Assembly (NCBI GenBank): GCA_965223505.1
Contig: CBDCWP010000040.1
Location: 96,001 to 160,000, forward strand
Length of the DNA: 64,000 nucleotides
Source: Planctomycetota bacterium
GTDB lineage: Bacteria; Planctomycetota; PLA2; JAEUHO01
Reading direction: 5' to 3'
Shown here: positions 1 through 64,000 of the stretch, one piece after another
Layout: every line of letters begins with the position of its first letter
How positions within the stretch are numbered: position 1 is the stretch's first letter
Translations under genes and position numbers: made by a program
Notes under the pieces: generated by a model
The model's input: only the letters and a program-made list of their open reading frames with translations
Database searches by the model: none
Told to the model about the DNA's origin: nothing

Positions 1-581
1 TCGGCGCCTGGGAACGCGCGGCAAAGCTGCGCGCGCGCGCCCGCCCCGTCGTCGAGGAGCTGAGCGAGAGCGCGCATGACCTGGACGCGTTGATCGGCGC
101 ACTGAAGGCCCGAACGACTCTGGAACCGGACGTGGCGGAGGCCGCGCTACGGCTCCTGTACCACCGGGACGCCTCGCACGAGGGCATGGTTCGTCGCTTG
201 TGGCGGGCGCTGACGCCCTCGAACGGCGATCCCCATCAGGTCGCGATCGCGCTTTCCCTCGCCCGCGGTCTCTGGCGTGCGACCCGGCATCGTGCGGAAC
301 AGGATGCGCGCTGCGAGACGCTGCTGCTCGTGGCCTACCACCGTGCCGGCAAGCCGGAGCACGCACGCTGGGCTTTCGAGCAGATCGGCGAGCGCAACCG
401 GCTTCGCGCGCCGCAGCTGCATGCCGTCGACCTCGCATTCGCATCGATGAGCAGCGCCGATCTGGACGACATGGCGCAAGCGCGAGCCCACCTGCGGGCG
501 CTCGAGTCGCTGCTCGAGAAGCACCCCGAGCTTCGAACGAAGCGTGTTCTTCAATTCCTGAACGAGGCGCGCGCCAAGTAG
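1..581 (+). CDS. Hypothetical helical (TPR-like) protein, probably 5'-truncated by the window edge
   Basis: ORF 90..581 is Ala/Leu/Arg-rich and helical; the frame appears open back to the window start. Confidence 0.45.
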   Translation, partial: GAWERAAKLRARARPVVEELSESAHDLDALIGALKARTTLEPDVAEAALRLLYHRDASHEGMVRRLWRALTPSNGDPHQVAIALSLARGLWRATRHRAEQDARCETLLLVAYHRAGKPEHARWAFEQIGERNRLRAPQLHAVDLAFASMSSADLDDMAQARAHLRALESLLEKHPELRTKRVLQFLNEARAK

Positions 582-586
582 CGATC

Positions 587-1678
587 CTAGATCGTCGCGC
601 AGAGGATCGCGCCGGCGACGACGATGCTCCAACGCACGCCTTCCGCGGTCTTGCCCCAGGGTCTGTTCTCCATCAGGCCGGCCAGGCTGACGAGGGTCGC
701 GATGAGGACGGCGCCCAACCAGATCCGTGTGATCGGCGTGAACAACTCGAACGCATACATGAACGCCAGCACGCCGGCGACGGCGAGCGCGACCTGCGCC
801 GCGACATACGGCGAGACGCGACCCTCTGCGACGGATGACGGACGAGCACCACGCGATCCGATCTCGCGCGGTCGCCATCCCGGTCGCGCAACGAGTACGT
901 AGAGCTTCTGCCATACCGTCGGGCACGCACGCGCGACGTCGATCATGTGTGCGTAATAGTGCACATTCGCCCAAAGCGGATTCGAGCTCTTCAACGGCAT
1001 CTCGATGCCGTATGCGGGACGCTCCTCCTCCACCTGAAACGTCCCGAACAGCCTGTCCCACACGATCAGGATCGCGCCGTAGTTCTTGCCGCAGTACTTT
1101 GCATCGCGCCCGTGATGCACCCGATGGTGCGAGGGTGTGTTGAACACCGCCTCATACCAGGCCGGCATTCTGCCGATCGCCTCGGTATGCAGGCACAGCG
1201 GATACAGCCGCATGAAGCCGATGATCGTCCAGAACACGACCGGCGTAAATCCGAGCATCGCGACGGGAAGGAAGAAGACGAATCCCGGCAGGTGGTGGAA
1301 CCACGGCTGGCGAAACCCGATCGCGATGTTCATCCGGTCACTGGAGTGGTGAACGATGTGTCCGCCCCAGAGGAAGTTCCACTCGTGACTGAACCTGTGT
1401 GCCCAGTAGTACACGAAGTCCAGCGCGAGGAAGCACCCGAGCACCGACAGCGGCGTGACGTCGAAGCGGGCGGGCGCGAGGTGCGCGAAGACCCACGCGT
1501 AGGCCCCGATGAACAGCGCGAGGTAGAACATCCCGAAGACCTGGCTGCCGGCGCCGATCGACAGGTTCGCGACGGTGTCCCGCGCTCCGTAGAAGCTGCG
1601 CCCGCGACGGCGCCCGTGCGCGTGTTCCAGCAGCGCCACGGCGAGGAAGACGGGGACGGCGTACAGGATGATCTTCAT
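587..1678 (-). CDS. Sterol desaturase / fatty acid hydroxylase family membrane protein (alkylglycerol monooxygenase-like)
   Basis: His boxes YYWAHRFSH, GHIVHHSS and TPSHHRVHH, KNYG motif, multiple TM segments. Confidence 0.9.
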   Translation of the reverse strand: MKIILYAVPVFLAVALLEHAHGRRRGRSFYGARDTVANLSIGAGSQVFGMFYLALFIGAYAWVFAHLAPARFDVTPLSVLGCFLALDFVYYWAHRFSHEWNFLWGGHIVHHSSDRMNIAIGFRQPWFHHLPGFVFFLPVAMLGFTPVVFWTIIGFMRLYPLCLHTEAIGRMPAWYEAVFNTPSHHRVHHGRDAKYCGKNYGAILIVWDRLFGTFQVEEERPAYGIEMPLKSSNPLWANVHYYAHMIDVARACPTVWQKLYVLVARPGWRPREIGSRGARPSSVAEGRVSPYVAAQVALAVAGVLAFMYAFELFTPITRIWLGAVLIATLVSLAGLMENRPWGKTAEGVRWSIVVAGAILCATI

Positions 1679-1737
1679 TGGTCTCCGTACCTACGTGCCC
1701 CCTTCCGCCGCCGGCGGATGGGTGATTTCGGAGGCCG

Positions 1738-2970
1738 ATGACGAAGAGAAGCGCTCCTCTCTGGTTCCGCGCCTTCAACCGCGCCGGCGCGCTCGCGGCC
1801 GGGATGGGCGTGCGGCTCGTCTCGCTGGAGCCCGAAGCGCTCATCCGTCGCGCGCGCCGCCGCACCGGTCTCGACGACCTCGGCGACACGTCGGACCGGG
1901 AAGGACTCGAGCGACTGTGCCTGTCGCTGGAAGACGACGCGCGGCTGAGCCTGGGCGGGCGCATCGTGATGCGCGACAACATCACGAATGCGCTCGTCAA
2001 CCGGTTGCGTCTCCTCGAGGCCCGAAAGCGGACTCCCGCGACGTTCGAGACGCCCCTCGTGGCGCCGCTGATGGTTGTCGGACTTCCGCGCTCCGGAACG
2101 ACGCTCCTGCATCGGCTGCTCGCGCTCGCCGCGGGTGCACGGCCGCTGCTTCTGTGGGAGCTGCTCGAGCCGATGCCCGGACCCGCACCGAACGTTCGAC
2201 GCGATCGCGTTCAGAAGCGTGTCGACATGCTGAAACGGCTGGCACCCGCGTACGCCGCGAAACACCACCTCGATGCCGACGAGCCGGACGAGTGTGCGCT
2301 GCTGCTCGACGGCTGCTTCACCAGCGCGGTGTGGTGCATGCTGGCGCCGGTGTTCGGGTACATCGAGTGGGTCACCGACCGTGATCCCACGCCCGCGTAT
2401 CGGATGTATCGCGCGTACCTGCAACATTTTCAAAGCGCGACGCCTCGTTTACGGCTCACGCTCAAAGCGCCGCTTCACACAGCGTACTTGGACGCCCTGT
2501 TCGCCAACATCCCAAACGTGATGGTCGTGCAGACGCATCGAGATCCGGTCGAAGTGATTCCGAGCCTGATCAGTCTCTTCGAGACGATGTACGGCGTGAT
2601 CAGCGGTGTGGAACGTTCCGCAATTGCGCCGTTTGTCGCAGACGTGCTGGAGATGATGGTCGACCGGAATCTCGATGCGCGCAGCCGCATCTCGTCGGAT
2701 CGGCTCATCGACGTCTCGTACGAAGAGCTCACGAGCGACGCCGTGGGCACGACGCGAAAGATCTACGACCATTTCGACCTCGGGTGGACCGACGGTCACC
2801 AAGCGCGCGTCGAGGCGTGGATGCGAGCCCGCCCACGGCACCGATCGGGCGTCCACACGTACGACCTGCACGGGTCCGGCCTCACCAAACCCGGTCTGGC
2901 GGCTCGATTCGCGACGTACCGCGCCCTCTTCGTCGAACACCCCCGTCGCGGCAGCGTCCGGGTCGGCTGA
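1738..2970 (+). CDS. Sulfotransferase family protein (Sulfotransfer_3 type)
   Basis: PAPS-binding loop VGLPRSGTTLLHRLL, LKAPLH, THRDP motifs. Confidence 0.9.
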   Translation: MTKRSAPLWFRAFNRAGALAAGMGVRLVSLEPEALIRRARRRTGLDDLGDTSDREGLERLCLSLEDDARLSLGGRIVMRDNITNALVNRLRLLEARKRTPATFETPLVAPLMVVGLPRSGTTLLHRLLALAAGARPLLLWELLEPMPGPAPNVRRDRVQKRVDMLKRLAPAYAAKHHLDADEPDECALLLDGCFTSAVWCMLAPVFGYIEWVTDRDPTPAYRMYRAYLQHFQSATPRLRLTLKAPLHTAYLDALFANIPNVMVVQTHRDPVEVIPSLISLFETMYGVISGVERSAIAPFVADVLEMMVDRNLDARSRISSDRLIDVSYEELTSDAVGTTRKIYDHFDLGWTDGHQARVEAWMRARPRHRSGVHTYDLHGSGLTKPGLAARFATYRALFVEHPRRGSVRVG

Positions 2971-3189
2971 CGATTCGGCGCCGGTCCCGCTCGCCGGGAG
3001 GGAGCCGCGGCCACGCCGCCTTCTCCGGTCCTTAACACCCGTCCAGATGGATCTAGGGGAGCGCCCAGCGACCGGTACACTTCCGCTTGGCGATGCGACC
3101 TGTGGCGGTTCGGACCGATGTGGTTCGAGTTCCGATAGCCGACTTCCCCGGAGCCCGAACTTGCGAACCCCGAACCCGGTGAGCGGCGT

Positions 3190-4308
3190 ATGCCGATGAC
3201 CCACGCCGACGCGCGGCCGGCGCAGGACCGCGTTCGATTCAAGGCAACGGATCCGTTCCAGCGCAGGCTGCGCGCCGTGGTCGAGCGCTACCTGCGCATG
3301 ACCGGGCGCAGGCCGCGCGACTGCGCATCCATGTACGTCAAGACGGCAATCATCTTCGTGTGGGCGATCGCGTCGTACATCTTGCTCGTCTTCTACGCCT
3401 TCGCGTGGTGGCAGGCCGTCCCCCTGGCCGTCTCCCTGGGACTGGCGACCGCGGCCATCGGCTTCAACGTCCAGCACGACGGCAGCCACAACGCCTACTC
3501 GAACCGCGGATGGGTCAACAAGCTCATGGCCCGGACGCTGGATCTGGTCGGCGCCAGCTCCTTCGTGTGGGCGCGGAAGCACAACACGATCCACCACACG
3601 TACACCAACATCGAAGGCTGGGACGACGACATCAATGTCGGCTTCTTCGGCCGGCTCTCCCCCGCACAGAAGCGCTACCGCTTCCACCGGCTGCAACACC
3701 TTTATCTTTGGGTACTGTACGCATTCCTTCCGATGAAGTGGCAGTGGTACGACGACTTCAAGGACGTCGCGAAGGGCCGGATCAACGCCTACCGGATCAG
3801 CCGGCCGAAGGGCTGGGATCTGGCGTTCCTGATCCTCGGCAAGGCGATCTTCTTCTCGTACGCGCTGGTCTTGCCGGCGCTCTTCCACCCGCTCTGGCTC
3901 GTCCTGTGTATCTACGCGGTGGCGTGCTTCTCGCAGGGTGTCGTATTGAGCGTCGTCTTCCAGATGGCCCACGTGGTGGAAGAGGCCGGTTTCCCGGAGC
4001 CGGACGCCGAGACCGGCCACATGCCGGACTCGTGGGCGGTGCACCAGATTCGAACGACCGTGGACTTCGCCAGGAACAACCGCTTGGTGTCCTGGTACGT
4101 CGGCGGGCTCAATTTCCAGGTCGAGCACCACCTGTTCCCGCGCATCTGTCACGTGCACTACCCGCGGATCTCACGCGTGGTCGAGCGCGCTTGCGCGAAG
4201 GCCGGCATCCCCTATCGCGCGAACGACAAGCTGTGGGGCGCGATCCGCTCCCACTACCGCTGGCTCAAGCGCATGGGCCGTCCGGAATCCGCGACCGCCG
4301 CGGCGTGA
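3190..4308 (+). CDS. Acyl-CoA / fatty acid desaturase (linoleoyl-CoA desaturase-like)
   Basis: HDGSH, HNTIHHTYTN and QVEHHLFP His boxes; GGLNFQ. Confidence 0.92.
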   Translation: MPMTHADARPAQDRVRFKATDPFQRRLRAVVERYLRMTGRRPRDCASMYVKTAIIFVWAIASYILLVFYAFAWWQAVPLAVSLGLATAAIGFNVQHDGSHNAYSNRGWVNKLMARTLDLVGASSFVWARKHNTIHHTYTNIEGWDDDINVGFFGRLSPAQKRYRFHRLQHLYLWVLYAFLPMKWQWYDDFKDVAKGRINAYRISRPKGWDLAFLILGKAIFFSYALVLPALFHPLWLVLCIYAVACFSQGVVLSVVFQMAHVVEEAGFPEPDAETGHMPDSWAVHQIRTTVDFARNNRLVSWYVGGLNFQVEHHLFPRICHVHYPRISRVVERACAKAGIPYRANDKLWGAIRSHYRWLKRMGRPESATAAA

Positions 4309-4336
4309 CGATCCGACGAGCGGCGCGGACATGAAA

Positions 4337-4359
4337 TCGGCCGGGACGAGCCCGGCCGA
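4337..4359 (-). terminator. Intrinsic terminator hairpin between convergent genes
   Basis: Perfect 9-bp stem TCGGCCGGG-ACGAG-CCCGGCCGA, followed by a short T run on the minus strand. Confidence 0.6.
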
Positions 4360-4392
4360 AGAGATCTCTCGGAGATGTGTGGCGTGAGACGC

Positions 4393-4674
4393 CTACCAGC
4401 GACCGCCGCCGCCGCCACGCGGTTCACGCGGCTTGGCGAGGTTCACCTTGAGGTTGCGACCGCCGAGATCCTGCCCGTCGAGCGCCTGCATGGCGGTCTG
4501 GGCTTCCGCATCGCTGCTCATCTCGACGAAAGCGAAGCCTCGCGGCCTGCCGGTGTCGCGGTCCATGATGACGTTGACACTTGTCACGGTGCCGTGGGCC
4601 GAAAAGGCGTCTGTGATGTCGTCTTCGGTGCTGTCGAACGACAGGTTGCCCACATAGAGTTTGTTCTGAGCCAT
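4393..4674 (-). CDS. RRM-domain RNA-binding protein with Gly-rich tail
   Basis: RNP2 KLYVGNL, RNP1 RGFAFVEM, C-terminal RGGGGGRW. Confidence 0.95.
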   Translation of the reverse strand: MAQNKLYVGNLSFDSTEDDITDAFSAHGTVTSVNVIMDRDTGRPRGFAFVEMSSDAEAQTAMQALDGQDLGGRNLKVNLAKPREPRGGGGGRW

Positions 4675-5059
4675 TGTGATTTTCGAGTCCTTGATTCCTT
4701 GCCCCGGAACCGGAGTTCTCATCCGACGCCTTAGGGGCTCTTGCTTGTGATGACAAAGCCGCTAAGGCGACCGCGCTGAGTGGGTCGAGCCTGGCTCGTC
4801 CCCAGACGCATCGATGAGCGAAAGAAGATCTGTCGCGGCGATCGTACTCCGCTTCGGCCCGACCGGCCCGTTCCCCTTGCCGGCCCCCGAAAATCCGCGT
4901 CGGGCCAGGCGCGAGGCCGAGGTGACGTGTGCTCCCGCGGGGCCTCACGGCGGGCTACCGAGGGCTAACAGCACGCTTCCCGGAACAGAATCGGAAATTC
5001 CGGTTGGGTCGCCGGGGCCGGATTGACGACAGGGACTCCGCAATTGCCGTGTCGATTCC

Positions 5060-5752
5060 GTGCCCCCCGGGAAGCGACGCGCGGCCTTGTGGTGCCGGAA
5101 TGTCGGTCGGGCCTTAGGGAGACCCGCCCTGGAACTTCAAATCCCCCCCTGTCGCAGGCGCCGGAAATCCGCGGAGGGCGGATTCACCGTCCTCGAAGCG
5201 CTGATGGGCGCGATCGTCCTCGCCATCGCGCTCCTGGGTCACTTGGCCAGCACCGGTACCGAGCAGCGACTGTCCGAGCAGCAACGCGTTCGCAGCTCCG
5301 TGCTTCAGACCAGCCGCCAGTTCATGGAGCGACTACGCTCCGACGAGGACTGGGCCGGGCTCTACAGCCGTCTCCGCTCCATTCAGGTTGCGACCGCCCT
5401 CGACGGCAAGACGGGAACGGCGCTTCAGAGCGGAAAGCTGGCCTGGGCACCGGACGACTACTTCGACGGCATCGTCCTTCCGTCGTTCCTCGACGACCTC
5501 CGCGTGCGCGTCGAGGTGCCGATGACGCCGACGACGGTCGCCGCAGGCGGAACGGCCATGCGCCTGCGCGAAGACGCCAACCTGACGCGATTCGGCCTGC
5601 CGAAGGACCTGAACGGCGACGGCCTGATCGACGCGGACCCGCGCGACAACGACTACGTCGCGCTGCCCGTCGAGGTGACGTTCCGATGGGTGTTGCGCGG
5701 CCGCGGCCCGCGTGAGCTGCGCGTGAGCACGTGGCTGAGAGGAGACCGCTAA
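5060..5752 (+). CDS. Prepilin-type N-terminal cleavage protein (PilV-like); start uncertain
   Basis: GF|TVLEALMGAIVLAIALL class III signal; DLNGDG motif. Confidence 0.7.
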   Translation: MPPGKRRAALWCRNVGRALGRPALELQIPPCRRRRKSAEGGFTVLEALMGAIVLAIALLGHLASTGTEQRLSEQQRVRSSVLQTSRQFMERLRSDEDWAGLYSRLRSIQVATALDGKTGTALQSGKLAWAPDDYFDGIVLPSFLDDLRVRVEVPMTPTTVAAGGTAMRLREDANLTRFGLPKDLNGDGLIDADPRDNDYVALPVEVTFRWVLRGRGPRELRVSTWLRGDR

Positions 5753-6336
5753 TGCGCATCCCCACACATCGGTCGCAACGGGGCTTCACCGCCCTCGAGG
5801 TCATGATCGTGATCATCATCCTCGCGACGGGCATGCTCGGTCTCGGCAAGGCCATGCGAACGGCCTACGGTCTGGCGGGCGACTCGCAGCTCATGACCCA
5901 GGCACACGCCGAGCACCGCAAGAACTTCGAGATCATCGCCAACGTTCTGCGTCAGGCGGACGTCAACACGCTCGACGGCTTCGTCGAGTCGGGACCTCCC
6001 GGCGAGGAAGTCATGACGTGCGCCAACCCGCGCTTCGATCGGGTGGTCGGCTCGAACGCGGACGGCCGCGTTTGGGGCGACACCGAGGAGCTGCGTTGGG
6101 AGAACGCGCCGTCCGTGAACGGCGTTGCCCAGCCCGGCAAGTTGATGCTGTATCGCCTCGCGGCGGACGGGACCGAGCTCGCGAAGCGCAAGATCGGTCG
6201 CAACATTCCGTCCGGAGGCTTCCTGCTGCGCCAGGAAGGGCGAACACTCGTCATCAAGCTCACCACCTACTACGTGATGCCAGGACGCGAACCGCACTTC
6301 GTACACAGTGAGACCGCTGTGTCGCTGAGGAACTAG
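5752..6336 (+). CDS. Prepilin-type N-terminal cleavage/methylation protein (PilW-like)
   Basis: RGF|TALEVMIVIIILA; TAATG coupling to the upstream gene. Confidence 0.8.
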   Translation: MRIPTHRSQRGFTALEVMIVIIILATGMLGLGKAMRTAYGLAGDSQLMTQAHAEHRKNFEIIANVLRQADVNTLDGFVESGPPGEEVMTCANPRFDRVVGSNADGRVWGDTEELRWENAPSVNGVAQPGKLMLYRLAADGTELAKRKIGRNIPSGGFLLRQEGRTLVIKLTTYYVMPGREPHFVHSETAVSLRN

Positions 6337-6340
6337 CTGC

Positions 6341-7585
6341 ATGCAGTCCAAATTCGAATGCCGCCGCTCGTCCGGCGAAGCGGGAATGATGATCATCGTC
6401 GTTTCGTTCGTGGTGATCCTCGTTGCCGGGCTCTCTCTCGGATTTCTTACGAACGGCATGGCCGAGCGCACGTCCGTCATCCATCACGAGACGAGCATGC
6501 ATGCCCTCGAGATCGCCGAGATGGGTCTGGTCCACGCCGAGAGCCGGATCCGCGGCAAGCTCGCGGCCGACTCCGACACGCTGACCGACACGTACGCCAA
6601 CGGCGAGTACGAGGTCGGCATCGAGCGCGACCCCGTGCGCCGTCACCGCTGGACGCTCAAGGCCAGATCGGGCAAGGGGCTGAGCGAGCGGCGTATCGAG
6701 GTCGAGCTGCGCGTCTTCCAGCTCGGCGACTTCACGCACGGCCTGTTCGGCAAGCAGTCGCTCGACATCCGCTCCACCTCCACGACCGACTCGTTCGACA
6801 GCCGGCTCGGCCCCTACCTCACGCAGGCGGTCAACGTGGACGCCTACGGCCCGTATGCCGACGCCGACGCCCACGCCGGCAGCAACGGCCCGGTCGGGCT
6901 GGACGGCACCTCAAAGGTCCGCGGCGACGCGATTCCCGGCCCGCTGAGCACGACGACGATCGTCGGTGACTCGTCGGTTTTGGGCGACACCGTGCCGCTG
7001 GAGCAGGAGGTCCCGATCCCGGACACGCCGTACGACGAGTTCGCCGCGGCGCTCGCGTCCAACAACAACGGCGAGATCGGAAACGGCCAGGGCATCCAGT
7101 ACAACGCCGCGACCTACTCGTTGCGCGTCAACGCCGGCGGCAACGTGGTGTTGTCGGGCGGTACGTACTTCTTCACCGACCTGATCCTCCAGGGCGGCGG
7201 CATGCTCACGATCAACGGCCCCTCGACGTTCTACGTCACGGGACGGTTAAACGTCGGCGGCGGCCAATTGGTCAACCCGTCCGGGCTGGCGCAGAACCTG
7301 ATCGTGAATGCGCACCCGTACGCGCTCCCGCAGGGACACAACCCGAGCGACCTGCAGTTGGTCGTGAACGGCAGCGCTTCGACGGCGATGGCGGTCTACG
7401 CGCCGGAGCGCGACATCATGGTCGACGGCGGGAGTCCGTTCTTCGGTTCGATCGTCGGTCGTAGCGTCACGCTGCAGGGCGGAACCCAGTTCCACTACGA
7501 CCGCGCGCTGGGCGATCTCTCCTGGGATCGCAAGGCCCGGGTCGAGCGCGTGTACTGGCGCGAAGCCACACCCCCTCCGAGGTAG
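6341..7585 (+). CDS. PilX-like protein with C-terminal beta-helical adhesin-like domain
   Basis: EAGMMIIVVSFVVIL N-terminus, ALEIAEMG PilX-like motif, VYAP...FFGSIVG...HYDRAL C-terminus. Confidence 0.75.
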   Translation: MQSKFECRRSSGEAGMMIIVVSFVVILVAGLSLGFLTNGMAERTSVIHHETSMHALEIAEMGLVHAESRIRGKLAADSDTLTDTYANGEYEVGIERDPVRRHRWTLKARSGKGLSERRIEVELRVFQLGDFTHGLFGKQSLDIRSTSTTDSFDSRLGPYLTQAVNVDAYGPYADADAHAGSNGPVGLDGTSKVRGDAIPGPLSTTTIVGDSSVLGDTVPLEQEVPIPDTPYDEFAAALASNNNGEIGNGQGIQYNAATYSLRVNAGGNVVLSGGTYFFTDLILQGGGMLTINGPSTFYVTGRLNVGGGQLVNPSGLAQNLIVNAHPYALPQGHNPSDLQLVVNGSASTAMAVYAPERDIMVDGGSPFFGSIVGRSVTLQGGTQFHYDRALGDLSWDRKARVERVYWREATPPPR

Positions 7586-7591
7586 ACGACC

Positions 7592-8470
7592 GTGCGCACC
7601 CTTCTTCTCTCTCTGTCCGTCTCGGTGTTGGTGACCGGTCCCGCCTGGGCCGCGCCGAACACAGACGAGACGAAGGTGCTGACCGCAGCCGACGTTCGCA
7701 AGGCCGTCAGAGCGGCGCAGGACGAGGGGGAGCCGGCGATGGTCGCGCTCGCCGCGGCGCTCGGACGGACGGGGGGCCGGCCGGCGCTCGAGGGGCTGAC
7801 GGACCTCTGCCTGCACAGCCCGCGACGCGATCACGAGCCCGTGCGCATCGCCGCGCTGAAGGCCCTTGCGCGCGTCAATCTTCGCGGCGGCGACGTCGTC
7901 AAGTGCATCAAGTGGTCTAGGCGCGGGTCGTTGGAGGAGCGCGAGGCGGGCATCCTGGCCATGGGCGCGCTGGGCACGGGCCGGGACATGCCGGCGCTCC
8001 TCGAGCTCGCCACGTCGGAGGAGCCGCGCATTCAGCGCGCCACCTATCGCGCGTTGCGCAGTCTGACCGGAGTGTCGATCCCGAACGTGCACGCGCGTTG
8101 GCTTCATTGGTGGCGTTCGACGGTCAAGCGCACGTCCGGACCGCTGCAACGCGCCCTCGCAGGCTTGGAAGAGGACCCGAAGGCCGAAGGCGCCAAGGAG
8201 CGCGTCGAGACGCTCGCGCAACAGGGCTGGGTCGACCCCGAACCGATCGAGGACGCGATCTCGGACTGGCTGCGGTCGTCGGACGCGCTCTTGCAAGCGA
8301 CGGCGTGCCGGCTCGCGAGCCGGCTGCGGCTGGCGGACTTCGGCCCGAGGATCGCCAAGATCCGCGTAAGCGGGTTCGACCCGCCCGAGCTCGAGAAGGC
8401 GATCCGCGCCGCGCTCGCCACCCTCGGCATGGCGGAAGAGCTCGCCGAGCGGGTCAGCCGCAAGCCCTGA
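7592..8470 (+). CDS. Secreted HEAT-repeat protein
   Basis: Signal peptide; VRIAALKALA and IQRATYRALRSLTG...WLHWW HEAT-like repeats. Confidence 0.7.
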   Translation: MRTLLLSLSVSVLVTGPAWAAPNTDETKVLTAADVRKAVRAAQDEGEPAMVALAAALGRTGGRPALEGLTDLCLHSPRRDHEPVRIAALKALARVNLRGGDVVKCIKWSRRGSLEEREAGILAMGALGTGRDMPALLELATSEEPRIQRATYRALRSLTGVSIPNVHARWLHWWRSTVKRTSGPLQRALAGLEEDPKAEGAKERVETLAQQGWVDPEPIEDAISDWLRSSDALLQATACRLASRLRLADFGPRIAKIRVSGFDPPELEKAIRAALATLGMAEELAERVSRKP

Positions 8471-8478
8471 CGCGAACG

Positions 8479-10521
8479 CTATTCGCCGTCACGCGGCCTG
8501 TCGTAACGCTCGAACCACGCGAGCACGTGCACGACCTTCGCGATGAGCTGGCTCGGCCGCCGCGCGATACCGTGTGAGGCGCCGGGGATGCGTACCAACG
8601 CGGCGTCCACCTTCCGAAGCTTGAGCGCCTGGTAGTACTGCTCCGACTCCGACATCGGTGTGCGGTAGTCGTTCTCGCCGGTCAGGAGCATGGAAGGCGT
8701 CTTGACGTTGCCCACCAGTGACAGCGGCGAGCGCTTGACGTACTCGTCGGGGTTCTCCCACGGGTACTGGGAGAACCAGTACTTGCAGAAGAAGTTCGAG
8801 TAGTCGGTCGTGAGCACGAAACTGTGCCAGTTGACCACCGGCTTCGCGATGACGGCGGCCTTGAACCGGTCGGTCTTGCCGACGATCCACGCGCTCAGCA
8901 CACCGCCCCCGCTGCCGCCGGTCACGAACAGCCGCTCGGGATCGACGTAGCCCTGCTCCAGAACGGCATCGACGCCCGACATGAGATCGTCGTAGTCGTT
9001 GCCGGGATACGCGTGATGGATGAGGTTGCCGAACGCGCCGCCGTACGACGTGGAGCCGCGCGGATTCGCATAGAAGACGACATAGCCGCTCGCGGCATAG
9101 AGCTGGATCTCGGCGGCGAAGCGATCGCCGTAGTTGGCGAACGGCCCGCCGTGGATCTCGAGGATCATCGGGTACTTCTTCTTCGGGTCGAACCCCGGCG
9201 GCTTGGCGATCCAACCGTGGATCCTGCGCTTGTCGAACGAAGACTCCCACCAGATCTCTTCGAGCGGCGCCAGCGACTTGTGCCCGAGCAGGTCCTCGTT
9301 CAGGCGCGTGATCACCTTGGGGCGATCCGGCCCACCCACGGCCAGATCCGCCGGATGGTCGGGCCGCGTCCGGGTGAATGCGAAACGACCGTTTCGAGCG
9401 ACACTGAACTGCCCGCTGCTGTAGGGCCGCCCGAGGGAGAGGCCGCCGACGTCGGCGGCGAGCTCCTGGACGGCGCCGTCGAGGGACGCGCGTCCGACCT
9501 TGCCGTTGCCTTCGTTCGCGTAGAGGAACAGCAGGCCCTTGCTGTCGGCGGTCCACGCCGGCGCGGAGACGCTGCGGTCGAGCTTCGCGGTCAAGGAACG
9601 CGGGTTCGACCCGTCGCGGTTCATGACGTAGAGCTCGACGACCTGGAAGCCCTGACAGCGGTCGTCGAACCCGACGTAGGCGACGTACTTGCCGTCCGGC
9701 GAGACGACGGGGTTCTCATCGGGCCCGTCGCGTGAGGTCAGCGCGCGGATCGTTCCGTCGTCGACGGTCACCTCGAAGATCTCGTTGCCGTTGGGCCGAT
9801 ACTCCCAATCTTCGTTGCGGTTGGCGGAGACGAGCAACGCCTTGCCGTCGGGGGTCCACGACGGCGCGGCCCCGTGATCGAAGTCACCGGAGGTCACTTG
9901 CCGCGGCGTTCCCCCTTCGGCGGGCACGACGAAGATGTGCCGGAACCCGTCCTTCAGGTAGCCGGTGCCGTCGCGGCGATAGTGCAGGCGATCGATCACG
10001 ACCGGCGGATCGGCCCACTCGGCGCCTTCGGGCTTGGGCGGCAGCTTCGCGAAGGGCTCCGTCCTTCGGCGCGCGAGCATCGAGAACGCAATCCACTTCC
10101 CGTCGGGCGACCACGCCAGCCCGGACGGTCCCTCGGTGAGGCTGGTGATCTTGGCGCTCTGGCCGGTGTCCATCCACATGAGGTGAAGCTGCGTCGTGTC
10201 GCCGTCGCTCGAGAGGTAGAGCAGCCGATCGCCCTCCGGCGACCAGCGCGGTGACGACGCGTCGTGATCGGCGACCAGCGCGCGGTGGTTGCCGCCGTCC
10301 GCGTCGATGATCCAGATGGTCGAGCGGCGCCGGTCCTTCATGATGTCCATGCCGTTGCGGACGTAGGCGATGCGGGACCCGTCGGGCGCGATGCGGGGAT
10401 CGGATGCCCACTCGAGCTCGAAGACGTCGCTCGGCTGAAACGTGGGGGCCGGCTCGGGATCGGCGCTCCCGACGCCGGCGGGCGCGACGAGCAGAACGGC
10501 GAGACAGGCGAGAACGCGCAT
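8479..10521 (-). CDS. S9 family peptidase (acylaminoacyl/dipeptidyl peptidase) with PD40 beta-propeller
   Basis: Signal peptide, WSPDG repeats, IHGGP, GGSGGG nucleophile, ENDYRTP Asp, ASHGI His. Confidence 0.93.
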   Translation of the reverse strand: MRVLACLAVLLVAPAGVGSADPEPAPTFQPSDVFELEWASDPRIAPDGSRIAYVRNGMDIMKDRRRSTIWIIDADGGNHRALVADHDASSPRWSPEGDRLLYLSSDGDTTQLHLMWMDTGQSAKITSLTEGPSGLAWSPDGKWIAFSMLARRRTEPFAKLPPKPEGAEWADPPVVIDRLHYRRDGTGYLKDGFRHIFVVPAEGGTPRQVTSGDFDHGAAPSWTPDGKALLVSANRNEDWEYRPNGNEIFEVTVDDGTIRALTSRDGPDENPVVSPDGKYVAYVGFDDRCQGFQVVELYVMNRDGSNPRSLTAKLDRSVSAPAWTADSKGLLFLYANEGNGKVGRASLDGAVQELAADVGGLSLGRPYSSGQFSVARNGRFAFTRTRPDHPADLAVGGPDRPKVITRLNEDLLGHKSLAPLEEIWWESSFDKRRIHGWIAKPPGFDPKKKYPMILEIHGGPFANYGDRFAAEIQLYAASGYVVFYANPRGSTSYGGAFGNLIHHAYPGNDYDDLMSGVDAVLEQGYVDPERLFVTGGSGGGVLSAWIVGKTDRFKAAVIAKPVVNWHSFVLTTDYSNFFCKYWFSQYPWENPDEYVKRSPLSLVGNVKTPSMLLTGENDYRTPMSESEQYYQALKLRKVDAALVRIPGASHGIARRPSQLIAKVVHVLAWFERYDRPRDGE

Positions 10522-10761
10522 GGGAATCCTCCGTGCGGGACCGCGCATCCTAGCGAGTTCGCAACGCCCGGGCGCGACCGGGTGACCGGGGCCGTCGGGC
10601 CCGCCTTCGCGCGCTTGTTGTCGTGGCTCGTCACCGGAGGGCGCAATGTCCATCGGTTTGGTCACTCTGCCGTGGATACGAACGTCCGTAAGCCGCCAGC
10701 AAGGGCGATTTGGGGCCGCCGTGAGGGTTGGAACGTCGTTCGCTTTCCCCCTGGCCAACAC

Positions 10762-11466
10762 GTGTGTGTGTGGAAGGAGATCCGTCCTTTGTTCGGTTCG
10801 TTCCCGAGTGTCGGCCTCGCCTTGGCGGGGCTTCTGCTGCTGTCCTGGGTCGCCGCCCCGAGTGCGCACGCCGACAGCATCGGCATCGCCGACTCGAGCT
10901 CGTTCGCGAGCACGGGTGTGGTGTCGTTCTCGCTCGAGGCAGAGAGCGACGGCGCGTCGGCGGAACGACTCGCGCCCGCGGAAGCGATTGCGGCCGCTCT
11001 CATGAACGAGACGGCCATCGCCGCGGTGCTGCCTTCGATCGTGGAATCGCCGGAAACAGAGGACGGAGTTCAACTCGAGGTCGAGCTCGGGCTCGCGCCG
11101 GCGGGTCCCATGGTGTTCGGTGGCATGGGGTCGCTCGGCGGCGGCGGTGGCGGCGGCGGCATGCTCGGCGCGATCGGTGGCGCGAGCGGCGTGGCCGGCG
11201 GCGGCCCGGGCGGTGGCGGTGGCGGCAGCTGCGGCTGTCGGTGCTCGTGCTTCCAACCCGCGCTGCTTGCGGTGCCGGTTGCGCTCGCGATCCTGCTCTG
11301 GCAACCGTGGGACGACGACGATCCATTCGACCCGCCGCCGACGTTGACACGTCCGCCCGATGGCGACCCGCCCGACGGCGAGACGCCGCCCGTGCCCGAG
11401 CCGGGTTCGCTCGTGTTGGTGAGCGCGGCGCTGATCGGGATTCTCGCGCGACGCCGGCGTCTATAG
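10762..11466 (+). CDS. PEP-CTERM sorting domain protein, Gly-rich; start approximate
   Basis: C-terminal VPEPGSLVLVSAALIGILARRRRL; N-terminal signal ending AHA. Confidence 0.8.
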   Translation: MCVWKEIRPLFGSFPSVGLALAGLLLLSWVAAPSAHADSIGIADSSSFASTGVVSFSLEAESDGASAERLAPAEAIAAALMNETAIAAVLPSIVESPETEDGVQLEVELGLAPAGPMVFGGMGSLGGGGGGGGMLGAIGGASGVAGGGPGGGGGGSCGCRCSCFQPALLAVPVALAILLWQPWDDDDPFDPPPTLTRPPDGDPPDGETPPVPEPGSLVLVSAALIGILARRRRL

Positions 11467-11495
11467 CAAGACGTACGACGCCGTGAGCTCGTCGG

Positions 11496-12680
11496 CTACG
11501 GCGTCGCGGCCGCCGGGCTACCGTCGATCTCGGCGGCCTCGCTGCGTTCGACGAGACGCACGACGAAGATCTCGGGCGGCACGCCCAGTCGCATCGGCGG
11601 GCCCCACCAGCCGTGGCCGCACGTGGTGAGCTGGTGTCCGTCGCCGACCTCGTAGAGGCCGTGGTGAAAGGGAAACGCGAGGCGCGTGAGATACGAGAAG
11701 GGCCACATCTGACCGCCGTGCGTGTGCCCGGAGAGCTGTAGGTCGGCGCCTGCCGCAGCGCCCGCCCTCACGTCGTCGGTTCCGGGCGTGTGGGCGAGCA
11801 GGATGACCGGTCGCGACGGGGCGTCCTGGCCGACGATCTCCTCGATCGGCGGAATCACCTCGCCGAACCGCGGGGCGGATGCGTCGGCGACACCTGCGAC
11901 AACGAGTCCGTTGGGCAGCTCGACGCGCTCGTTCACCAACACGGTCAGCCCGGCAGCGCGCAGGTACCTCACGGCCGCCTTCACCCCGACGATGTACTCG
12001 TGATTGCCTGTCGAGACGATGACCCCGTGGCGCGCCTGGAGCTTCGACAGCGCGTCGGCGACCTCGATCATGCGTTCCGGCGGGTGATCGATGATGTCGC
12101 CGGGCATGAGAACGAGGTCGGGCTTCAGGGCGTTGATCTCGTCGACGCGTTTGCGCGCTTCGGCGCCGTCGACGAGGACGCCGGCGTGCAGATCCGCCGC
12201 GACGACGATGCGCAGCTCTCGAAGCTCGGGCGTGATGCCGGTGACGGGAACGGTCACGTGGCGAACGCGGGCGGCCTCGCGCGCTTCGAACATCGCGACG
12301 ACGCAGAGGACGAGGGCGGCGGCGACACCGGCGAGGACCGTCCAGCGCTTGAGCGGACGAGGCGGGATGCGACAGGGCTTGAGCAGCAGACGGACGATGA
12401 GGAGTCCGAGGAGGATCCACAGCAGATGGAACATGAGTCCCATCCAGACGGATGCGGCCCAGTGGGCGGCGTGAACGACGCCTTCGGCAGCGAAGCCGTC
12501 GAGCCAGCGGGCCACGGGGTAGGAGACGGCGAGGACGACGAACAGGACGCGCAGCAGGTTGAGCGTTCGCCGGGACTGGATGCCGAGTGCACTGACGATC
12601 TGTTTGTAGAGGAACAGGTGGATGATCCCCAGGACGAGGAGCACGACCGACAGGAAGATGGCGAACGACCACGGGTCCAT
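11496..12680 (-). CDS. Membrane-anchored metallophosphoesterase (YkuE/YaeI-like)
   Basis: ADLHAG, GDIID, GNHEY, LAHTP and SGHTHGGQ motifs; N-terminal TM helices. Confidence 0.92.
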   Translation of the reverse strand: MDPWSFAIFLSVVLLVLGIIHLFLYKQIVSALGIQSRRTLNLLRVLFVVLAVSYPVARWLDGFAAEGVVHAAHWAASVWMGLMFHLLWILLGLLIVRLLLKPCRIPPRPLKRWTVLAGVAAALVLCVVAMFEAREAARVRHVTVPVTGITPELRELRIVVAADLHAGVLVDGAEARKRVDEINALKPDLVLMPGDIIDHPPERMIEVADALSKLQARHGVIVSTGNHEYIVGVKAAVRYLRAAGLTVLVNERVELPNGLVVAGVADASAPRFGEVIPPIEEIVGQDAPSRPVILLAHTPGTDDVRAGAAAGADLQLSGHTHGGQMWPFSYLTRLAFPFHHGLYEVGDGHQLTTCGHGWWGPPMRLGVPPEIFVVRLVERSEAAEIDGSPAAATP

Positions 12681-12861
12681 GGATCGGGACGGTAGCAGCG
12701 CGGCGCAGCGGTTCGCGTTCTCGCACCGCCGTTCCTGGACATTCACGACCCCGAGGCTGGCTTCCTCCGTTCGTACTCAGCCGCAGAGCATCGTGGGTGG
12801 GACCCCGACTCCGTGCACTCTCCGGTCGACGAAACCGTCGGAAGAGACCCGGTACTGTATT

Positions 12862-13218
12862 TTGTGGGACGTTCTCGAGGTCGGCCTGCTTCGCATCGGT
12901 GGCGGTCTAACCGTGCAGGAGGTTTCCGAGCGCGCCTGCGTCTCCACAGCGACGGCGTACAAGCGTGTTCGCGCCCACGCTCAAGCGCTTGAGCAGGACG
13001 ACTACGAAGACGCTGCAGCGCAGCTGATGTGCGCGGCCATTGAAAGAGACCACACGGCCCGACAAGTGGTTCGAACTCTCGACTCCCGAAAGGCGACTAT
13101 CTGGGTCGGGTTCCGTATCCTCTTGCGGGCACGAAGAAAAGGGGGCGCGTGGCGCCCCCTTTCCCAGTTCGGACATGAACGACCGCCCGTCGGAACCGAC
13201 GGCAGCCGGTCCCGTTAG
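12862..13218 (+). CDS. Possible small HTH protein or remnant; start uncertain
   Basis: LTVQEVSERACVSTATAYKRVR resembles a helix-turn-helix. Confidence 0.35.
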   Translation: MWDVLEVGLLRIGGGLTVQEVSERACVSTATAYKRVRAHAQALEQDDYEDAAAQLMCAAIERDHTARQVVRTLDSRKATIWVGFRILLRARRKGGAWRPLSQFGHERPPVGTDGSRSR

Positions 13219-15056
13219 CGAATCTCGATGGCGCGCAGATCGTCGTCGTTCAGGCCAGGCGTCTCCTCGTTCCAGACGATCGCGCCGCGACCCTTCGCGT
13301 CCGTCGCAATCCAAATCGAGTTCACGACCGCGTTCGGGTCATGCTCCAACACGGGGTCGATGACGGGAACCAGGCCACGACGCACCCGATAGGCCTCCAT
13401 CCGGTAGTAGCCCTCGACCGGCAGGTTGTCTTCGATCGTGACCAGGACGAGCGCGCCGCCGCCAGGCTCGGAAATCGCGTCGAAGTGATCGCGACTCTCC
13501 AGCGGCCTGCCGACTCGCTGGGCCGGACCCCACACGGATCCGTCGAACTCCGAACCGTACATGTGCGTCGTGCCGGGGAGGATCGCCTGCCAGAACGCCA
13601 TGAGGCGCCCGTCCCCCGTGAGCAGAAGCTCGGCGCGGTTCGAGAGGCCGCCGGGGCTCGTGAAGAGCGGCGTCACGGCCCCCAGGTCGCCGGCGGGCGC
13701 GAGGCGACGAGCGTTTACCGTCTCGTCGTCGTCGAAGATCCAGAGGATCGTCGCCGTACCCGTTGCGTCGACCAGGACATCCGCGTAGGAGATCTCTCCA
13801 ATGCGCTCCTCGATCAGTCGCGCCGGCTGCCAACCGAGGCCCGGTGCGTACACGGCAGCTCGGAGGTCACCGGTGAGGCCGTTTCCGTGCGAACAGATGA
13901 CCGTGATCTGCCCCGTCGCGTCGATGGCGGTACGGCGACCGTGGTACTCGCCCAGTCCCGCCGTGACGTTGGTCGCGGCGCCGAAGCGCCCCACGGGGTC
14001 CCAACGCCGGACGAACACGGCGACTTCGTTCGTGAGCGTACGCTGGCTGGACGTGAAGTAGCCCTCACGAAGCTCGTTGATGCCGACGTCCGCGCTGAAG
14101 GGCAGGATGAGACCTTCGCCTGCACCGAGGTCGCGCACATCGGACCAACCGGATCCCGGAACGAAAGAGCGTCCGGCGAAGCGCCTCGTGCCGTTGTCGA
14201 CGTCGGATTCGGTCCAGACAGCCAGGATGTCCCCTTCGTTGCCGAAGGCAATCCGTAGACTCCCGGCATCCTGTTGCGGATCATTTTCCAGGACGTCGAT
14301 CGGAAGCCACATGCCTGTCGACCGCTGGTAGCGGCGCATGTAGACGTCGTCCTGGACGCCGTCGAACTCCAGCCACGCAACGACGAGGTCACCGCGGCCG
14401 TTCGTTTCGACCGCGCTCCCGAATTCTCGGATCGCGGGGCTCGTGTGGATCGTGAACACCCCACCGAATCCCTGATCGCTGTCGTAGTAGTGAGCCCGAA
14501 GGACGTTCGTCGCGCCCTTCTCGTGCCGTACGTAGGCCCCCTTGCCATCCGGTGAGACCCGGAACCCGACAAGTCGCATCTGTGCCGGAAGCGCCTCCTG
14601 CAGGAGTGCGTCGCCGAACACGGCGTCACGCGTCGCGAACTCGAAGACGTAGTCGTTCGTCGCCTCGTTGCCGTCCATGTCGCGCAGACCCGCCGGGATC
14701 GTCGCCCGCAGGGGCGTGCTCAGCGGAAGATCTTCACCAGGCGTGAAGACGAGGCGCTTCTGGGCGTCGTCATATGTGACGCTACCGGAAACGGGACCAT
14801 CGTCCGACTCGAGGACGATCGCCGCAGGGCTGATGCTGGCGGGATCCAGGTCGTTTTCGAACGCGACGAAGATCGTCGCGTCGGTGGGGACCTGGTTCTC
14901 GTTGTCAGCGGGCGACGTCGTCACGATGCGGAGCGGGCCGACACCCGGCTCGCTGAAGCCGGTGCCGCCTCCGCCCCCACCGCAAGCTGCGAGAAGGACG
15001 AGGGCACTGAGGAGTGAAAGAAGCGTAGAGAAGGTACGGTTTCGTCGAGCGAACAT
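13215..15056 (-). CDS. Lipoprotein with Ig-like (Big_5/SbsA) domain and repeated beta-propeller-like blades
   Basis: Lipobox LLAAC+GGGGG; TSPADNENQVPTDATIFVAF...LVFTP...LRDMDGN...FEFAT; repeated 'G..l.vW' blades. Confidence 0.75.
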   Translation of the reverse strand: MFARRNRTFSTLLSLLSALVLLAACGGGGGGTGFSEPGVGPLRIVTTSPADNENQVPTDATIFVAFENDLDPASISPAAIVLESDDGPVSGSVTYDDAQKRLVFTPGEDLPLSTPLRATIPAGLRDMDGNEATNDYVFEFATRDAVFGDALLQEALPAQMRLVGFRVSPDGKGAYVRHEKGATNVLRAHYYDSDQGFGGVFTIHTSPAIREFGSAVETNGRGDLVVAWLEFDGVQDDVYMRRYQRSTGMWLPIDVLENDPQQDAGSLRIAFGNEGDILAVWTESDVDNGTRRFAGRSFVPGSGWSDVRDLGAGEGLILPFSADVGINELREGYFTSSQRTLTNEVAVFVRRWDPVGRFGAATNVTAGLGEYHGRRTAIDATGQITVICSHGNGLTGDLRAAVYAPGLGWQPARLIEERIGEISYADVLVDATGTATILWIFDDDETVNARRLAPAGDLGAVTPLFTSPGGLSNRAELLLTGDGRLMAFWQAILPGTTHMYGSEFDGSVWGPAQRVGRPLESRDHFDAISEPGGGALVLVTIEDNLPVEGYYRMEAYRVRRGLVPVIDPVLEHDPNAVVNSIWIATDAKGRGAIVWNEETPGLNDDDLRAIEIR

Positions 15057-15345
15057 TGCGAGTCTCCCAAGCACCCGGAGCAGGCGCTGGACCCTGAACT
15101 CCGAAACGGGACGCGCGGGGACACAGAATCCGGGTACCGAGTCATCAGGCGACATCTGGTGTTGACGAGGACCGCTTCGCAAAGCGGCGCAGCACACGTT
15201 GGGTCCGCATCAAACGGGCGAATTCGAGCCCCATCTAACCTGGTGGGTGCATCCCCACGACGATCTTCGCTTCGCCGCAAGAGCAGCTAGCGAGCGCCAC
15301 GTGAGGCCGACAGCGCAAGCGCTACACAGCATCCACGGGCTCAGA

Positions 15346-15411
15346 TGGTGCCGAAGGTGGGACTCGAACCCACAAGCCCTAAACGGGCGGGGGATTTTGA
15401 ATCCCCTGCGT
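15346..15411 (-). repeat. att site: 66-bp duplicate of the 3' part of tRNA-Leu(CAA)
   Basis: Identical to 51559-51624; lacks the tRNA 5' end and D-arm. Confidence 0.97.
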
Positions 15412-15548
15412 TTCGACAAGTGACCCGCAACAAATGGCCGTCTGCGGGATGCGGTTCGAGCGAGTTTGGGTAGGCGGATCGCAACTCCGGTAGGACAAAC
15501 CCGGATCAGGCATAATGCACCGAGTTGTGCTGTGGAAGGGACTATCCG

Positions 15549-16658
15549 ATGCGCACGACCGTCTGCTTGGTGATCTGCTGCGTCGCGTGGGGATTCAGCC
15601 CATCTTCCATCTTCGCGCGCGAGCCGCCGGAGCCGCCCTCAGACGGCCCCCGGTGGCACGCAGGCTACCCGCCCCAACCGAGCGACATCGCGAAGCGTCG
15701 GTTCATTGGCGCGGACCTACCCGAGGCACGCCACGTCGTACCGGACGACTCGGACTCCGATGATGTGCCGACATTCGTGATCGTCCTCGAATCGAACGGA
15801 AACCTGACCTTCGACGGCAACACGTGGCCATGGGCGAAGCCCGCGCAGACGGCGCTTCGCGAAGCCCTCGCGCGCTTCACCGTCGATCTGACTCAGCGCA
15901 ACGCTGACGGCGCGGGACGAGGCGCGTTTCAGCTCCTCGCCGATCGCCGGGCACAGTGGACCGGGTGCGCCCAACTGTGCCACGAGTGGCTACGGGACGG
16001 CGGTCGAACGAATCGACTGCGAATCGGCGTCACTCGATGGGACTGGCCCGAGAATCATGAACGCATGGACGCACGGGTCTTCGCGTGGTCCGGCGGCGGC
16101 GGCGAGAAGGCTACGCTTTCGGTTGCCCTCACCTTGCACGCCGGTGAGCCCGCCGACGCTGGGCCGGGTCCGCATGTCAAGATCGCCATCGGAAACGCGT
16201 CGTTCTCCCTGCACGCGTCTCCTTGGAGGGAACAGGCCCTCGTCGATGCCGCCAACGGCGTATGGAAGGACATCGAAGAGGCCGTCGCCGATCAGTCTGG
16301 AGATCTCGGCGCGGCAACGATCACGGCGCCCGGCGAGCATTCAGCCGTGCCGTGGGGCCACGTCGTCGCTGTCATGGACGTTCTGCTCGACTGGGGCATT
16401 CGCGACGTCCGATTCCCCGACCAGGAGCTGCGCATTCTCTTCGACGAGATGGCGGTAACGCCGCCGCCTCCCGCACGCGGCCCGGAGGACGAAGGAGCCT
16501 CCGTGCTCTGGATTGTGCTTGGCGCGTTGCTCGTCATCGCCATTCCGGTCGCCGTCGCGACGGCGCGTTCGCGACGGCGGACGCGCACCGTTCGTGGGCG
16601 AAGCGGCTCCAGGTCATCACGGGTGGGCCGCTCGACTCGTCGTCAGCGACGCAGGTAG
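15549..16658 (+). CDS. Exported protein with ExbD/TolR-like periplasmic domains and C-terminal TM anchor
   Basis: Signal peptide; VIVLESNGNLTFDG...LLADRRAQW and VPWGHVVAVMDVLLDWGIRDVRF resemble ExbD; C-terminal TM plus Arg tail. Confidence 0.55.
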   Translation: MRTTVCLVICCVAWGFSPSSIFAREPPEPPSDGPRWHAGYPPQPSDIAKRRFIGADLPEARHVVPDDSDSDDVPTFVIVLESNGNLTFDGNTWPWAKPAQTALREALARFTVDLTQRNADGAGRGAFQLLADRRAQWTGCAQLCHEWLRDGGRTNRLRIGVTRWDWPENHERMDARVFAWSGGGGEKATLSVALTLHAGEPADAGPGPHVKIAIGNASFSLHASPWREQALVDAANGVWKDIEEAVADQSGDLGAATITAPGEHSAVPWGHVVAVMDVLLDWGIRDVRFPDQELRILFDEMAVTPPPPARGPEDEGASVLWIVLGALLVIAIPVAVATARSRRRTRTVRGRSGSRSSRVGRSTRRQRRR

Positions 16659-16806
16659 ACAACGCGCGCGCACTTTGTGGCGGATTCACGTCCCCGGCGA
16701 CCCGCATTCAGCCATGCAGTTCACCTGCGCATGGCCCCTCGATGGAGCATTCGATCTACACTGGCGACACGTGCCCGGCGGTCGGTGCGGACTGAGGAGG
16801 TTGACT

Positions 16807-18963
16807 TTGAGATCCCGAGTGCGCCCTCACATCCCTGTCTTCCTCGCACTCCTCGCGCTGCTCTCGACGGGAAGAGTCGGCTCGGCGGACGAGGACGCCG
16901 ACCACCTCAAAGCGCGAGTCAACGCGTTTCGGCCGTTGGTCGATGAAGCGCCCTGGACGGTTCGAATCGATCCGCTACCGGCAAGCGTCGTCAGGGAGCA
17001 AGCGCAGCGCGCGCCAAAGTCCAAGCGCAAGAGTTATGGAAAGGGGTTTATCGCGGGTTACACGCTGAGTGCCGAGATCCCAGGTGAGGAGGCAAGCGTC
17101 GAGGGGCTCGCCATGCGCTTCGATACGCCGAAGAACGCGGCAGCGTTCGTAGAGCTCGAGCGGGAGATCTTCAGGGGCGAACGCAGCACCAAGGACGTCA
17201 AGATCACCACGCGGACCTTCACGCCGAAAGCCGGCGTGAACGGCACGATCCCTGGCTTCTTTCTCAACCGAGTCATGGACTTCGGCGGCGGACTGACGCT
17301 CGAGCTTCGCGCGCACTTCATCCACCGAGAGCACTACGTCGCGGCATTGATCGTCACGGACGCGCCTCAGGTCACGCTCGCTTCGCAGCACGACGCGATT
17401 GCTAGAGTCGATTCGCTCCTTGTTGATCCGACCAAGGTGCGAAAGCGCTCAGCGCCGGACACAGCCGCGGGCAAGGAGAATGACGTCCGGCGCGCGATCC
17501 GAGACCTCGCTCACACCGAGGCCTCCAAACGCGCCGACGCGGCGATCCTGCTCGGCGAACGTTTCCCAGAGGGCGCGATGGCCGTTCCGTTGCTCGAAGT
17601 GTGCCTTCGTGACGAGGACAAACGCGTCCGAGAGGCGGCCGCACAGGCCATCTCGGCGCTCGCAACTGCCGCAGCCCCGGTTCTCGCCGAGTTCCTGTCC
17701 GACACAGCGCATCAGCAGAATGTCGCGTTCCGCAAGGCGCTGGCCTTGCTGCGCGAGCTCGGAGCGCACATCACACCCTTTGATCTCGACAAGGTCGAAG
17801 GGCGGGCCGCGAGAGCTGCTCGGCTGTGTCTGGCGCCGCCCGAGCGGGACGCGACCCTCGCTCGCCACGTCCGACCGCTGACGCGAGAGATCCTGGCATC
17901 CGACGCGGGCCTTTTCGCACCTGACCATACGGTTGACGAGCAATCCAAGATCGCGTGCGCCGCGCTGGCGCTCTTCGGGCTGGACGCGCTGCCGCAACGA
18001 CCGGCGTTGCCGGAACCGGGCGGCCTCATGAAGCTGCTCGCACATGGTGATCCCGATGTGCGCTGGGCTGGCGTTCAGCTGGCCCGCATCGTTGGTAGTG
18101 AATCGTCCAAGGTGCGTGATGCTGTACAGAAGGCAACAGGCGCCGGCGGGCCCCCTACGTTGCGGCTTAGGAAGGGTCTGACGGAGTTGATCGAGAGTCT
18201 TCCGTCTGCGAATGACGATCCTGATGACTACAACCCGTACTCGCTGCCCGTGACCATCGAAGACTTGGCAGCCCTCGGCAAGAAGGCGGGGCCCGCGCTC
18301 CCGCGCCTGCGCCAGCTCTACGTGATTACGAGGAAGCATGAAGGCCACGTCGCATCGGGACTCGACCTGTCCATCGGTGGTGCCATCTGCCAGATCGCCG
18401 GCCCGAGCAAGGAGTATCTCGATCCTCTCATCGAAGCGCTCGCCGACGCCTCTGCCGACCGATACAGCAAGGAGGGTGCGCGGGGCGCGAACGCCGCGTG
18501 GTGGCTCATTAATATAAATTGGGACGCGGTACCTGAGGCAACTCGCAGGCGGGCTGGCAAGGCTGCTTCAGCGGCGCTCGAGACGGACGCCACTGGGCTG
18601 CAGGGGTGCATCCTCGCGCTGCTCGTCGCATTGGGAGACGCAGCCAAACCGGCGGCAAGTCGAGTCGGGACGGTATTAGGAGAGGCCGACGTCCGGTATC
18701 ACGAACTCGTTGATGAAGTACGGAAGGAGGGTCGATTCGTCGAAGGCCCCGGAGCGGTCAACGCGATCTTCGTTGCTCGGACACTCGCTTTCATCTCGGA
18801 AGTTGCGATTCGTCATCGCGCCATCCACGTCCTTGCGAACTGCGCGCCGCACCACGCCGCGACGCGTGCGTTGCTAGTGGGCTACACCGAGGGCAACGAT
18901 CCGCTGCTGGCGTGTGAGGCGGCGGCCGCGTTGCGTCTCGTGGGAAACGCCAACGAACGCTGA
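16807..18963 (+). CDS. Secreted HEAT-repeat protein
   Basis: RBS GAGGAGG before TTG; signal peptide; AVPLLEVCLRDEDKRVREAAAQAI and LLAHGDPDVRWAG HEAT repeats. Confidence 0.65.
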   Translation: MRSRVRPHIPVFLALLALLSTGRVGSADEDADHLKARVNAFRPLVDEAPWTVRIDPLPASVVREQAQRAPKSKRKSYGKGFIAGYTLSAEIPGEEASVEGLAMRFDTPKNAAAFVELEREIFRGERSTKDVKITTRTFTPKAGVNGTIPGFFLNRVMDFGGGLTLELRAHFIHREHYVAALIVTDAPQVTLASQHDAIARVDSLLVDPTKVRKRSAPDTAAGKENDVRRAIRDLAHTEASKRADAAILLGERFPEGAMAVPLLEVCLRDEDKRVREAAAQAISALATAAAPVLAEFLSDTAHQQNVAFRKALALLRELGAHITPFDLDKVEGRAARAARLCLAPPERDATLARHVRPLTREILASDAGLFAPDHTVDEQSKIACAALALFGLDALPQRPALPEPGGLMKLLAHGDPDVRWAGVQLARIVGSESSKVRDAVQKATGAGGPPTLRLRKGLTELIESLPSANDDPDDYNPYSLPVTIEDLAALGKKAGPALPRLRQLYVITRKHEGHVASGLDLSIGGAICQIAGPSKEYLDPLIEALADASADRYSKEGARGANAAWWLININWDAVPEATRRRAGKAASAALETDATGLQGCILALLVALGDAAKPAASRVGTVLGEADVRYHELVDEVRKEGRFVEGPGAVNAIFVARTLAFISEVAIRHRAIHVLANCAPHHAATRALLVGYTEGNDPLLACEAAAALRLVGNANER

Positions 18964-18970
18964 CGAGATG

Positions 18971-19345
18971 CTACAAACGCTCTTCTCTTGTATCTCGTAG
19001 TCGGTCCAGCTGTCGATGCGTTTTTCTTCTCGAGTTCCAACTCCCGAAAGCATCCACGATTGCAGGCCAGTTGTCCTGAACTACTGCGATTTGCTCATTG
19101 AACGAGAGGTAGTCATTACCCGGCCCAACGAGCAGGTCTCGCAGGAGAGCTGGGTCGTACCACTCCTTCGGCTTCTTCGCATCGGCGACAGCGACAAACC
19201 GCTCACCCATTTCGTCTCCAATTTGGACGGCGACGACCGGTCCGGCATAAACGTCGTCCTTATAGAGACCCTCGCGGGCCTGGCTCCTGTGACGGAGACC
19301 CATTCGCTTGAGGAACGCCACGAATTCGACTGGCTCGAAGTTCAC
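18971..19345 (-). CDS. Putative immunity protein of the upstream polymorphic toxin
   Basis: 124-aa ORF with RBS AGGAGG, starting 10 bp after the toxin stop; size, position and EWYD..LL motif fit immunity genes (recalled resemblance). Confidence 0.6.
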   Translation of the reverse strand: MNFEPVEFVAFLKRMGLRHRSQAREGLYKDDVYAGPVVAVQIGDEMGERFVAVADAKKPKEWYDPALLRDLLVGPGNDYLSFNEQIAVVQDNWPAIVDAFGSWNSRRKTHRQLDRLRDTREERL

Positions 19346-19355
19346 GATTGGCCTC

Positions 19356-22300
19356 CTAAGGTGGTGGGTTCATTCCGTTTCGCGTACGAACGTAGCCGAG
19401 TTCCTCGAGCCACTTCACCTCTTTTCTGACCCAGGCTGTCGGACGTGCTTTCTTCAACGGTTGTAGGAAGACAACTCGCTCGCGACGCGCAGCTGTTTCT
19501 CGGATGAAGTTCCGAAGCAGTGCCGTCCGCTGCTCACCTGTCAGTGCTCTCCACTTCGTCTGGGAGACTCGGAAGTGGCGGGCGCCAGTTGCGCGGGCCT
19601 CAACGGCCCAGTGCCGTCTCGCTGAACCGAGTACCGTAACGCCGGACTTCGTCGGCGGCGTCGGCGAAACTGGCCGCGGCCCACCAAGTTTGAAGTCCCA
19701 GGGATTCGCGGTTACTGGAGGCTTGGACGCATAGACATGACCGGCGGCTAGCCTGACGTCCAGGAACAACCCCCAAGCCTCGAGCCCCCCCAGCAGGATG
19801 CTGTAGGCCGAACTCACGAGCTCGTTGAGCTCCTTGGAGAAGGTGAGGGCTCGCTCGATGTCACCCAGCGACTTGGTGATCTCCTGCTGCACCAGACCAT
19901 TCGGATCAAGCGCGAGGTGCGCCGCTGGATCGTCATCGAGCAACGCGGCCTCGAAGCCTGGGTGCAGCATTCGATCCAGTTCCAGGCTGATTCTGTGCGC
20001 GTCAGCCGTCAGGTTGTCGTACATCGAGACGCCATGGCGTCCGTATGCACCTGACGGCCCGAAGATCCTGAGCGACTCCTGCGCCACGATCTCAAGCGAC
20101 GCGTGCACCGAGTAGAGCTGCGCGGCACGGGTCAGTAGAGCGGACTTGGTTCTCAGCGTCTCCAGGTCTTCGAGGAGGCGATCACAATCGCCGACGTTGC
20201 GCCCCCGCTCCAACGCCGATCGTGAGTCGAGCTCGATCCCCAGAAGAGACTGCCGGGCCGAGCCGATCCGCTGTGCAATCGGGGTTGCCCAACGCGCCTT
20301 GGCAGCACGCTGGACTGACTGAATCGGAAATCCGCCCTCGTTCGGATTGAAGAGCCCCTTGTGTTGCGCGGCGCCTCTAGGCCGCTGCCGTCTAACATGG
20401 CGGGCGTCGGCGGCTCTGCCCTTGAGCCTGTCCTCGAGTCTCGGTGCGGCCGCAGCAGCTTGCTCGAGCGCCGACGAGGCATCGCTGATCGCGGTCGCCG
20501 CTTCGTTCAAAGAAGCAAGCAGTTGACTCGCCTCCAGCCAGGCGCGCTCACATGGATCAGACGTTTCGTCGAGTCGCTGGAAGTCCGGAATCGGATCGCC
20601 ACCGCCTTCGGGCACTACTGTCGGCAGCCGCCGGGGCTCTTCCCGACGGTCTCTCTTCCGTTGCTCTGCGTACTCGATGCGCGCTTCGGCCCCTGCCCGC
20701 TCGGCGTCCGCAACGTCCGTCTCAAGCTCTCGGATCTCGGCATCGAGTTCCGCCCGGCGTGCTCCGGTTGTACCCAGATTCGCCTCCAACGTCCGGTCGA
20801 TGATGCCGAGCTTCGCCTCGTACTTCTTTTCGATCAGGGAGCGTTCCTTCCCGACGGGGCGACCCGTCCTCCGTCGCTCATCCCGAAGCTGCTGGAGCTC
20901 TCGCTCGAATGAACTGAGAGTCGCCTCTAGCGATGAGATTGCACGAATTCGAATCAAGATTTCGTTCTGCAAACGCTCCTTCTCGCGACGAAGCCGAGCG
21001 AGCTCAGCCTCATGCCCTGCGGTGAGTGTCCGGCGACCTTCAATCTGCGCGATTCGATGCATCGTCTCCTGGAGTTGAGCGCGAGCCTCGTCGAGGTTCG
21101 TCTCTTCCTCGGCGATCCGCTCTCGAAAGGCATCGCCAACTCGGCGCTCGGCCAGGAGCTGTCTCGCCAACCCGCCGAGCTCGCTCGGCACGCCAGGCGG
21201 CCCAGGCGTCCTCTGAGTGCCATCGGGAGCTCGCATCTGTCTGCTGGCGGGGGCGTAGCGACCAACGCCCATGAGACCCAGTCTTCTGTCAATCTCCGCG
21301 AGATCATCGACGAGTTGGTTGACTCGCGCCTTGTCAGATGTCTCTTGGATCGCTTCAATCACGCGGTTCCGCGCCCGCCCCAACTGCTGCGCATCCGGAG
21401 GCAGGACGGCTGCCTCCTCCAGCTTCAGCACCGGTTGTGCTAGCGGGATGGCTGCAGGAGCGATGGCCGGCGATCCGACCGCGGGAAGCGAGGGCAGCCT
21501 CGGCACGAGCGGCGGGAGCCCTTTGAACGCCGCCGCGCCACCTGGGTTCGGAAGCGCGTCGCTGACATTGGCCTCCACCCAGTGCTCGAGGACACCGAGG
21601 TGCCGCAGCTGCTGCTCGACAAGTCCGATCCGCCGGTCGACGCTCTGTATCTCCCCCTGAAGATCAGCGCGGCGCTTCTCGCCCCACGTCGTTCGGCGTT
21701 TGTACTCGAGCTTGGCCTTCTCACGACGCAACTCTGCAAGGGCCGCCCTCGAACTCCGAACGCGCTCCTGATCCCGCCGGGGCACTGCTTCGTCTCTGGA
21801 GCGCCAAAGTGCATGGGTAGCCTCGTCGATCTGCGCCAGCAGGTTCGCGTACTGGGCCCTGGCCGCAAGCACCGCGTCGACACTCGAGTCCGGATCATTG
21901 ATCGTAAGAAGAGCGAACTTCGCCAGCTCTTGAAGTTCGCGGAGTCCTTCCAGGTTCTCTCTGACGTCGGGGTCGTCATCCCCTTCGATGGCACGATCCC
22001 CCCGCCCTCCGTACAGCTCTTTGACCTGAGCGGATGTCAACTGCCCATACGATGCGATCTGCAGGTTCGACTGTGCTTGATCGATTCCGTTGTTGAGCTG
22101 GCCGATCTCAGCGTCAATCCTCGCCTTTCGGTCGGGATTCGCTGTGTGTCTCTTCTTGTTCTCGAGGCGCTTCCGCCTTCGCCTTAGATCAGCGACCTTT
22201 GCGCTGTTGTACCTTCGAGCTCCGGCAGCACGCGCGTTGTTGAGAGCCTTCATCGCAGCGTTGCGCTTCCGTTGCGCCTTCTGGGCGGCAGCGAGCGCCT

Positions 22301-23809
22301 TGTCGTATTTGGCTTTGCTTCCTTTGCCTTCGTTGAGCTTCTCGCGCTCCTCCGCTTCTCGCTGTATGGCGTCGTACAACTCGTTGTCGCGCTTGATAAG
22401 ATCGTCAACGGCCTTCTTGACCTTGGGGTCCTTTTCGAGAGCGCGCTCAGTCTCCTCGTCGTACCTGTCGTACTGGTCGTCGTACTTGTCTACGAGCTTA
22501 GGTGGCTCGATCTGTGCTAGGAACAGCGGCGGCGCCGTGGGCACGCCAGCCGCTTCTCGACGCGCGAAGACTTCTTCGATCATTCGCGCCGCACCCGGCC
22601 CCCGGGTCGTCTCGGTCGAGTCCCCGTCGCGCTCGCCTCTGCTTTCCCCTGGCGGCGGAGGAGGAGGTGGCGGGGCCGATGGTGCCTGGGGTGCGTACTC
22701 CCGCTCGGGCGGCGCGCCGCCGGGTGGCGTCGCCGGCCGGGACGGCTCCTCGCCGTGAGGCGGACGCATCGCCGGAACGACGACCTGAGGTGTGGGCGAA
22801 GCGGGAGGTCCAGGCGGTTTCGGCGATCCCTTGCCACGCCCCTCTCCAGGGAACCGCGGGACGCCACACTGCCATGGTGTCTCATTGAACGGGTACGGCA
22901 ACGGGTAGCTCGGAACGTAGTCCGCATCGAGCCATCGACCACTCTCATAGTCGGGCTGCGGCACCGGTAGCCACGGATACGGATACGGACATCCCCGCGG
23001 GAGGTCCCGCTGCGCAACCCAGGCGTAGTCCCCCAAGGGCCTCGGCTTCGTTGGAGGCCCGTAGAGCGACTCCATTGGAAGCTGCAAGAGCTCGTCCACC
23101 GAGCCCTCTCCAGTCAGGGCGCGCCCGAGAGACGTCTGTCGAAACGCTTCGTCGCGTTGCCGCTGAAACTCGGCCTCCCGCTCTTCGAGCTCTCGGTTCG
23201 ACGCGCCGATCGGTTGACTGTCGGTCCCGCCGATGACGGTGTAAGGCTGCCTGGCATCGGGCAGCGGCGTTGGCACTTGCACCCATCGATACTGCCAGCG
23301 GCCAGGATCCGCGTCGTCCATGTAGGCCTGCAGATGGCGGCCAGCCTTCGCGAGTTGCCGGATCTCATTGTGAGCCCGCTGTTGTGGACTTCCGAAGCGG
23401 GCGTGAACGCCCGGTGCGATGTCGTACACCTTGCGGCGCGCGTTCCACCGAAGCAGTCCGTCTTCGATGACCTGCGGCGGAGTAGCCACGGATCCCCAGC
23501 TCGGATCGAACTGAGTGATCTCATGCAGGCGCGAACGCTGCGGCGTGCTCGGCGCGTTTCCCCAGGGCTGGCGCAATCCGGGTGACACGCCGCCTCCAGG
23601 TCCCAAGAGTCTCCCGTTCCCCAGCTCGGATCGAACTGAGTGATCTCATGCAGGCGCGAACGCTGCGGCGTGCTCGGCGCGTTTCCCCAGGGCTGGCGCA
23701 ATCCGGGTGACACGCCGCCTCCAGGTCCCAAGAGTCTCCCGGCAGCGTACGGATCGAATTCCGGCCGACTCGCAACGTCTCGGACGTAAGGGTTGAAGAC
23801 ACTCGGCAT
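19356..23809 (-). CDS. Large Pro-rich/coiled-coil protein with C-terminal polymorphic-toxin-like domain; split by a 125-bp tandem duplication (1,442 aa if one copy is removed)
   Basis: ATG 23809 overlaps the upstream TGA; ORF 19356..23606 continues after the duplication; C-terminal TVLGS...GARHF...W...E...L..LGY domain. Confidence 0.7.
23493..23741. repeat. Perfect tandem duplication, 124-bp unit with 125-bp period
   Basis: 23493-23616 is identical to 23618-23741. Confidence 0.95.
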
Positions 23810-24651
23810 CAGTAAGCCTTCGGGTCGATCGATTCCACGCTACTCAGCAGGCTTCTGACGCGCCGGTTGTACTCGGCCCAGGTTTCGTCAGGTCGCTTCT
23901 CCGGTCGCCTGAAGGTCGCCAGTTCAGAGGCCGGTGTCGGGGGCTGCAGCCCGTATGGCCGCACTTGCGTGCGAACGACACCCGGAGGCGAGAAGCTCGC
24001 TTGCTGCGCATGCACCATCCAGCGCTCGGCGTCGGAGAGGCCCTTCTCTCGATACATCTGCCGTTGATACGCGCCGCCGACCGGACCCGCGGTCGATGCG
24101 GAAGGGCTCGAGTAGCCGATAGGTGCTCCGGACGTCGCGTCGAAGGGCTGGCGGCGGGGCGTGACGGAACCGCCGTACGCCCCACCGACCGGATCGAACG
24201 ACGAAGGCCCTTTACTTACGGCATGCAGCGGTTCATACGCTGTCGAAGAGGGCCCGGGACTCGGCGCTGTGCGATGTTTCAAAGAGGCGACGCTGCGCCG
24301 CTCGCCATAGTAGGCGTCCTGAGGTCCGTACGAAGCCGCGATTGGGAGAGCTCTGTACGCATCCTCCATCGGCGTCGGCGGTGGAATGTACGGCTGCACG
24401 CTGCCTGGTCCCTGCGCGAGGTTCGCACGCGCTTGTTCGAGGAACCCAACGGCGCGAGCGGCTTCCTGAAGCTCACGGAGACTCTGCTCTCGGGACTGGA
24501 GGTACTCAGGCTCGGGAAGCGCTGCCTGCCCGCCTTCACCCTCGGGAAGCATCTCGGTCGTCTGAGCGTACCCAAGCGCGAGTTCGTCGCCCAGGCCGCC
24601 GAACGGGAGCGGAAGTCCGGCTTCCGTTGAGGAGACGTAGTTTCTCGGCAT
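23809..24651 (-). CDS. Pro/Ser-rich hypothetical protein in the capsid operon (candidate scaffold/cargo)
   Basis: 280-aa ORF with RBS; repeated PVGGAY; coupled to the next gene. Confidence 0.65.
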   Translation of the reverse strand: MPRNYVSSTEAGLPLPFGGLGDELALGYAQTTEMLPEGEGGQAALPEPEYLQSREQSLRELQEAARAVGFLEQARANLAQGPGSVQPYIPPPTPMEDAYRALPIAASYGPQDAYYGERRSVASLKHRTAPSPGPSSTAYEPLHAVSKGPSSFDPVGGAYGGSVTPRRQPFDATSGAPIGYSSPSASTAGPVGGAYQRQMYREKGLSDAERWMVHAQQASFSPPGVVRTQVRPYGLQPPTPASELATFRRPEKRPDETWAEYNRRVRSLLSSVESIDPKAY

Positions 24652-24696
24652 CGTCAGACCTCGATTCCTTCAAGGGACTCGTGTGAACGAGGTGTT

Positions 24697-25608
24697 CTAC
24701 GGCGTCACGTCGCTTAGCCGGATCAGCGAACCCGGCGACAGAGTCGCGAAGCCGATGTTGAGCTCCAGGTCCGCGTACAGCAGGTCCGCTTCCGCCGAAG
24801 TCCGGTGCGGACCGTCCACGCGGATGCCGGCACCGGTGTCTTCGTTGTAGAACCACACCAAGCCGCCGAACTGGGGCTCGTCGTCTCTGGGACCGAGGAT
24901 CGTCAGGTACACGGACGTCGTCGTTGCCGTCTCGGTGTCGGTGATGAAGTCCGACACGAGCACCGGCACGCCCATGTAGCACGCGACCGGCAAACCGAGG
25001 ATCGGGTCCGGCTTGACTTGCGGCGTGAAGCCGGAGGCGTGGCAAAGCGCGGTGAACGCGCTGTACTGGCCGCGGTTCATCACGAACGCGCGCGGCGTGC
25101 CGCCATCCCACGGGTAGAGCGCCTCGATCATCGAGTCCAGGTGCGCCAGCGTCAGCGCCCCGGCCGCACTGATCGTCTGCGCGGCCTCGACCAGCGTCTC
25201 GAGTCCCGCCGGCTCGTCCGTGACGTTGTCGCCATAGATGAGCTTCTCACCTACGGTGTTCCACATCGCGATCATCTTCTCTTGGATCTGCTGCTCGAAG
25301 ACGTCGTTGATCATGCTCACGTTCTGAGCGATGTCGCCGGTGACCTCGACCTTGGCGGCGATGCGGCGAAGCTCGAACTTGCGCGCCGTCGAGTCGTAGG
25401 TCGTCGCCGAAGCGTCCGCGTTACCGCCGGAGTCGATGAAGCTGGCCGTCGCCAGTGTGTCAACCTCGGTGCACTGCAGGCTGTCGCCGCGCACCATCAC
25501 TTTCGGAACCCTTGGCAGGAGCTGATCCGAGTTGTTGTTGACGAGGTACGCGCCGAGTACCTGCGGATGCGAAAGCAGTAGTGCTTGTGCCTTGGTGACG
25601 GAGGTCAT
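24697..25608 (-). CDS. HK97-fold major capsid-like protein
   Basis: LLPRVP, LRRIAAKVEV, VFEQQIQEKMIAM...LIYGD...PAGL, LTLAHLDSMI, FVMNR and YMGVPVLVSDFI match phage major capsid patterns; RBS GAGGAG. Confidence 0.82.
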   Translation of the reverse strand: MTSVTKAQALLLSHPQVLGAYLVNNNSDQLLPRVPKVMVRGDSLQCTEVDTLATASFIDSGGNADASATTYDSTARKFELRRIAAKVEVTGDIAQNVSMINDVFEQQIQEKMIAMWNTVGEKLIYGDNVTDEPAGLETLVEAAQTISAAGALTLAHLDSMIEALYPWDGGTPRAFVMNRGQYSAFTALCHASGFTPQVKPDPILGLPVACYMGVPVLVSDFITDTETATTTSVYLTILGPRDDEPQFGGLVWFYNEDTGAGIRVDGPHRTSAEADLLYADLELNIGFATLSPGSLIRLSDVTP

Positions 25609-25645
25609 TCTCTCTTCTCCTCAATGGGGACGTGTCGAAGGCACG

Positions 25646-26509
25646 TCAACAAACGACTTCTTGACGGCGTGGGATCCAGCGGAAGCTCCAGCCCGAGCCG
25701 TCATTCGGCTTGTAGGGCTGAAGCATCTGTCCCTGCTCGTACCGGGGCGCGACGCGATGGAACCACTCCATCAGCGCCGGCTCCTCCTGCGCGACGAACA
25801 CCGGGTGCATCGCCGCGGGCGAGAAACGGTAGGCGCCGAGCGTCGGATCGAACTGCATGACGACGCCCTGGTACGTAGCGGGCGGCTGCCCCCAACTCGG
25901 ATCGAAGCCGTTGACGATGCAAACGGCCTGCGAGGCGGGAAGCGGTGCCAGGTATTGACGTGTCGGCTGGATCGGCGTCGAAGGAAGGGCCGACGAGGGA
26001 TCGACCAGCCCTGCGTTGTCGAACGGGGCACCCTGAGATCCGTATACGGCCTGTTCGGTGAGCTGAAGCGGAAGCAGGCCGTAGGGCTCGCGATACGCCT
26101 CACCGGGCCTCGACACAGCGGCGAAGTTCGATCCGATGCGCGCGGGCACGGACGGACGCGCTCCGATGGGGTCAACCGTGGCACTCGGAGTCGGAATCTG
26201 TCCGTTGCCGCCCGACCCGATCGGGCCGGGGTGCGGCGATGACGTGAAGTCGTTGGCCCCTGCGCCCAACGGAACGTCGAAGTCGCTGGTCGGTCGTGAC
26301 GGCTGCGGGTGCCAAGAACGCGCAACGCCCGACCCGCCCTGATCGATCGCGAATCCGCGTTCGTCGAACTGGCGCTCTTGGCGTGAGGTCCCGAGCGAGC
26401 CGTCCAGGTCGAGTGGCGCGCCATCAAGCGAGGTGAACGCCCCCTGGCTGTTGATCACGAAGGGCCCGCAGGACCGACAAGCACAGGCAGCCTTGCTCTT
26501 GCACGCCAT
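25646..26509 (-). CDS. Pro-rich hypothetical protein with Cys-rich N-terminus and C-terminal FDPSWG domain
   Basis: MACKSKAACACRSC start; C-terminal ~80 aa homologous to the toxin N-terminal domain. Confidence 0.65.
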   Translation of the reverse strand: MACKSKAACACRSCGPFVINSQGAFTSLDGAPLDLDGSLGTSRQERQFDERGFAIDQGGSGVARSWHPQPSRPTSDFDVPLGAGANDFTSSPHPGPIGSGGNGQIPTPSATVDPIGARPSVPARIGSNFAAVSRPGEAYREPYGLLPLQLTEQAVYGSQGAPFDNAGLVDPSSALPSTPIQPTRQYLAPLPASQAVCIVNGFDPSWGQPPATYQGVVMQFDPTLGAYRFSPAAMHPVFVAQEEPALMEWFHRVAPRYEQGQMLQPYKPNDGSGWSFRWIPRRQEVVC

Positions 26510-26520
26510 GGTTTCGGGTC

Positions 26521-27501
26521 CTATCCGATGTTCTCCATCCATCCGACGCAGTTCGTGCCGTGGATGAGACCGACGTTGAGTTGAAGCCCGATTTGCGACT
26601 GGTCGGTTCCGTCCTCGGGCTCGAAGTTGGAGATCACGACGCCGGGCGCATGCGTGCTCGCGATCAGGAAGCCGCGTCCGACCATCGCAGAGAGATTCTC
26701 TCGGAGCGACTCGGGCAGTCCGGCCATGTCGAACTTCATGATCAAGGCATTGCCGTCAGGCACGTAGCTCGACTCGATGACGCGCACGCGGTCGAAGAAC
26801 CACTGCTTCTTGCCCGTTACCGAATCGAGCTCGAGCGTCGAGATCCCGCTGCTGGCCATGAGCTGGACGAACTGAGCGTAGACGTCCTGCGCGAGGACCA
26901 TCGTGTATTGCTCGACGGCGCCCACCTGGACATTGAGCATCTGACGCAGGCACATCAGCCCCTTGAACGACAGCGGCATGCCGCTTCCCTCGGGCGGATC
27001 CTGGACGTTGCTCTCGGCCGTCGCGATGTCGTAGAGGCTTTCCGGCGCGTCAGCGACCGGCGTCGTCGCGAAGAACGACGTGTAGGCAGTGGTCAGCATC
27101 ATCTCTGCCAGAGCACGCAGCGCGACATCGACGACGTTGTAGTCGGACTCGCCGATCTCTACGGCGTCATCGATGGTGATCTTGCACGCGAGCTGGCTCA
27201 GTTCCACTGTGCTTGACTGCCACTGCGGCGGATCCGTGTTGATCGACGTGCCGTCGTTGTTGCTCCAAACGGCGTTCGTAACCCACGCATCGAGATTCGA
27301 CAGCGCCGATACGGACACCTTCGACGTCTCGAACTGTGCCCACGGCAACGGTGCGGCCAGCAGCTCGCGGTCGCTGATGACGAGCCCGGTCTCCTGCGGC
27401 GGCTCGACAACCTGCTCACGATTCCAGATGGCGTTCGGGCGGTAGCCTGGTGTCGAGTAGGAGAAGAGCGCCAGCGCTTCGGACTTGGTGGGACCGGCCA
27501 T
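26521..27501 (-). CDS. Second, divergent HK97-like capsid protein paralog
   Basis: Aligns by eye with 24697..25608: TKSEALAL/TKAQALLL, LACKITID/IAAKVEVT, RVRVIESSYV/GVPVLVSDFI, LQLNVG/LELNIG. Confidence 0.65.
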   Translation of the reverse strand: MAGPTKSEALALFSYSTPGYRPNAIWNREQVVEPPQETGLVISDRELLAAPLPWAQFETSKVSVSALSNLDAWVTNAVWSNNDGTSINTDPPQWQSSTVELSQLACKITIDDAVEIGESDYNVVDVALRALAEMMLTTAYTSFFATTPVADAPESLYDIATAESNVQDPPEGSGMPLSFKGLMCLRQMLNVQVGAVEQYTMVLAQDVYAQFVQLMASSGISTLELDSVTGKKQWFFDRVRVIESSYVPDGNALIMKFDMAGLPESLRENLSAMVGRGFLIASTHAPGVVISNFEPEDGTDQSQIGLQLNVGLIHGTNCVGWMENIG

Positions 27502-27579
27502 TTCGAGCACCCGTACGACGACATCGCCTCACCCGTCGTACTCCCGAGGTCAGCCTTGGAAACCCACCTTCTCGACAAG

Positions 27580-27678
27580 CGGGCAACTGCCGGGCAACGT
27601 CCGGGCAACGTCCGGGCAACGACCGGGCAACGACCGGGCAACGTCCGGGCAACGACCGGGCAAGAGCCGGGCAAGCTC
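27580..27678. repeat. Tandem array of nine 11-bp units (CGGGCAAnnnC) in a divergent intergenic region
   Basis: Units start at 27580, 27591, 27602, 27613, 27624, 27635, 27646, 27657 and 27668. Confidence 0.95.
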
Positions 27679-27738
27679 CCACGGTCCCGCGGGTTGAGAC
27701 AGCGATATGATCGAGTGATTTCACACTCAGGAGGTCTC

Positions 27739-28227
27739 ATGACCACGAAGCCCATCCTCACGAGAGCTCCCGGCAATCCGTGGTTCGAGACCGAGGACCT
27801 GGCAGGCGACGTGAGCGCCGGAAGGGTCCGGGTCGCGACTATGGTCGGCTTCTCGCTGACCGGCACGGGCACGGCGACGGACGGTGTCTCGTGGGCCACG
27901 GAGCCGGCGCTGATCACGGACCTGGCCTTCTCGGTGACCCCGGCTGCGGCGGGCCTGAACGGCGGCAACCTGTTCATCGAGGTCAATGCCGCGGGGCAGT
28001 CCGCGTTCTCGAGCGCCGACGGCTGGGTCCAGGTGATGCCGACCTACCACTGGCCCGCGGGCGGTGTGCAGGCCTACGAGAGCAACGTGCTGGGCAAGAA
28101 CCACGTCCTGACAGTGTCCGGGACCGGCGTGGCGCGAATTCGCGTAACGGCAACGCACGTTGGCGGTTCCGACGTCGTCGAAGTCTTCGCCGGCGTGACC
28201 GTTCTGGCGGCCAAGCCCACCTGCTAG
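27739..28227 (+). CDS. Beta-strand-rich hypothetical protein (candidate capsid decoration/spike)
   Basis: RBS AGGAGG; 162 aa rich in T/V/G/A with alternating beta pattern (ARIRVTATH); no signal peptide. Confidence 0.6.
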   Translation: MTTKPILTRAPGNPWFETEDLAGDVSAGRVRVATMVGFSLTGTGTATDGVSWATEPALITDLAFSVTPAAAGLNGGNLFIEVNAAGQSAFSSADGWVQVMPTYHWPAGGVQAYESNVLGKNHVLTVSGTGVARIRVTATHVGGSDVVEVFAGVTVLAAKPTC

Positions 28228-28406
28228 ACGAACCCGGCGACCGGGCCCCAAGTGCGATGCGGCACGGCAGGGCCCAGCTGGCGCTCTCCGACTGTCTCGT
28301 TTTGCAACACGGGCACTCGCCCAAGCCGGACGTCCCGCCGCGAAACAGATCGGCCTCCCGCTCGGCTCGCATCGCCGTACGCTGGAGTTGGGAGAGGCGA
28401 AATGGA

Positions 28407-29138
28407 ATGCGTCGGGTTGTTGTCGTAGACGGCGGCGCCTCGATACGAGGCGTATTGGGCGATCTGTTTCGACGTCCGGCCTGGGCGCCGCTCGTCGAAG
28501 TCACTTCCGGCGAGCGCGGGATCCAGGCGCTGCGACTGGCACGCCCTGATCTCTCAATCGTAAACGTCGTACCCGCGATGGAGGCAAGCGCGCTCGATTT
28601 CATTGAGACCGTGCGGCACGATCAACTCCTCGATCGCTGCGCGATCGTCGCGCTGCTGCCTGTCGTCAGTACCGAGTGCGCGAGGCGGTTCCACGAGGGC
28701 GCCGATCTGTGCATGTCGCCTGAGTGGGTCGTCGAGTCGCCGGGGACGTTTCACTCGTTCGTCGAGTGCGTGCTCGAGCGTCGCGACGGTAGTACCACGC
28801 CGGTGTTGCATGTGGATTCGGGGCGGCAAACGGCCAGGTACGGCAACACAGAGCACGCGCTCTCGGAGTGTGAACTCCGCATCCTCTCGCGGATCATCGA
28901 GACGACCGAGAGGGTCGTGACGCATGCGGAGCTGGCGATGGCGATCTCGAGAAGCGACGACGAGAACGGGCGCAAGGCGGTGCGGCGAGCTGTCGCGGGG
29001 ATACGCTCCAAGCTCAAGTCCTGCCCCGGCCTCATCGAAACGGTGTCGGGGGTCGGGTATAGGGCAGGAACGAGGTTTCAGATCCAAGTCGCCCGGTCTT
29101 TCCGGCGACATTCGAGGGCGTTGCGCGGTGACGCGTAG
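28407..29138 (+). CDS. OmpR/PhoB-family regulator with degenerate (pseudo-)receiver domain
   Basis: wHTH LSECELRIL...RVVTHAEL...IRSKL...IETVSGVGYR; receiver PDLSIVN has Asn at the phospho-Asp position and lacks the KP motif. Confidence 0.85.
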   Translation: MRRVVVVDGGASIRGVLGDLFRRPAWAPLVEVTSGERGIQALRLARPDLSIVNVVPAMEASALDFIETVRHDQLLDRCAIVALLPVVSTECARRFHEGADLCMSPEWVVESPGTFHSFVECVLERRDGSTTPVLHVDSGRQTARYGNTEHALSECELRILSRIIETTERVVTHAELAMAISRSDDENGRKAVRRAVAGIRSKLKSCPGLIETVSGVGYRAGTRFQIQVARSFRRHSRALRGDA

Positions 29139-29179
29139 GGCCGGACCATAGATGTGCGGTTGACCGGCAAGTGGCCAGA

Positions 29180-29545
29180 CTACGGTTGACCCCACTTCTC
29201 CTGTTCGCGCGTGTAGATCACCGTCATGCCAGTCCTCGAGCACGTGAGTACGTACTCTTGAGAGAAGTCAATATCGAGATCCTCGCCTCGTAGCGCCTGC
29301 CATTGCGCAAGGTAATTGAGCGTGCCGTATTTCCTCTTCTTGATCTTCTCCTCCACGCCTCCCTTCCAACCCAGGACGGGAAGTTCGCCGTTCGCCGCGC
29401 GTTCGGCAAGCTTCGGGTTTTCTAGGCGAAGCCGCCGCCCGACCTCCCAGCAGACGATCAAGCCTCTGTCCGGACCTCTCCAGCGTTCTGCAAGCGGACC
29501 CTCGATGTCAGGGGCGTTGCGGTGTCTTTGAACCCGTCGGCTCAT
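29180..29545 (-). CDS. Hypothetical protein
   Basis: 121-aa ORF with RBS GGAGAG and protein-like composition. Confidence 0.55.
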   Translation of the reverse strand: MSRRVQRHRNAPDIEGPLAERWRGPDRGLIVCWEVGRRLRLENPKLAERAANGELPVLGWKGGVEEKIKKRKYGTLNYLAQWQALRGEDLDIDFSQEYVLTCSRTGMTVIYTREQEKWGQP

Positions 29546-29677
29546 GGGCGTCTCTCCAACAGCGATCGCACGGGACCACCTCCGGACAACATAGCGCGAA
29601 CGGCGCACCGCGCCGATACCACGCCTTGGCAAGTTGATGTACGCTGCGGGTGCTGGACTGTGTGAGGGCGCTACGAG

Positions 29678-29890
29678 TTGAATCAGGTTGGCGAGCCGCT
29701 CTTCGTTTCGATCGACTGCGAGACGGCGAACTGCGATCTGCGGAGCATCTGCCAGGTTGGTATCGTTGCTTTCGATTCAGACGGCCCTGTCAAGGAATGG
29801 TCGTCGCTCGTAGATCCCGACGACTGGTTCGACGAGGTGAACATCGAGATACACGGAATCGATGAGAACGCCGTCCGGGACGCGCCCAGC
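29678..29890 (+). pseudogene. Truncated DEDDh 3'-5' exonuclease (DnaQ-like) N-terminus
   Basis: FVSIDCETAN...SICQVG...SSLVDP...IHGI...VRDAP, after which similarity is lost. Confidence 0.75.
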
Positions 29891-29899
29891 CCGGTCGAG

Positions 29900-30162
29900 A
29901 GGGCAAGACGCGCAAGCCACTACCTCCCGATCAGGTCGATCGCACGATCCCGGTCATGCCGGAGCGGTGCGCCGGGTGTCGCTCGACACTTCGGCCCGAG
30001 GACGTGGCTGGTGATCCGTTCCGTCATCAGGTCATCGAGATCCCTCCCGTCGTTGCCGAGGTCGTCGAGTACCTCCTGCATGCCCTCAAGTGTAGGCGCT
30101 GCGGCGAGATCACCGCCGCGGACCTGCCCGAGGACGTGCCCAAGCACCCCGCCTCGACGTAG
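29900..30162 (+). pseudogene. IS66-family transposase zinc-finger fragment
   Basis: PERCAGC...RHQVIEIPPVVAEVVEY...CRRCG...ADLP. Confidence 0.75.
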
Positions 30163-30400
30163 AACGCGAAGCCGCGTGTGACGCACTTGAAGTCCGGCCC
30201 GCCGTTCTTCGGATGTTCGGCCGGCTCGATGTGATCGACGTAGCGCACGAGCCAGCGCCGGCATAGCGCCCCCCAGATCGCTCCCTCGATCATCCGGTCG
30301 TCAGCGAGCCGGCGCCGCCACTGCGTCAGGTAACGCGGCGTGAAGCCCGACAGCCAAGTAGCGTGTTCGTCGATTGTGGGCGCATGGACGCGCCGCAGCT
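30150..30400 (-). pseudogene. Fragment of a PD-(D/E)xK-like nuclease; boundaries approximate
   Basis: IEPAEHPKNGGPDFKCVTRGFAFYVEA, truncated at the IS66 fragment. Confidence 0.4.
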
Positions 30401-30668
30401 CGTCCGGCGTGCGCCGACCGGGTCGATCCGTTTGAACCTCGAAGCCGGACTCGCTCCGGTATGGCGCCGTGATCTTGCGGAAGCTCCTCCGCGCGCATCG
30501 AGACCGATGCCGGGCAAGGCTCCGCTTCCTGCGAATGACGGCCGGCCGACGTGCGCACCGGGTCGAAGCCCTTCGGGAGATGCAATCCGTTCGCGCGGAC
30601 ATCGCCGCGGTGAAGGCGGGAGATGCGGAACGACTGCACAACCTTCTGGCTAAACGAGGGCGGTTTCG

Positions 30669-31379
30669 TCAGTAGTCGGTGCGGCAGGCACGGGCTGTAT
30701 TTTCGCGGCGACCCCCGACCATCCGCTTCACGACCTGGACGTGCCAGCACTTGGCGTCGCGGGGATTGCGAGCCTCCGCGATCAGCACGCGCCCGATCCG
30801 GCGCAGCGACAACCCCGCCGCCCGCAGCTCCCGTGCCCGCGCGACCGTGGCCTGCTCGTCGGCATCCTCGACGACCCTTCCGTCCTCGAGCCGGTAGCCA
30901 TAGGGAACGCCCCCGACACGCTCGCCATTCGCTTTCTTGACCGCCAGCGCGGCCTTCGTTCGAGACCGGATGATCGCGCGCTCGTACTGCGCGAACACGT
31001 CGATGACGCCTCTAAGCAGCTGCGCCTCGGGGCCGTCGCCGTTGCCGGTGCCGTCGGCGGACTGCACCCGCGCGCCGTGCCGCTCGCACAGCCGCTCGAC
31101 CAAGGCGGCGGTTAGTACGTCCCGGGCGAGGCGGTCACGCTTCGCCACAACCAGCAGACTGGCGCCTTCGCGCCTTACCGAATCGATCGCAGCGACGAGC
31201 TCGGGTCGCTTCTCGAACGCCGCGCCGCCGGACACGCCACTATCGAAGTGCCAGGCGACGACCACTACATCGTTTCGCTTTGCCCACGTACGGATCGCCT
31301 CGCGCTGTGCCTCGGGTGAGAGGTCCTGGCGGGACGTGGAGCAGCGTAGGTAGGCGATGGCGCAGGTCGGCTCGCTCAT
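30669..31379 (-). CDS. Serine recombinase (resolvase/invertase family)
   Basis: AYLRCST catalytic Ser, DSGVSG, RPEL, KRDRLAR, AQYERAIIRSRT, PYGY. Confidence 0.92.
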   Translation of the reverse strand: MSEPTCAIAYLRCSTSRQDLSPEAQREAIRTWAKRNDVVVVAWHFDSGVSGGAAFEKRPELVAAIDSVRREGASLLVVAKRDRLARDVLTAALVERLCERHGARVQSADGTGNGDGPEAQLLRGVIDVFAQYERAIIRSRTKAALAVKKANGERVGGVPYGYRLEDGRVVEDADEQATVARARELRAAGLSLRRIGRVLIAEARNPRDAKCWHVQVVKRMVGGRRENTARACRTDY

Positions 31380-31541
31380 GTGGGCCTCCAAGGGCGAGGC
31401 GCATGAGGGCGTTGAGGGCCCGGGAGATCAAGGGAACTCAGCCTGTGGGGCGGCAAGCGCGGGGCGGTTTGTCTGTTTCGCGTCGGATCTGCGCCCGTTC
31501 TCTGTCCGACTCCCGCTTCCGCCTCTACGACGCTTGTCAGC

Positions 31542-31790
31542 TCACTTTTCCCTGGAAGGCTTCACTGGCTCTCGTTTGTCCGCAACGGTGTATCGCTGAT
31601 AGCACTGGGCGCAAGTCAGCTCGATCTTGTTGCGCCGCTGGCTCTTCAGAATGCCAAGAACGTCGGACGGCACATCGGAATCTGTTACTTCAATGTCAAT
31701 CGGCGGTGCATCGAGACGGGGCGGAACTGACGCGTCGCGCACCCACTGAATCTGCCCATCACAACCGTCAAGTCTGCAAGAAAAGTCCAT
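31542..31790 (-). CDS. Small putative Zn-ribbon protein
   Basis: CRLDGC...CAQC; RBS GGAG upstream. Confidence 0.3.
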   Translation of the reverse strand: MDFSCRLDGCDGQIQWVRDASVPPRLDAPPIDIEVTDSDVPSDVLGILKSQRRNKIELTCAQCYQRYTVADKREPVKPSREK

Positions 31791-31908
31791 GGTGGACTCC
31801 CCGAGGAGCATCATCGCTCACTCGACTTATCTGTAAGCGTCCTGTGAACCGCGCCTTGCAGCGTTGTTTCGATCCGTCAGGATTCTCCGTTCTGAACGGA
31901 GATGGCCG

Positions 31909-32226
31909 ATGGCAGCGAAGAAACGGTGGCGCGGCAGAGCGACGTACGAGCGGTTGCTCGAGCAGCGCGCGCGTGAGGGCCTGACGTTTTCTGAACTCGC
32001 CGAGCGCTCCGGTGTCCCGGTTGGGACGCTTCAGCGCTGGGCTCGCCGACTGCGAAGCGAGGCGGCGAGCGCGGTCGAGCCCTTCGTGGAGCTCGCACCC
32101 GTTCAGCCGGAATCTTGCGAGGAGCGCGTCGAAGTCGTGCTGTGTTCAGGCCGCACGATCTACCTGCCGACATCGAAACCGTTCGTGGGGCTCGAGGAGC
32201 TCGTGACGCTGCTCGAGTCGTGCTGA
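31909..32226 (+). CDS. tnpA: IS66 accessory protein TnpA (HTH)
   Basis: GLTFSELAERSGVPVGTLQRWARRL...FVEL. Confidence 0.88.
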   Translation: MAAKKRWRGRATYERLLEQRAREGLTFSELAERSGVPVGTLQRWARRLRSEAASAVEPFVELAPVQPESCEERVEVVLCSGRTIYLPTSKPFVGLEELVTLLESC

Positions 32227-32600
32227 GCCTGCCGGACGCGGTGCGCGTGTTCGTAGCGCGCGAGCCGGTGGACTTTCGCAAGGCGCACGACGGGCTGTGC
32301 CAGGTCGTTCGCGACGTCTTCGGCGACGACCCGCTCTCGGGGCATCTGTTCGTGTTCACCAACAAGCGTCGTGATCGTATCAAGCTGCTCTTCTGGGACC
32401 GCAACGGACTGTGGCTTCTGTACAAGCGATTGGAGCGCGGCACGTTCCCGCGCTTCTCGCTGCCCGGACGTGCATCGCGCCGCGAGGTCGATCGTTCGTG
32501 GCTTGCGATGTTGCTCGACGGATTGGAGCCGTTCTCGGCAAAAGTTCATTCGCGTCATGTCCGACGTGTGCGTATAGATGAACGCAGCGCGCATGGATGA
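32220..32600 (+). CDS. tnpB: IS66 accessory protein TnpB
   Basis: PVDFRKAHDGL...LFVFTNKRRDRIKLLFWDRNGLWLLYKRLERGTF. Confidence 0.95.
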   Translation: MLSLPDAVRVFVAREPVDFRKAHDGLCQVVRDVFGDDPLSGHLFVFTNKRRDRIKLLFWDRNGLWLLYKRLERGTFPRFSLPGRASRREVDRSWLAMLLDGLEPFSAKVHSRHVRRVRIDERSAHG

Positions 32601-34185
32601 ACGCACGGCCCTTCTCGAACGTATCAATGAGCTCGAGAACGAGGTGTCGGCGCGCGACGCGAAGATCGGAGAGCGCGACGCTGCGATCGAATCGCGCGAT
32701 GCGAAGATCGCGCAACTCCTACAAAACGTGGATGCGCTCAAGCGCATGATCTGGGGCGGCTCGGAGAAGCAATCGACCAACGCTGCGCCGCTTGAATCCG
32801 CGCAGTTGTTCCTGGCCGGCATCCTCGAGCGAGCGCTGCGCGGGCCTGAGGCCAAGGGTGCGGTGGCCACGAGCCAGATCCAGGTTCCTGCGCACACGCG
32901 CAAGAAGAAGGGGCGCCGCAACCAGTTCCCCGAGCACCTGCCGGTGCTCAAGACGACGTTCGAGCTTGCGGAGACGGAGCGCTCATGCCCCTGCGGCGGC
33001 CATTTGGAGCCGATGGGCAAGCAAACCAGCAAGGAGCTCGAGCGGGTGGAGTTCTCGCTGGTGCACGAGATCGAGCGGGTGAAGTACAGCTGCCGAAGTT
33101 GCCAAGAGAACGTGGTGACCGCGGCGGGTCCTGAGCGGGTGATCGACAAGGGCATCCTGGGTGTGGGGTTCTTGGCGCACGTGCTCACGGAGCGGTTCTT
33201 GAATCACATGCCGTATCACCGGCAGGAGAAGAAGTACGGATCGGAAGGCCTTTCGCTCTCGCGCTCGGTGCTCTCTTCTTCCTCGATCCGCTGCGCACAG
33301 CTCCTGGAGCCCATCGTGGATCAACTGCGGCGCGAGATTCTGGGTTCGGACATCGTGCACACCGACGACACACCGGTGACGATGCTTCAAGACAGCACGG
33401 GCGTGAAGCGCCAGGCGCGGGTGTGGATCTATCGCGACATCGACGGCCGTTGCTTCTTCGATTTCACGCAGACTCGCAGCCGGGACGGGCCACAGAAGAT
33501 CTTCGGCGACTTCGGCGGCTACATCGTGGCCGATGCGTTTCCGGGCTACGACAAGTTCTTCACGCACGGCACGGCCACGGAAGTGGCCTGCTGGGCACAC
33601 GCGCGTCGGAAGTTCGTGGCGGCGGAGTCGAGCGAGCCGAAGCTGGCCAAGGAAGCGATTCGCCAGATCGGCGAGTTGTACGCAATCGAGAAGCTCGGCA
33701 AGGACCTGGACGCGAAAGCTCGAAGAGAGCTTCGCGTACGTGAGTCCCTGCCGCGACTTGGCGCGCTGCGGACGTGGTTCGCGGCAACGCGCTCGACGGT
33801 TCTGGACAAAGGCGCCATGGGCCAGGCCATCGACTACGCGCTATCCAACTGGGACGCGCTCGTGCGCTACACCGAGGACGGGCGGCTTCCGATCGACAAC
33901 AACGCCGCGGAGCGCGCGCTCAGAGGCGTCGCGGTGGGACGCAAGAACTGGATGTTCGTAGGCAACCAGGCCGGCGGCGAGACGGCCGCGGGAATGTACA
34001 GCCTGGTGGAGAGCTGCAAGGCCGCGGGCGTGAATCCGCGCGAGTACTTCCAGGACGTGTTGCTGCGCATCGCCACGTGCTCGGATGTGACCAAGCTCAC
34101 GCCGCACGGATGGAAGGAACACTTCCTGCCGGACGTCGAGCAGCGACGCCAGAGCGCGCTGAAGAAGCTCTTCGCTCGCGCGTAG
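32578..34185 (+). CDS. tnpC: IS66 DDE transposase TnpC
   Basis: Coiled coil, Zn finger, HTDDTP, CWAHARRKF, IDNNAAERALR. Confidence 0.96.
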   Translation: MNAARMDERTALLERINELENEVSARDAKIGERDAAIESRDAKIAQLLQNVDALKRMIWGGSEKQSTNAAPLESAQLFLAGILERALRGPEAKGAVATSQIQVPAHTRKKKGRRNQFPEHLPVLKTTFELAETERSCPCGGHLEPMGKQTSKELERVEFSLVHEIERVKYSCRSCQENVVTAAGPERVIDKGILGVGFLAHVLTERFLNHMPYHRQEKKYGSEGLSLSRSVLSSSSIRCAQLLEPIVDQLRREILGSDIVHTDDTPVTMLQDSTGVKRQARVWIYRDIDGRCFFDFTQTRSRDGPQKIFGDFGGYIVADAFPGYDKFFTHGTATEVACWAHARRKFVAAESSEPKLAKEAIRQIGELYAIEKLGKDLDAKARRELRVRESLPRLGALRTWFAATRSTVLDKGAMGQAIDYALSNWDALVRYTEDGRLPIDNNAAERALRGVAVGRKNWMFVGNQAGGETAAGMYSLVESCKAAGVNPREYFQDVLLRIATCSDVTKLTPHGWKEHFLPDVEQRRQSALKKLFARA

Positions 34186-34304
34186 CGTCCCCTACGTGAC
34201 TCGCCGACGAACGCAAGGCGGGTTTCGCCGGACGCTTACACTTATCTTATACTGAGCAAGTCGGCCTCCGGGGTCGGCGCAGCCTATGATCCTGTTGCGT
34301 CCCG

Positions 34305-34799
34305 GTGATTGGAGCTATCTCAGTGCCCAGATCGACCGCCTGCATCGTTCTCTCCGCGTTCTTGTCGTGCGCTTGCGTGCAGCCCCAGTTCGCGCGCCCC
34401 GAACGCCGGACCGTCGCGAGGGAAGATCCCGCGGCGCCCTCTCCTCAGGTACGCAAGTCTCCGAGCGCGGAGCCTGGGCAGCCTGCTCCCACACCCAAAG
34501 GGGCGTCAACTGGGCTGGCGATCAAGACTGAGCGCATCAGATTCAATGATCGCCAAGTGCACAGCGTCGTGATCACTGGCAGTAACAACACGGTGTTCCT
34601 TGCCTCCAGCTCAACTACCGACCCGACCGTCTCCAGCGTCATCAATGGTGTCGGCACAGGACGCACTACCATTCCCCTCGTCGGACGATTCAAGCTCGTG
34701 GTTCGGGGGAACGGCAACGTCATCCACATTCCGGCGGCTGCTCGTGAACGCGCAGAGATCGAATTAAAGGGGGAACGAAACCAGTTTGTTTGGCAGTGA
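34305..34799 (+). CDS. Putative lipoprotein with small beta-helical domain
   Basis: LSCAC lipobox-like; repeated ITGSNN/VRGNGN/LKGERN. Confidence 0.5.
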   Translation: MIGAISVPRSTACIVLSAFLSCACVQPQFARPERRTVAREDPAAPSPQVRKSPSAEPGQPAPTPKGASTGLAIKTERIRFNDRQVHSVVITGSNNTVFLASSSTTDPTVSSVINGVGTGRTTIPLVGRFKLVVRGNGNVIHIPAAARERAEIELKGERNQFVWQ

Positions 34800-34867
34800 C
34801 GCGAGTGCGGGCGGAGTCAAGCGTCGCACTCCGCCAACGCAAGTTGCCTACCAGGGACGATCCAGTC

Positions 34868-36718
34868 CTAGCGAGGAACGATCAGCACCGTGCAGCCCGC
34901 CTCAGCAGCAAAGCCCTGCCGAAACGCTCTGCGATCCGCGATCGTCGAGTCGGGGTCGTAGATTACGAAGAGCGTGTGTCCGGCCGCTCTGTACTTGACG
35001 ATGTCGGCCGCGACCTCGTCTGTGATCTTGCTTGGTGGCCGCGTCTTCCGAGGGTACTTCGCCTCGATCAGCAGGTCGTGGCCCGCGACCTGATGGTCCG
35101 GTACCGCCCGTACGCTGGCGAATCGGATCGCGGGATGCTCGCGGCGCAGTGACTCTCCGTCGGCATTCAGCACCGCTTCGATGTGGTCGTTCAGCGAGTG
35201 TTCCCTGCTCGGCCGCTCATGCTGGAAGGCAATCGGGATGCTGTTCGACAGCCGGTCGGCGAGCGCCGCGATCAGAGCCTCTACAGGAGGTCTCAGATAG
35301 GCGCGATTCCGAATCAAGTCGAGCGCCGTGTCGGCCACGACGGGCAAAGCCGGATCGTCGTACAGATCTCGAAGGCGCCTGAGCGCACCGCGGACGCGGG
35401 AACCGTGGGTCTGCCACAGGCGCCACAACTGCTCGAGCGCTTCTGGCTCTGAGTCCACACCGACATGCGGTAAGACGGCGAGCAGATCATTGACGCGCTC
35501 TCGTCCGAATCGATCGACGCCCATCTCGGACGTCCTAATGGCCTGGCGCACGTAGTCCACGAACGTGGTCTTCTGCTCCGCGTCCAGGACGTCGCGGGCG
35601 AGATCCTTCGCATAGAGCTGCGGGTTCTCGTTGTCTTCCAGTTCGGCCGCAAGAATCGCCAAACGACGATCCACACACTGGAAGCAGCATCCGCAGTGCG
35701 TCTTCCCCTCGCCGAGAATGAAGGTCTTGGTGCATGAGACACTGCTCGGCAGCAGGTCGATCTGCCCGTGACTCTCAAGCAATCGAACCACATCAGTCTT
35801 GGTCTTCCACAGGAACGGCGTCGCGATCTCGAACGGCTCCTCCGCAATGATCGTGAACAGTTGGTTCAGGCCGGCAATGGTCCGCGGGTGAGTCGTACGG
35901 CTGGACCGACCGAGGCCGGCATCCTCACGCCGGGGGAAATTCAACGACGTGATGCCGTTCTCGCAGGCGGCGAATCCGTCACGACCGAGGGCGCGGCCTA
36001 AAGCGAACGCCATGCACGCATAGAGGAAGAAACGCGAGCGCTGCGTTTCCTCCTGTGCTCGCTCGCCTGTCAGGTGGCACCGGAACTGGTAGTGCGCCAC
36101 GCGCCCCGCGTATCGTCCCCTCAGTGCTCGCACCAGTTCTCGCTGCGTGCGCGTGACGCTCGGCTGGCGGGAGGAGTGGCTGACCAGACACAACGGGGAG
36201 TCGCGCGTGGAGAGGTGCTCGACCGCACCGGCGAGCGAGTCCAGGCCACCAGAGAACAACTGGACATCGGCGTCCGATGCGCACTCGGTCACTTCGCCGG
36301 TGTCGAAGAGCGATGCCGGCGGCGTGGCATGCCCGCCCTCGAACGCGAACCGGTACGGCTCATCGCCGGTCAGGAAGTGCAGGAGTTCCGTGAGGGCGTC
36401 TACGACGTCCGCACGCGCCCAGAACTCCGCGTCGCGGCAGCGGACCCGGAACTCAAGACGACGAGACCAGCTGTGAAACTCCAGGCTTGTGGGCGAGCCT
36501 CGTGATATCCGGCGATCTGCGCAGTAGACGTAGCTCGCCAGTTCGAGCAGATCGAGGAACCGCGGCGGGAGGGTTCCGAGACTCCGCACGAAGTCGGGCA
36601 ACCCGATCGCCACGTTCGCATCGGGCGGGCGGTACTCGAGCCGCAACTGCCCGCCCCTAGATCGCTCGCGTCGGCCCATCGCAGCACCGTTGCACAGAAT
36701 GACCGTGGGATCGCTCAT
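34868..36718 (-). CDS. QueC-like (QatC-type) protein with fused C-terminal PD-(D/E)xK nuclease
   Basis: LFSGGLDS PP-loop, QRSRFFLY, ENG, SRTTHP, SC...HCGCCFQCVDRR Zn site; C-terminal REHP...VPDH...LLIEAKY. Confidence 0.85.
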   Translation of the reverse strand: MSDPTVILCNGAAMGRRERSRGGQLRLEYRPPDANVAIGLPDFVRSLGTLPPRFLDLLELASYVYCADRRISRGSPTSLEFHSWSRRLEFRVRCRDAEFWARADVVDALTELLHFLTGDEPYRFAFEGGHATPPASLFDTGEVTECASDADVQLFSGGLDSLAGAVEHLSTRDSPLCLVSHSSRQPSVTRTQRELVRALRGRYAGRVAHYQFRCHLTGERAQEETQRSRFFLYACMAFALGRALGRDGFAACENGITSLNFPRREDAGLGRSSRTTHPRTIAGLNQLFTIIAEEPFEIATPFLWKTKTDVVRLLESHGQIDLLPSSVSCTKTFILGEGKTHCGCCFQCVDRRLAILAAELEDNENPQLYAKDLARDVLDAEQKTTFVDYVRQAIRTSEMGVDRFGRERVNDLLAVLPHVGVDSEPEALEQLWRLWQTHGSRVRGALRRLRDLYDDPALPVVADTALDLIRNRAYLRPPVEALIAALADRLSNSIPIAFQHERPSREHSLNDHIEAVLNADGESLRREHPAIRFASVRAVPDHQVAGHDLLIEAKYPRKTRPPSKITDEVAADIVKYRAAGHTLFVIYDPDSTIADRRAFRQGFAAEAGCTVLIVPR

Positions 36719-37497
36719 CACTCGGACCGGCCCTCGCGAGCGAGCACTTCGCGCAACTTCTCAAAGGCGTATGCGACGAATCCTCGTACAACCGAGGCTG
36801 TGGGCTGCCCCTTCTGAGCGATCTTGTTGAACCAGCCCGCGGCGAATGACTGGGCGATGCGCGCTGTCTCGAACGCGTGTTGAGAGACGTCGTTCAGATG
36901 CGCGCTCAGGTCAGCGTCCAGCGCATCACGCGCGTCGAAGTCGGACGACGCGGCGGAAGCAGCGCGTTCCAGGTAGTACTTCAGATAGCGCTCCGTGCAG
37001 CCAGCGAAGAACAAGCGGGCGAGGTCAGAGAAAGCGGAGCCGCTACCCAGCTTGCGCCAGACCTCGTGAGGGTGCTTCAGCTCCTCGAAGAGCGGCGCAT
37101 CGTGGGGCTTCGCTTGGTCGTACCACGTCACGACCGCATCGGCGGCAGCCCGTGCAGCGAGTTCGGCGTACTCCGGTGCTCCTTCGCTCGCGCCAGCCGC
37201 ATCATGTAGGAATCTCGCCGCCGCCAGCGGCGTGACGGTTCGTTCCGTTCCCAGAAGACGTTTGAGCGTCGCGTCATCGGGCTCGCGGCAGGCGAGCCCG
37301 ACGGAGACCAGCGCCTGGAAGACGCCAACCGTGCTGTTGTCGGACGCGAGCCTGCTGAACCGGTCCCGCACGGCATCAAGGGTCTCGATCGCCACCGCGC
37401 CGATCGCCACCGTGCCCGAGGCGGCCCCAGAGACATCAGAGACGATGTTTTTCCACCGCCGCGTCTTGGGAAGGAAGCCGAGTCGCTCATGCCCCAT
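36718..37497 (-). CDS. Helical partner protein of the QueC-like enzyme (QatB-analogous), N-terminal Met-Gly
   Basis: MGHERLGFLPKTRRW start with RBS GGAGG; TGATG coupling to the QueC-like gene. Confidence 0.7.
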   Translation of the reverse strand: MGHERLGFLPKTRRWKNIVSDVSGAASGTVAIGAVAIETLDAVRDRFSRLASDNSTVGVFQALVSVGLACREPDDATLKRLLGTERTVTPLAAARFLHDAAGASEGAPEYAELAARAAADAVVTWYDQAKPHDAPLFEELKHPHEVWRKLGSGSAFSDLARLFFAGCTERYLKYYLERAASAASSDFDARDALDADLSAHLNDVSQHAFETARIAQSFAAGWFNKIAQKGQPTASVVRGFVAYAFEKLREVLAREGRSE

Positions 37498-38008
37498 TTG
37501 TCGTGCCTTCCCTCCGCGTGCCCCCCCCCCGCTGGGCCCCGTCCCGGGCGGGGGCGCGGCTCGCGGACCACGTGACCCCGTCGTGAGCGGTCCGGACCGC
37601 TCCGCCCTCCGGCGAACCCCTCCGCCCCCGCCGAGCATATGCGCGCGGGGCGCCAGAGCACTACGGGCTGGCGGTCTGCCGCGGTGCCGGAGCACGCCGG
37701 GCGTCGGCCGTCACAGTGACCAACGGTGAGTGACGGTCGGGCGTTCAGGGCGCTGTAGCCGGTGGGAGACGGCGTCGTCAGGGACGGCAGGCGATACCTA
37801 ACATCGTGGTTCTGGGCAGAGCCGTGGTAGGCTCTCGGGGCGGGAAAGGGTTGATTCTGGACCCCGGGCAGCTCGGGGATTATGGGCCACGGTTCGCCTT
37901 CGGCGGGGTGCTCTAGGCCCAAAGGCCCATCCCAAAGCGCCCACGCCGTCGTGTTAGGTAGTCGGGGCTCCAGGACGCCTCACGTCGCCCTGTGGGCGCC
38001 CCCATCGG

Positions 38009-38395
38009 TCAGGCGTCCCGTTCGTCGCTCGAGCGCCCAGGACGCGCCCGTGCGCCATCGTCGCGCGCCGGTCCGGACACCCGGCCGACGCGCTTCCCCG
38101 AGTCGGGGCCCATCCCGGCCATGCGAAGCCGTGCCAACGCCTCGGCCGCCCGGAGTCGAAGGCGTGGCGTGAGACGCTCGTCCTCCGCCGCATCCGCAAG
38201 CGCCCCGGCGTGCTCGAACGGGGGCGCACGCTCAGCGAGCCGGGCAGCCACGACCATCAGCAGTAGCCGCGCGCTCTCGCGAGCGTCGCGCGCGTCCCAT
38301 CCACTGCGGCGGGGAAGGCTCGCCCGCCTCGCCTCCCACGGCTCCCACTCCCAGTCGGGCCGGTCATCGTCAGCCGCGCGCATCAGCTCGACCAC
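38009..38395 (-). CDS. Small hypothetical protein paralogous to the putative TerS
   Basis: LADAAEDERLTPRLRLRAAEALARLRMAGM resembles 39680..40162; overlaps the terL 3' end. Confidence 0.5.
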   Translation of the reverse strand: MVELMRAADDDRPDWEWEPWEARRASLPRRSGWDARDARESARLLLMVVAARLAERAPPFEHAGALADAAEDERLTPRLRLRAAEALARLRMAGMGPDSGKRVGRVSGPARDDGARARPGRSSDERDA

Positions 38396-39702
38396 CTCGT
38401 TCGTTGGACCGCCCTACCGAAGCGTCCGACGAGGCGGGTCTTCTGCCGACGCGGCGTTCCGGCAACCGCGGGAAGCCGGGCCTCGATCAGCGATCCGTTG
38501 AACACAGCGACGGCGTAGGCGAGCACGTCTACCTGATCGTCATGAGCACCCTGCGGGAAGCCCAGCAGCTCGTCCACGAAGTCGCGACACCAGTGCGCAT
38601 GCCGAGGCAGGAGCACCCGCCCTCCTTCCAACGCAGCCGTCGCCGGCAGCGCGCGGGAGACCTTGTCGCGGTCGGCGCGCAGCTCGCGAATCGGAAGCCC
38701 GTGTCGGCGTGCCTCCTGGATCAGCGCCAGCTGGAAGCCGACCTTCTCAACCCACAGCACGGGCAGCTTCCATCGCGCGCGGGCGGCTTGCATTGCGGGG
38801 ACCAGGTCGGGGCCCTCGCGCCGGGCGCGGTCGATCGAAAGCACCAGCAACCGTCGATCGGGCGTCACTCCGAAGACCCCGATCACGGAGTAGTCGGCGC
38901 TGGTGCGAACTGACGCCGCGAGATCGACCGTGGCGAATCGTCGGAGCTTCGAAACGCGAAGGATCTCGCCGCCGGGCAACTGAACCGTTTCAGGCGAGGG
39001 CCTCGCGTAGCGGTGCTCGAACCACTCGGGCTTGAACAGACCGGCTCCGGCGGTCACGAATTGGGCCAGATGCTCTTGCGCGAACTGGAGCTCGCCCATG
39101 TCGCGTCGCGCGGCGACGAGCTCCTCGGCCGGGATGATGGGGTTCTCGCTCGTTGGCCGCTGCCAGCGTGCCCAATCCGACGACGTCTCCGCCGTCTGGA
39201 ACAGGTCCGCGATCCAGTTCATGCCGCACGGCGTCGTGAGGAACAGCGCCCAGCCCTGCCGGTCGGCCAGTGCGGGGCGGATGCCGTTGAGCCACGCCGC
39301 CTCCTTCATGAAGGCCGCTTCGTCGAGCACGACGCCGTCCAACCCGACGCCGCGAAGTGCGTCGGGATCGTCGGCGGACTTGACGGTGATCGCGCCGCCG
39401 CCCGGCAGCACGATGCGCATCTCCTTCTCGCGCTTCTCGATCCATGCGCCACGGAGCGCCTTCTTGAGATCGCGCCAGATCAGGAGTCCCTGGGGGTAGT
39501 TCGGCGCAACCCACCAGACGTTCCCGCCGTCGAGTGCACCGCGGAATCCGGAATCCGGCGGGCCGTGGCCCTCGACGCAGGCAATCAGGCCAAGCAGCGA
39601 TTTCCCCCAACGGCGACCGCACACCACGACCTTGAGCCGAGCCGGGTGTCGCAGCACGTCGAGTTGGTGCGCGAGCGGGTCAGGCAGGAGGATCTTCGCC
39701 AT
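38383..39702 (-). CDS. terL: Terminase large subunit (Terminase_6/6C type)
   Basis: Walker A GRRWGKS, Walker B VVLDEAA, TTP coupling motif, RNase H DLAAS...DYS, FPQGAHDDQVD. Confidence 0.93.
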   Translation of the reverse strand: MAKILLPDPLAHQLDVLRHPARLKVVVCGRRWGKSLLGLIACVEGHGPPDSGFRGALDGGNVWWVAPNYPQGLLIWRDLKKALRGAWIEKREKEMRIVLPGGGAITVKSADDPDALRGVGLDGVVLDEAAFMKEAAWLNGIRPALADRQGWALFLTTPCGMNWIADLFQTAETSSDWARWQRPTSENPIIPAEELVAARRDMGELQFAQEHLAQFVTAGAGLFKPEWFEHRYARPSPETVQLPGGEILRVSKLRRFATVDLAASVRTSADYSVIGVFGVTPDRRLLVLSIDRARREGPDLVPAMQAARARWKLPVLWVEKVGFQLALIQEARRHGLPIRELRADRDKVSRALPATAALEGGRVLLPRHAHWCRDFVDELLGFPQGAHDDQVDVLAYAVAVFNGSLIEARLPAVAGTPRRQKTRLVGRFGRAVQRTRWSS

Positions 39703-40162
39703 CGTTCTCGCTCGGTTTCAGTGGCCCCTGGACGCCGTGCCCGTTCGACTCGGGCGCAGCGCTTCGAGGCAGGGCGGCATCGTCCCGGCTCTGTTCGGAC
39801 TCGAGAGAGGACGCCGCGCGCCAGTCCTTGGCCCGAACGATCTCGATCGACTGGTTCACCTGCGTGAGTGCGAGTGACTGCGGCCCCGGCTTGAGACCGA
39901 GCCGATCGAGGGCGACCTCGCGAGCGCCCGTCAGCTCAGACAACGCCTCCATGGCTTGGAGCCTGAGTTTCGCGAGCACCTCGGCCGCGCGGCGACGTTC
40001 GCGGATGTCGTTCTTCTCGTCGCCCGCGATCTTGGTCAGGACGGCGACGTCCAGGTTGTGCTGGAACGCGGGCGTATCGAGGAACGCTCGGTAGGCCTCG
40101 ATGGAATCCAGCGCCCTTTGCTCGAGTTCGTCGTCGTCGCCCTCGGGATCGCGCTCGTTCAC
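39680..40162 (-). CDS. Putative terminase small subunit
   Basis: 160-aa helical protein directly upstream of and overlapping terL; C-terminal IEIV strand; GTGA coupling to the MTase. Confidence 0.55.
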   Translation of the reverse strand: MNERDPEGDDDELEQRALDSIEAYRAFLDTPAFQHNLDVAVLTKIAGDEKNDIRERRRAAEVLAKLRLQAMEALSELTGAREVALDRLGLKPGPQSLALTQVNQSIEIVRAKDWRAASSLESEQSRDDAALPRSAAPESNGHGVQGPLKPSENDGEDPPA

Positions 40163-41496
40163 GATGCGCGTTCCGCACTCTGGCCAGTCACCTGCTCGTA
40201 GCGCTTTACGATCACGTCGCAATAGAGTGGGTCGATCTCCATGAGGAAGGCGCTGCGGCCCGTGCGTTCCGCGCCGATGATCGTGCTGCCGCTCCCGCCG
40301 AACAGGTCGAGCACGTTCTCTCCGGGCAGGGAGCTGTAGGTGATCGCGAGCACGGCCAGTTCGACGGGTTTCTCCGTCAGGTGGACCATGCTCTGCGGGT
40401 TGACCTTCTTGACGGCCCAAAGGTCCGGCACGTTGGGCGGCCCGAAGAACTGGTGCGCCGCCCCTTCCCGCCAGCAGTAGAAGCACCATTCGTGCGCACC
40501 CATGAAGTCCTTACGCGTCAAGACCGGGTGCTGCTTGTCCCAGATGATGGCCTGGGAGAAGTACAGCCCGGCCTCCTTCAGCGCCGCGGGGTAGTTCGCG
40601 CAGTTGGCGTACCCGCCCCAGATGTAGGCGGCGCGACCCGGCAGGAGCGCGCGGGCGGCGTTCGAGAACCACGCGCGCAGCATCTCCGCGAACGCCTCGT
40701 CCGACACGAAGTCGTTCTCCAGCGGCCGGTCCTTGGCTCGCAGCCGCTCGTGCGTTGCGTTGCGCTTGCTCGGGTGGCGCGCAACGTCGAGTCCCTGGTG
40801 GTGCGTCGCGCTGAACGACGAGAGCCCGGCCGCGATGGCATTGTTGCTGCGCGGCTCGACCTTCACGTTGTAGGGCGGGTCGGTGTTCACGAGGTGCACG
40901 GGCGCTCCATCGAGCAGCCGGTCAAGGTCCTCGACGCTGCCGCTGTCGCCGCAGAGCAGCCGGTGGCGCCCCAGGAGCCACAGGTCACCAAGCCTCGTGA
41001 TGGCCTCTTCGGGCGGCTCCGGGACGGCGTCGAGATCCTGGTCCTCCTGCATGGCACGAATCGCCTGTTCGGCTTCGTGGGCGATGCGGCGCATCTCCTT
41101 CTCATCGAAGCCAAGCGTCTGGAACACGTCCGGTGGCAGGGCCTGTAGCTCTTCGGAGAGCCGCACGAAGTCCCACTCGGCGAGCTCGGACGTGCGGTTG
41201 TCGGCAATCGCGTAGCCGCGGGCTTCCGCGCCATCAAGGTCGGTGGTGATGGCCGCGATCTGTTCCCAGCCAAGGTGCTTCGCCGCCGCCAGGGTGCCGT
41301 TGCCGGCGAGCACCGTCCCGTCGGGCGCCACGACGATCGGCTTCTGCTGGCCAAAGCGAGACAGCGAGTTCGCGATGGCCATGAGGTTGCGTTCGTCGTG
41401 CGCGCGCGCGTTGTTCGGATCAAGGCGCAAGTCGGCCGCAGGACGCAAGTGCGCATCGAGGCCAGGAGCATAGCGGGGCACTACCGATGCAACCAT
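40159..41496 (-). CDS. ParB-like domain plus N6-adenine/N4-cytosine DNA methyltransferase
   Basis: NARAH...FGQQKPIVV...LAGNG...ADNR ParB-like domain; DPPY; HLTEKP; VLDLFGGSGST. Confidence 0.93.
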   Translation of the reverse strand: MVASVVPRYAPGLDAHLRPAADLRLDPNNARAHDERNLMAIANSLSRFGQQKPIVVAPDGTVLAGNGTLAAAKHLGWEQIAAITTDLDGAEARGYAIADNRTSELAEWDFVRLSEELQALPPDVFQTLGFDEKEMRRIAHEAEQAIRAMQEDQDLDAVPEPPEEAITRLGDLWLLGRHRLLCGDSGSVEDLDRLLDGAPVHLVNTDPPYNVKVEPRSNNAIAAGLSSFSATHHQGLDVARHPSKRNATHERLRAKDRPLENDFVSDEAFAEMLRAWFSNAARALLPGRAAYIWGGYANCANYPAALKEAGLYFSQAIIWDKQHPVLTRKDFMGAHEWCFYCWREGAAHQFFGPPNVPDLWAVKKVNPQSMVHLTEKPVELAVLAITYSSLPGENVLDLFGGSGSTIIGAERTGRSAFLMEIDPLYCDVIVKRYEQVTGQSAERAS

Positions 41497-41908
41497 GCGT
41501 GAATCCTACTCGCGTAAGCCCAATCCATCCTTACCAAGGACGCACGAACAGCAGCGCGGGTTCGAACGAGTGAAGGACATGAATGATTCGTACGTCGTCC
41601 TTCACTTGGCCGGCTTCGGCTGCAGCGCGCGCACCTGCACCCCTACGCACATCACCGCACCGCTTCACCGCAAGCGCACCGGACGAAGTGAAGGAGTGAG
41701 AATCCGAAGCGCACTTGAAACTCCTCATCGCGCGCGCGCGCACGATGGGACATTGCGATCGTCCTTCACCTCTTTCGCACCCAGGCTCCTGAACACGGCG
41801 CGGCGGCACGTCGCTGCCCCCGGATACCCTGACTAGCCCCGGTGGGGCTAACGCGCCCGAACGGATGAGACTCCTCACTCGGGCAGCTACGGCGTGTCGG
41901 AGGTGACG

Positions 41909-42847
41909 ATGGTTGCGAGCAGTGGACGGGCGACGAATCGAAGCGATCGTCAGCGGAAGCGGGACTACTGGCTACATGGAGCACTCGAAGCGGCAGGGCT
42001 ACAGGTGGCAGACAGCGCGTCCACAGCGCTCGAAGGGGCTGTGTCCGAGCTGCTTCTACGGGGTTTCGCTGAAGTCGGACTGGACCGCGGAGAGCGCGGG
42101 CGATTGGAGTCCGTGTTCCGCGCCGCCGCCGAACGACCGGAGGACACGCGCCAGGAGCTATGCCGTGCGGCGATTGAGAGTGCGCGCCGCTGTGCACCGG
42201 GTGACCGACGCAGGGTTGCTCTCGCCGGCGGCTTCGTGGGCCTGCTCGTGCTGTCGCAGCGGAACCACCCAAGGAGGGAGTGGCGCAGGGACGACTTCAG
42301 GAACCTCCAGACCCTGGAGATGTGGACGGATCTGCCGAGCCCGCTCCCGGCTGCAATCTCTGTGATGAAGCGACACCCCGGCGCTGGGGGCTTCAAGACG
42401 ATCGAGGCCGAGGTATGGACGGTGCTCCGGTGCCTGCAAGATCCGTCATGGAAGCGCCCGGATCCGGTGCAGGCGCTGATGGCTGCGGCTCGATCCTCGA
42501 CCGGCGACGTCGAGCCCATGGAGCCGGCGCAGGAAACGCGACACGTCATCGACCTGGATCCGGACGACTTGCAGCATCTGGTCCTGGACGGAGTGCGCCT
42601 GTCCTATGCAAGTGGGCAGCGCGGCGGAGAGCTCACGAAGCGCCACCGAGCCGCAGGGCTTCTGGCAGACATCGCCACGGGCACCGGCCAGGGCCACTAC
42701 TCAAGCAACGCCATACGCGACCTCCGTCGCGCATTGGAACGAGCGTCGGGCAGTAGGCTGACCCTTCGGCGCGAGTCCGCTGGATACGCCTTCACACGCC
42801 CCGTGACGCTGACGAAGAGAGCGCTGGAGGCGTGCCGCCGCACCTAG
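41909..42847 (+). CDS. Hypothetical protein with possible C-terminal winged helix
   Basis: Long ORF heading the early operon; NAIRDLRRAL...GYAF C-terminus. Confidence 0.5.
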   Translation: MVASSGRATNRSDRQRKRDYWLHGALEAAGLQVADSASTALEGAVSELLLRGFAEVGLDRGERGRLESVFRAAAERPEDTRQELCRAAIESARRCAPGDRRRVALAGGFVGLLVLSQRNHPRREWRRDDFRNLQTLEMWTDLPSPLPAAISVMKRHPGAGGFKTIEAEVWTVLRCLQDPSWKRPDPVQALMAAARSSTGDVEPMEPAQETRHVIDLDPDDLQHLVLDGVRLSYASGQRGGELTKRHRAAGLLADIATGTGQGHYSSNAIRDLRRALERASGSRLTLRRESAGYAFTRPVTLTKRALEACRRT

Positions 42848-42966
42848 GGCCCGCGCCTCACCCTGCCATCGACTGTTCCCAATGGACCAAGTGTTGGAAC
42901 AGTTGGACCAGTCATCCTTGCCTTCACGGGTGCGCCGATGCACGCGCGCGCCCACGGAGGCATGCA

Positions 42967-43179
42967 ATGACAAACGGCAAGACCTACCCCGATGAGACGC
43001 TGGGTCCGCGTCTCCTCCCGCTGCCGTTGGCCGCGGAGCACCTCTCGATCGGTCTTCGCACGCTCAAGGCCAGGATCGCGGCGGGCTCCATCCCGGTGGT
43101 CCGCGTCTCGCCCGGGCGCGTGGCCATCGACCCGCGCGACCTGGACGCGTACATCACCGCGCAGCGAACGAAGGCGTAG
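42967..43179 (+). CDS. Excisionase-like HTH (HTH_17/MerR-like)
   Basis: AAEHLSIGLRTLKARIAAGSIPVVRV...IDPRDLDAYI; RBS GGAGG. Confidence 0.85.
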   Translation: MTNGKTYPDETLGPRLLPLPLAAEHLSIGLRTLKARIAAGSIPVVRVSPGRVAIDPRDLDAYITAQRTKA

Positions 43180-43228
43180 GGGAGCCCATGTCCGATTGCT
43201 TTCTCACCTTCCGCGTGGAGCCCAAGTT

Positions 43229-44002
43229 GTGACTTGGCTCAAGCTCGACATCGGAATCATAGACAATCCCGTCTGGCGCGATGGTCTCGGCCTTCGGCTC
43301 TGGCTCTGGCTTCTCTGCCGCGCAAAGAGCTCGCACCCAGAGGGCGTCGTCCGGTTCAGCTACCCGGTGGTAGCCAATCAACTCGAGTTCAATGACGGGC
43401 ACCGGCTGTGCCGACCCAATCGACAGTCTCTGCGTCGAGCACTCAGGCGACTGGTCCGCGATGGAAGAGTCGTGGTCGATGAGTGGCGTCAGGGTCCGGA
43501 GCAGGCACGCATCCAGGGAGGCTCCCAGGGCTACGTCACCGTAAGGCTCTGTAACTGGGAGACTTATCAGAGTCCACGGGCTCGAACGGAACAAGGGGGC
43601 GACGCAGGGGCCGCGCCAGGGGTGCATGACTCCCGCACGAACGGGCGATACACCAAGAAGAGAGAGACAGAGAAGAGACAGAAGAATTCTGGTGTTGCGA
43701 TCAGGCGGGTGGCTCAGAAGCGATCGTCTCGCGAGCAACTGGCACATGACCTAGCGAAGCGACTGGGGAGCAGCATCGCACCCTGCCGTCAGCAGATCCA
43801 GGCGCTGCTCTCGGAGGGCTGGACCGAGGACCGCGTTCGCGCCGCGGTGGAAGAGTTCGGCACGGCAGGCCTCTCTCCTTGGGACTGGACGCGCCGTGCC
43901 AAGGGCATGGCCGGCGGTCCCGGAGGTCGCGGGAAGCTCACTCCCCGCGACCTGCTCTCACTTGCCGAGCGCGCAAGGGAGATCGACGGCGATGAAGCGT
44001 AG
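43229..44002 (+). CDS. Phage-type replication initiator (replisome organiser)
   Basis: WLKLD...DNPVW...RLWLWLLCRA and VRLCNWETYQ motifs; lies before the helicase loader. Confidence 0.75.
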   Translation: MTWLKLDIGIIDNPVWRDGLGLRLWLWLLCRAKSSHPEGVVRFSYPVVANQLEFNDGHRLCRPNRQSLRRALRRLVRDGRVVVDEWRQGPEQARIQGGSQGYVTVRLCNWETYQSPRARTEQGGDAGAAPGVHDSRTNGRYTKKRETEKRQKNSGVAIRRVAQKRSSREQLAHDLAKRLGSSIAPCRQQIQALLSEGWTEDRVRAAVEEFGTAGLSPWDWTRRAKGMAGGPGGRGKLTPRDLLSLAERAREIDGDEA

Positions 44003-44573
44003 CGAAACGATCGCATGCCTTGCCCGCCCCGCGGCCGCATACAGCAAGGAGATCGCGGAGGAGGCTGTGGCGGTCTGGCACGACGCCCTCGGTGACCTTG
44101 AGTACGAAGAGGTCGATCAGGCAATGAGATACCACATAGCTACGTCTCCTTGGTTCCCGGCCCCCGCGAGCATTCGCCAGATTGTCTTCGAGCGCCGCGC
44201 GGACCTGCCGTCCATCGAGGAGGGCGTCGCTCGGATCATGGGACTCGTAGCTGAGGGGCACGAAGCACGGCGCTCGCTCGGACCGGTCCTCGACAGCGTG
44301 ATCGATTCCATCGGATGGTGGCGCCTCACGAGCAGCACCGACACGACGACGCTTCGCGCCCAAGTGCGAAACGCCTATGCGGAAGCCCGCGAACAAGCCG
44401 TCCGCGAACTCAACTGTGCTAGCGCCGGGTTGGCCCTTCCGCCCGGCAGAAGGGACGCCGACCCCCGGCTGGGGCGTCTGGCATCGGCAAGAGAGATCCT
44501 GCGCCCCGTGCTCGAGGAGTTCGCGGATCAGCCGCAGGCGAGCGGCAGGGAGGAGGAGGAAGATGTGGGGTAG
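43992..44573 (+). CDS. Replicative helicase loader/inhibitor (G39P-like)
   Basis: AAAY...VWHDALGDLEYEEV..A...HIATSPWFPAPASIR. Confidence 0.75.
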   Translation: MKRSETIACLARPAAAYSKEIAEEAVAVWHDALGDLEYEEVDQAMRYHIATSPWFPAPASIRQIVFERRADLPSIEEGVARIMGLVAEGHEARRSLGPVLDSVIDSIGWWRLTSSTDTTTLRAQVRNAYAEAREQAVRELNCASAGLALPPGRRDADPRLGRLASAREILRPVLEEFADQPQASGREEEEDVG

Positions 44574-44808
44574 CAAACGCGGCATGTTCCGCCTCCGGCC
44601 CACCCTTCGGACGTGCTTCACGAATGGGAATCGCACCCGGGATCGAATCAGGGTGGCCCTTGGGGGCCATCCAGCCGCAACTGCTCCCGCACTCGTGGCC
44701 CTTCGCGTAGGCACGGCGGATCCAAGCCAACAACAAGTGGATGTCGGGCCGGAAGAGAGCCCTTGTGTGTCCCGACGGCGGGAATCGGCCCGCCGGAAGG
44801 AGACCGAG

Positions 44809-44994
44809 ATGACCAAGCTGACATTCAGCGACGGCGAGACGTTCGACACGTCGGGGCCGCTCCGCATCGAGCGCCGACGTGACGGCCTGTACGTCCTGGG
44901 CGAAGGGCTGCTGTGCGCGTGCGACACGCGAGAGGAAGCCGAGGAACTGCTACGCGAGTTCAAGGGCCACCGCGACAAGAAGGGCGGTGAGTGA
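44809..44994 (+). CDS. Small hypothetical protein
   Basis: RBS AAGGAG; 61 aa; coupled to the next gene. Confidence 0.55.
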   Translation: MTKLTFSDGETFDTSGPLRIERRRDGLYVLGEGLLCACDTREEAEELLREFKGHRDKKGGE

Positions 44995-45254
44995 TGGCCG
45001 CGAAGAAGAAGGCGACGAAACGCAAGGCCGCGAAGAAGCGCGCAGGAAAGCGCAAGGCCAAGGCACAGACCATCGAGCGCACGTTCAAGGGCAAGAAGCA
45101 CGTCGTGACCGTGACGGCCGACGGCTTCACCTACAGGGGTTCGACGTACCGTTCGCTCACAGCGATCGCCAAGAAGATCACGGGCTACAAGTCGGTCAGC
45201 GGCCCGCGCTTCTTCGGAACCGACGGCGGCGGCAGGAAAGGCGGTCGAGCGTGA
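44994..45254 (+). CDS. Short DUF2924-like protein with Lys-rich histone-like N-terminus
   Basis: AAKKKATKRKAAKK followed by RTFKGKKHVVTV..GFTYRGSTYRSLTAIAKKITG...SGPRFFG. Confidence 0.8.
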   Translation: MAAKKKATKRKAAKKRAGKRKAKAQTIERTFKGKKHVVTVTADGFTYRGSTYRSLTAIAKKITGYKSVSGPRFFGTDGGGRKGGRA

Positions 45255-45727
45255 CCGCATCCGCCACCGAGGGCCTCGCTGCCAGCATTCGCGCACTCGG
45301 CGAGCTGAGCGTGCCCGATCTGAGGCGTCGCTTCGAGCAAGTCTGCGCGCGCCCAACGCGCTCGGACAACCGCGAGCACCTGACCCGAACGATCGCGCAG
45401 ACGCTGTGCGACGCCGACCCGCCCAGTGACCGCAACGCTCGCCGCCGCGTCGCACGCGCGCTCGAAGCGGCGCTGCGTCCCCGGAAGGGACCGGAAGCAC
45501 GCTCGGCTGATCCCCGCATCCCGCCCGCCGGCAGCATCCTCCGACGCCGCTACCGAGGGCGCGAAATCCAGGTTCGGATCAGCCGCAGGGGCTTCGTCTA
45601 CGAGGGCCAGACGTACAGCTCGCTCACGGCCGTCGCGCACGCCGTCACCGGCGCCCATTGGAACGGCTTGATCTTCTTCGGCCTAACCGAACGGAAGCGT
45701 GGTCCGGCCGGAAGGAGGCAATCGTGA
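45251..45727 (+). CDS. DUF2924 family protein
   Basis: DPRIPPAGSILRRRYRG...GFVYEGQTYSSLTAVAHAVTGAHWNGLIFFGL. Confidence 0.88.
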   Translation: MTASATEGLAASIRALGELSVPDLRRRFEQVCARPTRSDNREHLTRTIAQTLCDADPPSDRNARRRVARALEAALRPRKGPEARSADPRIPPAGSILRRRYRGREIQVRISRRGFVYEGQTYSSLTAVAHAVTGAHWNGLIFFGLTERKRGPAGRRQS

Positions 45728-46806
45728 GCCTCTACAAGCCGAAGCGCCGCGATCGTCACGGCGTGCTTCGCCCCTGCGGCGTGTGGTGGACGGACGTCGT
45801 GGTTGCCGGGACGCGCTACCGCCGCTCGCTCGGGGTACGCGACAAGCACGCCGCGCAGGTTCTCGAAGCAGAGCTGATCCGCAAGCTCGAGCTCGAAGCC
45901 GCGGGCCTGCCGGTTGAGAACGGAACGGCCGACGCCAAACCCTCCGTGCTGATCGGAGAGTACGAGCGCGAGCTGCAGCGTCGCCGCTGCTCCGTCGTGC
46001 ACGTCCGCAAGTCCATCCAACGCGCCGAGGTCCTTCTCAATGGATCCAAGCGGCTGGCGGACGTCACACCCGCGAAGATCCGTGGCGCCCTGGATCGGCT
46101 CTCCTTGGGAGAGGCGTCACCACGAACGGTGAACGCCTACCGCCTCGCGCTCTCGGGCTTCTTCAACTGGCTGGTACGCGAGGGACGCTGGCCGACCAAC
46201 CCGGTCAGGCAAGTCGCGGCAGTGAAGGTCAACGGCGCGACACGCATGCGCCGTGCTCTTACGGAGCGGGAACTCGCCCGTCTTCTCGACGCCGCTCCGT
46301 CCGCTCGGGCGCTTGTCTACCGCGTGGCCGCCACGACCGGGTTGAGGCGCGGAGAACTCGCAGCACTGACCTGGGCCGACATCGACCTGGACGCAGCAAC
46401 GCTTCGGGTGCGGGCCTCGACGTCGAAGAACCGACGTGATGCCACGCAGCCCCTCCCCGACGGAACGGTGGTCGCTCTCGCGACGGCCTGCGGCGAACGC
46501 CAGATACCTAGCTCACGGGTGTTCGCCTCGATCCCGATGATGCCCACCTTTCGCAACGACCTCGATGCCGCCAACATCCCCTACGAGTCGGAAGAAGGGG
46601 TGGCCGACTTCCACGCCCTGCGTGTCACCTACGCGACCATGTTGGCGCGGGCGGGCGTCTCGCTGGTCCAGGCCCAACGGTTGATGCGCCACTCCGATCC
46701 GAAGCTGACGGCCAACATCTACACGAGGTTGCAGCTCGATGACGCGCACGCCGCGGTGGCGCGGATCGACCTCTGCACGAAGCGGCCGGGTCGCGTCACC
46801 AACTAG
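45724..46806 (+). CDS. int: Tyrosine recombinase/integrase
   Basis: TGLRRGEL (R), K, DFHALR (HxxR), MRHSD, IYT catalytic Tyr; N-terminal arm-binding RYRRSLG. Confidence 0.95.
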   Translation: MSLYKPKRRDRHGVLRPCGVWWTDVVVAGTRYRRSLGVRDKHAAQVLEAELIRKLELEAAGLPVENGTADAKPSVLIGEYERELQRRRCSVVHVRKSIQRAEVLLNGSKRLADVTPAKIRGALDRLSLGEASPRTVNAYRLALSGFFNWLVREGRWPTNPVRQVAAVKVNGATRMRRALTERELARLLDAAPSARALVYRVAATTGLRRGELAALTWADIDLDAATLRVRASTSKNRRDATQPLPDGTVVALATACGERQIPSSRVFASIPMMPTFRNDLDAANIPYESEEGVADFHALRVTYATMLARAGVSLVQAQRLMRHSDPKLTANIYTRLQLDDAHAAVARIDLCTKRPGRVTN

Positions 46807-46940
46807 ACACCCCCCGCAGAACGGTGGCTTCCGGGCCGGGGCCCGCCAGCCGTAGGGGCCTCTCGCCGGGTGACGGCGCGGCTCAAGACGGCCTCACGCG
46901 CCACCGAACTACCTGACGGTAGGGGAGGTAAGCTGACAGC

Positions 46941-48119
46941 ATGCCGAGGAGCGTGCCCGCGCCCGTGAACCCCGACGTGCTCGTGTGGGCGCGAGAGTCC
47001 GCGCGTTGGAGCCGCGAGCTCATGGCTAAGGCCATTGGCGTGGATGTCGCGAAGGTGACGTCGTGGGAATCGGGTGACGCGACGCCGACGTTGGCGCAGC
47101 TTCGCGCGTTCGCCAAGAAGTGTAAGCGGCCGTTATCGGTGCTCATGCTCGATGAACCGCCTCGCGACTACATGCCCCTTGAAGACTACCGGTCGATTGC
47201 CGGGACTGCCGTCACAGCTGATGCTCCCGCCCTCGCCTATCAGGTCCGGCTCGCGTGGGAGAGACGAGAGACTGCTCTCGACTTGTACGACGATCTCGGC
47301 GAGCGCCCCCCCGATTTCGGTGTAGAGGCGACGCGTAGATCGAAACCGGACACCCTGGCTGCGCGGCTCAGAGACCGACTGGGCACTCCCATCGAAGCTC
47401 AGATGAAGGCGAGAACCGCAGCTGACGCGCTCCGTATGTGGCGCTCCGCTTTCGAAGCGGCAGGTGTGCTTGTCTTTCAGGCACCGCGCTTGAGCGAAAA
47501 CGCAATGCGGGGGTTTTCTATCGGCGAGCACCCACTGCCGGTGATCGTGTTGAACAGCAAGGACGCAATCGTGGGGAAGATCTTCACGCTGTTTCACGAA
47601 CTGGCGCATGTGGCACTGCGACATGGCGGCGTGTGCGACCTCGAACCACGCCACCTCTCACCGGAGAAACGCAACGTCGAGGTGTACTGCAACCAAGTCG
47701 CCGCCTCCGCGCTCATGCCAGCCGAGGTCTTCCTCGGCCAGCACATCGTCGTTAGAAACGAAGGCCATATGGAGTGGTCGAACGGCGACGTCACGGCCCT
47801 TGCACGACGATTCAACGTCAGCAGAGAGGCCGCACTACGGCGCCTGTTGACATTCGGAAGAACGACGGAGCGCCACTACAAAGCAATGCGTGCCGCTTTT
47901 GCCGATGAGTACGAGCGAGTGCCCACGACCGAGCCGCTACGAATCCCGCAGGACATCATGGCCATCAGCAGAAACGGGAGGGCGTACTCGCAGCTCGTGA
48001 TCGCCGCCTATGACGCCAACGCAATTACAGCAGCCGACGCGTCAGACTTCTTGGGCGCCAAGCCCAAGTACATCGCGAAGATCCGGGATCGAGCGTTCTC
48101 CGCGGCGGGAACCGCTTGA
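46941..48119 (+). CDS. XRE-HTH plus ImmA/IrrE family metallopeptidase
   Basis: N-terminal HTH (LVWARE...WESG...PT); FTLFHELAH; EVYCNQVAA; RRFNVSREA. Confidence 0.92.
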   Translation: MPRSVPAPVNPDVLVWARESARWSRELMAKAIGVDVAKVTSWESGDATPTLAQLRAFAKKCKRPLSVLMLDEPPRDYMPLEDYRSIAGTAVTADAPALAYQVRLAWERRETALDLYDDLGERPPDFGVEATRRSKPDTLAARLRDRLGTPIEAQMKARTAADALRMWRSAFEAAGVLVFQAPRLSENAMRGFSIGEHPLPVIVLNSKDAIVGKIFTLFHELAHVALRHGGVCDLEPRHLSPEKRNVEVYCNQVAASALMPAEVFLGQHIVVRNEGHMEWSNGDVTALARRFNVSREAALRRLLTFGRTTERHYKAMRAAFADEYERVPTTEPLRIPQDIMAISRNGRAYSQLVIAAYDANAITAADASDFLGAKPKYIAKIRDRAFSAAGTA

Positions 48120-48583
48120 AATACGTCGTTGACACGAGTGCGCTGACGTTCGGGTGGAACACGGTGTACCCGCCGGAGAGGTTTCCCACGCTTTGGGCCC
48201 GGATGGAACGCGCGATTCGGGACGGCGCGCTTCGCAGCAGCCGCGAAGTAAAAGAGGAACTCCAGAAGAAGGACGACGATCTGTTGGCCTGGGCAAAGCA
48301 ACAAGACGACTTCTTCATCGAGACGAACGCGGATATCTACAACCGAAGCCGAGAGATCGTGAATGACTTCCGAGGTCTGACGAAGAAGGCCAGGGGGCGA
48401 CGCCCCGCCGATCCGTTCCTAGTCGCCATCGGCGAGATACATGGGTGCGCAGTCGTCTCGGCAGAGGGCCGATCGGCCTCGGACGATCGCCTCAACGCGA
48501 GGATCCCGAATGTCTGCGACGCGCTCGGCGTGGAGTTCATGACGTTGCCTGAAGTGATCGTCGCGGAAGGCTGGACGTTCTAG
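48116..48583 (+). CDS. DUF4411 family PIN-like protein
   Basis: YVVDTS...YPPERFPTLW...EVKEEL...ADPFLVA...RIPNVC; overlaps the upstream stop. Confidence 0.88.
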   Translation: MKYVVDTSALTFGWNTVYPPERFPTLWARMERAIRDGALRSSREVKEELQKKDDDLLAWAKQQDDFFIETNADIYNRSREIVNDFRGLTKKARGRRPADPFLVAIGEIHGCAVVSAEGRSASDDRLNARIPNVCDALGVEFMTLPEVIVAEGWTF

Positions 48584-48761
48584 ACGCTCCGCAGCGCGGG
48601 CTGGTGACTTCGCGATGAGCGACGCGGGGGATGAGGCATCAACCTCGCCAGCATCTAGACGGAACTTCGTTCGGCTCGACCGCGAGTGCTGCGCCTGCTG
48701 CACGCCGCGCCGAATGGCGCCGGATCAACGGATACCCACTTCGGTGTGGGCCGCCCACTCG

Positions 48762-48812
48762 CAGAGAGCCGGTTTGGGGAGATGCTTGACGTGCCGGCGC
48801 CACGACCTCGCC
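48762..48812 (+). repeat. 51-bp direct repeat, copy 1
   Basis: CAGAGAGCCGGTTTGGGGAGATGCTTGACGTGCCGGCGCCACGACCTCGCC; one mismatch to copy 2. Confidence 0.93.
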
Positions 48813-48897
48813 ACAGCGAAGATCCCTTACGAGACCTCTGGGGCATGGCCAGGTCCGCCGAAGGCCAGAATACGGCAGGCTGCTACGATCCGGCGCC

Positions 48898-49689
48898 ATG
48901 GACGCCATCGACCGGAAGAAACAGCAGACGGATCTAGTTGTGGGCTTGGGACATCTGCTGCGTCCGCTGCGAGGTATCGCCGTGGAAGGCAAGACGCAGG
49001 CCGAGATCGCCAACGCGTGTCGGGAATTCAATGCAGACCTGAAGGACTACCGCCGAGCGGCCGACGCATTCGCAGAGGAGTACGAAGTAGAGCGCATTAG
49101 CATCACCAGAGCGCTCAACTTGCTGGCGAATCAGCTCGGTCACCACCGGGACAAGCCCGATTCACTGGCGCGAGAGTTGGACACCGCGCAGGCAGCCGTG
49201 ACGGACGCGCTGCTGCGCGTACCGCTAGAGGTCCCCTCTCTCGTTGTAGGTGAACTGTCGCCGTTTCGCGCATACCTGACGCTCAAGACGCTGTTCAGCG
49301 CAGCGCGCACGCGGGTCATGTGCACGGACCCGTATATGGACCGCACCATCTTCCACCGCTACGTCGCCGACGTGGACCCCAACGCCGCTGTGTTGCTGGT
49401 CACTACGAACAAGGGTGGCCGAGGCGCCAATCGGCTAAGGGAGGTGGTGGACGTGGCGCGCCTGTACGCCGCCGAGCGCTCGCCCACTGCATTCACGCTG
49501 GTTCAGGCCGCGAGCGCGCACGACCGGCATCTCGTGTGCGACAACGAAGCCCACCATCTGGGCGGATCGCTGAAGGACGCCGCCGCGAAGGACCACTACA
49601 GCATCACGCCGCACGACCTCACCGATGCGGAGAACGCGATCCAGACGCTGGTGGCCGGTGGCACCACGTTGATCGCGCCGCCCCCGTAG
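48898..49689 (+). CDS. Hypothetical protein: helical N-terminus plus C-terminal PLD-like domain (HDR variant)
   Basis: TDPYMD...AHDRHLVCD...HHLGGSLKD pattern. Confidence 0.6.
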   Translation: MDAIDRKKQQTDLVVGLGHLLRPLRGIAVEGKTQAEIANACREFNADLKDYRRAADAFAEEYEVERISITRALNLLANQLGHHRDKPDSLARELDTAQAAVTDALLRVPLEVPSLVVGELSPFRAYLTLKTLFSAARTRVMCTDPYMDRTIFHRYVADVDPNAAVLLVTTNKGGRGANRLREVVDVARLYAAERSPTAFTLVQAASAHDRHLVCDNEAHHLGGSLKDAAAKDHYSITPHDLTDAENAIQTLVAGGTTLIAPPP

Positions 49690-49872
49690 ATGCCAGCGCC
49701 GATGCGTTGGGCCACCACAGCCCTCAGACACCGCGACCGCAGGCAGGTGGCCAGCGTCGATTGCTTCCTGGACGAGTGGTTCGAGGTGCGTCCGAGGCAG
49801 ACCATGCCGGGACGCTGATCTGGGGCCCAACCTCACTGCGATAGCGGACCTGTCACTCGGCGCGTACAGACT

Positions 49873-51351
49873 ATGGCAATGGGCTACACAGACCGCCTCT
49901 CGTTTGACTCGGTAATCCCCGATGCCGAGCGCGTTCAGCGCGAACTGAGCAGGAGTGCGGAGCAGCTCTTCGGCGCGCTTCACCCTTCGCTGACACCACG
50001 CGTGTACCCAATCGCGGTGCCGAAGGAACCATCGGGCAGGCTGATCGTCACACCTGACCACCCGGAGTGGCTTGCAACCGCATCGAGGCTAGCGAACAAG
50101 CAGTTCCCGCGGAAGAAGATCAACGCAACGCTGGTGGGCCTTGAGCAATCGGAGGCAGCCACAGCATTCGCTGAGGAGAGCGTACGAAGCCACCACTTTG
50201 GTTTCACGATATCGCAGGCCATTGAGCAAGCCGTCGCACACCACGGCGACGACACCTATACCTACGCCTGCTCTGATGGGACGTTCCGACGGGGGTACTG
50301 GATCGGAACGGTCCTGGGGCTTCCCTCTGCAGCCCTGGATTGGACCGACCGCTTTAGGACGCAGTTGATTACCGACTCAAATAGGAAACCAGGGCTCGTT
50401 CCGGCGGCAGTGGGACGATACCTGGCAATGGCATCTCGAGTGCTTCGAGAGGCGAAGGAGTTTGACGAACTCCCGACAACGTGGCCCGAGGAGATCCTCC
50501 GCGAGGCCGGCGCGCTTCTCCTGGCACACGCAAGCGGCATTGAGTACGGCGCATTCCACCTCTTTGATGCACTTACCACCGTCGCGGCACTGCCGTACGA
50601 GGGCAAGACGTGTACGGCGCGGGTGCACGTTGGACCCGAATGGAAAGTTCGAAGGTCCATCGAGGTCGAACTTGAGGGACCGATCGGCACGCAGAGCCAT
50701 CGCCAGTTCAGGAAGCTCGCAGCCACGGCAGCGAATGTCCCGCTTCTGACAGATGGCGCACAGTTGCTCGGCTTCGGTGAGATTCCCAAGGAACTGCAGC
50801 CGGCGTCCGTCGGATTCACGGGGCTCTCCCAGTGGGCCCTATCCCTTGGCGCAACGCAGCTGATGCAGGTAACGGCGGGACTGGTACGGCTGCCCGCCCA
50901 TGTGCTGGCACCGGCGGAGATCCTGGCGCGAATACACCATGTGTTTCCAGACGCCCCACACGAGGCTTCAGAGCGGCTCGGAGAGCTTGTTGACCAGCTC
51001 GTCTCGCTACGAGAGAGCGGCCTGCTGATCATCACGGAGCAACCGCAGAAGTTCCGAAACTTCAAGAGTAGTTACGCTCTCCGCCCACGCGCATTGTCTG
51101 CGAAACGCATTCGTGACCTCCTGCGGATGGATGGCGCGGTCGTGCTGGATCTCGATGCGAGGCTACACGCCGCTGGGGTGATCCTCGATGGCCGTGCCTG
51201 CGATGCGGAGGATCCCAGCCGAGGAGCTCGTTTCAACTCAGCCCTACGGTTTGTCAGAGATACACCATGTCTTGCTGTGGTGCTTTCCGAGGACGGCATG
51301 GTTGATCTGCTTCCGAACCTCGCACCCGACGAACCGAGCGGGGAGCGCTGA
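49873..51351 (+). CDS. DisA-like diadenylate cyclase (DAC) domain protein with long N-terminal region
   Basis: ALPYEG, LRMDGAVVLD, GVILDG, RGARFNSA and VLSEDGMV motifs. Confidence 0.85.
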   Translation: MAMGYTDRLSFDSVIPDAERVQRELSRSAEQLFGALHPSLTPRVYPIAVPKEPSGRLIVTPDHPEWLATASRLANKQFPRKKINATLVGLEQSEAATAFAEESVRSHHFGFTISQAIEQAVAHHGDDTYTYACSDGTFRRGYWIGTVLGLPSAALDWTDRFRTQLITDSNRKPGLVPAAVGRYLAMASRVLREAKEFDELPTTWPEEILREAGALLLAHASGIEYGAFHLFDALTTVAALPYEGKTCTARVHVGPEWKVRRSIEVELEGPIGTQSHRQFRKLAATAANVPLLTDGAQLLGFGEIPKELQPASVGFTGLSQWALSLGATQLMQVTAGLVRLPAHVLAPAEILARIHHVFPDAPHEASERLGELVDQLVSLRESGLLIITEQPQKFRNFKSSYALRPRALSAKRIRDLLRMDGAVVLDLDARLHAAGVILDGRACDAEDPSRGARFNSALRFVRDTPCLAVVLSEDGMVDLLPNLAPDEPSGER

Positions 51352-51426
51352 CTCGATTCCGGCGGACAAGACTCCATGGGAGCACCGCAGAAGCGCCACC
51401 CGTCATCGACACAGCCTGCCCATCTA

Positions 51427-51477
51427 CAGAGAGCCGGTTTGGGGAGATGTTTGACGTGCCGGCGCCACGACCTCGCC
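51427..51477 (+). repeat. 51-bp direct repeat, copy 2
   Basis: Matches 48762-48812 at 50/51 positions. Confidence 0.93.
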
Positions 51478-51558
51478 TTTGGTCGCACCTCCTCGCACGA
51501 ACGGCACATATGGCGATTCGGCGCACAGGCGAACGGGTGGCCCCGCAGGGCCATTTGT

Positions 51559-51646
51559 TGGTGCCGAAGGTGGGACTCGAACCCACAAGCCCTAAACGGG
51601 CGGGGGATTTTGAATCCCCTGCGTCTGCCAATTCCGCCACTTCGGC
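51559..51646 (-). tRNA. tRNA-Leu(CAA), intact, with encoded CCA; integration site
   Basis: GCCGAAGTGGCGGAATTGGCAGACGCAGGGGATTCAAAATCCCC...GGTTCGAGTCCCACCTTCGGCACCA; long variable arm. Confidence 0.97.
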
Positions 51647-51710
51647 TCGCCTGACAAGGCCGACTGTTATGGCCCGAACTGCCCCCGACGCAAGTGTTGC
51701 CACATCGACC

Positions 51711-52718
51711 TCACTCGAACACGCCACCAATGCGCCGGACCGGGTCCCGCAGCTCCTCGAATCGAATCAGCGACGTCAGGCTCGTCGTACCCAAGATCGC
51801 AAGCCCCCACGCCCAAAGCGCGTACCCCCCGACGATCATCGAAGTGTTGACGGGCGTCGCAATGGCACCGATCCCAAACCCGCCGGTCACGACATAGTAC
51901 GACCACCACCACACCATCGGGAGCACCAGAAACGCCGCAATCGCCAAACCAACGATCACCTTGAGCAACCGTCGATCCGGTTCACGTCGCAAGCCGAAGA
52001 GTGCCAGCCCTCCGGTCAGGACGAGCAGCCCAATGGCGAACATGTACGACAGCAGAAGCGTGCGCTCAGCGGGATTCTCGACGTCATCGAGCGCATCGAG
52101 GATGTGCCAAAGCCCAATGCCGGTCGGCCTCGCACTGAGGACCACGATCAACATGCTGCCGCCACCCAAGGTGGTCATCAAGCGAGATGCACGCGACCGG
52201 GGATTCAACAGCAACCCTCGCGCTCCTCCGGCGATCGCGATCAAGAGCAAGACACGCACTCCCGGTGAGCCACCGCCGAAGCCGAACAACCCAAACGGCA
52301 GATTCTGGACCACTCTCTGCATCCATATCCACTCGCCCGTGTCAGCCGTTCGGGTCAACACGAACATCGTCGACAGCGCGAGCAGAACGGCTGAACGACC
52401 GGACGCGACACGGCCACGCACCAGCAGAAGCGCAATGACCGCGAACGCGACGGGCAGCATCACCTCCGCGAGCAAGAAGATCACATCCGTCCTCACGAGA
52501 GAGAATCGCTCCCACGGCCATGCCAAGACAAGCAACGGCCCGTCGCCCGAGAACGTGAACTCTGGCCCTGGAGCACAGGCGCTCAATACCAGCGCAGTCG
52601 CCGCGGCCACCGTGCGGCGTCTGAGAGACCTTCGCAGAGACGCGACCTCACGACGCAGCGCGGCTTCATCATCGACGTCTGCCGCAGTGCCGCCCTGTCC
52701 ACCCTCACTGTCCTTCAT
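51711..52718 (-). CDS. Multi-pass membrane hypothetical protein
   Basis: Several hydrophobic segments. Confidence 0.6.
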   Translation of the reverse strand: MKDSEGGQGGTAADVDDEAALRREVASLRRSLRRRTVAAATALVLSACAPGPEFTFSGDGPLLVLAWPWERFSLVRTDVIFLLAEVMLPVAFAVIALLLVRGRVASGRSAVLLALSTMFVLTRTADTGEWIWMQRVVQNLPFGLFGFGGGSPGVRVLLLIAIAGGARGLLLNPRSRASRLMTTLGGGSMLIVVLSARPTGIGLWHILDALDDVENPAERTLLLSYMFAIGLLVLTGGLALFGLRREPDRRLLKVIVGLAIAAFLVLPMVWWWSYYVVTGGFGIGAIATPVNTSMIVGGYALWAWGLAILGTTSLTSLIRFEELRDPVRRIGGVFE

Positions 52719-52755
52719 CACTCGAACACCCCTGTCCGCCACTTGGATCGCTCGA

Positions 52756-54084
52756 TCAACGGGGCCCCTCGGATCTCAGCTCCTTGATCCGCACGTTCCG
52801 GAAGCAAACGACGCTGTTCTTCCAGTCCTGGTGGTTCTGCAGGCCGATCATCCCCTTCGTCGCCCGGTCCCCGACGTACTCGTTGATCCGCTCACCGTTG
52901 AGCCACACCGCATACGTCTGCCCCTCACACCGGATCTCCATCGCGTTCCACTCGCCCGGCGTCTTCAACGTCACCTTCGAGGGCGCCTTGAACGTGTAGA
53001 CCGCGCCGGTGTTGTGCTTCGACGGCTCGTCGCCCTGGATCTGGATCTCGTACCCCTCGTTCACGGGCAACCACGGATCCCCGTTCACACGCGGGAACCG
53101 CACGAACACACCCGAGTTCGCGTGCACCGCGTTCTGCCTGAACTCGAGTCGCAGCACGAAGTCCTCGAACACCTCGTCGAAGTACCACAGCCCCATGCCC
53201 CCCACCGGCGTCGCCACGCCGTCCGCGACCTCGAACCTGCCCGGCCCGGCCTGCTTCCAACCGCGCGCACCGACCGTCGCGTCGAACAATGGAACGAACC
53301 CGTCCGCGTCGGGCTTGCGCTCGATCGGGGGCTCGGGCTCCGCCATGCTCCACGCAATGCCTTCGACCACATGCGTCAGGAAGCGCTCGTCCTCCCAGTT
53401 GTGCGGGTGATGGCCCAGCGCCGTGTAGAAGACGCGTCCCTCCCCGAACTCCTTGCACCAGGCCGTCGCGAAGTCCTTGTCGGCTCGCTTCACGCCCATC
53501 GTCTCGAGATCGACGCTCTTCACGTCCAGGCTCAGCAGGACCGTCGCGTCCGCGCGACTCCAGGCCTTGAACTGGTAGATCTCGTCGTGGATCTCGAACG
53601 CGTGCCCCAGGTGCTTCGTCGCCGGATGCTCCTGATCCTCGACCCGGATCCGCACCTTCTGGTTCCACGGATGGCCGTCGAAGTAGGCGCCCGTCATTTC
53701 GCCGTACGGCGCGTACTCGTAGAAGGTGTCCGTCGCGCAATGGATACCGACGAACCCGCCGCCGTTGCGCACGAACTGGATCAACCCCTTCTTCGTCGCG
53801 TCGTCCACCGGCAGCTCGCCCGTCGTGTAGAAGACGACCGCGTCGAACGTCGCCAGCTTCCCGAGATAGGCCACGTCCTGCGTCGCGGTCACCTCGAATC
53901 GCTCGCCGACCGCCTCGACGAGCCTGCGCTCGGCGTGCGACAGCTCGTCCGGCAACGCGCGCTTGACGACTCGATGCACGTAGCCCGCCGAGTGCGTCAG
54001 GAACAGCACCCGCGGCTTGCGCGGTGTGTCCTCCTCGCAGCCCACCACGAGCAGCAGGCAGATTGCGATCCACGCCGCTCTCAT
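52756..54084 (-). CDS. ThuA-like domain plus DUF1080 lipoprotein
   Basis: Lipobox LVVGC; GGGFVGIHCATDT, HPW, DEIY, GRVFYTALGH; NSGVF, GEWN, IGLQNH, FRNVRIKEL. Confidence 0.9.
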   Translation of the reverse strand: MRAAWIAICLLLVVGCEEDTPRKPRVLFLTHSAGYVHRVVKRALPDELSHAERRLVEAVGERFEVTATQDVAYLGKLATFDAVVFYTTGELPVDDATKKGLIQFVRNGGGFVGIHCATDTFYEYAPYGEMTGAYFDGHPWNQKVRIRVEDQEHPATKHLGHAFEIHDEIYQFKAWSRADATVLLSLDVKSVDLETMGVKRADKDFATAWCKEFGEGRVFYTALGHHPHNWEDERFLTHVVEGIAWSMAEPEPPIERKPDADGFVPLFDATVGARGWKQAGPGRFEVADGVATPVGGMGLWYFDEVFEDFVLRLEFRQNAVHANSGVFVRFPRVNGDPWLPVNEGYEIQIQGDEPSKHNTGAVYTFKAPSKVTLKTPGEWNAMEIRCEGQTYAVWLNGERINEYVGDRATKGMIGLQNHQDWKNSVVCFRNVRIKELRSEGPR

Positions 54085-54977
54085 CGCGCGTACACGTCGT
54101 CCATGCGCTTCGCGATCTCGGCCAGGCGCTCCTCGCCCCCGCCTCCGACCTCGGCCGTGCCCCAGCCGCGCCAGTCGATCTTCGCCAACGCCTTGTTGAC
54201 CTCGCCCCAGTCGCCGTCGCCGTCGCCGATCTTCGTGCGGAAGCCTTTGCCCAGCCCTTCCTGATTGCTCAGCTTCTTGCTGAAGTCCTTGATGTCGAGC
54301 TTCTTGATGCGCTTGCCCAGCGCCTCGATCCAGTGCTGCGGCCAGCCGTAGCGAACGATGTTGCCGATGTCGAGGTACCAGCCCACCCACTCGCTCTCGA
54401 GCTCGTCCAGATAGCGCGCCGCCTCCAACGGACTGAGCAGGAAGTTGTTCCACACGTTCTCGATCGCGATCGTGATCTGATTCTCCGCGGCCAGCGGCAG
54501 CACCTTCTTGATCTCGGCCTGCGACCGCTCGTACGCGTCCTTGTACGAGACCCCCCGGTTCACGACGGCCGGAACAAGGAGTACGGTGGAGCCGCCGTAG
54601 GTCTTGGCGTCGCGAATCGCGGTCTCGAGCCCCTTGCGGCCCTCGGCGCGGACGTCGGGGTTCGGATCGGAGAGGGTCTTGCGCCAGTGCACCGAGTCGA
54701 CGACGCCGTGAATGGGAAGCCCGACCTCGTCGCGCGCCGCGCAGACCTCGGCCTTGTCCAGGCCCGACGGGGCGTCGAGCTCGATGCCGTCGAAGCCGAG
54801 CTTCTTCACGAGCGCGAACTTCTCCTTGACCGTCCCCTTGATGCCGACCATGCCGAATTTGACGGCCTTCTTGATGCGGGCGTTCTCGGCGAACGCGCGC
54901 GGCATGAACGCGGCCATCGCACCCGCCGCCGCGGCGCCGGCCATCAACGTGCGGCGCGTCATCTCGTTCTGCTTCAA
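54081..54977 (-). CDS. Tat-exported sugar-phosphate isomerase/epimerase (xylose isomerase-like TIM barrel)
   Basis: TRRTL Tat motif; GFDGIEL, IENVWNNFLLSP, DIGN, WGTAEV. Confidence 0.88.
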   Translation of the reverse strand: MKQNEMTRRTLMAGAAAAGAMAAFMPRAFAENARIKKAVKFGMVGIKGTVKEKFALVKKLGFDGIELDAPSGLDKAEVCAARDEVGLPIHGVVDSVHWRKTLSDPNPDVRAEGRKGLETAIRDAKTYGGSTVLLVPAVVNRGVSYKDAYERSQAEIKKVLPLAAENQITIAIENVWNNFLLSPLEAARYLDELESEWVGWYLDIGNIVRYGWPQHWIEALGKRIKKLDIKDFSKKLSNQEGLGKGFRTKIGDGDGDWGEVNKALAKIDWRGWGTAEVGGGGEERLAEIAKRMDDVYAR

Positions 54978-55055
54978 CTGGCCCTCCTGCTCTTCGCCGC
55001 GTGCGCCGGCGACGATGCGCCGCCTCCAGCCCGATACGAGCTCGAGCGCGTGCTC

Positions 55056-55937
55056 ATGGGCACGCACATGCGGATCGCACTCTACGCATCCGACGAAGCG
55101 AGCGCAAAGGCGGCCGCCGAAGCGGCGTTCGATCGCGTGGGCGACATCGAATCGAAGATCTCGAGCTGGAAGGACGACAGCGAGCTCAGCCGGCTCGTCG
55201 CGACCGACTGGTCGACGTCGGAGCCGGTGACGATCTCAGAGGACCTCTACCGGTGCCTGAAGATCGGATACGAGTTCGGCGAGCGCAGCGACGGCGCGCT
55301 CGACATCACCGCCGGCCCGCTCATCGCACTCTGGCGCGAGGCGCGCGAAGACGGCGTGCTGCCGACGCGTCAGGCCCTCGACGCGGCCAAGCAGCAGGTC
55401 GGCTGGCAGCGCATCCACCTCGGCGAGGACGGCCGGTCGGTTCGCCTCGAGCCCGGCACGCAGATCGACTTCGGCGCGTTCGGCAAGGGGTACGCGATCG
55501 ACGAGGCCGCGCGGGTGCTCTTCGACCGACGCATGTTCGTCTACCTGATCGACTTCGGCGGCGACATCGCGCTCGGCGACGCCCCGGCCGGAAAGACGGG
55601 TTGGAAGATCGACGTGCCGGGCTGGCCCGAGCCCGTCGGGCTTCGCATGGCGGCCGTGGCCACGTCGGGGAAGTCGGCGCAGTTCGTCGAGATCGACGGA
55701 ACGCGCTATTCGCACATCATCGATCCGCGCTACGGAGACGCGGTCACGCACGATCACCAGGTCACGGTGATCGCCTTCGACGCGTACCGCGCCGACGCGG
55801 AAGCCACGTTGCTCAGTGTCGTGGACGTGTCGCACGCATCGCTGCATCTGCGGTCGTCTTCGTCCGTCGCGCTCATCGTCGAGAACGGCGAGCCCATCTG
55901 GAAGAGCCTCAACTTCCCGCGTCTACCGGGCGAATGA
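55056..55937 (+). CDS. apbE: FAD:protein FMN transferase; an in-frame lipoprotein signal lies upstream, so the true start is unclear
   Basis: MGT...SELSRL...GALDITAGPL...DFGAFGKGYAID...GGD...ATSG...YSHIIDPR...ADAEAT. Confidence 0.9.
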   Translation: MGTHMRIALYASDEASAKAAAEAAFDRVGDIESKISSWKDDSELSRLVATDWSTSEPVTISEDLYRCLKIGYEFGERSDGALDITAGPLIALWREAREDGVLPTRQALDAAKQQVGWQRIHLGEDGRSVRLEPGTQIDFGAFGKGYAIDEAARVLFDRRMFVYLIDFGGDIALGDAPAGKTGWKIDVPGWPEPVGLRMAAVATSGKSAQFVEIDGTRYSHIIDPRYGDAVTHDHQVTVIAFDAYRADAEATLLSVVDVSHASLHLRSSSSVALIVENGEPIWKSLNFPRLPGE

Positions 55938-56703
55938 CGCGGAAGCCCGTGTACGGACCGTCGCACAGCCACCATTGGCTGCGCGGCCGCTGGGGATCGC
56001 GCTCGTTCCATTCGAACAAGACCGGCTGCTCGTAGGTGCCGTTCACCTTCTCCGCCGGATCGGCGAAGGAGCCGCCGCGGAGAATCGGCCACGTATCTCC
56101 GTTCTCGTCCTCAGGCGTCGTGTCGGTCGTGTACTCCGCGACGTTGCCCAGCAGGTCGTAGATGCCGAGCGCGTTGGGTTGCAGCGACGCCACGGGTTGC
56201 GTCTTGCCGCCGCTGTTCTTCGCGAACCAGGCGTACGCGGACTTCACTTTCCTCGGCTGTCGGGCGCCGGCTTCCTTCGCGCCGAGGAACGCCCACTCCC
56301 ACTCGTCCCCCGACGGCAGTCGATACGTCTTTCCAGTCTTCTTCGAAAGCCAGACGCAGTACTGCTGCGCGGCGTGACGCGACATGCCGCACGCGGGACG
56401 CTTGCCGGTCCCCCAGCCCTTGTCGTGCGGGTGATACGAACGCGACGGTCGCGCCACGGCGTCGACGCCCTCCGGCGTCTCCTCGCCGAGCGCGAACAGC
56501 TCGTACTCCTTCCAGGTCACCTCGGTCTTGCCGATCCAGAAGTTGCCGAAAGCGACCCACACCATGTCGAACGTCACGTTCGTGCCCGGAATCGACTCCG
56601 TGTAGTTCGCCTTCGGGGTAGGCGGCGCGCGGGACGCCTGCCGCGCAGCCTCGTCACCGCAGGCGCACAGAGACAGAAGCAGCGTGATGCCGATCGCCCT
56701 CAA
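55909..56703 (-). CDS. Formylglycine-generating enzyme (FGE-sulfatase) family lipoprotein
   Basis: KTEVTW, YRLPSGDEWE, PNALGIYDLLGNVAEY, RGGSF, GFRV. Confidence 0.9.
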   Translation of the reverse strand: MRAIGITLLLSLCACGDEAARQASRAPPTPKANYTESIPGTNVTFDMVWVAFGNFWIGKTEVTWKEYELFALGEETPEGVDAVARPSRSYHPHDKGWGTGKRPACGMSRHAAQQYCVWLSKKTGKTYRLPSGDEWEWAFLGAKEAGARQPRKVKSAYAWFAKNSGGKTQPVASLQPNALGIYDLLGNVAEYTTDTTPEDENGDTWPILRGGSFADPAEKVNGTYEQPVLFEWNERDPQRPRSQWWLCDGPYTGFRVIRPVDAGS

Positions 56704-57965
56704 GCGCGCTTCATCCCCGGACGCGGCACCGGACGAACCGCCTTGTCGCCGAACGCGATGACGTCTTCGCTCAGCAAGAGATCGCTCTTCATCATCTCGT
56801 CCCACGTGACCTCTCTGCCGGTGTACGCGGCCTCACGCCCCATGATCGCGGTCAGCGTCGTGTGCGCGACCTGCTCCGCCTCGTTGAGCGGCGTGCCGGC
56901 GCGAATGCTCTCGACCAGGTCCGTGTGCTCCTGCACGTACATACCGCGCGGCGCCTTGCCTTCGTACTTCCACGGGAACTTGCCTTCGATCTTGCCCCAG
57001 TAGGGATTGCCCCAGCCCTGGGTGCCGGTGAACGTCGCGCTCACGTGGTTGTGGCAGTGGTCCATCTGCCGGCAGACGCTCGTGACGTGCTTGCCGCCCG
57101 GGTACTCGTAGTCGATCGCGAAGTGGTCGTAGATGTTTCCCCACTTCTCTTCGGTCCGATTGAGCCGCCCGCCCATGCCGACCGCCTTGACCGGATGGCT
57201 GCCCATGACCCAATCGCACACGTCGATCGTGTGGATGTGCTGCTCGACGATGTGGTCGCCCGCGATCCAGTCGAAGTAAAGCCAGTTGCGGATCTGGTAC
57301 GCGACGTCGTTCGGCGCGTCTCCCCGGTGCCACAGCAACCCCGTCAGGTAGTACGCGCGCCCGCTCAGGATCTCGCCGATGCGGCCGTCGTGGATCTCGG
57401 CGATCGTGTCGATCCACTGCTTCGCATGGCGGTACTGCGTGCCGGCGACGATGGCAAGGCCCTTCTCCTTGGCCTTCTCCCCCGCCGCGATGATGCGTCG
57501 AACGCCGACGGGGTCGACGGCGACCGGCTTCTCCATGAACACGTGCTTGCCGGCCTCGACCGCGGCTTCGACGTGTTGCGGCCGGAACCCGGGCGGCGTC
57601 GTGAACAGGACGATGTCGACGTCGAGGTCGAGCACACGCTTGTAGGCGTCGAACCCGATGAAGCGCTTGTCGTCGGGCACGTCGACGCCGAGCTTCTTGC
57701 GGCTCGTCAGGTACTTCAAGCTGCCGGCGATGCGGTCCTCGAAGAGGTCCGCCATCGCGACGAGCTCAATGTTCGGCGCCGACTGCAAGCAGTTCTCCGC
57801 TGCGCCGGTGCCGCGCCCGCCGCAACCGACGAGCGCGATCTTGAGCGGCGGGGGATCGCCGCCGTCGGCTTCGTCGGCGCGCGCGGTTCGCGCAAGGGCC
57901 AGACCGGCGGCGGTCGCCGCGGTGGCCGTCATGAACGTGCGTCGGGAGAGGTCGTCGTTCGACAT
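56700..57965 (-). CDS. Tat-exported Gfo/Idh/MocA family oxidoreductase
   Basis: SRRTFM; LVGCGGRGTGA; TPPGFRP; KHVFMEKPVA; EQHIH. Confidence 0.93.
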   Translation of the reverse strand: MSNDDLSRRTFMTATAATAAGLALARTARADEADGGDPPPLKIALVGCGGRGTGAAENCLQSAPNIELVAMADLFEDRIAGSLKYLTSRKKLGVDVPDDKRFIGFDAYKRVLDLDVDIVLFTTPPGFRPQHVEAAVEAGKHVFMEKPVAVDPVGVRRIIAAGEKAKEKGLAIVAGTQYRHAKQWIDTIAEIHDGRIGEILSGRAYYLTGLLWHRGDAPNDVAYQIRNWLYFDWIAGDHIVEQHIHTIDVCDWVMGSHPVKAVGMGGRLNRTEEKWGNIYDHFAIDYEYPGGKHVTSVCRQMDHCHNHVSATFTGTQGWGNPYWGKIEGKFPWKYEGKAPRGMYVQEHTDLVESIRAGTPLNEAEQVAHTTLTAIMGREAAYTGREVTWDEMMKSDLLLSEDVIAFGDKAVRPVPRPGMKRA

Positions 57966-58022
57966 CGGGCGCCTCCGTTTCGGGGGCCCGGTTCTACGAC
58001 ATCGCGCGAGACCGATCCAGCG

Positions 58023-58832
58023 CTACGCGTCCTGGCGGACGTGGTTGTCCTTCGCGTGCACGAGCTTGTCGATGTAACAGCTCGTCACCTGAACCCGCGA
58101 CCAGCTCGGGCGCGGCTTCTCGAACGTCAGGTCGGAGAGCAGGGAGCGCGCGTCGTGCTCGGACCAGACCTGGAGCTGCTTTTCGTAAAGCAGGTCTTCG
58201 ATGCGCCGCTTCGTGTCCTCGAAGACGCGCTCCGCCTGGTCGTTCATCGTCTCGCCGTCGCGGTACAAGCGCGACTTCGGGAACTGCGCCAGCCGGATCG
58301 TCGCCCGCAGCGACGCCTTGACGTCGCGCGCGCGCGCGGCGCGCTTGCGCGCCGCCATCAGGTCATTCCAACTTTCGCCGTCCACGTTGCGAAGGTCCTT
58401 CAGTCGCTCCATGTCCCGGCGCGCGTACTCGAGGAGGCGGTCGATCGCTTCGCGCTGCCAGGGCTCGAGCTTCATCTTCTCGAGCACGTCTTCGAGCGCC
58501 AGCAGCGTCTCGGACGTGATGAGTGCCCCGAACGTCGGGGCGGCCTTCGTCACGTGAATCTGCTTGGTGTACTGCTCGACGAGCTTCTGCGCATACTCGG
58601 CGTCCGACATTGGCTTCGACTTCGGCGCCCGTCCGACGAGCGTGGGTCCATCGCGCCCGGGGTCCTTCGGCACGTCGGCCTCGCTGCCGATCATCGAACG
58701 CGGCGTCTCGTCGGGCCGAGGCGCTTCGGCGGCAATCGCCGCCTGCACGTCGAAGCTCTCATCGCCGCCGAACAGCGCGGCGACGGCAGAGAGGGCAAGT
58801 CCCAACAACGTGAATCCGATGGCCTTCGACAT
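58023..58832 (-). CDS. Secreted hypothetical helical protein
   Basis: RBS plus signal peptide MSKAIGFTLLGLALSAVAA. Confidence 0.6.
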   Translation of the reverse strand: MSKAIGFTLLGLALSAVAALFGGDESFDVQAAIAAEAPRPDETPRSMIGSEADVPKDPGRDGPTLVGRAPKSKPMSDAEYAQKLVEQYTKQIHVTKAAPTFGALITSETLLALEDVLEKMKLEPWQREAIDRLLEYARRDMERLKDLRNVDGESWNDLMAARKRAARARDVKASLRATIRLAQFPKSRLYRDGETMNDQAERVFEDTKRRIEDLLYEKQLQVWSEHDARSLLSDLTFEKPRPSWSRVQVTSCYIDKLVHAKDNHVRQDA

Positions 58833-58909
58833 GGCGTTCTCCCTTCGTCTGGAAGGTGAGACGCGAAGCCGGAGAGGCCGTTTGCAAAGCCTCGGCAAAA
58901 GGAGGGTTG

Positions 58910-59782
58910 CTACTGAAGGCGGAACGGTATCGGCTGCAAGGCGCGCTTCACCACGCCCGGCGGTCGGAACATGATCGCCCGCATCAAGCGCGTCGCAGCG
59001 CGGTCGAGCAGGTCGTATCCGCTCGACTTGTGGATCTTCGCCGCCGTGACGATGCCGCGTTCGTTGACGGTGATCTCGACGACTGCCGTGCCCTGCTCGC
59101 CGGCGCGTCGCGCGGACAGGGGGTAGAAGCTGTTGATGAACGCCCGGCTCAGCCGCACGGTCGGACGCAAGGGCTTGCCGGCGTTCGGATGTGCGCGCGG
59201 AGGCTGAGGACGCGTCGGGCGCGCGGGCGGGTTCACCGCCGGCGGCGGCGGCAGCGGATCGACACGCAGCGGTTGACGCTTGGGCTTTCGCTTGATCGAC
59301 GTGACCGGCACCATCACCGTCGGCTCGGTCTCCAGCATCGGTACCTCGACCGGATCGGGCAGCTCGAGCGCCGGGTCGATCGGCTCCTCGGCCGTCAGGT
59401 CCGGAATCGTCGAGTCGAGCTCGTCGACCGGCGGCAGCTCCGTGAGCTCGGGCACGTCGTCCAGCGCTTCCGCCACGTCCACGGCGGGCACGCTGATGAA
59501 TGCCTTCGTCGCCGGCCGCTCGGTCGCCTCGAGGCTCGCGACCGCGAACACCAGGATCGCGGCGATGCCGAGACCATGCGCCGCGAACGAGGCGATGAAC
59601 GCCCACGGGTAGACGCGCCGCGGCGCGCGCACGCCCGCCCACGGCGCCTCGGGCGCCGGTACCAGGCTCAGTCCGCCGGTCATGTCGATCTTGCGACCCA
59701 TTCTCAACTCGAGAGTACCAGACCCGGGGGTGGCGTCAGCCACCCGCCCGGCAGAAACGGCTGTGACGGCTCTGTCGTTCAT
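58910..59782 (-). CDS. tonB: Energy transducer TonB
   Basis: TM with S..AH, Pro-rich linker, YPLSARRAGEQGT...SSGYDLLDRAA. Confidence 0.88.
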   Translation of the reverse strand: MNDRAVTAVSAGRVADATPGSGTLELRMGRKIDMTGGLSLVPAPEAPWAGVRAPRRVYPWAFIASFAAHGLGIAAILVFAVASLEATERPATKAFISVPAVDVAEALDDVPELTELPPVDELDSTIPDLTAEEPIDPALELPDPVEVPMLETEPTVMVPVTSIKRKPKRQPLRVDPLPPPPAVNPPARPTRPQPPRAHPNAGKPLRPTVRLSRAFINSFYPLSARRAGEQGTAVVEITVNERGIVTAAKIHKSSGYDLLDRAATRLMRAIMFRPPGVVKRALQPIPFRLQ

Positions 59783-59790
59783 GGGGCTTC

Positions 59791-62055
59791 CTAGAAATCC
59801 ACCTCGAGGCTGAGGAACGCGTGCCGCCCGGCGCCGGCGAAGATGCCCGACGGCGCCCTGCTGGCGATGTAGGTCTCGTCGAAGAGGTTGTTGACCCCCA
59901 CGGAGGCCGTCAGGTTCGTGCGCGGGATGCGGTAGCGGGCGTTGCAGTCCACGACCCAGCGCGAGTCGATCAGACCGACCGTGCCGTCGTTCGAGCCCGG
60001 CACCGTGTTGGCCTGGTCGGTGAACTGCTCGTCGGTGTAGGTCGCCCAGGCGCCGACGCTGAAGCGCTTGGGCCACTCGTACGCGAGCCCGACCGTGAGC
60101 AGGTTGTTGGGCGCATAGGGCAGCTCGTTGCCCTCGAAGATCCCGCCCGGCGTCGTGTTCTCCGTCTCGACGTAGGTCCAGGATCCTTCGAACCACAGGC
60201 TCGGCGCGCAGCGGTTCTTCACGCAGCCGCCGCACATCGCGTGCAGCAGGTCGGCGCGGAAGCTCGCTTCGAGTCCGATGTGCTCCGTCTCACCCGCGTT
60301 CGTGTTCGACGTGCTCGCGCCGCCCGACTCGTTGGCCGGGATGACCTGGTTCTCGAAGTCCATGTAGAACCCGACGACCTCGTAGTGAAGCCACGGCAGC
60401 GGGTCGCCGCGGAATCCGGCTTCGTAGTTCCAGCTCTTCTCGGCTTCGAGATCGAGGTCCGTGCCCATGCTGTCGATGGCGTCGGTCGTGCGCGGCGGCG
60501 CGAACCCGCGGTGCACGCCGGCGAAGAACGTGTTCTTGCGCGGCAGCTGATAGGTGACGCCGAATCCGGGAATCAGCTCGGTGTTGTCCGAGTCGCCGCT
60601 GAAGCTCACCGGCGCGTTGCTCGCGATCTCGAAGTCGCGGTCGAACGAGTACGACTCGACGCGCAGGCCCGCGCTGATGCCGAGGCAGTCGGTGATCTCG
60701 AGCTTCTGCTGCCCGAAGAAGGCGAGTGCGTTCGTGGAGTTGACCTCGCGGTTGCGGGTCACGACCGGCGAAAACGGCGTCGCGCGGTTGTTACGCTCGT
60801 TGATGAACTTCTCGTAGTGGTAGCGCGCGCCGACGTGGAACTCGTGCTCCCGCCCCCACAGCCGCCAGGTGCCGATCAGACGCGGCTCGATGCCCCATTT
60901 GAAGAAGTAGCGGTCTCGCGAGCCAAAGCTGCTGCGCAGGTACACCGCGCCGCCGTCGATCGCCGGGTTGCCGGCCGTGATGACCGTGTTCGCGGGCGCT
61001 GCGGCGAAGCCGTTGTTGCGCGCGAAGTCCTGGCGGTTCCAGTCGCGGCGCGCGTCGCTGATGTAGAAGTTCGTGAGCAGCTCGAGGTTGCGGCAGAAGC
61101 GGTGCTGCAGCGTCGCCTGGCCGCTCTTCCACTCGACCGCGAGCGTGTCGAACTCGGCCAGGTTCCGGCGCGGGTTCTCGTCGAACATCTGCTGCGTGAG
61201 GCCGAGGTACGTCGCCTCGGTGTCCTGGTCGTAGTAGTTCAGCTTGAACGTGACGTTCGTGCGCGGCGTGAAGTACCAGCGGAACTTCGCAGTCAGGTCG
61301 GTGACGTCGAACTCGTTGTTGTTGCGATAGCCGTCTCCGCCCTTGCCGAGCACCTGGATCTGGTAGCCGAACGGGCCGACCGTGTCGCCGTAGCGCGCGT
61401 AGCCGAGCATGTAGCCGTCGGTGCCGACGGTGGCGCGCACGTGCCCGGTCGGACGCAGCGGAATGTCCGGCGTGATGAGGTTGAGAACGCCTCCGACCGT
61501 GTGCGGACCGTAGAGGATCTGGCCGCTGCCCTTGAGCAGCTCGACGCGCTCCATGCGCTCGATCGGCGGGATGTAGTACGCGGCGTTCGTCGCGTACGGC
61601 GCGAACCCGGCCGGCACGCCGTCTTCGAGAATCAGGATCTTCTCCGATCGATCGGGGTTCAGACCGCGCACGCCGATGTTGGGGATCACGCCCTGCCCCA
61701 CCTCGTCGCGCAGGTTGATGCCGGGCACGCCGCGCATCACCTCCTGCACGTTGTTGGCGCGGCGGAACGTGACGAGCTTGTCGAGCCGCAGCTCCTGCCC
61801 CGATCCCGGGACCGTGCGCAGCGCGCTCGACGTCGCCCGCGACGACGCGATGATCGGACGCGCTCCGTAGACGCTCAGATCCAGCGGCGCCCCGCCGTCG
61901 GCGGACTCGATCGGCGCGAGCGGCGGCTCGTCGGCGGGCGGCGCGTCGGGCGCGCCGTCGCCAGCCGCTTCCTCGTCGGCGTTGGCCGTGCCCGTGAGGG
62001 CCAGCGTGGCGATCAGGACCCAGAAGACGGGGCCCCGGCGCTTGTTCCCGGACAT
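59791..62055 (-). CDS. TonB-dependent receptor (FecA-like)
   Basis: Plug NIGVRGLNP...ILEDGVP, ERVELLKGSG...YGP; C-terminal NNLFDETY...DF. Confidence 0.93.
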   Translation of the reverse strand: MSGNKRRGPVFWVLIATLALTGTANADEEAAGDGAPDAPPADEPPLAPIESADGGAPLDLSVYGARPIIASSRATSSALRTVPGSGQELRLDKLVTFRRANNVQEVMRGVPGINLRDEVGQGVIPNIGVRGLNPDRSEKILILEDGVPAGFAPYATNAAYYIPPIERMERVELLKGSGQILYGPHTVGGVLNLITPDIPLRPTGHVRATVGTDGYMLGYARYGDTVGPFGYQIQVLGKGGDGYRNNNEFDVTDLTAKFRWYFTPRTNVTFKLNYYDQDTEATYLGLTQQMFDENPRRNLAEFDTLAVEWKSGQATLQHRFCRNLELLTNFYISDARRDWNRQDFARNNGFAAAPANTVITAGNPAIDGGAVYLRSSFGSRDRYFFKWGIEPRLIGTWRLWGREHEFHVGARYHYEKFINERNNRATPFSPVVTRNREVNSTNALAFFGQQKLEITDCLGISAGLRVESYSFDRDFEIASNAPVSFSGDSDNTELIPGFGVTYQLPRKNTFFAGVHRGFAPPRTTDAIDSMGTDLDLEAEKSWNYEAGFRGDPLPWLHYEVVGFYMDFENQVIPANESGGASTSNTNAGETEHIGLEASFRADLLHAMCGGCVKNRCAPSLWFEGSWTYVETENTTPGGIFEGNELPYAPNNLLTVGLAYEWPKRFSVGAWATYTDEQFTDQANTVPGSNDGTVGLIDSRWVVDCNARYRIPRTNLTASVGVNNLFDETYIASRAPSGIFAGAGRHAFLSLEVDF

Positions 62056-62099
62056 GTCGAACTCCCTCGGGGCCCTCCGCGGCCCTTCGGTAGTCTACT

Positions 62100-62114
62100 T
62101 GAGAATGATTCTCA
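62100..62114. promoter_or_regulatory. Fur-box-like 7-1-7 palindrome upstream of the TonB-dependent receptor
   Basis: TGAGAAT-G-ATTCTCA perfect inverted repeat in an AT-rich patch 45 bp upstream of the start. Confidence 0.7.
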
Positions 62115-62155
62115 GGATCATTTTTATAGAGAGAAATGTCATGGCCGAAGCCCCT

Positions 62156-63685
62156 TCATCGCAGGTGCTTCCCGAGGAAGGTCATGACGCGCACCCAGGC
62201 GTCGTCCTTGCTCTCGCTCAGGAACAGGGTCCGGGAGCCGTGCTCGCCGCCCACCTGGACGTAGAGCTCCTTGTCGGTCGAGGCGATGGGATCGTAGACC
62301 CGGCGCGCCTGGGCCTCCTCGTTGGTGGGACAGACGACCAGCGTCGGCACGTCGAGCTTCTTCGCCGCCTCCAGGATCGAGCCGCGCGGCGGCAGGTAGT
62401 CGCCGGGCGAGAACGAGAGGACGGCTGCGAGACCCTTCGTCTCCGCCCCCACGAAGATCGCGAGCGACGAGGAGTACGAGCTGCCCCAGATCGCCATCTT
62501 GCCCGTGAAGCCGAGCTCGCGCGCCCACTTGATCGCGCGCACGAGGTCCGCCTTCGCGTCGAGGTAGCCCTGCGGCTTGTTCGCCTCGGCCGCCCGTTTC
62601 GCCGTCTCGTTCACCACGTCGTTCCACTCGAGACCGCCGGCGCCGGAGCGCTGATCGAGCGCGAGGCAGTTGTAGCCGGCCTTCACGAGGCGTGGCGCGA
62701 TCTTGCGGTACTCGCCGCGGCTGCTGTGCGCCTGATGGAAGAGCAGGATGATCGGCGCGCGCTTGTCGTCGGTCGCGTACAAGTCCGCCGTCAGTTGCAG
62801 ACCGTCGGCTCCCTTGGACTCGATGGTCTTGTAGGGCTTGGCCGGCTCGGGAGCGGGATCGGGAGCGGGTTCGGGATCGGGAGCGGGATCGGGTTTGGGA
62901 GCGGGATCGGGAGCGGGTTCGGGGTCGGGAGCAGGGTCGGGTTCGGGCTTCGGCTCCGGAACGGCAGGCCACATGACGTTCGGCAAGCGACGAACGGCCG
63001 CGCGCTTGTTGCCGATGGCGCGCTGCAGGAAGCCGGCGATGAACGATGCGCCGTAGTCCTTCACCGGACTCATGTGGTCGTCGATGTCGGGGAAGTTCAC
63101 GAACACGCTGAATCCGGCGCCGTAGAAGCGTTTCTGCAGGCCCCGGCCGAAGCTGACCGGAAACGCCGGGTCCTTCTGTCCGTGGAAGATGCCGATCTTC
63201 ACGTGCTTCGCGTTCGCGAGGTCCTTCGGCAGGTCCTTGACCTGCAGCGCGGCGTTCACGATCAACATGCCCTGATACAGCTCGGGCTTCGCGAACAGCA
63301 ACCCCGCCGTTCCCATCGACCCGCGCGAGAACGCCAGCAACACCCACGGACTGATCTTCACGGCCGGATGATGCGTCGCGCACTCCTGCAGCGCCGCGTT
63401 GAGCGCCGCCTGGTCCATCTTCAGCTCGCGGGTCGGCAGCGTCTCGATGACGACGAGCTGCATGTGCTTCGACACCGACGGGTAGATCGTGCCGAACTTG
63501 TTCGCCAGCCCGCGCTCGACGATCAACACCGGGACGACCTTGCCCGGGTCGAGGTCGTCCGGCATGTAGTACGTGCCGTGCTTGCCCTTGATCTGCTTCG
63601 CGCACGCTTCGCCGGGGACGGCGACGAGAAGCAGCGCGACCACCAGCGCCGCGCACGCGACGCCTGCGAGTCCGTACCGAGCCAT
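62156..63685 (-). CDS. Secreted protein with two alpha/beta-hydrolase domains joined by a Pro/Asp linker
   Basis: AFSRG...HGQKD...H domain 1; PEPAPDPA-type linker repeats; FHQA, WGSSYS, EHG domain 2. Confidence 0.8.
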   Translation of the reverse strand: MARYGLAGVACAALVVALLLVAVPGEACAKQIKGKHGTYYMPDDLDPGKVVPVLIVERGLANKFGTIYPSVSKHMQLVVIETLPTRELKMDQAALNAALQECATHHPAVKISPWVLLAFSRGSMGTAGLLFAKPELYQGMLIVNAALQVKDLPKDLANAKHVKIGIFHGQKDPAFPVSFGRGLQKRFYGAGFSVFVNFPDIDDHMSPVKDYGASFIAGFLQRAIGNKRAAVRRLPNVMWPAVPEPKPEPDPAPDPEPAPDPAPKPDPAPDPEPAPDPAPEPAKPYKTIESKGADGLQLTADLYATDDKRAPIILLFHQAHSSRGEYRKIAPRLVKAGYNCLALDQRSGAGGLEWNDVVNETAKRAAEANKPQGYLDAKADLVRAIKWARELGFTGKMAIWGSSYSSSLAIFVGAETKGLAAVLSFSPGDYLPPRGSILEAAKKLDVPTLVVCPTNEEAQARRVYDPIASTDKELYVQVGGEHGSRTLFLSESKDDAWVRVMTFLGKHLR

Positions 63686-63720
63686 GGGATCTCTCCTTGG
63701 AGGGCCCCAGTCTCCGACGG

Positions 63721-64000
63721 CTATCCGACGGCGGGCGCGGTCTGCGTCGGCTCGTACGCCAGATTCGGCCCCAGCCAGCGCTCGACCTCGGCGATCGTCA
63801 GGCCCTTGCGCGCGGCGTAGGCCTCGATCTGATCGCGGCCGACGCGCCCGATCCCGAAGTACTTCGACTGCGGATGCGCCAGATAGATGCCGCTGACGCT
63901 CGCCGCCGGCGTCATGGCGCAGTGTTCGGTCAGGTCCATGCCGCACTCGCGGGCGCCCAACAGCTCGAACAGCTTGCGCTTCTCGGTGTGGTCCGGGCAG
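63721..64000 (-). CDS. metH: B12-dependent methionine synthase, C-terminal activation domain (partial)
   Basis: PDHTEK...[26 protein letters not shown]...VERWLGPNL. Confidence 0.95.

Follow-up and report, generated by a model that had tools for sequence, protein, structure and literature searches.

At the locus described here, within the window (the whole stretch of 64,000 nucleotides that was analysed), genes for two HK97-type shell proteins, capA and capB, lie together with those for a short Pro/Gly-rich protein and a giant protein that have one domain in common, and with several smaller genes (Table 1). Proteins carrying this domain show two architectures: short ones with the domain at the very C-terminal end (class 1), and long or short ones with the domain near the N-terminus, at about residues 16–230 and up to ~370 in fragments and fusions (class 2).

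Table 1. Positions of genes and sequence features in the window.
Feature	Position	Strand	Description
124-aa ORF	18971..19345	-	directly downstream of the giant gene; module membership uncertain
Class-2 giant gene	19356..23809	-	ORF of 1416 aa from TTG 23606; probable true start ATG 23809
Remainder of giant	19356..22826	-	Pro-rich linker, long helical region, C-terminal ~350 aa
Second conserved class-2 element	22827..23030	-	Cys/Pro/Tyr-rich; giant residues 193-260
Shared domain, class-2 copy	23262..23543	-	residues 22-115 of the 1416-aa ORF
Tandem duplication	23493..23741		perfect, 125 nt, 2.0 copies; inside giant gene 5' end
Protein X	23809..24651	-	280 aa, low-complexity; helical conserved N-terminal ~100 aa; stop overlaps ATG 23809
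capB	24697..25608	-	303-aa HK97-fold shell protein; most conserved gene of the module
Class-1 protein	25646..26509	-	287 aa from ATG 26509; longer ORF-finder form from 26542
Shared domain, class-1 copy	25649..25930	-	94 aa: FDPSWG..PP..Y..two helices..LQPY..WxFRW..C
Class-1 linker motif EPYGxLPL	26066-26089	-	conserved
Class-1 linker motif PIGxRPSVPxRIG	26132-26170	-	conserved
capA	26521..27510	-	329 aa; distant capB paralogue, second HK97-type shell protein
Small conserved protein	27739..28227	+	divergent from capA; ORF-finder form from 27556

Between the capA stop and the start of the class-1 gene lie 11 nt. The class-1 product has an N-terminal CxCxxCG motif, a Gly/Pro/Ser-rich linker (residues 21–190: 22 G, 22 P and 19 S of 170; 37%) and the domain at its extreme C-terminus, a layout that is identical in all class-1 homologues compared (39–53% identity; n = 6). 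The 5' end of the giant gene contains an extra segment (23482–23615) that probably puts its true start out of frame: the upstream piece (23618–23809) aligns with other class-2 N-termini through FDPY and GPGGxVxPGLRxPWG motifs, and contigs from three runs of one sample lack these 134 nt, joining 23481 directly to 23616. Downstream of the domain, the second element (DYAWVxQRDLPxGCPYPYPxLPVPxxDYxSGRWLxxDYVPSxPLPxPxxxxPWxCGVP) is kept in the homologues P0049, L016, P0047, P0018, P0025 (twice) and L019. The only matches in the helical region were weak ones of coiled-coil type, far under the cutoffs: CENP-F_leu_zip (residues 840–913), SMC_prok_B (826–1125) and LmuB (549–971).

Class-2 proteins have a constant N-terminal portion of ~260 aa (30–43% identity), and, when six long members were compared, the final 350 aa of none matched any other member. 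The last 350 aa of the giant likewise found no match in 6 other class-2 proteins and nothing convincing by sequence in the PDB (best E 0.041); one class-2 homologue showed a weak, sub-threshold C-terminus of lipase/thioesterase type. Such a design is as expected for interchangeable payloads on a single loading handle. The giant had been labelled a toxin in the first-pass annotation, a name that we have dropped, as profile and PDB sequence searches returned no toxin family for it.

As for the neighbours, the N-terminal ~100 aa of protein X are 37–40% identical in loci L003 and L016 (E 4e-9 to 5e-11), and the gene is missing between capB and the following gene in L014 and L015. The small protein divergent from capA is 37–43% identical to capA neighbours in L003 and L016 (E 8e-27 to 6e-33), with a marginal match in L014 (9e-4). 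Neither protein matched a family in Pfam, PHROG or the other collections searched. For the 124-aa ORF, searches gave no family match, nor was a homologue present in the other loci; most of these loci stop short of that position.

A domain shared by two architectures

When the two whole proteins were compared by BLASTP, residues 22–109 of the giant aligned with residues 202–290 of the Pro-rich protein (26% identity over 93 columns; E 3e-5), and the second-best segment reached only E 0.077, indicating that the remainder of the two proteins is unrelated. The Smith-Waterman score between the two 94-aa segments was 80, when compared to 27–28 ± 5 for shuffled sequences (z about 10–11); this score was reached in 0 of 5000 shuffles of either partner, and in 0 of 500 when the whole giant was shuffled. 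These alignments bear out the first-pass annotation, which had proposed a common domain in two otherwise unrelated proteins and whose quoted peptide strings translate exactly from the positions it gave. The genome holds exactly two copies. A profile search of 1.84 billion representative proteins gave 53 matches at E ≤ 1e-3, of which we accepted 51 as credible (40 class 1 and 11 class 2). Although seven of the nine seed rows were of the class-1 form, long proteins outside the seed with an N-terminal domain were found (P0018, 5.6e-18; P0025, 6.6e-16). A Pfam search with the domain returned no corresponding family and, on sequence grounds, the domain is a new, previously unnamed one.

Seven residues (W13, G14, P16, P17, Y34, W81 and R84) are invariant across 48 aligned rows and are common to both classes. 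The window's class-2 copy has a 3-residue insert (SVA) after FDPSWG, and all 15 other class-2 rows in the alignment lack it. The class-1 domain has one cysteine at each end, kept in 37 of 41 rows, with both absent together in two. An AlphaFold2 model of the class-1 copy is compact, globular and alpha/beta (two helices and two hairpins; pLDDT 95.7, pTM 0.82), suggesting that the consensus FDPxWG..PP..Y..(two helices)..LQxY..WxxRW describes an autonomously folding unit of ~90 aa. In a tree, a single branch (support 100/99) separates class 1 from class 2, indicating that the two forms trace to one old duplication and were retained together. Two proteins carry more than one copy: P0018 has two in tandem, and P0025 has one and a partial second copy at its N-terminus.

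The predicted fold gave no functional lead, as would suit a domain whose function is unrelated to any particle (e.g., small-molecule or nucleic-acid binding, or chaperone-like folding) and which became common to both proteins by duplication within the operon. We consider this very unlikely, given that the domain lies at protein termini, is strictly confined to this operon type among the 1.84e9 representatives, and has persisted since the duplication in two proteins of very different build.

The first-pass annotation had also pointed out a recurrence of short FDP/FNP motifs. F[DN]P was enriched over shuffled sequence, with 2 occurrences against 0.13 expected in the Pro-rich protein, 1 against 0.03 in protein X and 3 against 0.04 in the upstream N-terminal piece of the giant. 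The FDPVGG of protein X was kept in neither of the two homologues examined. A scan of capA and capB found no F[DN]P, and FDPY near the N-terminus was present in 4 of 16 aligned class-2 rows.

Shell proteins and gene linkage

An HK97-fold shell protein, a hallmark of encapsulins (PMC8346489), is encoded by capB, and capA is homologous to capB (profile-profile probability 97.5%, E 7e-12, 16% identity over 243 columns), while capA alone matched nothing in Pfam or PHROG. By profile, capB matched the phage major head protein phrog_212 (1.7e-22) and exceeded the gathering threshold of PF05065 (33.1 bits, threshold 24.2); PF05065 and PF17236 were its only Pfam matches at E ≤ 0.1. Its match to NF045672 (5.5e-16) lies under that model's cutoff, and its 24.2 bits (E 1.6e-5) against the Family 2A shell model NCBIfam NF041162 fall far short of the cutoff of 380. 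Passages of PMC8346489 state that Family 3 encapsulins carry a false PF05065 annotation and that the Family 2 structure resembles PF05065 capsids more than it does Family 1; since encapsulin families also relate to PF05065 in this way, the PF05065 pass does not separate a phage from a compartment. For the capB model (pLDDT 89.4), the top seven structural matches were all Family 2 encapsulins (2A and 2B; Z 23.3–25.3; rmsd 2.2–3.1 over 237–269 residues), followed by phage capsids at Z 20.1 or below, and Foldseek gave the same order. On its predicted structure, capB is a HK97-fold shell protein nearest Family 2 encapsulins. Across five loci capB is 63–72% identical and capA 20–53%; the far stronger conservation of capB fits a common, conserved binding partner.

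A domain gene adjoins capB in all six loci that include a flanking gene (the window, L003, L014, L015, L016 and L019; four of the six come from one bacterial family), a linkage to capsid-type genes whose absence would have counted against the first-pass annotation. Wherever a locus is long enough to judge, one class-1 gene is accompanied by one or more class-2 genes, and capA was found in all five loci that extend upstream of the class-1 gene. Of 41 relatives, four genomes carry the domain, and these four and no others have a capB match at E ≤ 1e-170; class-1 and capB matches also come from contigs of identical length (6894, 4922 and 20303). In L015, the cargo position after capB is taken by a gene that lacks the domain and shares only the first ~100 aa with its paralogue, indicating that the domain is not required by every candidate cargo; this locus also has a second class-2 gene start after a 3' fragment of capB, resembling a displaced cassette. 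In L004, a domain match of ~30 residues occurs with no capA- or capB-type gene within the 11 kb of contig examined.

Several of these features would also fit a remnant of prophage or satellite head genes, in which the domain would be part of internal, scaffolding or ejection proteins of a phage and play no role in a cellular compartment. The phage capsid matches of capB point this way, as do the patchy distribution (4 of 41 relatives; 2 of 401 in a phylum sample) and the setting of the window's module, an island with a large terminase, a ParB-methylase, an integrase, an ImmA/IrrE-type regulator, an IS66 and a serine recombinase beside a tRNA-Leu gene. The terminase gene is separated from the module by 11 kb that include an IS66, so the island may be of phage origin. 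However, the same five-gene module recurs elsewhere without adjacent portal, protease or terminase genes, flanked in L014 and L015 by ordinary host genes among which no terminase was seen. Around the window's module, Pfam, PHROG and other profile searches of seven other proteins (the five module genes and two neighbouring ORFs of this one locus) found no phage family, whether portal, protease, terminase or tail; encapsulin operons are recognised by such freedom from phage genes (PMC8346489), and the portal, maturation protease or scaffold, and terminase that accompany the capsid gene in a phage head module were not found in the module. A viral contig collection yielded no relative, and encapsulins rank ahead of every solved phage capsid in structural similarity to capB. 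We attach a very low probability to the remnant explanation.

A putative docking domain among known systems

The most economical reading of these sequences, and the leading one, is a putative docking or cargo-loading role for the domain, because encapsulins are the nearest structural match to the shell protein and because of the strict capB adjacency, the module free of phage genes, and the constant N-termini followed by unrelated C-termini. The first-pass annotation had likened the domain to encapsulin targeting peptides; the significant alignment, the capsid linkage and the encapsulin-like shell support the docking part of that proposal, but a folded domain of ~90 aa is no short peptide. With slightly less than even confidence, we propose that the domain marks the non-shell proteins of an encapsulin-like compartment and most likely holds them to its shell. 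The compartment would be rare and chromosomally encoded. Its shell would consist of capA and capB, two HK97-fold paralogues of ancient divergence, and the domain would tether class-1 and class-2 proteins to this shell, probably at the luminal face. The class-1 protein, with its zinc-knuckle-like N-terminus, Gly/Pro/Ser-rich linker and C-terminal domain, would serve as a structural adaptor or scaffold. Class-2 proteins would be the cargo, consisting of the N-terminal domain, the Cys/Pro/Tyr-rich motif, a coiled coil and an exchangeable C-terminal payload; a terminal domain with strict gene linkage is consistent with putative dedicated cargo loaded by a terminal element. Together, the domain and the two shell genes point to a rare, undescribed kind of bacterial protein compartment.

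If the domain instead anchored proteins to the outside of the particle, class 1 would decorate or cement the shell. Class 2 would form a long coiled-coil fibre, with an exchangeable domain at its far end to act on targets, in the manner of head fibres or receptor-binding proteins. The constant N-terminus, long helical region and variable C-terminal domain of class 2 are compatible with a fibre, as is the lipase/thioesterase-like tip of one homologue, and the paired cysteines of the class-1 domain would be in keeping with a disulfide formed under oxidising, possibly extracellular conditions. Yet encapsulin-type shells, the nearest structural relatives, hold their partners inside, and the module showed no genes for lysis, secretion or tails; we find an external anchor highly improbable.

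A different division of labour is suggested by the closest shell relatives. Passages of PMC10836720 describe loading of Family 2A encapsulins through a disordered Pro/Gly/Ser-rich region of ~225 aa with short motifs, and not through a folded domain. As both classes here also have disordered regions with conserved short motifs, docking may fall to these regions and not to the folded domain. The domain would then be a putative pairing module, its class-1 and class-2 copies binding mutually or self-associating, while the short motifs would attach the proteins to the shell, as with Family 2A cargo-loading domains; class 1 would be an adaptor that brings class-2 proteins in. The joint occurrence of both genes, the separate conservation of the two old lineages, the tandem copies in P0018 and the two conserved motifs in the class-1 linker agree with pairing. 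Against it, the short motifs differ between the classes (PIGxRPSVPxR and EPYGxLPL in class 1; FDPY and GPGGxVxPGLRxPFG in class 2), and the folded domain is the sole element common to both. We judge pairing unlikely, if worth serious attention, and retain docking as the leading role.

Polymorphic toxins resemble class 2 in combining a constant N-terminus (~260 aa here) with unrelated C-terminal domains, and the displaced-cassette-like second class-2 start in L015 adds to the likeness. Unlike in those systems, no toxin or immunity family was recognised in the giant, its C-terminus included, or in the downstream 124-aa ORF, and no known secretion-system marker was found. A capsid-derived particle that carries interchangeable effectors seems to us quite unlikely. 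Its load would be the giant coiled-coil proteins, fastened to the shell by the domain and ending in enzymatic or toxic parts that can be exchanged. If true, the particle would be akin to encapsulins and gene transfer agents but would carry protein, and would be used in cell-cell competition or attack on prey, not as a metabolic compartment.

In phage T4, several internal proteins are brought into the head by a common N-terminal capsid-targeting tag of about ten residues, which works via the scaffolding core and is removed by the prohead protease. Unlike in T4, searches of the module turned up neither a protease nor a scaffold family. The P22-type scaffolding protein ends in a helix-turn-helix coat-binding domain; similarly, a small domain containing two helices ends a non-shell protein encoded among head genes here, but no sequence or fold match was obtained, and class 1 is mostly disordered, not helical. 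T4 also has two HK97-fold paralogues of very low identity, gp23 and gp24 (17% in a passage of PMC12407261).

Among encapsulins, passages of PMC8346489 describe Family 1 C-terminal targeting peptides, which resemble the domain as a terminal element common to unrelated proteins encoded beside a shell gene. Those peptides are short and linear, whereas the domain is globular, and a Pfam search matched capB to no PF04454. Family 2B Enc1/Enc2 of Streptomyces lydicus (9bje/9bix) share with the module two shell genes and a capB-like structure (Z 23.3–24.2). Two-component Family 2B operons have two shell genes, sometimes with a candidate cargo gene between them (passages of PMC12407261), and same-operon 2B pairs are ~60% identical (passages of PMC8346489), in contrast to ~16% for capA and capB. 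The cNMP-binding-type E-loop insertion of 2B shells is absent from capB (303 aa; no such Pfam match at E ≤ 0.1). Unlike Family 2A, the module has a second shell paralogue, a loading candidate that is a folded 90-aa domain and also C-terminal in a second, non-enzymatic protein, and giant coiled-coil candidate cargo with unrelated C-termini in place of a desulfurase. Family 2A shells (SrpI of Synechococcus, 6x8m; the Acinetobacter baumannii desulfurase encapsulin, 8t6r; Mmp1, 8wol) gave the best capB superpositions (Z 24.4–25.3; rmsd 2.2–2.5 over 255–269 residues; 19–21% identity; both ~300 aa), the cargo's loading region there is N-terminal, as is the class-2 domain here, and the Pro/Gly/Ser-rich regions with short conserved motifs around the domain recall the desulfurase loading domain as passages of PMC10836720 describe it.

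The shared domain, its family and its predicted fold

The first-pass annotation had proposed that a giant protein and a neighbouring Pro-rich protein share a domain (FDPSWG...LQxY...WxxRW; about 80 aa), and the two segments that it quoted translate exactly from their coordinates. Comparing the whole proteins by BLASTP aligned residues 22–109 of the 1416-aa ORF with residues 202–290 of the Pro-rich protein (26% identity over 93 columns, E = 3e-5), with no second segment below E = 0.07; the remainder of the two proteins is thus unrelated, as had been claimed. The two 94-aa segments had a Smith-Waterman score of 80, compared with 27–28 ± 5 for shuffled sequences, and 80 was reached in 0 of 5,000 shuffles of either partner and 0 of 500 shuffles of the whole giant, confirming the shared domain. 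The organism's own genome (5.15 Mb, 44 contigs) holds no copy beyond these two.

In a word-indexed search, the Pro-rich protein retrieved only six homologues (39–53% identity), all of which start with a CxCxxCG region, continue with a Gly/Pro/Ser-rich linker in which two motifs are conserved, and end in the domain; the sole match of the giant's N-terminus was the protein itself. A scan of viral contigs found no relatives of the Pro-rich protein, and a scan of metagenome contigs gave a single match on one 1.2-kb contig. Searching all 1.84 billion representatives with a domain profile of nine rows (A2) returned 53 proteins at E ≤ 1e-3, 39 of them at E ≤ 1e-10. After removal of P0051 and P0055, which are long, repetitive and match in several weak, partial stretches, we accepted 51 proteins as the family: class 1 (n = 40), which carries the domain C-terminally and is mostly 200–330 aa long or fragmentary, and class 2 (n = 11), with the domain near the N-terminus, five of them 806–1410 aa and the others short forms or fragments. 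P0018 carries two domain copies, and P0025 carries one and a partial second. Since class-2 proteins absent from the seed scored 5.6e-18 and 6.6e-16, the link between the classes has more behind it than the window's pair. In a maximum-likelihood tree of 51 domain rows (39 class 1, 12 class 2), a single branch with support 100/99 divided the two classes; the tree omitted P0011 and P0013, in which an insertion splits the domain, P0050 and P0052, which are partial, the incomplete second copy in P0025, and both false positives. In P0045 (452 aa), the class-2 N-terminal region and domain follow a part that by eye is a putative transposase-type N-terminus, which may mean that a class-2 gene was hit by an insertion or that the gene call is chimeric. 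There is no model for the domain in Pfam, PHROGs or NCBIfam, and a full-text literature search, supplements apart, found no description of domain or operon. The domain family is real and new; it is small (about 50 representatives in 1.84 billion) and appears undescribed.

AlphaFold2 prediction from an alignment of 48 rows (A3) gave a compact model (mean pLDDT 95.7, pTM 0.82) with short N-terminal strands, a hairpin at 26–35, helices at 38–48 and 51–65, and a last hairpin at 68–73/82–87, numbered by the 94-aa class-1 domain segment. Seven residues (W13, G14, P16, P17, Y34, W81 and R84) do not vary across the 48 rows, and F9 and Q71 hardly do. Because of the shuffle tests and this confident predicted fold, we ruled out a compositional (Pro/Trp-rich) origin of the similarity. 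Searches with the model gave nothing usable with Foldseek against the PDB (best E 1.7) or BFVD (best E 0.48) or with VIA-align against 48,161 representative chains (best Z 3.2), and neither did the domain profile against PDB sequences (best E 0.77); this absence of matches is no proof of a new fold. The class-1 domain has one cysteine directly before the FDPxWG turn and another at its C-terminal end (both in 37 of 41 rows, neither in 2, one only in two fragments), and both are missing in 9 of 9 class-2 rows examined. In the model the first strand pairs with the last, so the terminal cysteines look like a class-1-specific clamp, and their pattern together with the class-1 N-terminal CxCxxCG suggests a disulfide or a metal site.

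The two-shell module and its surroundings

The domain genes lie in a minus-strand module with two HK97-type shell protein genes, capA and capB, and a gene for a 280-aa protein, X (see table).

Genes of the module and of the neighbouring island
Feature	Position	Strand	Remark
capA	26521–27510	-	First gene in minus-strand order
Class 1 gene	25646–26509	-	After capA; domain at 25649–25930
capB	24697–25608	-	After class 1 gene
X	23809–24651	-	After capB
Class-2 giant gene	19356–23809	-	After X; domain at 23262–23543
Small conserved gene			Divergent from capA
Mobile-element island	29180–48119 and 51559–51646		tRNA-Leu gene nearby
Serine resolvase	30669–31391		In island
IS66 + accessory ORFs	31864–34185		In island
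Large terminase	38383–39702		In island
ParB-methylase	40159–41496		In island
Tyrosine integrase	45658–46806		In island
HTH/ImmA-IrrE regulator	46941–48119		In island

This gene order is repeated in a contig of a metagenome-assembled genome (L003) and in L014, L015 and L016, which come from three genomes of the same bacterial family as the window; L019 holds a further capB-class 2 pair. Linkage to capsid genes, a check that the annotation had proposed, was borne out: wherever a locus includes one or more flanking genes (6 of 6), the domain gene adjoins capB. The contigs of L005 (1.2 kb) and L011 (1.8 kb) are too short to judge linkage. The domain was present in 4 of 41 relatives, and capB matches at E ≤ 1e-170 occurred in exactly those four; three other genomes had distant capsid matches only (2e-8 to 7e-23), with the domain absent. 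In an even sample of the phylum, it occurred in 2 of 401 genomes. A function of the domain unconnected with the particle is improbable. Complex prediction of capB with the class-1 domain scored 0.00 in two runs without controls, which favours neither side on binding.

A contig labelled Myxococcales (L004, 1110–1376) holds a stretch of about 30 residues starting NGFDPRWGTPPG, with the rest of the domain missing and no capsid-type genes within the 11 kb examined; this stretch is either a relic or a fragment that arose by chance. Two neighbouring distant capsid-type ORFs (L017 541–2752, G033:C444), which match the capB profile at E = 4e-24 and 3e-14, lie in a sister-family genome that lacks any domain match and may represent a remote variant of the two-shell arrangement. 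A promoter and terminator scan of 18800–28400 gave nothing that exceeded shuffles. Between capA and the small conserved gene that diverges from it, the intergenic region carries 8.6 repeats of an 11-nt unit, CGGGCAACGAC (27580–27674), which may be a regulatory array.

The capB protein exceeds the Pfam phage-capsid threshold (33.1 bits vs. 24.2), matches phrog_212 at 1.7e-22, and belongs to a tight family of 55 clusters, every one at least 56% identical. The nearest structures to its model (pLDDT 89.4) are Family 2 encapsulin shells: in a second-look alignment, with which the Foldseek ranking agrees, the top seven matches were all Family 2A/2B encapsulins (Z 23.3–25.3, rmsd 2.2–3.1 Å, 237–269 residues), followed at Z ≤ 20.1 by phage capsids, a capsid-forming island and a gene transfer agent. 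No family match was found for capA, and hhalign identified it as a homologue of capB (probability 97.5%, E = 7e-12, 16% identity). Across five loci, identity is 63–72% for capB and only 20–53% for capA.

That the module is the remnant of a phage head would account for the phage-capsid matches, and we regard it as very unlikely: none of the module's proteins matched a portal, protease, scaffold, terminase or tail family, and ordinary cellular genes border the module in L014 and L015. The terminase, ParB-methylase, integrase, IS66 and resolvase genes lie 3–20 kb from the module and were seen beside it in no other locus; a single prophage comprising the module and the terminase (38–39 kb) is unlikely because the other loci lack the terminase. 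The region at 34868–37695, which is probably a defence system, encodes a QatC-like protein (PADLOC PDLC02214, 3.5e-50) with a C-terminal DpnII/MboI-type nuclease region, preceded upstream by a 325-aa ORF of no family.

Giant proteins with constant N-termini and variable C-termini

The N-terminal approximately 260 aa of class-2 proteins are conserved (30–43% identity) and comprise FDPY in some members, GPGGxVxPGLRxPFG, the domain and PYxVLG; the long forms add a Cys/Pro/Tyr-rich motif of about 65 aa (22827–23030 in the window). A long helical region comes next, where family matches are coiled-coil-type noise only, as was the PADLOC result for the giant (LmuB). In each of six long members, the last 350 aa are unlike all others, a constant-N/variable-C design as in polymorphic effectors, and one of the six, in L015, has a sub-threshold lipase/thioesterase match. 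Since neither the C-terminus of the window's giant nor the 124-aa ORF behind it has family or PDB relatives in our searches, the label "toxin" was a guess. FDP tripeptides in X were rejected as a conserved feature of the system.

In L015 (9309–13783, G010:C148), capB is followed by a 915-aa giant with a weak lipase/thioesterase C-terminus and the domain absent, which has only about 100 N-terminal residues in common with its paralogue; downstream lie an FGE-sulfatase-like gene, a 3' fragment of capB and the start of a second giant gene with the domain. This layout resembles a displaced cassette.

The 5' end of the window's giant gene contains a perfect 125-nt tandem duplication (23493–23616 and 23618–23741), which shifts the ATG at 23809, where the gene overlaps the stop codon of X, out of the frame of the long ORF; together with 9 further bases it breaks the reading frame (23482–23741). 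Upstream of the duplication, the sequence can be aligned with the N-terminal ends of other members of class 2. In contigs of three runs, 23481 is joined straight to 23616, skipping 134 nt, and in this form the frame is continuous from 23809 and the SVA that follows FDPSWG, seen in the window only, is missing. All three runs belong to a single sample of a single study, possibly the window's own source sample, so their support is not independent. For the 134-nt segment, an artefact of assembly or a minor variant is the likeliest explanation.

A candidate docking module and its relation to known compartments

The domain is the marker of a rare two-shell system that resembles encapsulins and has giant, exchangeable candidates for cargo. 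The annotation had read it as a capsid-docking or cargo-loading module, a role that is well motivated but unproven. We favour, tentatively, a shell-docking module that would tie the non-shell proteins to the shell, with class 1 as a putative adaptor or scaffold and class 2 as candidate cargo held on the luminal face as in encapsulins. We favour it because the domain is the only element common to both kinds of non-shell protein, is terminal and the best-conserved part of both, is limited to this operon type, and has been retained in both contexts since one old duplication, and because capB is a comparably conserved partner. It is unlikely that the domains instead pair with each other while disordered motifs dock to the shell, as in Family 2A, and we strongly doubt that the domain serves as an exterior anchor for a decoration protein and a fibre.

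If docking is correct, the system would bring to encapsulin-type compartments a new class of cargo, giant proteins whose ends are exchangeable, and its compact 90-residue tag of defined fold would offer a practical handle to load foreign proteins into engineered shells. By the definitions in the relevant part of PMC8346489, encapsulins with a terminal loading element are closest in mode of working. Family 2 encapsulins are structurally nearest; capB falls below the Family 2A sequence model (24 bits vs. a cutoff of 380) and the system is without the Family 2B insertion. Portal-less HK97 elements near encapsulins are reported from metagenomes (PMC13669383). The capA and capB proteins are as divergent as T4 gp23 and gp24 (17% identity in the excerpt of PMC12407261), and a shell of two such distant paralogues would be new for these compartments; shell pairs in Family 2B operons are about 60% identical (PMC8346489). 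Encapsulin loading, as described in the portion of PMC10836720 that treats it, relies on a short peptide or a disordered region, whereas the candidate here is a folded domain, which as a transferable loading element would likewise be new.

Follow-up and report, generated by a model that had tools for sequence, protein, structure and literature searches.

Two adjacent genes, a helper and an enzyme, are the subject of this analysis. They lie in a stretch of DNA 64,000 nucleotides long, the whole of which is hereafter called the window. Both are on the minus strand, and a sequence-only reading of the same DNA had placed them correctly, at 34868..37497. Features of the locus are listed in Table 1. 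Note that a GTG codon offers gene 2 an alternative start, extending it to position 36721 and giving 617 aa; residue numbers used here refer to the ATG start and 616 aa. In related loci, the start of the enzyme ORF also abuts, or is overlapped by, the end of the partner ORF. A longer partner of 325 aa, from an upstream GTG, was rejected because the public call for the window's own gene 1 is 259 aa, and because, in its relatives, profile matches start at the first residue of the profile and of the protein alike. Consensus scans of the locus found no promoter-like site, and the count of terminator-like sites was not above that in shuffled sequence. The pair is located between phage terminase and capsid genes, with an IS66 element and a resolvase adjoining. 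The module is cargo of a prophage in the window.

Table 1. Genes and sequence features of the two-gene locus (positions in the window)
Feature	Position	Strand	Basis
Gene 1: QatB-like partner, 259 aa, all-helical, N-terminus MGHERLG	36718..37497	-	Translation and model
Partner codons 1-14 (MGHERLGFLPKTRR): conserved N-terminal arm, proposed acceptor Gly2	37456..37497	-	32-sequence alignment, relatives, pLDDT
TGATG stop/start overlap (gene 1 TGA with gene 2 ATG)	36716..36720	-	Sequence
Gene 2: QatC-like enzyme with fused PD-(D/E)xK nuclease domain, 616 aa and stop codon	34868..36718	-	ORF, profiles, alignment, model
QatC-like part, residues ~1-480 (approximate end): N-extension, QueC core, helical C-extension	35279..36718	-	Foldseek, PADLOC
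PP-loop SGGLDS, residues 156-161, ATP site	36236..36253	-	S156, G157, G158, D160, S161 invariant (32/32)
RTTHP, residues 274-278: QatC-type Thr-Thr replacing QueC/Cap9 Tyr/Asp	35885..35899	-	Alignment and solved QatC
Cysteine cluster C329, C342, C345, C348: putative zinc site	35675..35734	-	All four invariant (32 sequences)
C-terminal PD-(D/E)xK domain, residues ~505-616, Pfam PF18742 REase_DpnII-MboI	34871..35206	-	Pfam and model
Catalytic motif D541 ... E552-x-K554 (DHQVAGHDLLIEAK)	35057..35098	-	Invariant in 32/32 full-length sequences

The downstream gene encodes an enzyme of the QatC type

The sequence-only reading had assigned QatC-type motifs to the gene 2 product, and all are present in the translation. 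In the 616-aa numbering, SGGLDS starts at residue 156, RSR at 227, ENG at 253, SRTTHP at 273 and CGCCFQC at 342. A PADLOC search, also proposed there, was done with the models; the enzyme matches QatC (E = 3.5e-50, residues 55-386) and the partner matches no PADLOC model. The NCBIfam QatC profile (NF041925) is matched with E = 1.6e-52, but at 178.8 bits, below the equivalog cut-off of 280. A solved QatC, 9zee_B, is matched by sequence with E = 1.1e-25. The PP-loop aligns with SGGMDS/SGGLDS, and RTTHP with RTTHP, of solved QatC. Similarly, when the enzyme model (pLDDT 85.9, pTM 0.84) was searched with Foldseek, QatC 9y01_B, a chain of 428 residues, was matched with E = 8.5e-19 and a TM-score of 0.76 over 474 alignment columns.

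Across 32 aligned enzyme sequences, there is no variation at R274, T275, H277 or P278, and T276 is conserved in at least 90%. The PP-loop, ExG, RTTHP, P-x4-TK and the cysteine cluster are invariant and match QatC motifs given in the accessible part of PMC13329287. Judged by the sequences, conservation in both 32-sequence alignments is far above chance. We conclude that the enzyme has the complete QatC architecture, with QatC-specific extensions and a remodelled active site. A metabolic QueC paralogue was considered and rejected; TIGR00364 scores 25.6 against 150.3 bits and PRK11106 scores 16.9 against 378 bits. The enzyme's match to the Pfam QueC profile is confined to the C-terminal third of that profile.

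A restriction-type nuclease domain is fused to the enzyme

A C-terminal PD-(D/E)xK domain had likewise been proposed, and this holds: PF18742 scores above its cut-off of 27, at 34.8 bits with the whole protein (residues 525-614) and 38.7 bits with only the domain, and D541, E552 and K554 are intact. VPDH is at residue 539 and IEAKY at 551 in the 616-aa numbering. Helices and strands alternate over residues 506-614 of the whole-protein model, with strands at 533-535, 549-554, 581-587 and 609-614. Domains from relatives match PF18742 in 22 of 22 cases, and the three catalytic residues (D65, E76 and K78 of domain sequence A4) are invariant in all 22. With the D, E and K kept throughout, the domain looks active as a nuclease. 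Note that PD-(D/E)xK domains can also act as DNA-binding or sensing parts. A search of the PDB with the REase-domain profile brought up no relevant structure; the best match, at E = 0.73, is an FKBP. The domain was found in no other architecture; searching with residues 490-616 gave 14 proteins, built in the same way throughout.

The partner has a conserved N-terminus and a QatB-like predicted fold

The upstream protein had been described as helical and beginning with Met-Gly. Its model is indeed all-helical, and glycine directly follows the start codon in each of 139 readable relatives (75/75 genome loci and 64/64 viral loci with the N-terminus covered); Gly-His is found in 137 of the 139. 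The 32 aligned sequences share invariant M1, G2, H3, R5, L9, P10 and W15. Residues 1-24 are conserved and then give way to an indel-rich linker. In the model, residues 1-10 have pLDDT below 50. This conservation indicates that the partner N-terminus is under strong selection.

Every match to the partner model in Foldseek has an E-value above 0.001. QatB is eighth by E-value (0.16), and has the top TM-score (0.43/0.50) and probability (0.94) among the matches listed. An ESM-Atlas row with Pfam QatB (PF28083) on 15% of its members scores 0.88 for the partner, which we treat as a lead only. Hence, a QatB fold for the protein encoded directly upstream of the enzyme is supported by modelling. By sequence, an hhalign comparison of 32 partners with eight QatB proteins gave a probability of 2.9%. 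The partner has no Pfam, NCBIfam or PADLOC match at E up to 1, and a sequence search of the PDB gave nothing relevant. In the structural alignment, ~13 residues precede the part of the partner that aligns to QatB, starting from QatB residue 72. Counting the first short helix and the linker as well, the arm would be at most ~31 residues long.

The pair is a widespread two-gene module

In 79 of the 80 genome loci related to the window's, the partner is encoded directly upstream of the enzyme. At the lone exception, L017, the contig extends only ~200 bases upstream of the enzyme ORF. For loci on viral contigs, the figure is 71 of 80, and of the nine without the partner, four start at the edge of a contig. 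Across the 80 genome loci, the pair has no conserved third gene; we found neither a recurrent NTPase family nor a recurrent downstream gene. The commonest neighbour families, each at 8 of 80 loci, are two that resemble DNA methyltransferases by sequence and one that is integrase-like. On a phylogenetic tree, the branch that separates the whole family from eight canonical QatC proteins has an SH-aLRT support of 100%.

The partner family takes in 1102 representative clusters at E up to 0.001. Relatives come from many bacterial phyla and from one MAG labelled as an archaeon. In the one RefSeq copy inspected, both genes are labelled 'hypothetical protein'; in some source names, the enzyme is a 7-cyano-7-deazaguanine synthase. 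The partner was found in only three of 60 related genomes, and locus L085 has the pair on a plasmid. Patchy spread and mobile-element context fit a role in defence.

The sequence-only reading noted no QatA, QatD or CD-NTase, and our scans agree. No KAP NTPase, TatD or CD-NTase was found among ORFs scanned between 19 and 51 kb (mostly ORFs of at least 150 aa, and at least 200 aa above 42 kb). QatA, sought as KAP_NTPase, has no match anywhere in the genome, which is 92.5% complete, and 24 neighbouring ORFs match no CD-NTase or CBASS model in PADLOC. The position after QatC is taken by the fused PD-(D/E)xK domain, with no separate QatD of the TatD family among the ORFs scanned. These observations support a self-contained and widespread module of two genes, without QatA, QatD or CD-NTase. 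We found no published description of the fusion, in a search with subscription papers and supplements, such as the neighbourhood tables of PMC13329287, outside its scope.

Elsewhere, the genome encodes a canonical QueC (235 bits) and a QueD-type PTPS (122.8 bits). A QueE-like radical-SAM match, at 52.6 bits, is below cut-off. Going by these matches, a deazaguanine substrate is plausibly available from the host genome's pathway.

The C-terminal domain is exchanged between relatives

The C-terminal domain is REase in 59 of the 80 genome loci, TIR in eight (L001, L008, L022, L024, L032 and L044-L046) and of another kind in 13. TIR_2 was found in four of four TIR tails scanned, with Pfam E-values from 7e-16 to 2e-15. 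TIR domains are NAD-consuming effectors. The TIR forms nest among REase forms on the tree, and at least two changes (origins) are needed to account for them.

No viral locus, of 80, reaches the REase part of the profile. Tails of at least 90 aa number 68 in this set. A cluster of nine is the winged helix Trans_reg_C (four of four scanned are above cut-off). The largest cluster, of 33 tails, gives weak HTH matches and an Atlas lead to Trans_reg_C (0.89). Hence, with winged-helix tails in place of REase in some viral loci, a toxic effector is not constant across the wider family. Sister forms with TIR tails or with winged-helix tails (the latter among viral loci L096-L169) have the MGH partner and QatC-like core in common with the window's pair. 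They differ at the C-terminus, which is TIR_2, Trans_reg_C or unassigned, where the window's enzyme has REase. As read from these domain assignments, the C-terminal domain is an exchangeable module.

Discussion

On balance, the locus is probably a Qat-kind anti-phage module, self-contained in two genes and borne as prophage cargo, in which a natural QatBC core has a nuclease fused to its enzyme. After Met removal, the partner would present a conserved arm beginning Gly-His. The gene 2 product would be a QatC-like, ATP-dependent ligase of the QueC family, joined to a DpnII/MboI-type PD-(D/E)xK nuclease. Partner and enzyme would assemble into a complex, with the N-terminal arm inserted into the PP-loop active site. 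ATP would then drive attachment of a 7-deazaguanine-type carboxylate (CDG, from the host queuosine pathway) to the Gly2 amine. On infection, the state of the arm, whether free, bound or modified, would control the fused nuclease. This would cut DNA and halt phage growth, probably at the cell's expense. The partner's N-terminal glycine would thus probably be modified by the module's own enzyme.

A compact anti-phage system, with a nuclease gated by modification of the partner's N-terminus, was the proposal of the sequence-only reading. Its family, folds, Met-Gly start and two-gene layout stand, and the mobile context and patchy spread fit defence. Complex formation, the modification chemistry, the trigger and the role of the nuclease as gated killing part are what we infer. 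The literature premise, that a deazaguanine is placed on a partner's N-terminal glycine, is sound for Cap9 and CdnD (10.1101/2025.04.06.647259) and for QatB (PMC13639016), as far as the accessible text of each goes. In that text, Cap9 attaches 7-amido-7-deazaguanine to Gly2 of CdnD (Wassarman et al.), and a peptide from the QatB N-terminus that carries NDG was detected by LC-MS/MS. For QatBC, the accessible part of PMC13279940 gives both QatB Gly2 and the active site of QatC as essential for protection. Note that, in the same part, Gao et al. saw no modification and suggest that a different product may arise at the Thr-Thr site. The accessible part of PMC13639016 gives QatC ATP turnover as undetected in vitro.

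The family may also be taken as a distinct immune class, in which nucleobase-protein conjugation is a switch in cis. Here, the ligase would put a deazaguanine-type mark on the partner's Gly-His, and the arm, with or without the mark, would directly turn on the fused output. We regard this tentatively, as possible rather than probable. The output may then be nucleolytic (PD-(D/E)xK), NAD-consuming (TIR) or DNA-binding (winged helix), in a modular 'writer plus output' architecture.

An unlikely, but not negligible, alternative is that the system is defensive and its PD-(D/E)xK domain is a DNA-binding, sensing or targeting part, with immunity due to the QatBC-type core. On this view, the various tails, REase and winged helix among them, would be different means of bringing the core to DNA, or of sensing phage DNA. 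Consistent with this, the 80 viral loci retain the MGH partner and QatC-like core while none reaches the REase part, and their tails include the nine Trans_reg_C examples (four of four scanned) and the cluster of 33 with weak HTH leads. Furthermore, published QatBC protects against lambda-vir with neither QatA nor QatD, according to the accessible part of PMC13279940. However, mere binding has no need of the catalytic D, E and K, which are invariant in 32/32 full-length and 22/22 domain sequences. TIR, which has replaced REase at least twice, is no DNA binder, and the canonical Qat complex also retains a nuclease, QatD (PMC13639016, accessible part). Even so, because some viral loci have winged-helix tails and QatBC can protect without a nuclease, the fused domain may be an accessory output or targeting part, and need not be a gated effector.

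It is improbable that the pair is an addiction module, akin to toxin-antitoxin systems, that stabilises a mobile element, with the nuclease fusion as a toxin held by the partner and phage defence absent or incidental. The tight coupling of the genes, with the potentially toxic enzyme downstream, would suit such a module, as would patchy distribution and carriage on a prophage in the window and on a plasmid in L085. But a plain antitoxin has no need of an ATP-dependent QueC-type ligase with all catalytic motifs conserved; the invariant N-terminal glycine would also be superfluous, and winged-helix variants have no toxin. In addition, the nearest relatives to have been characterised are proven defences against phage (accessible parts of PMC13279940 and PMC13639016).

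Finally, although a QueC-family domain beside a restriction-type nuclease fold, and a PHROG match to 'QueC-like queuosine biosynthesis' (E = 2.4e-13), bring to mind Dpd-type deazaguanine DNA modification and restriction, where the QueC-like domain would make a DNA base precursor and the REase cut unmodified or modified DNA, this is very hard to credit given a TIGR00364 score far below cut-off (25.6 against 150.3 bits), the QatC-type Thr-Thr site, the genome's own QueC, the absence from 80 loci of a recurrent third gene such as a transglycosylase, swaps to TIR and winged-helix domains that do not suit a restriction enzyme, and the failure of QatC to complement a queC mutant (accessible part of PMC13329287).

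If the preferred reading of a Qat-kind defence module is right, this compact and widespread relative could reveal the mode of action of such systems against phage. The result broadens the Qat kind beyond QatABCD. According to the accessible parts of two 2026 papers (PMC13279940, PMC13639016), two points about QatBC are open: its reaction, and what connects modification of QatB to restriction. Here, a natural two-gene form is joined to enzymes that are easily assayed: a PD-(D/E)xK nuclease in the window and TIR in sister forms. These would give a direct read-out of the proposed switch, and of whether N-terminal nucleobase conjugation controls an effector. If the output is indeed switched in cis, the missing effector step of Qat could be readable as DNA cleavage or NAD loss. 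The accessible part of PMC13329287 states that only ~1/3 of QatC-cluster genes adjoin qatA or qatD, and the MGH-partner family may supply part of those that do not.

Comparison with known systems

QatABCD is an anti-phage system, reportedly described by Gao et al. in 2020. The window's module resembles it in gene order, with the helper first, the enzyme second and stop and start codons overlapping. Architecture and motifs of QatC are complete in the enzyme, and the helper has a predicted QatB fold and an N-terminal Met-Gly. Structures and genetics of QatABCD are available (PMC13279940, PMC13376578, PMC13639016). From the accessible parts of these sources, QatC has a four-cysteine zinc site (PMC13279940), and its active-site Thr substitution is described in both PMC13279940 and PMC13639016. 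The core pair alone is sufficient against some phages, as shown for P. aeruginosa and E. coli QatBC (PMC13279940). QatB, QatC and the nuclease QatD form a 1:1:1 complex, in which QatD is bound by the QatB N-terminal loop (PMC13639016); a nuclease thus belongs to the published complex, while in the window the nuclease domain is fused. Differences are also clear. The module has neither QatA nor a separate QatD, and its nuclease is PD-(D/E)xK, fused to the enzyme, whereas QatD is a TatD TIM barrel. In sequence, the helper shows no recognisable relation to QatB, and its arm has ~13 residues rather than ~70 and starts MGH rather than MGTS. Unlike canonical QatC, the enzyme falls in a separate clade and below the NCBIfam QatC cut-off.

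A second comparison is with a plasmid-borne qatC of Bradyrhizobium ottawaense (L089, NZ_CP150124.1), which encodes a QatC-TatD fusion (Pfam TatD, E = 1.2e-46). There too, QatC is covalently joined to a nuclease, and a qatB gene precedes it. However, that nuclease is TatD, of the QatD type, a P-loop NTPase gene lies upstream, and the enzyme clusters with canonical QatC on the tree.

In type IV CBASS, Cap9 and CdnD offer the parallel for what we propose: an anti-phage QueC-family ligase that would act on the Gly2 amine of its partner after Met removal. In CBASS, however, a CD-NTase serves as the substrate, with Cap10 and a cyclic-nucleotide effector also required; no CD-NTase was matched among the nearby ORFs scanned here. 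Furthermore, Cap9 is small, a minimal QueC of ~185 aa in which the canonical Tyr/Asp site is retained (accessible part of PMC13329287), while the window's enzyme is of the QatC type.

A complete QatC fused to a nuclease domain

The genes overlap, with the TGA of gene 1 and the ATG of gene 2 sharing the string TGATG. Coordinates are listed in the table. An AAGG/GGAGG stretch is found 5' of the gene 1 ATG. We also considered a longer gene 1 frame, encoding 325 amino acids from an upstream GTG. This start is disfavoured by the public gene call, which gives 259 amino acids, and by the relatives, for which matches start at the first residue of the profile as well as of the protein.

Coordinates of the gene pair and surrounding features in the window
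Feature	Position	Strand	Description
Capsid	24697-25608	-	
Short DEDDh-exonuclease ORF	29678-30181		
Resolvase	30669-31391	-	serine resolvase
IS66 element	31864-34185	+	complete
Gene 2 (enzyme)	34868-36718	-	616 amino acids; 617 with the GTG one codon upstream
Gene 1 (partner)	36718-37497	-	259 amino acids; begins MGHERLGFLPKTRR
Large terminase	38383-39702	-	
ParB-N6 methylase	40159-41496	-	
Integrase	45658-46806	+	
ImmA/IrrE-like regulator	46941-48119	+	

The gene 2 product combines a complete QatC with a PD-(D/E)xK domain. The PADLOC QatC model matches residues 55-386 (E 3.5e-50). The NCBIfam QatC model gives E 1.6e-52, yet the score of 178.8 bits is below the cut-off of 280. Scores for canonical QueC models are far under their cut-offs. 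Solved QatC chains are matched by sequence with E 1.1e-25 and 1.1e-24. We used 32 relatives to build an AlphaFold2 model (pLDDT 85.9, pTM 0.84). Over 474 columns, it aligns with QatC as crystallised with QatB (Foldseek E 8.5e-19; TM 0.76, normalised on the 428-residue QatC chain). In the same comparison, QueC and Cap9 rank far below QatC. Every enzyme motif listed in the sequence-only reading is present in the translation: SGGLDS (156), RSR (227), ENG (253), SRTTHP (273), CGCCFQC (342), VPDH (539), and IEAKY (551). Aligning 32 sequences shows no variation in the PP-loop, E253-N-G255, R274/T275/H277/P278, P301-x4-T306-K307, or C329/C342/C345/C348. The invariant positions correspond to the motifs that PMC13329287 lists for QatC, and to the zinc cluster and Thr-Thr site reported for QatC in PMC13279940.

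The final 110-130 residues match Pfam PF18742 (REase_DpnII-MboI; hereafter REase) above its cut-off, as do the C-terminal domains of relatives (22 of 22). D541, E552, and K554 are invariant in alignments. The earlier assignment of a C-terminal PD-(D/E)xK domain to this QueC-like protein is borne out. The model has alternating strands and helices over the domain, for which a sequence-profile search of the PDB returned no solved relative.

The partner and enzyme genes are strictly coupled

Searches with the enzyme identified 1736 proteins at E <= 0.001. The best 120 are 602-700 amino acids long; all have PF18742, and 116 have PF06508 as well. Partner searches identified 427 proteins and the 120 matches listed, of 249-278 amino acids, carry no Pfam domain. 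With a partner profile, matches among representative clusters numbered 1102 at E <= 0.001, 648 at <= 1e-10, and 181 at <= 1e-30. Relatives are encoded by 474 stretches of genome contigs. We used the best 80 of these, which derive from many bacterial phyla and one MAG labelled archaeon. In 79 of these best 80, the partner is immediately 5' of the enzyme on the same strand. At the exception, locus L017, only ~200 bases of contig lie 5' of the enzyme. At three loci the partner is broken into two ORFs and at one the enzyme is broken; contig ends truncate a few genes. A more distant partner is found 5' of the enzyme at 71 of 80 viral-contig loci. The nine viral loci at which no partner was seen comprise four that begin at the edge of a contig and five with shorter, more distant enzymes. 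Our statements on pairing, and on C-termini of relatives, rest on these 160 loci. We conclude that this is a widespread family whose two genes are strictly coupled.

No conserved third gene is apparent across the 80 genome loci. The commonest flanking families, two DNA methyltransferase-like by sequence and one integrase-like, reach 8 loci. The window's genome, which is 92.5% complete, has one partner copy only, and the partner was found in 3 of 60 related genomes. At one relative, L085 (Leptospira noguchii plasmid NZ_CP091938.1, 62720-65364), a REase-type two-gene module adjoins an IS982 transposase; both module genes are 'hypothetical protein' in the one RefSeq copy checked.

The partner is a predicted QatB-like protein with a conserved Gly-His start

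Modelling indicates that the partner shares the fold of QatB, without recognisable kinship in sequence. Searches of Pfam, PADLOC, NCBIfam, PHROGs, and PDB sequences returned no match to the protein. When profiles of 32 partners and of 8 QatB proteins, the latter taken from plasmid-borne operons annotated as qat, were compared, the probability was 2.9%. The part of the partner that aligns with the QatB fold begins at residue 14, opposite QatB residue 72. Hence, the free N-terminal arm of the partner is far shorter than that of QatB. Residues 1-24 are conserved and an indel-rich linker follows.

The Met-Gly start of the upstream protein, remarked on previously, extends to all relatives for which the N-terminus is covered. 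Thus, Gly follows the start codon (ATG, GTG, or TTG) at 75 of 75 such genome loci, with Gly-His at 74. Equivalent numbers for viral-contig partners are 64 of 64 and 63. Overall, residue 3 of the partner (window positions 37489-37491) is His in 137 of 139 relatives. At this point, canonical QatB has Thr-Ser and CdnD Gly-Ser. The Gly-His start may have a role in recognition or in binding metal.

The C-terminal domain of the enzyme is exchangeable

Across the 80 genome loci, the C-terminal domain is REase in 59 cases, TIR in 8, and other in 13. TIR domains were called by sequence inspection in all eight; Pfam TIR_2 was found in 4 of 4 scanned (E 7e-16 to 2e-15). The 'other' class includes nine Ignavibacteriota proteins and some truncated genes. 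In this Ignavibacteriota clade (loci L049, L053-L055, L057-L060, and L075), REase is replaced by a lysine-rich tail of ~90-135 amino acids; none of the nine tails has a family match. The QatC-like parts were placed on a rapidly built maximum-likelihood tree (LG+G4; 89 rows; support from SH-aLRT only; some long branches flagged). A branch with 100% support sets the 81 members of the family apart from 8 canonical QatC proteins. TIR forms are nested among REase forms and at least two changes are needed. The window's enzyme pairs with a Longimicrobiales sequence, adjoining two TIR forms.

Viral loci (L096-L169, on IMG/VR contigs) form a more distant branch, in which the MGH partner is retained and the QatC-like protein is ~600-750 amino acids long. 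The REase part of the profile is reached at none of the 80 viral loci. Of 68 viral tails of at least 90 amino acids, 33 form the largest cluster; this has weak HTH matches, below cut-off, in 2 of 5 scanned, and an Atlas lead to Trans_reg_C at 0.89. A second cluster (15 tails) has no family match, and a third (9 tails) is of the Trans_reg_C winged-helix type, all 4 tails scanned scoring above cut-off. We conclude that the C-terminal domain is exchangeable. Separately, at L089:2426-4555 (Bradyrhizobium ottawaense plasmid NZ_CP150124.1), the RefSeq qatC gene encodes a 709-amino-acid QatC-TatD fusion (TatD at residues 468-705, Pfam E 1.2e-46) and is not followed by a separate qatD.

The gene pair is in a prophage-like region

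The pair sits in a prophage-like region (24697-46806). Between the large terminase and capsid genes are the IS66 element, serine resolvase, DEDDh-exonuclease ORF, and Qat-like pair. Since portal and head genes are expected here, this layout may reflect a defective or rearranged prophage. The gap between the partner and terminase genes is 886 bases, with 70-73% G+C. It contains a run of ten Gs (37521-37530, minus strand), 24-33 bases upstream of the partner ATG, that could be a slippage-prone tract. A consensus scan found no promoter-like site.

Two further loci are noted. First, a 1416-amino-acid ORF (19356-23606, minus strand) has a weak PADLOC LmuB match (E 2e-6) and no Pfam match. Because it adjoins the capsid region, it may encode a tail or tape-measure-like protein. 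Second, 48898-51351 (plus strand) encodes a 492-amino-acid protein with DACNG and DACNH sensor domains and a DisA-type diadenylate cyclase domain (Pfam). The preceding ORF (48898-49689) matches PADLOC candidate family PDC-S05. These genes, beside those for the integrase and regulator, may be a cyclic-nucleotide defence candidate.

The reported absence of QatA, QatD, and CD-NTase holds, with no KAP NTPase, TatD, or CD-NTase among ORFs scanned between 19 and 51 kb. Similarly, KAP_NTPase has no match in the genome (92.5% complete). The genome does carry canonical QueC, a QueD-type PTPS, and a QueE-like match below cut-off. Hence, the proposed substrate, CDG, is plausibly available to the enzyme in this host.

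Possible mechanism and relationship to Qat systems

Cap9 puts 7-amido-7-deazaguanine on Gly2 of CdnD, once Met is removed (10.1101/2025.04.06.647259). A 1:1 complex of QatB with QatC suffices for defence against lambda-vir, with QatB Gly2 and the QatC active site being essential (PMC13279940). The QatB N-terminal peptide was detected in an NDG-modified form (PMC13639016), and NTPs inhibit the nuclease QatD (PMC13434339). By analogy, the partner would bind the fusion protein and its Gly-His arm would enter the PP-loop site, where ATP and CDG might be used to modify it. Depending on its state, the arm could then control the fused nuclease or, in sister forms, TIR. The swap of a DNA-cutting for an NAD-consuming domain favours an output of the cell-shutdown type. 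Note that the winged-helix variants, nuclease-free defence by published QatBC, the short arm of the partner, and unsettled chemistry of the Thr-Thr site all count against this scheme in its simple form.

We came across no fusion of QatC to REase or TIR in the open-access literature searched, Qat papers included. The fused enzymes offer a read-out still missing for Qat-type immunity. The module falls outside QatABCD as defined: neither QatA nor QatD accompanies the pair, the enzyme misses the NCBIfam QatC cut-off, and the partner is not recognisably a member of the QatB sequence family. In its action, the module probably resembles a QatBC core that carries its own nuclease.
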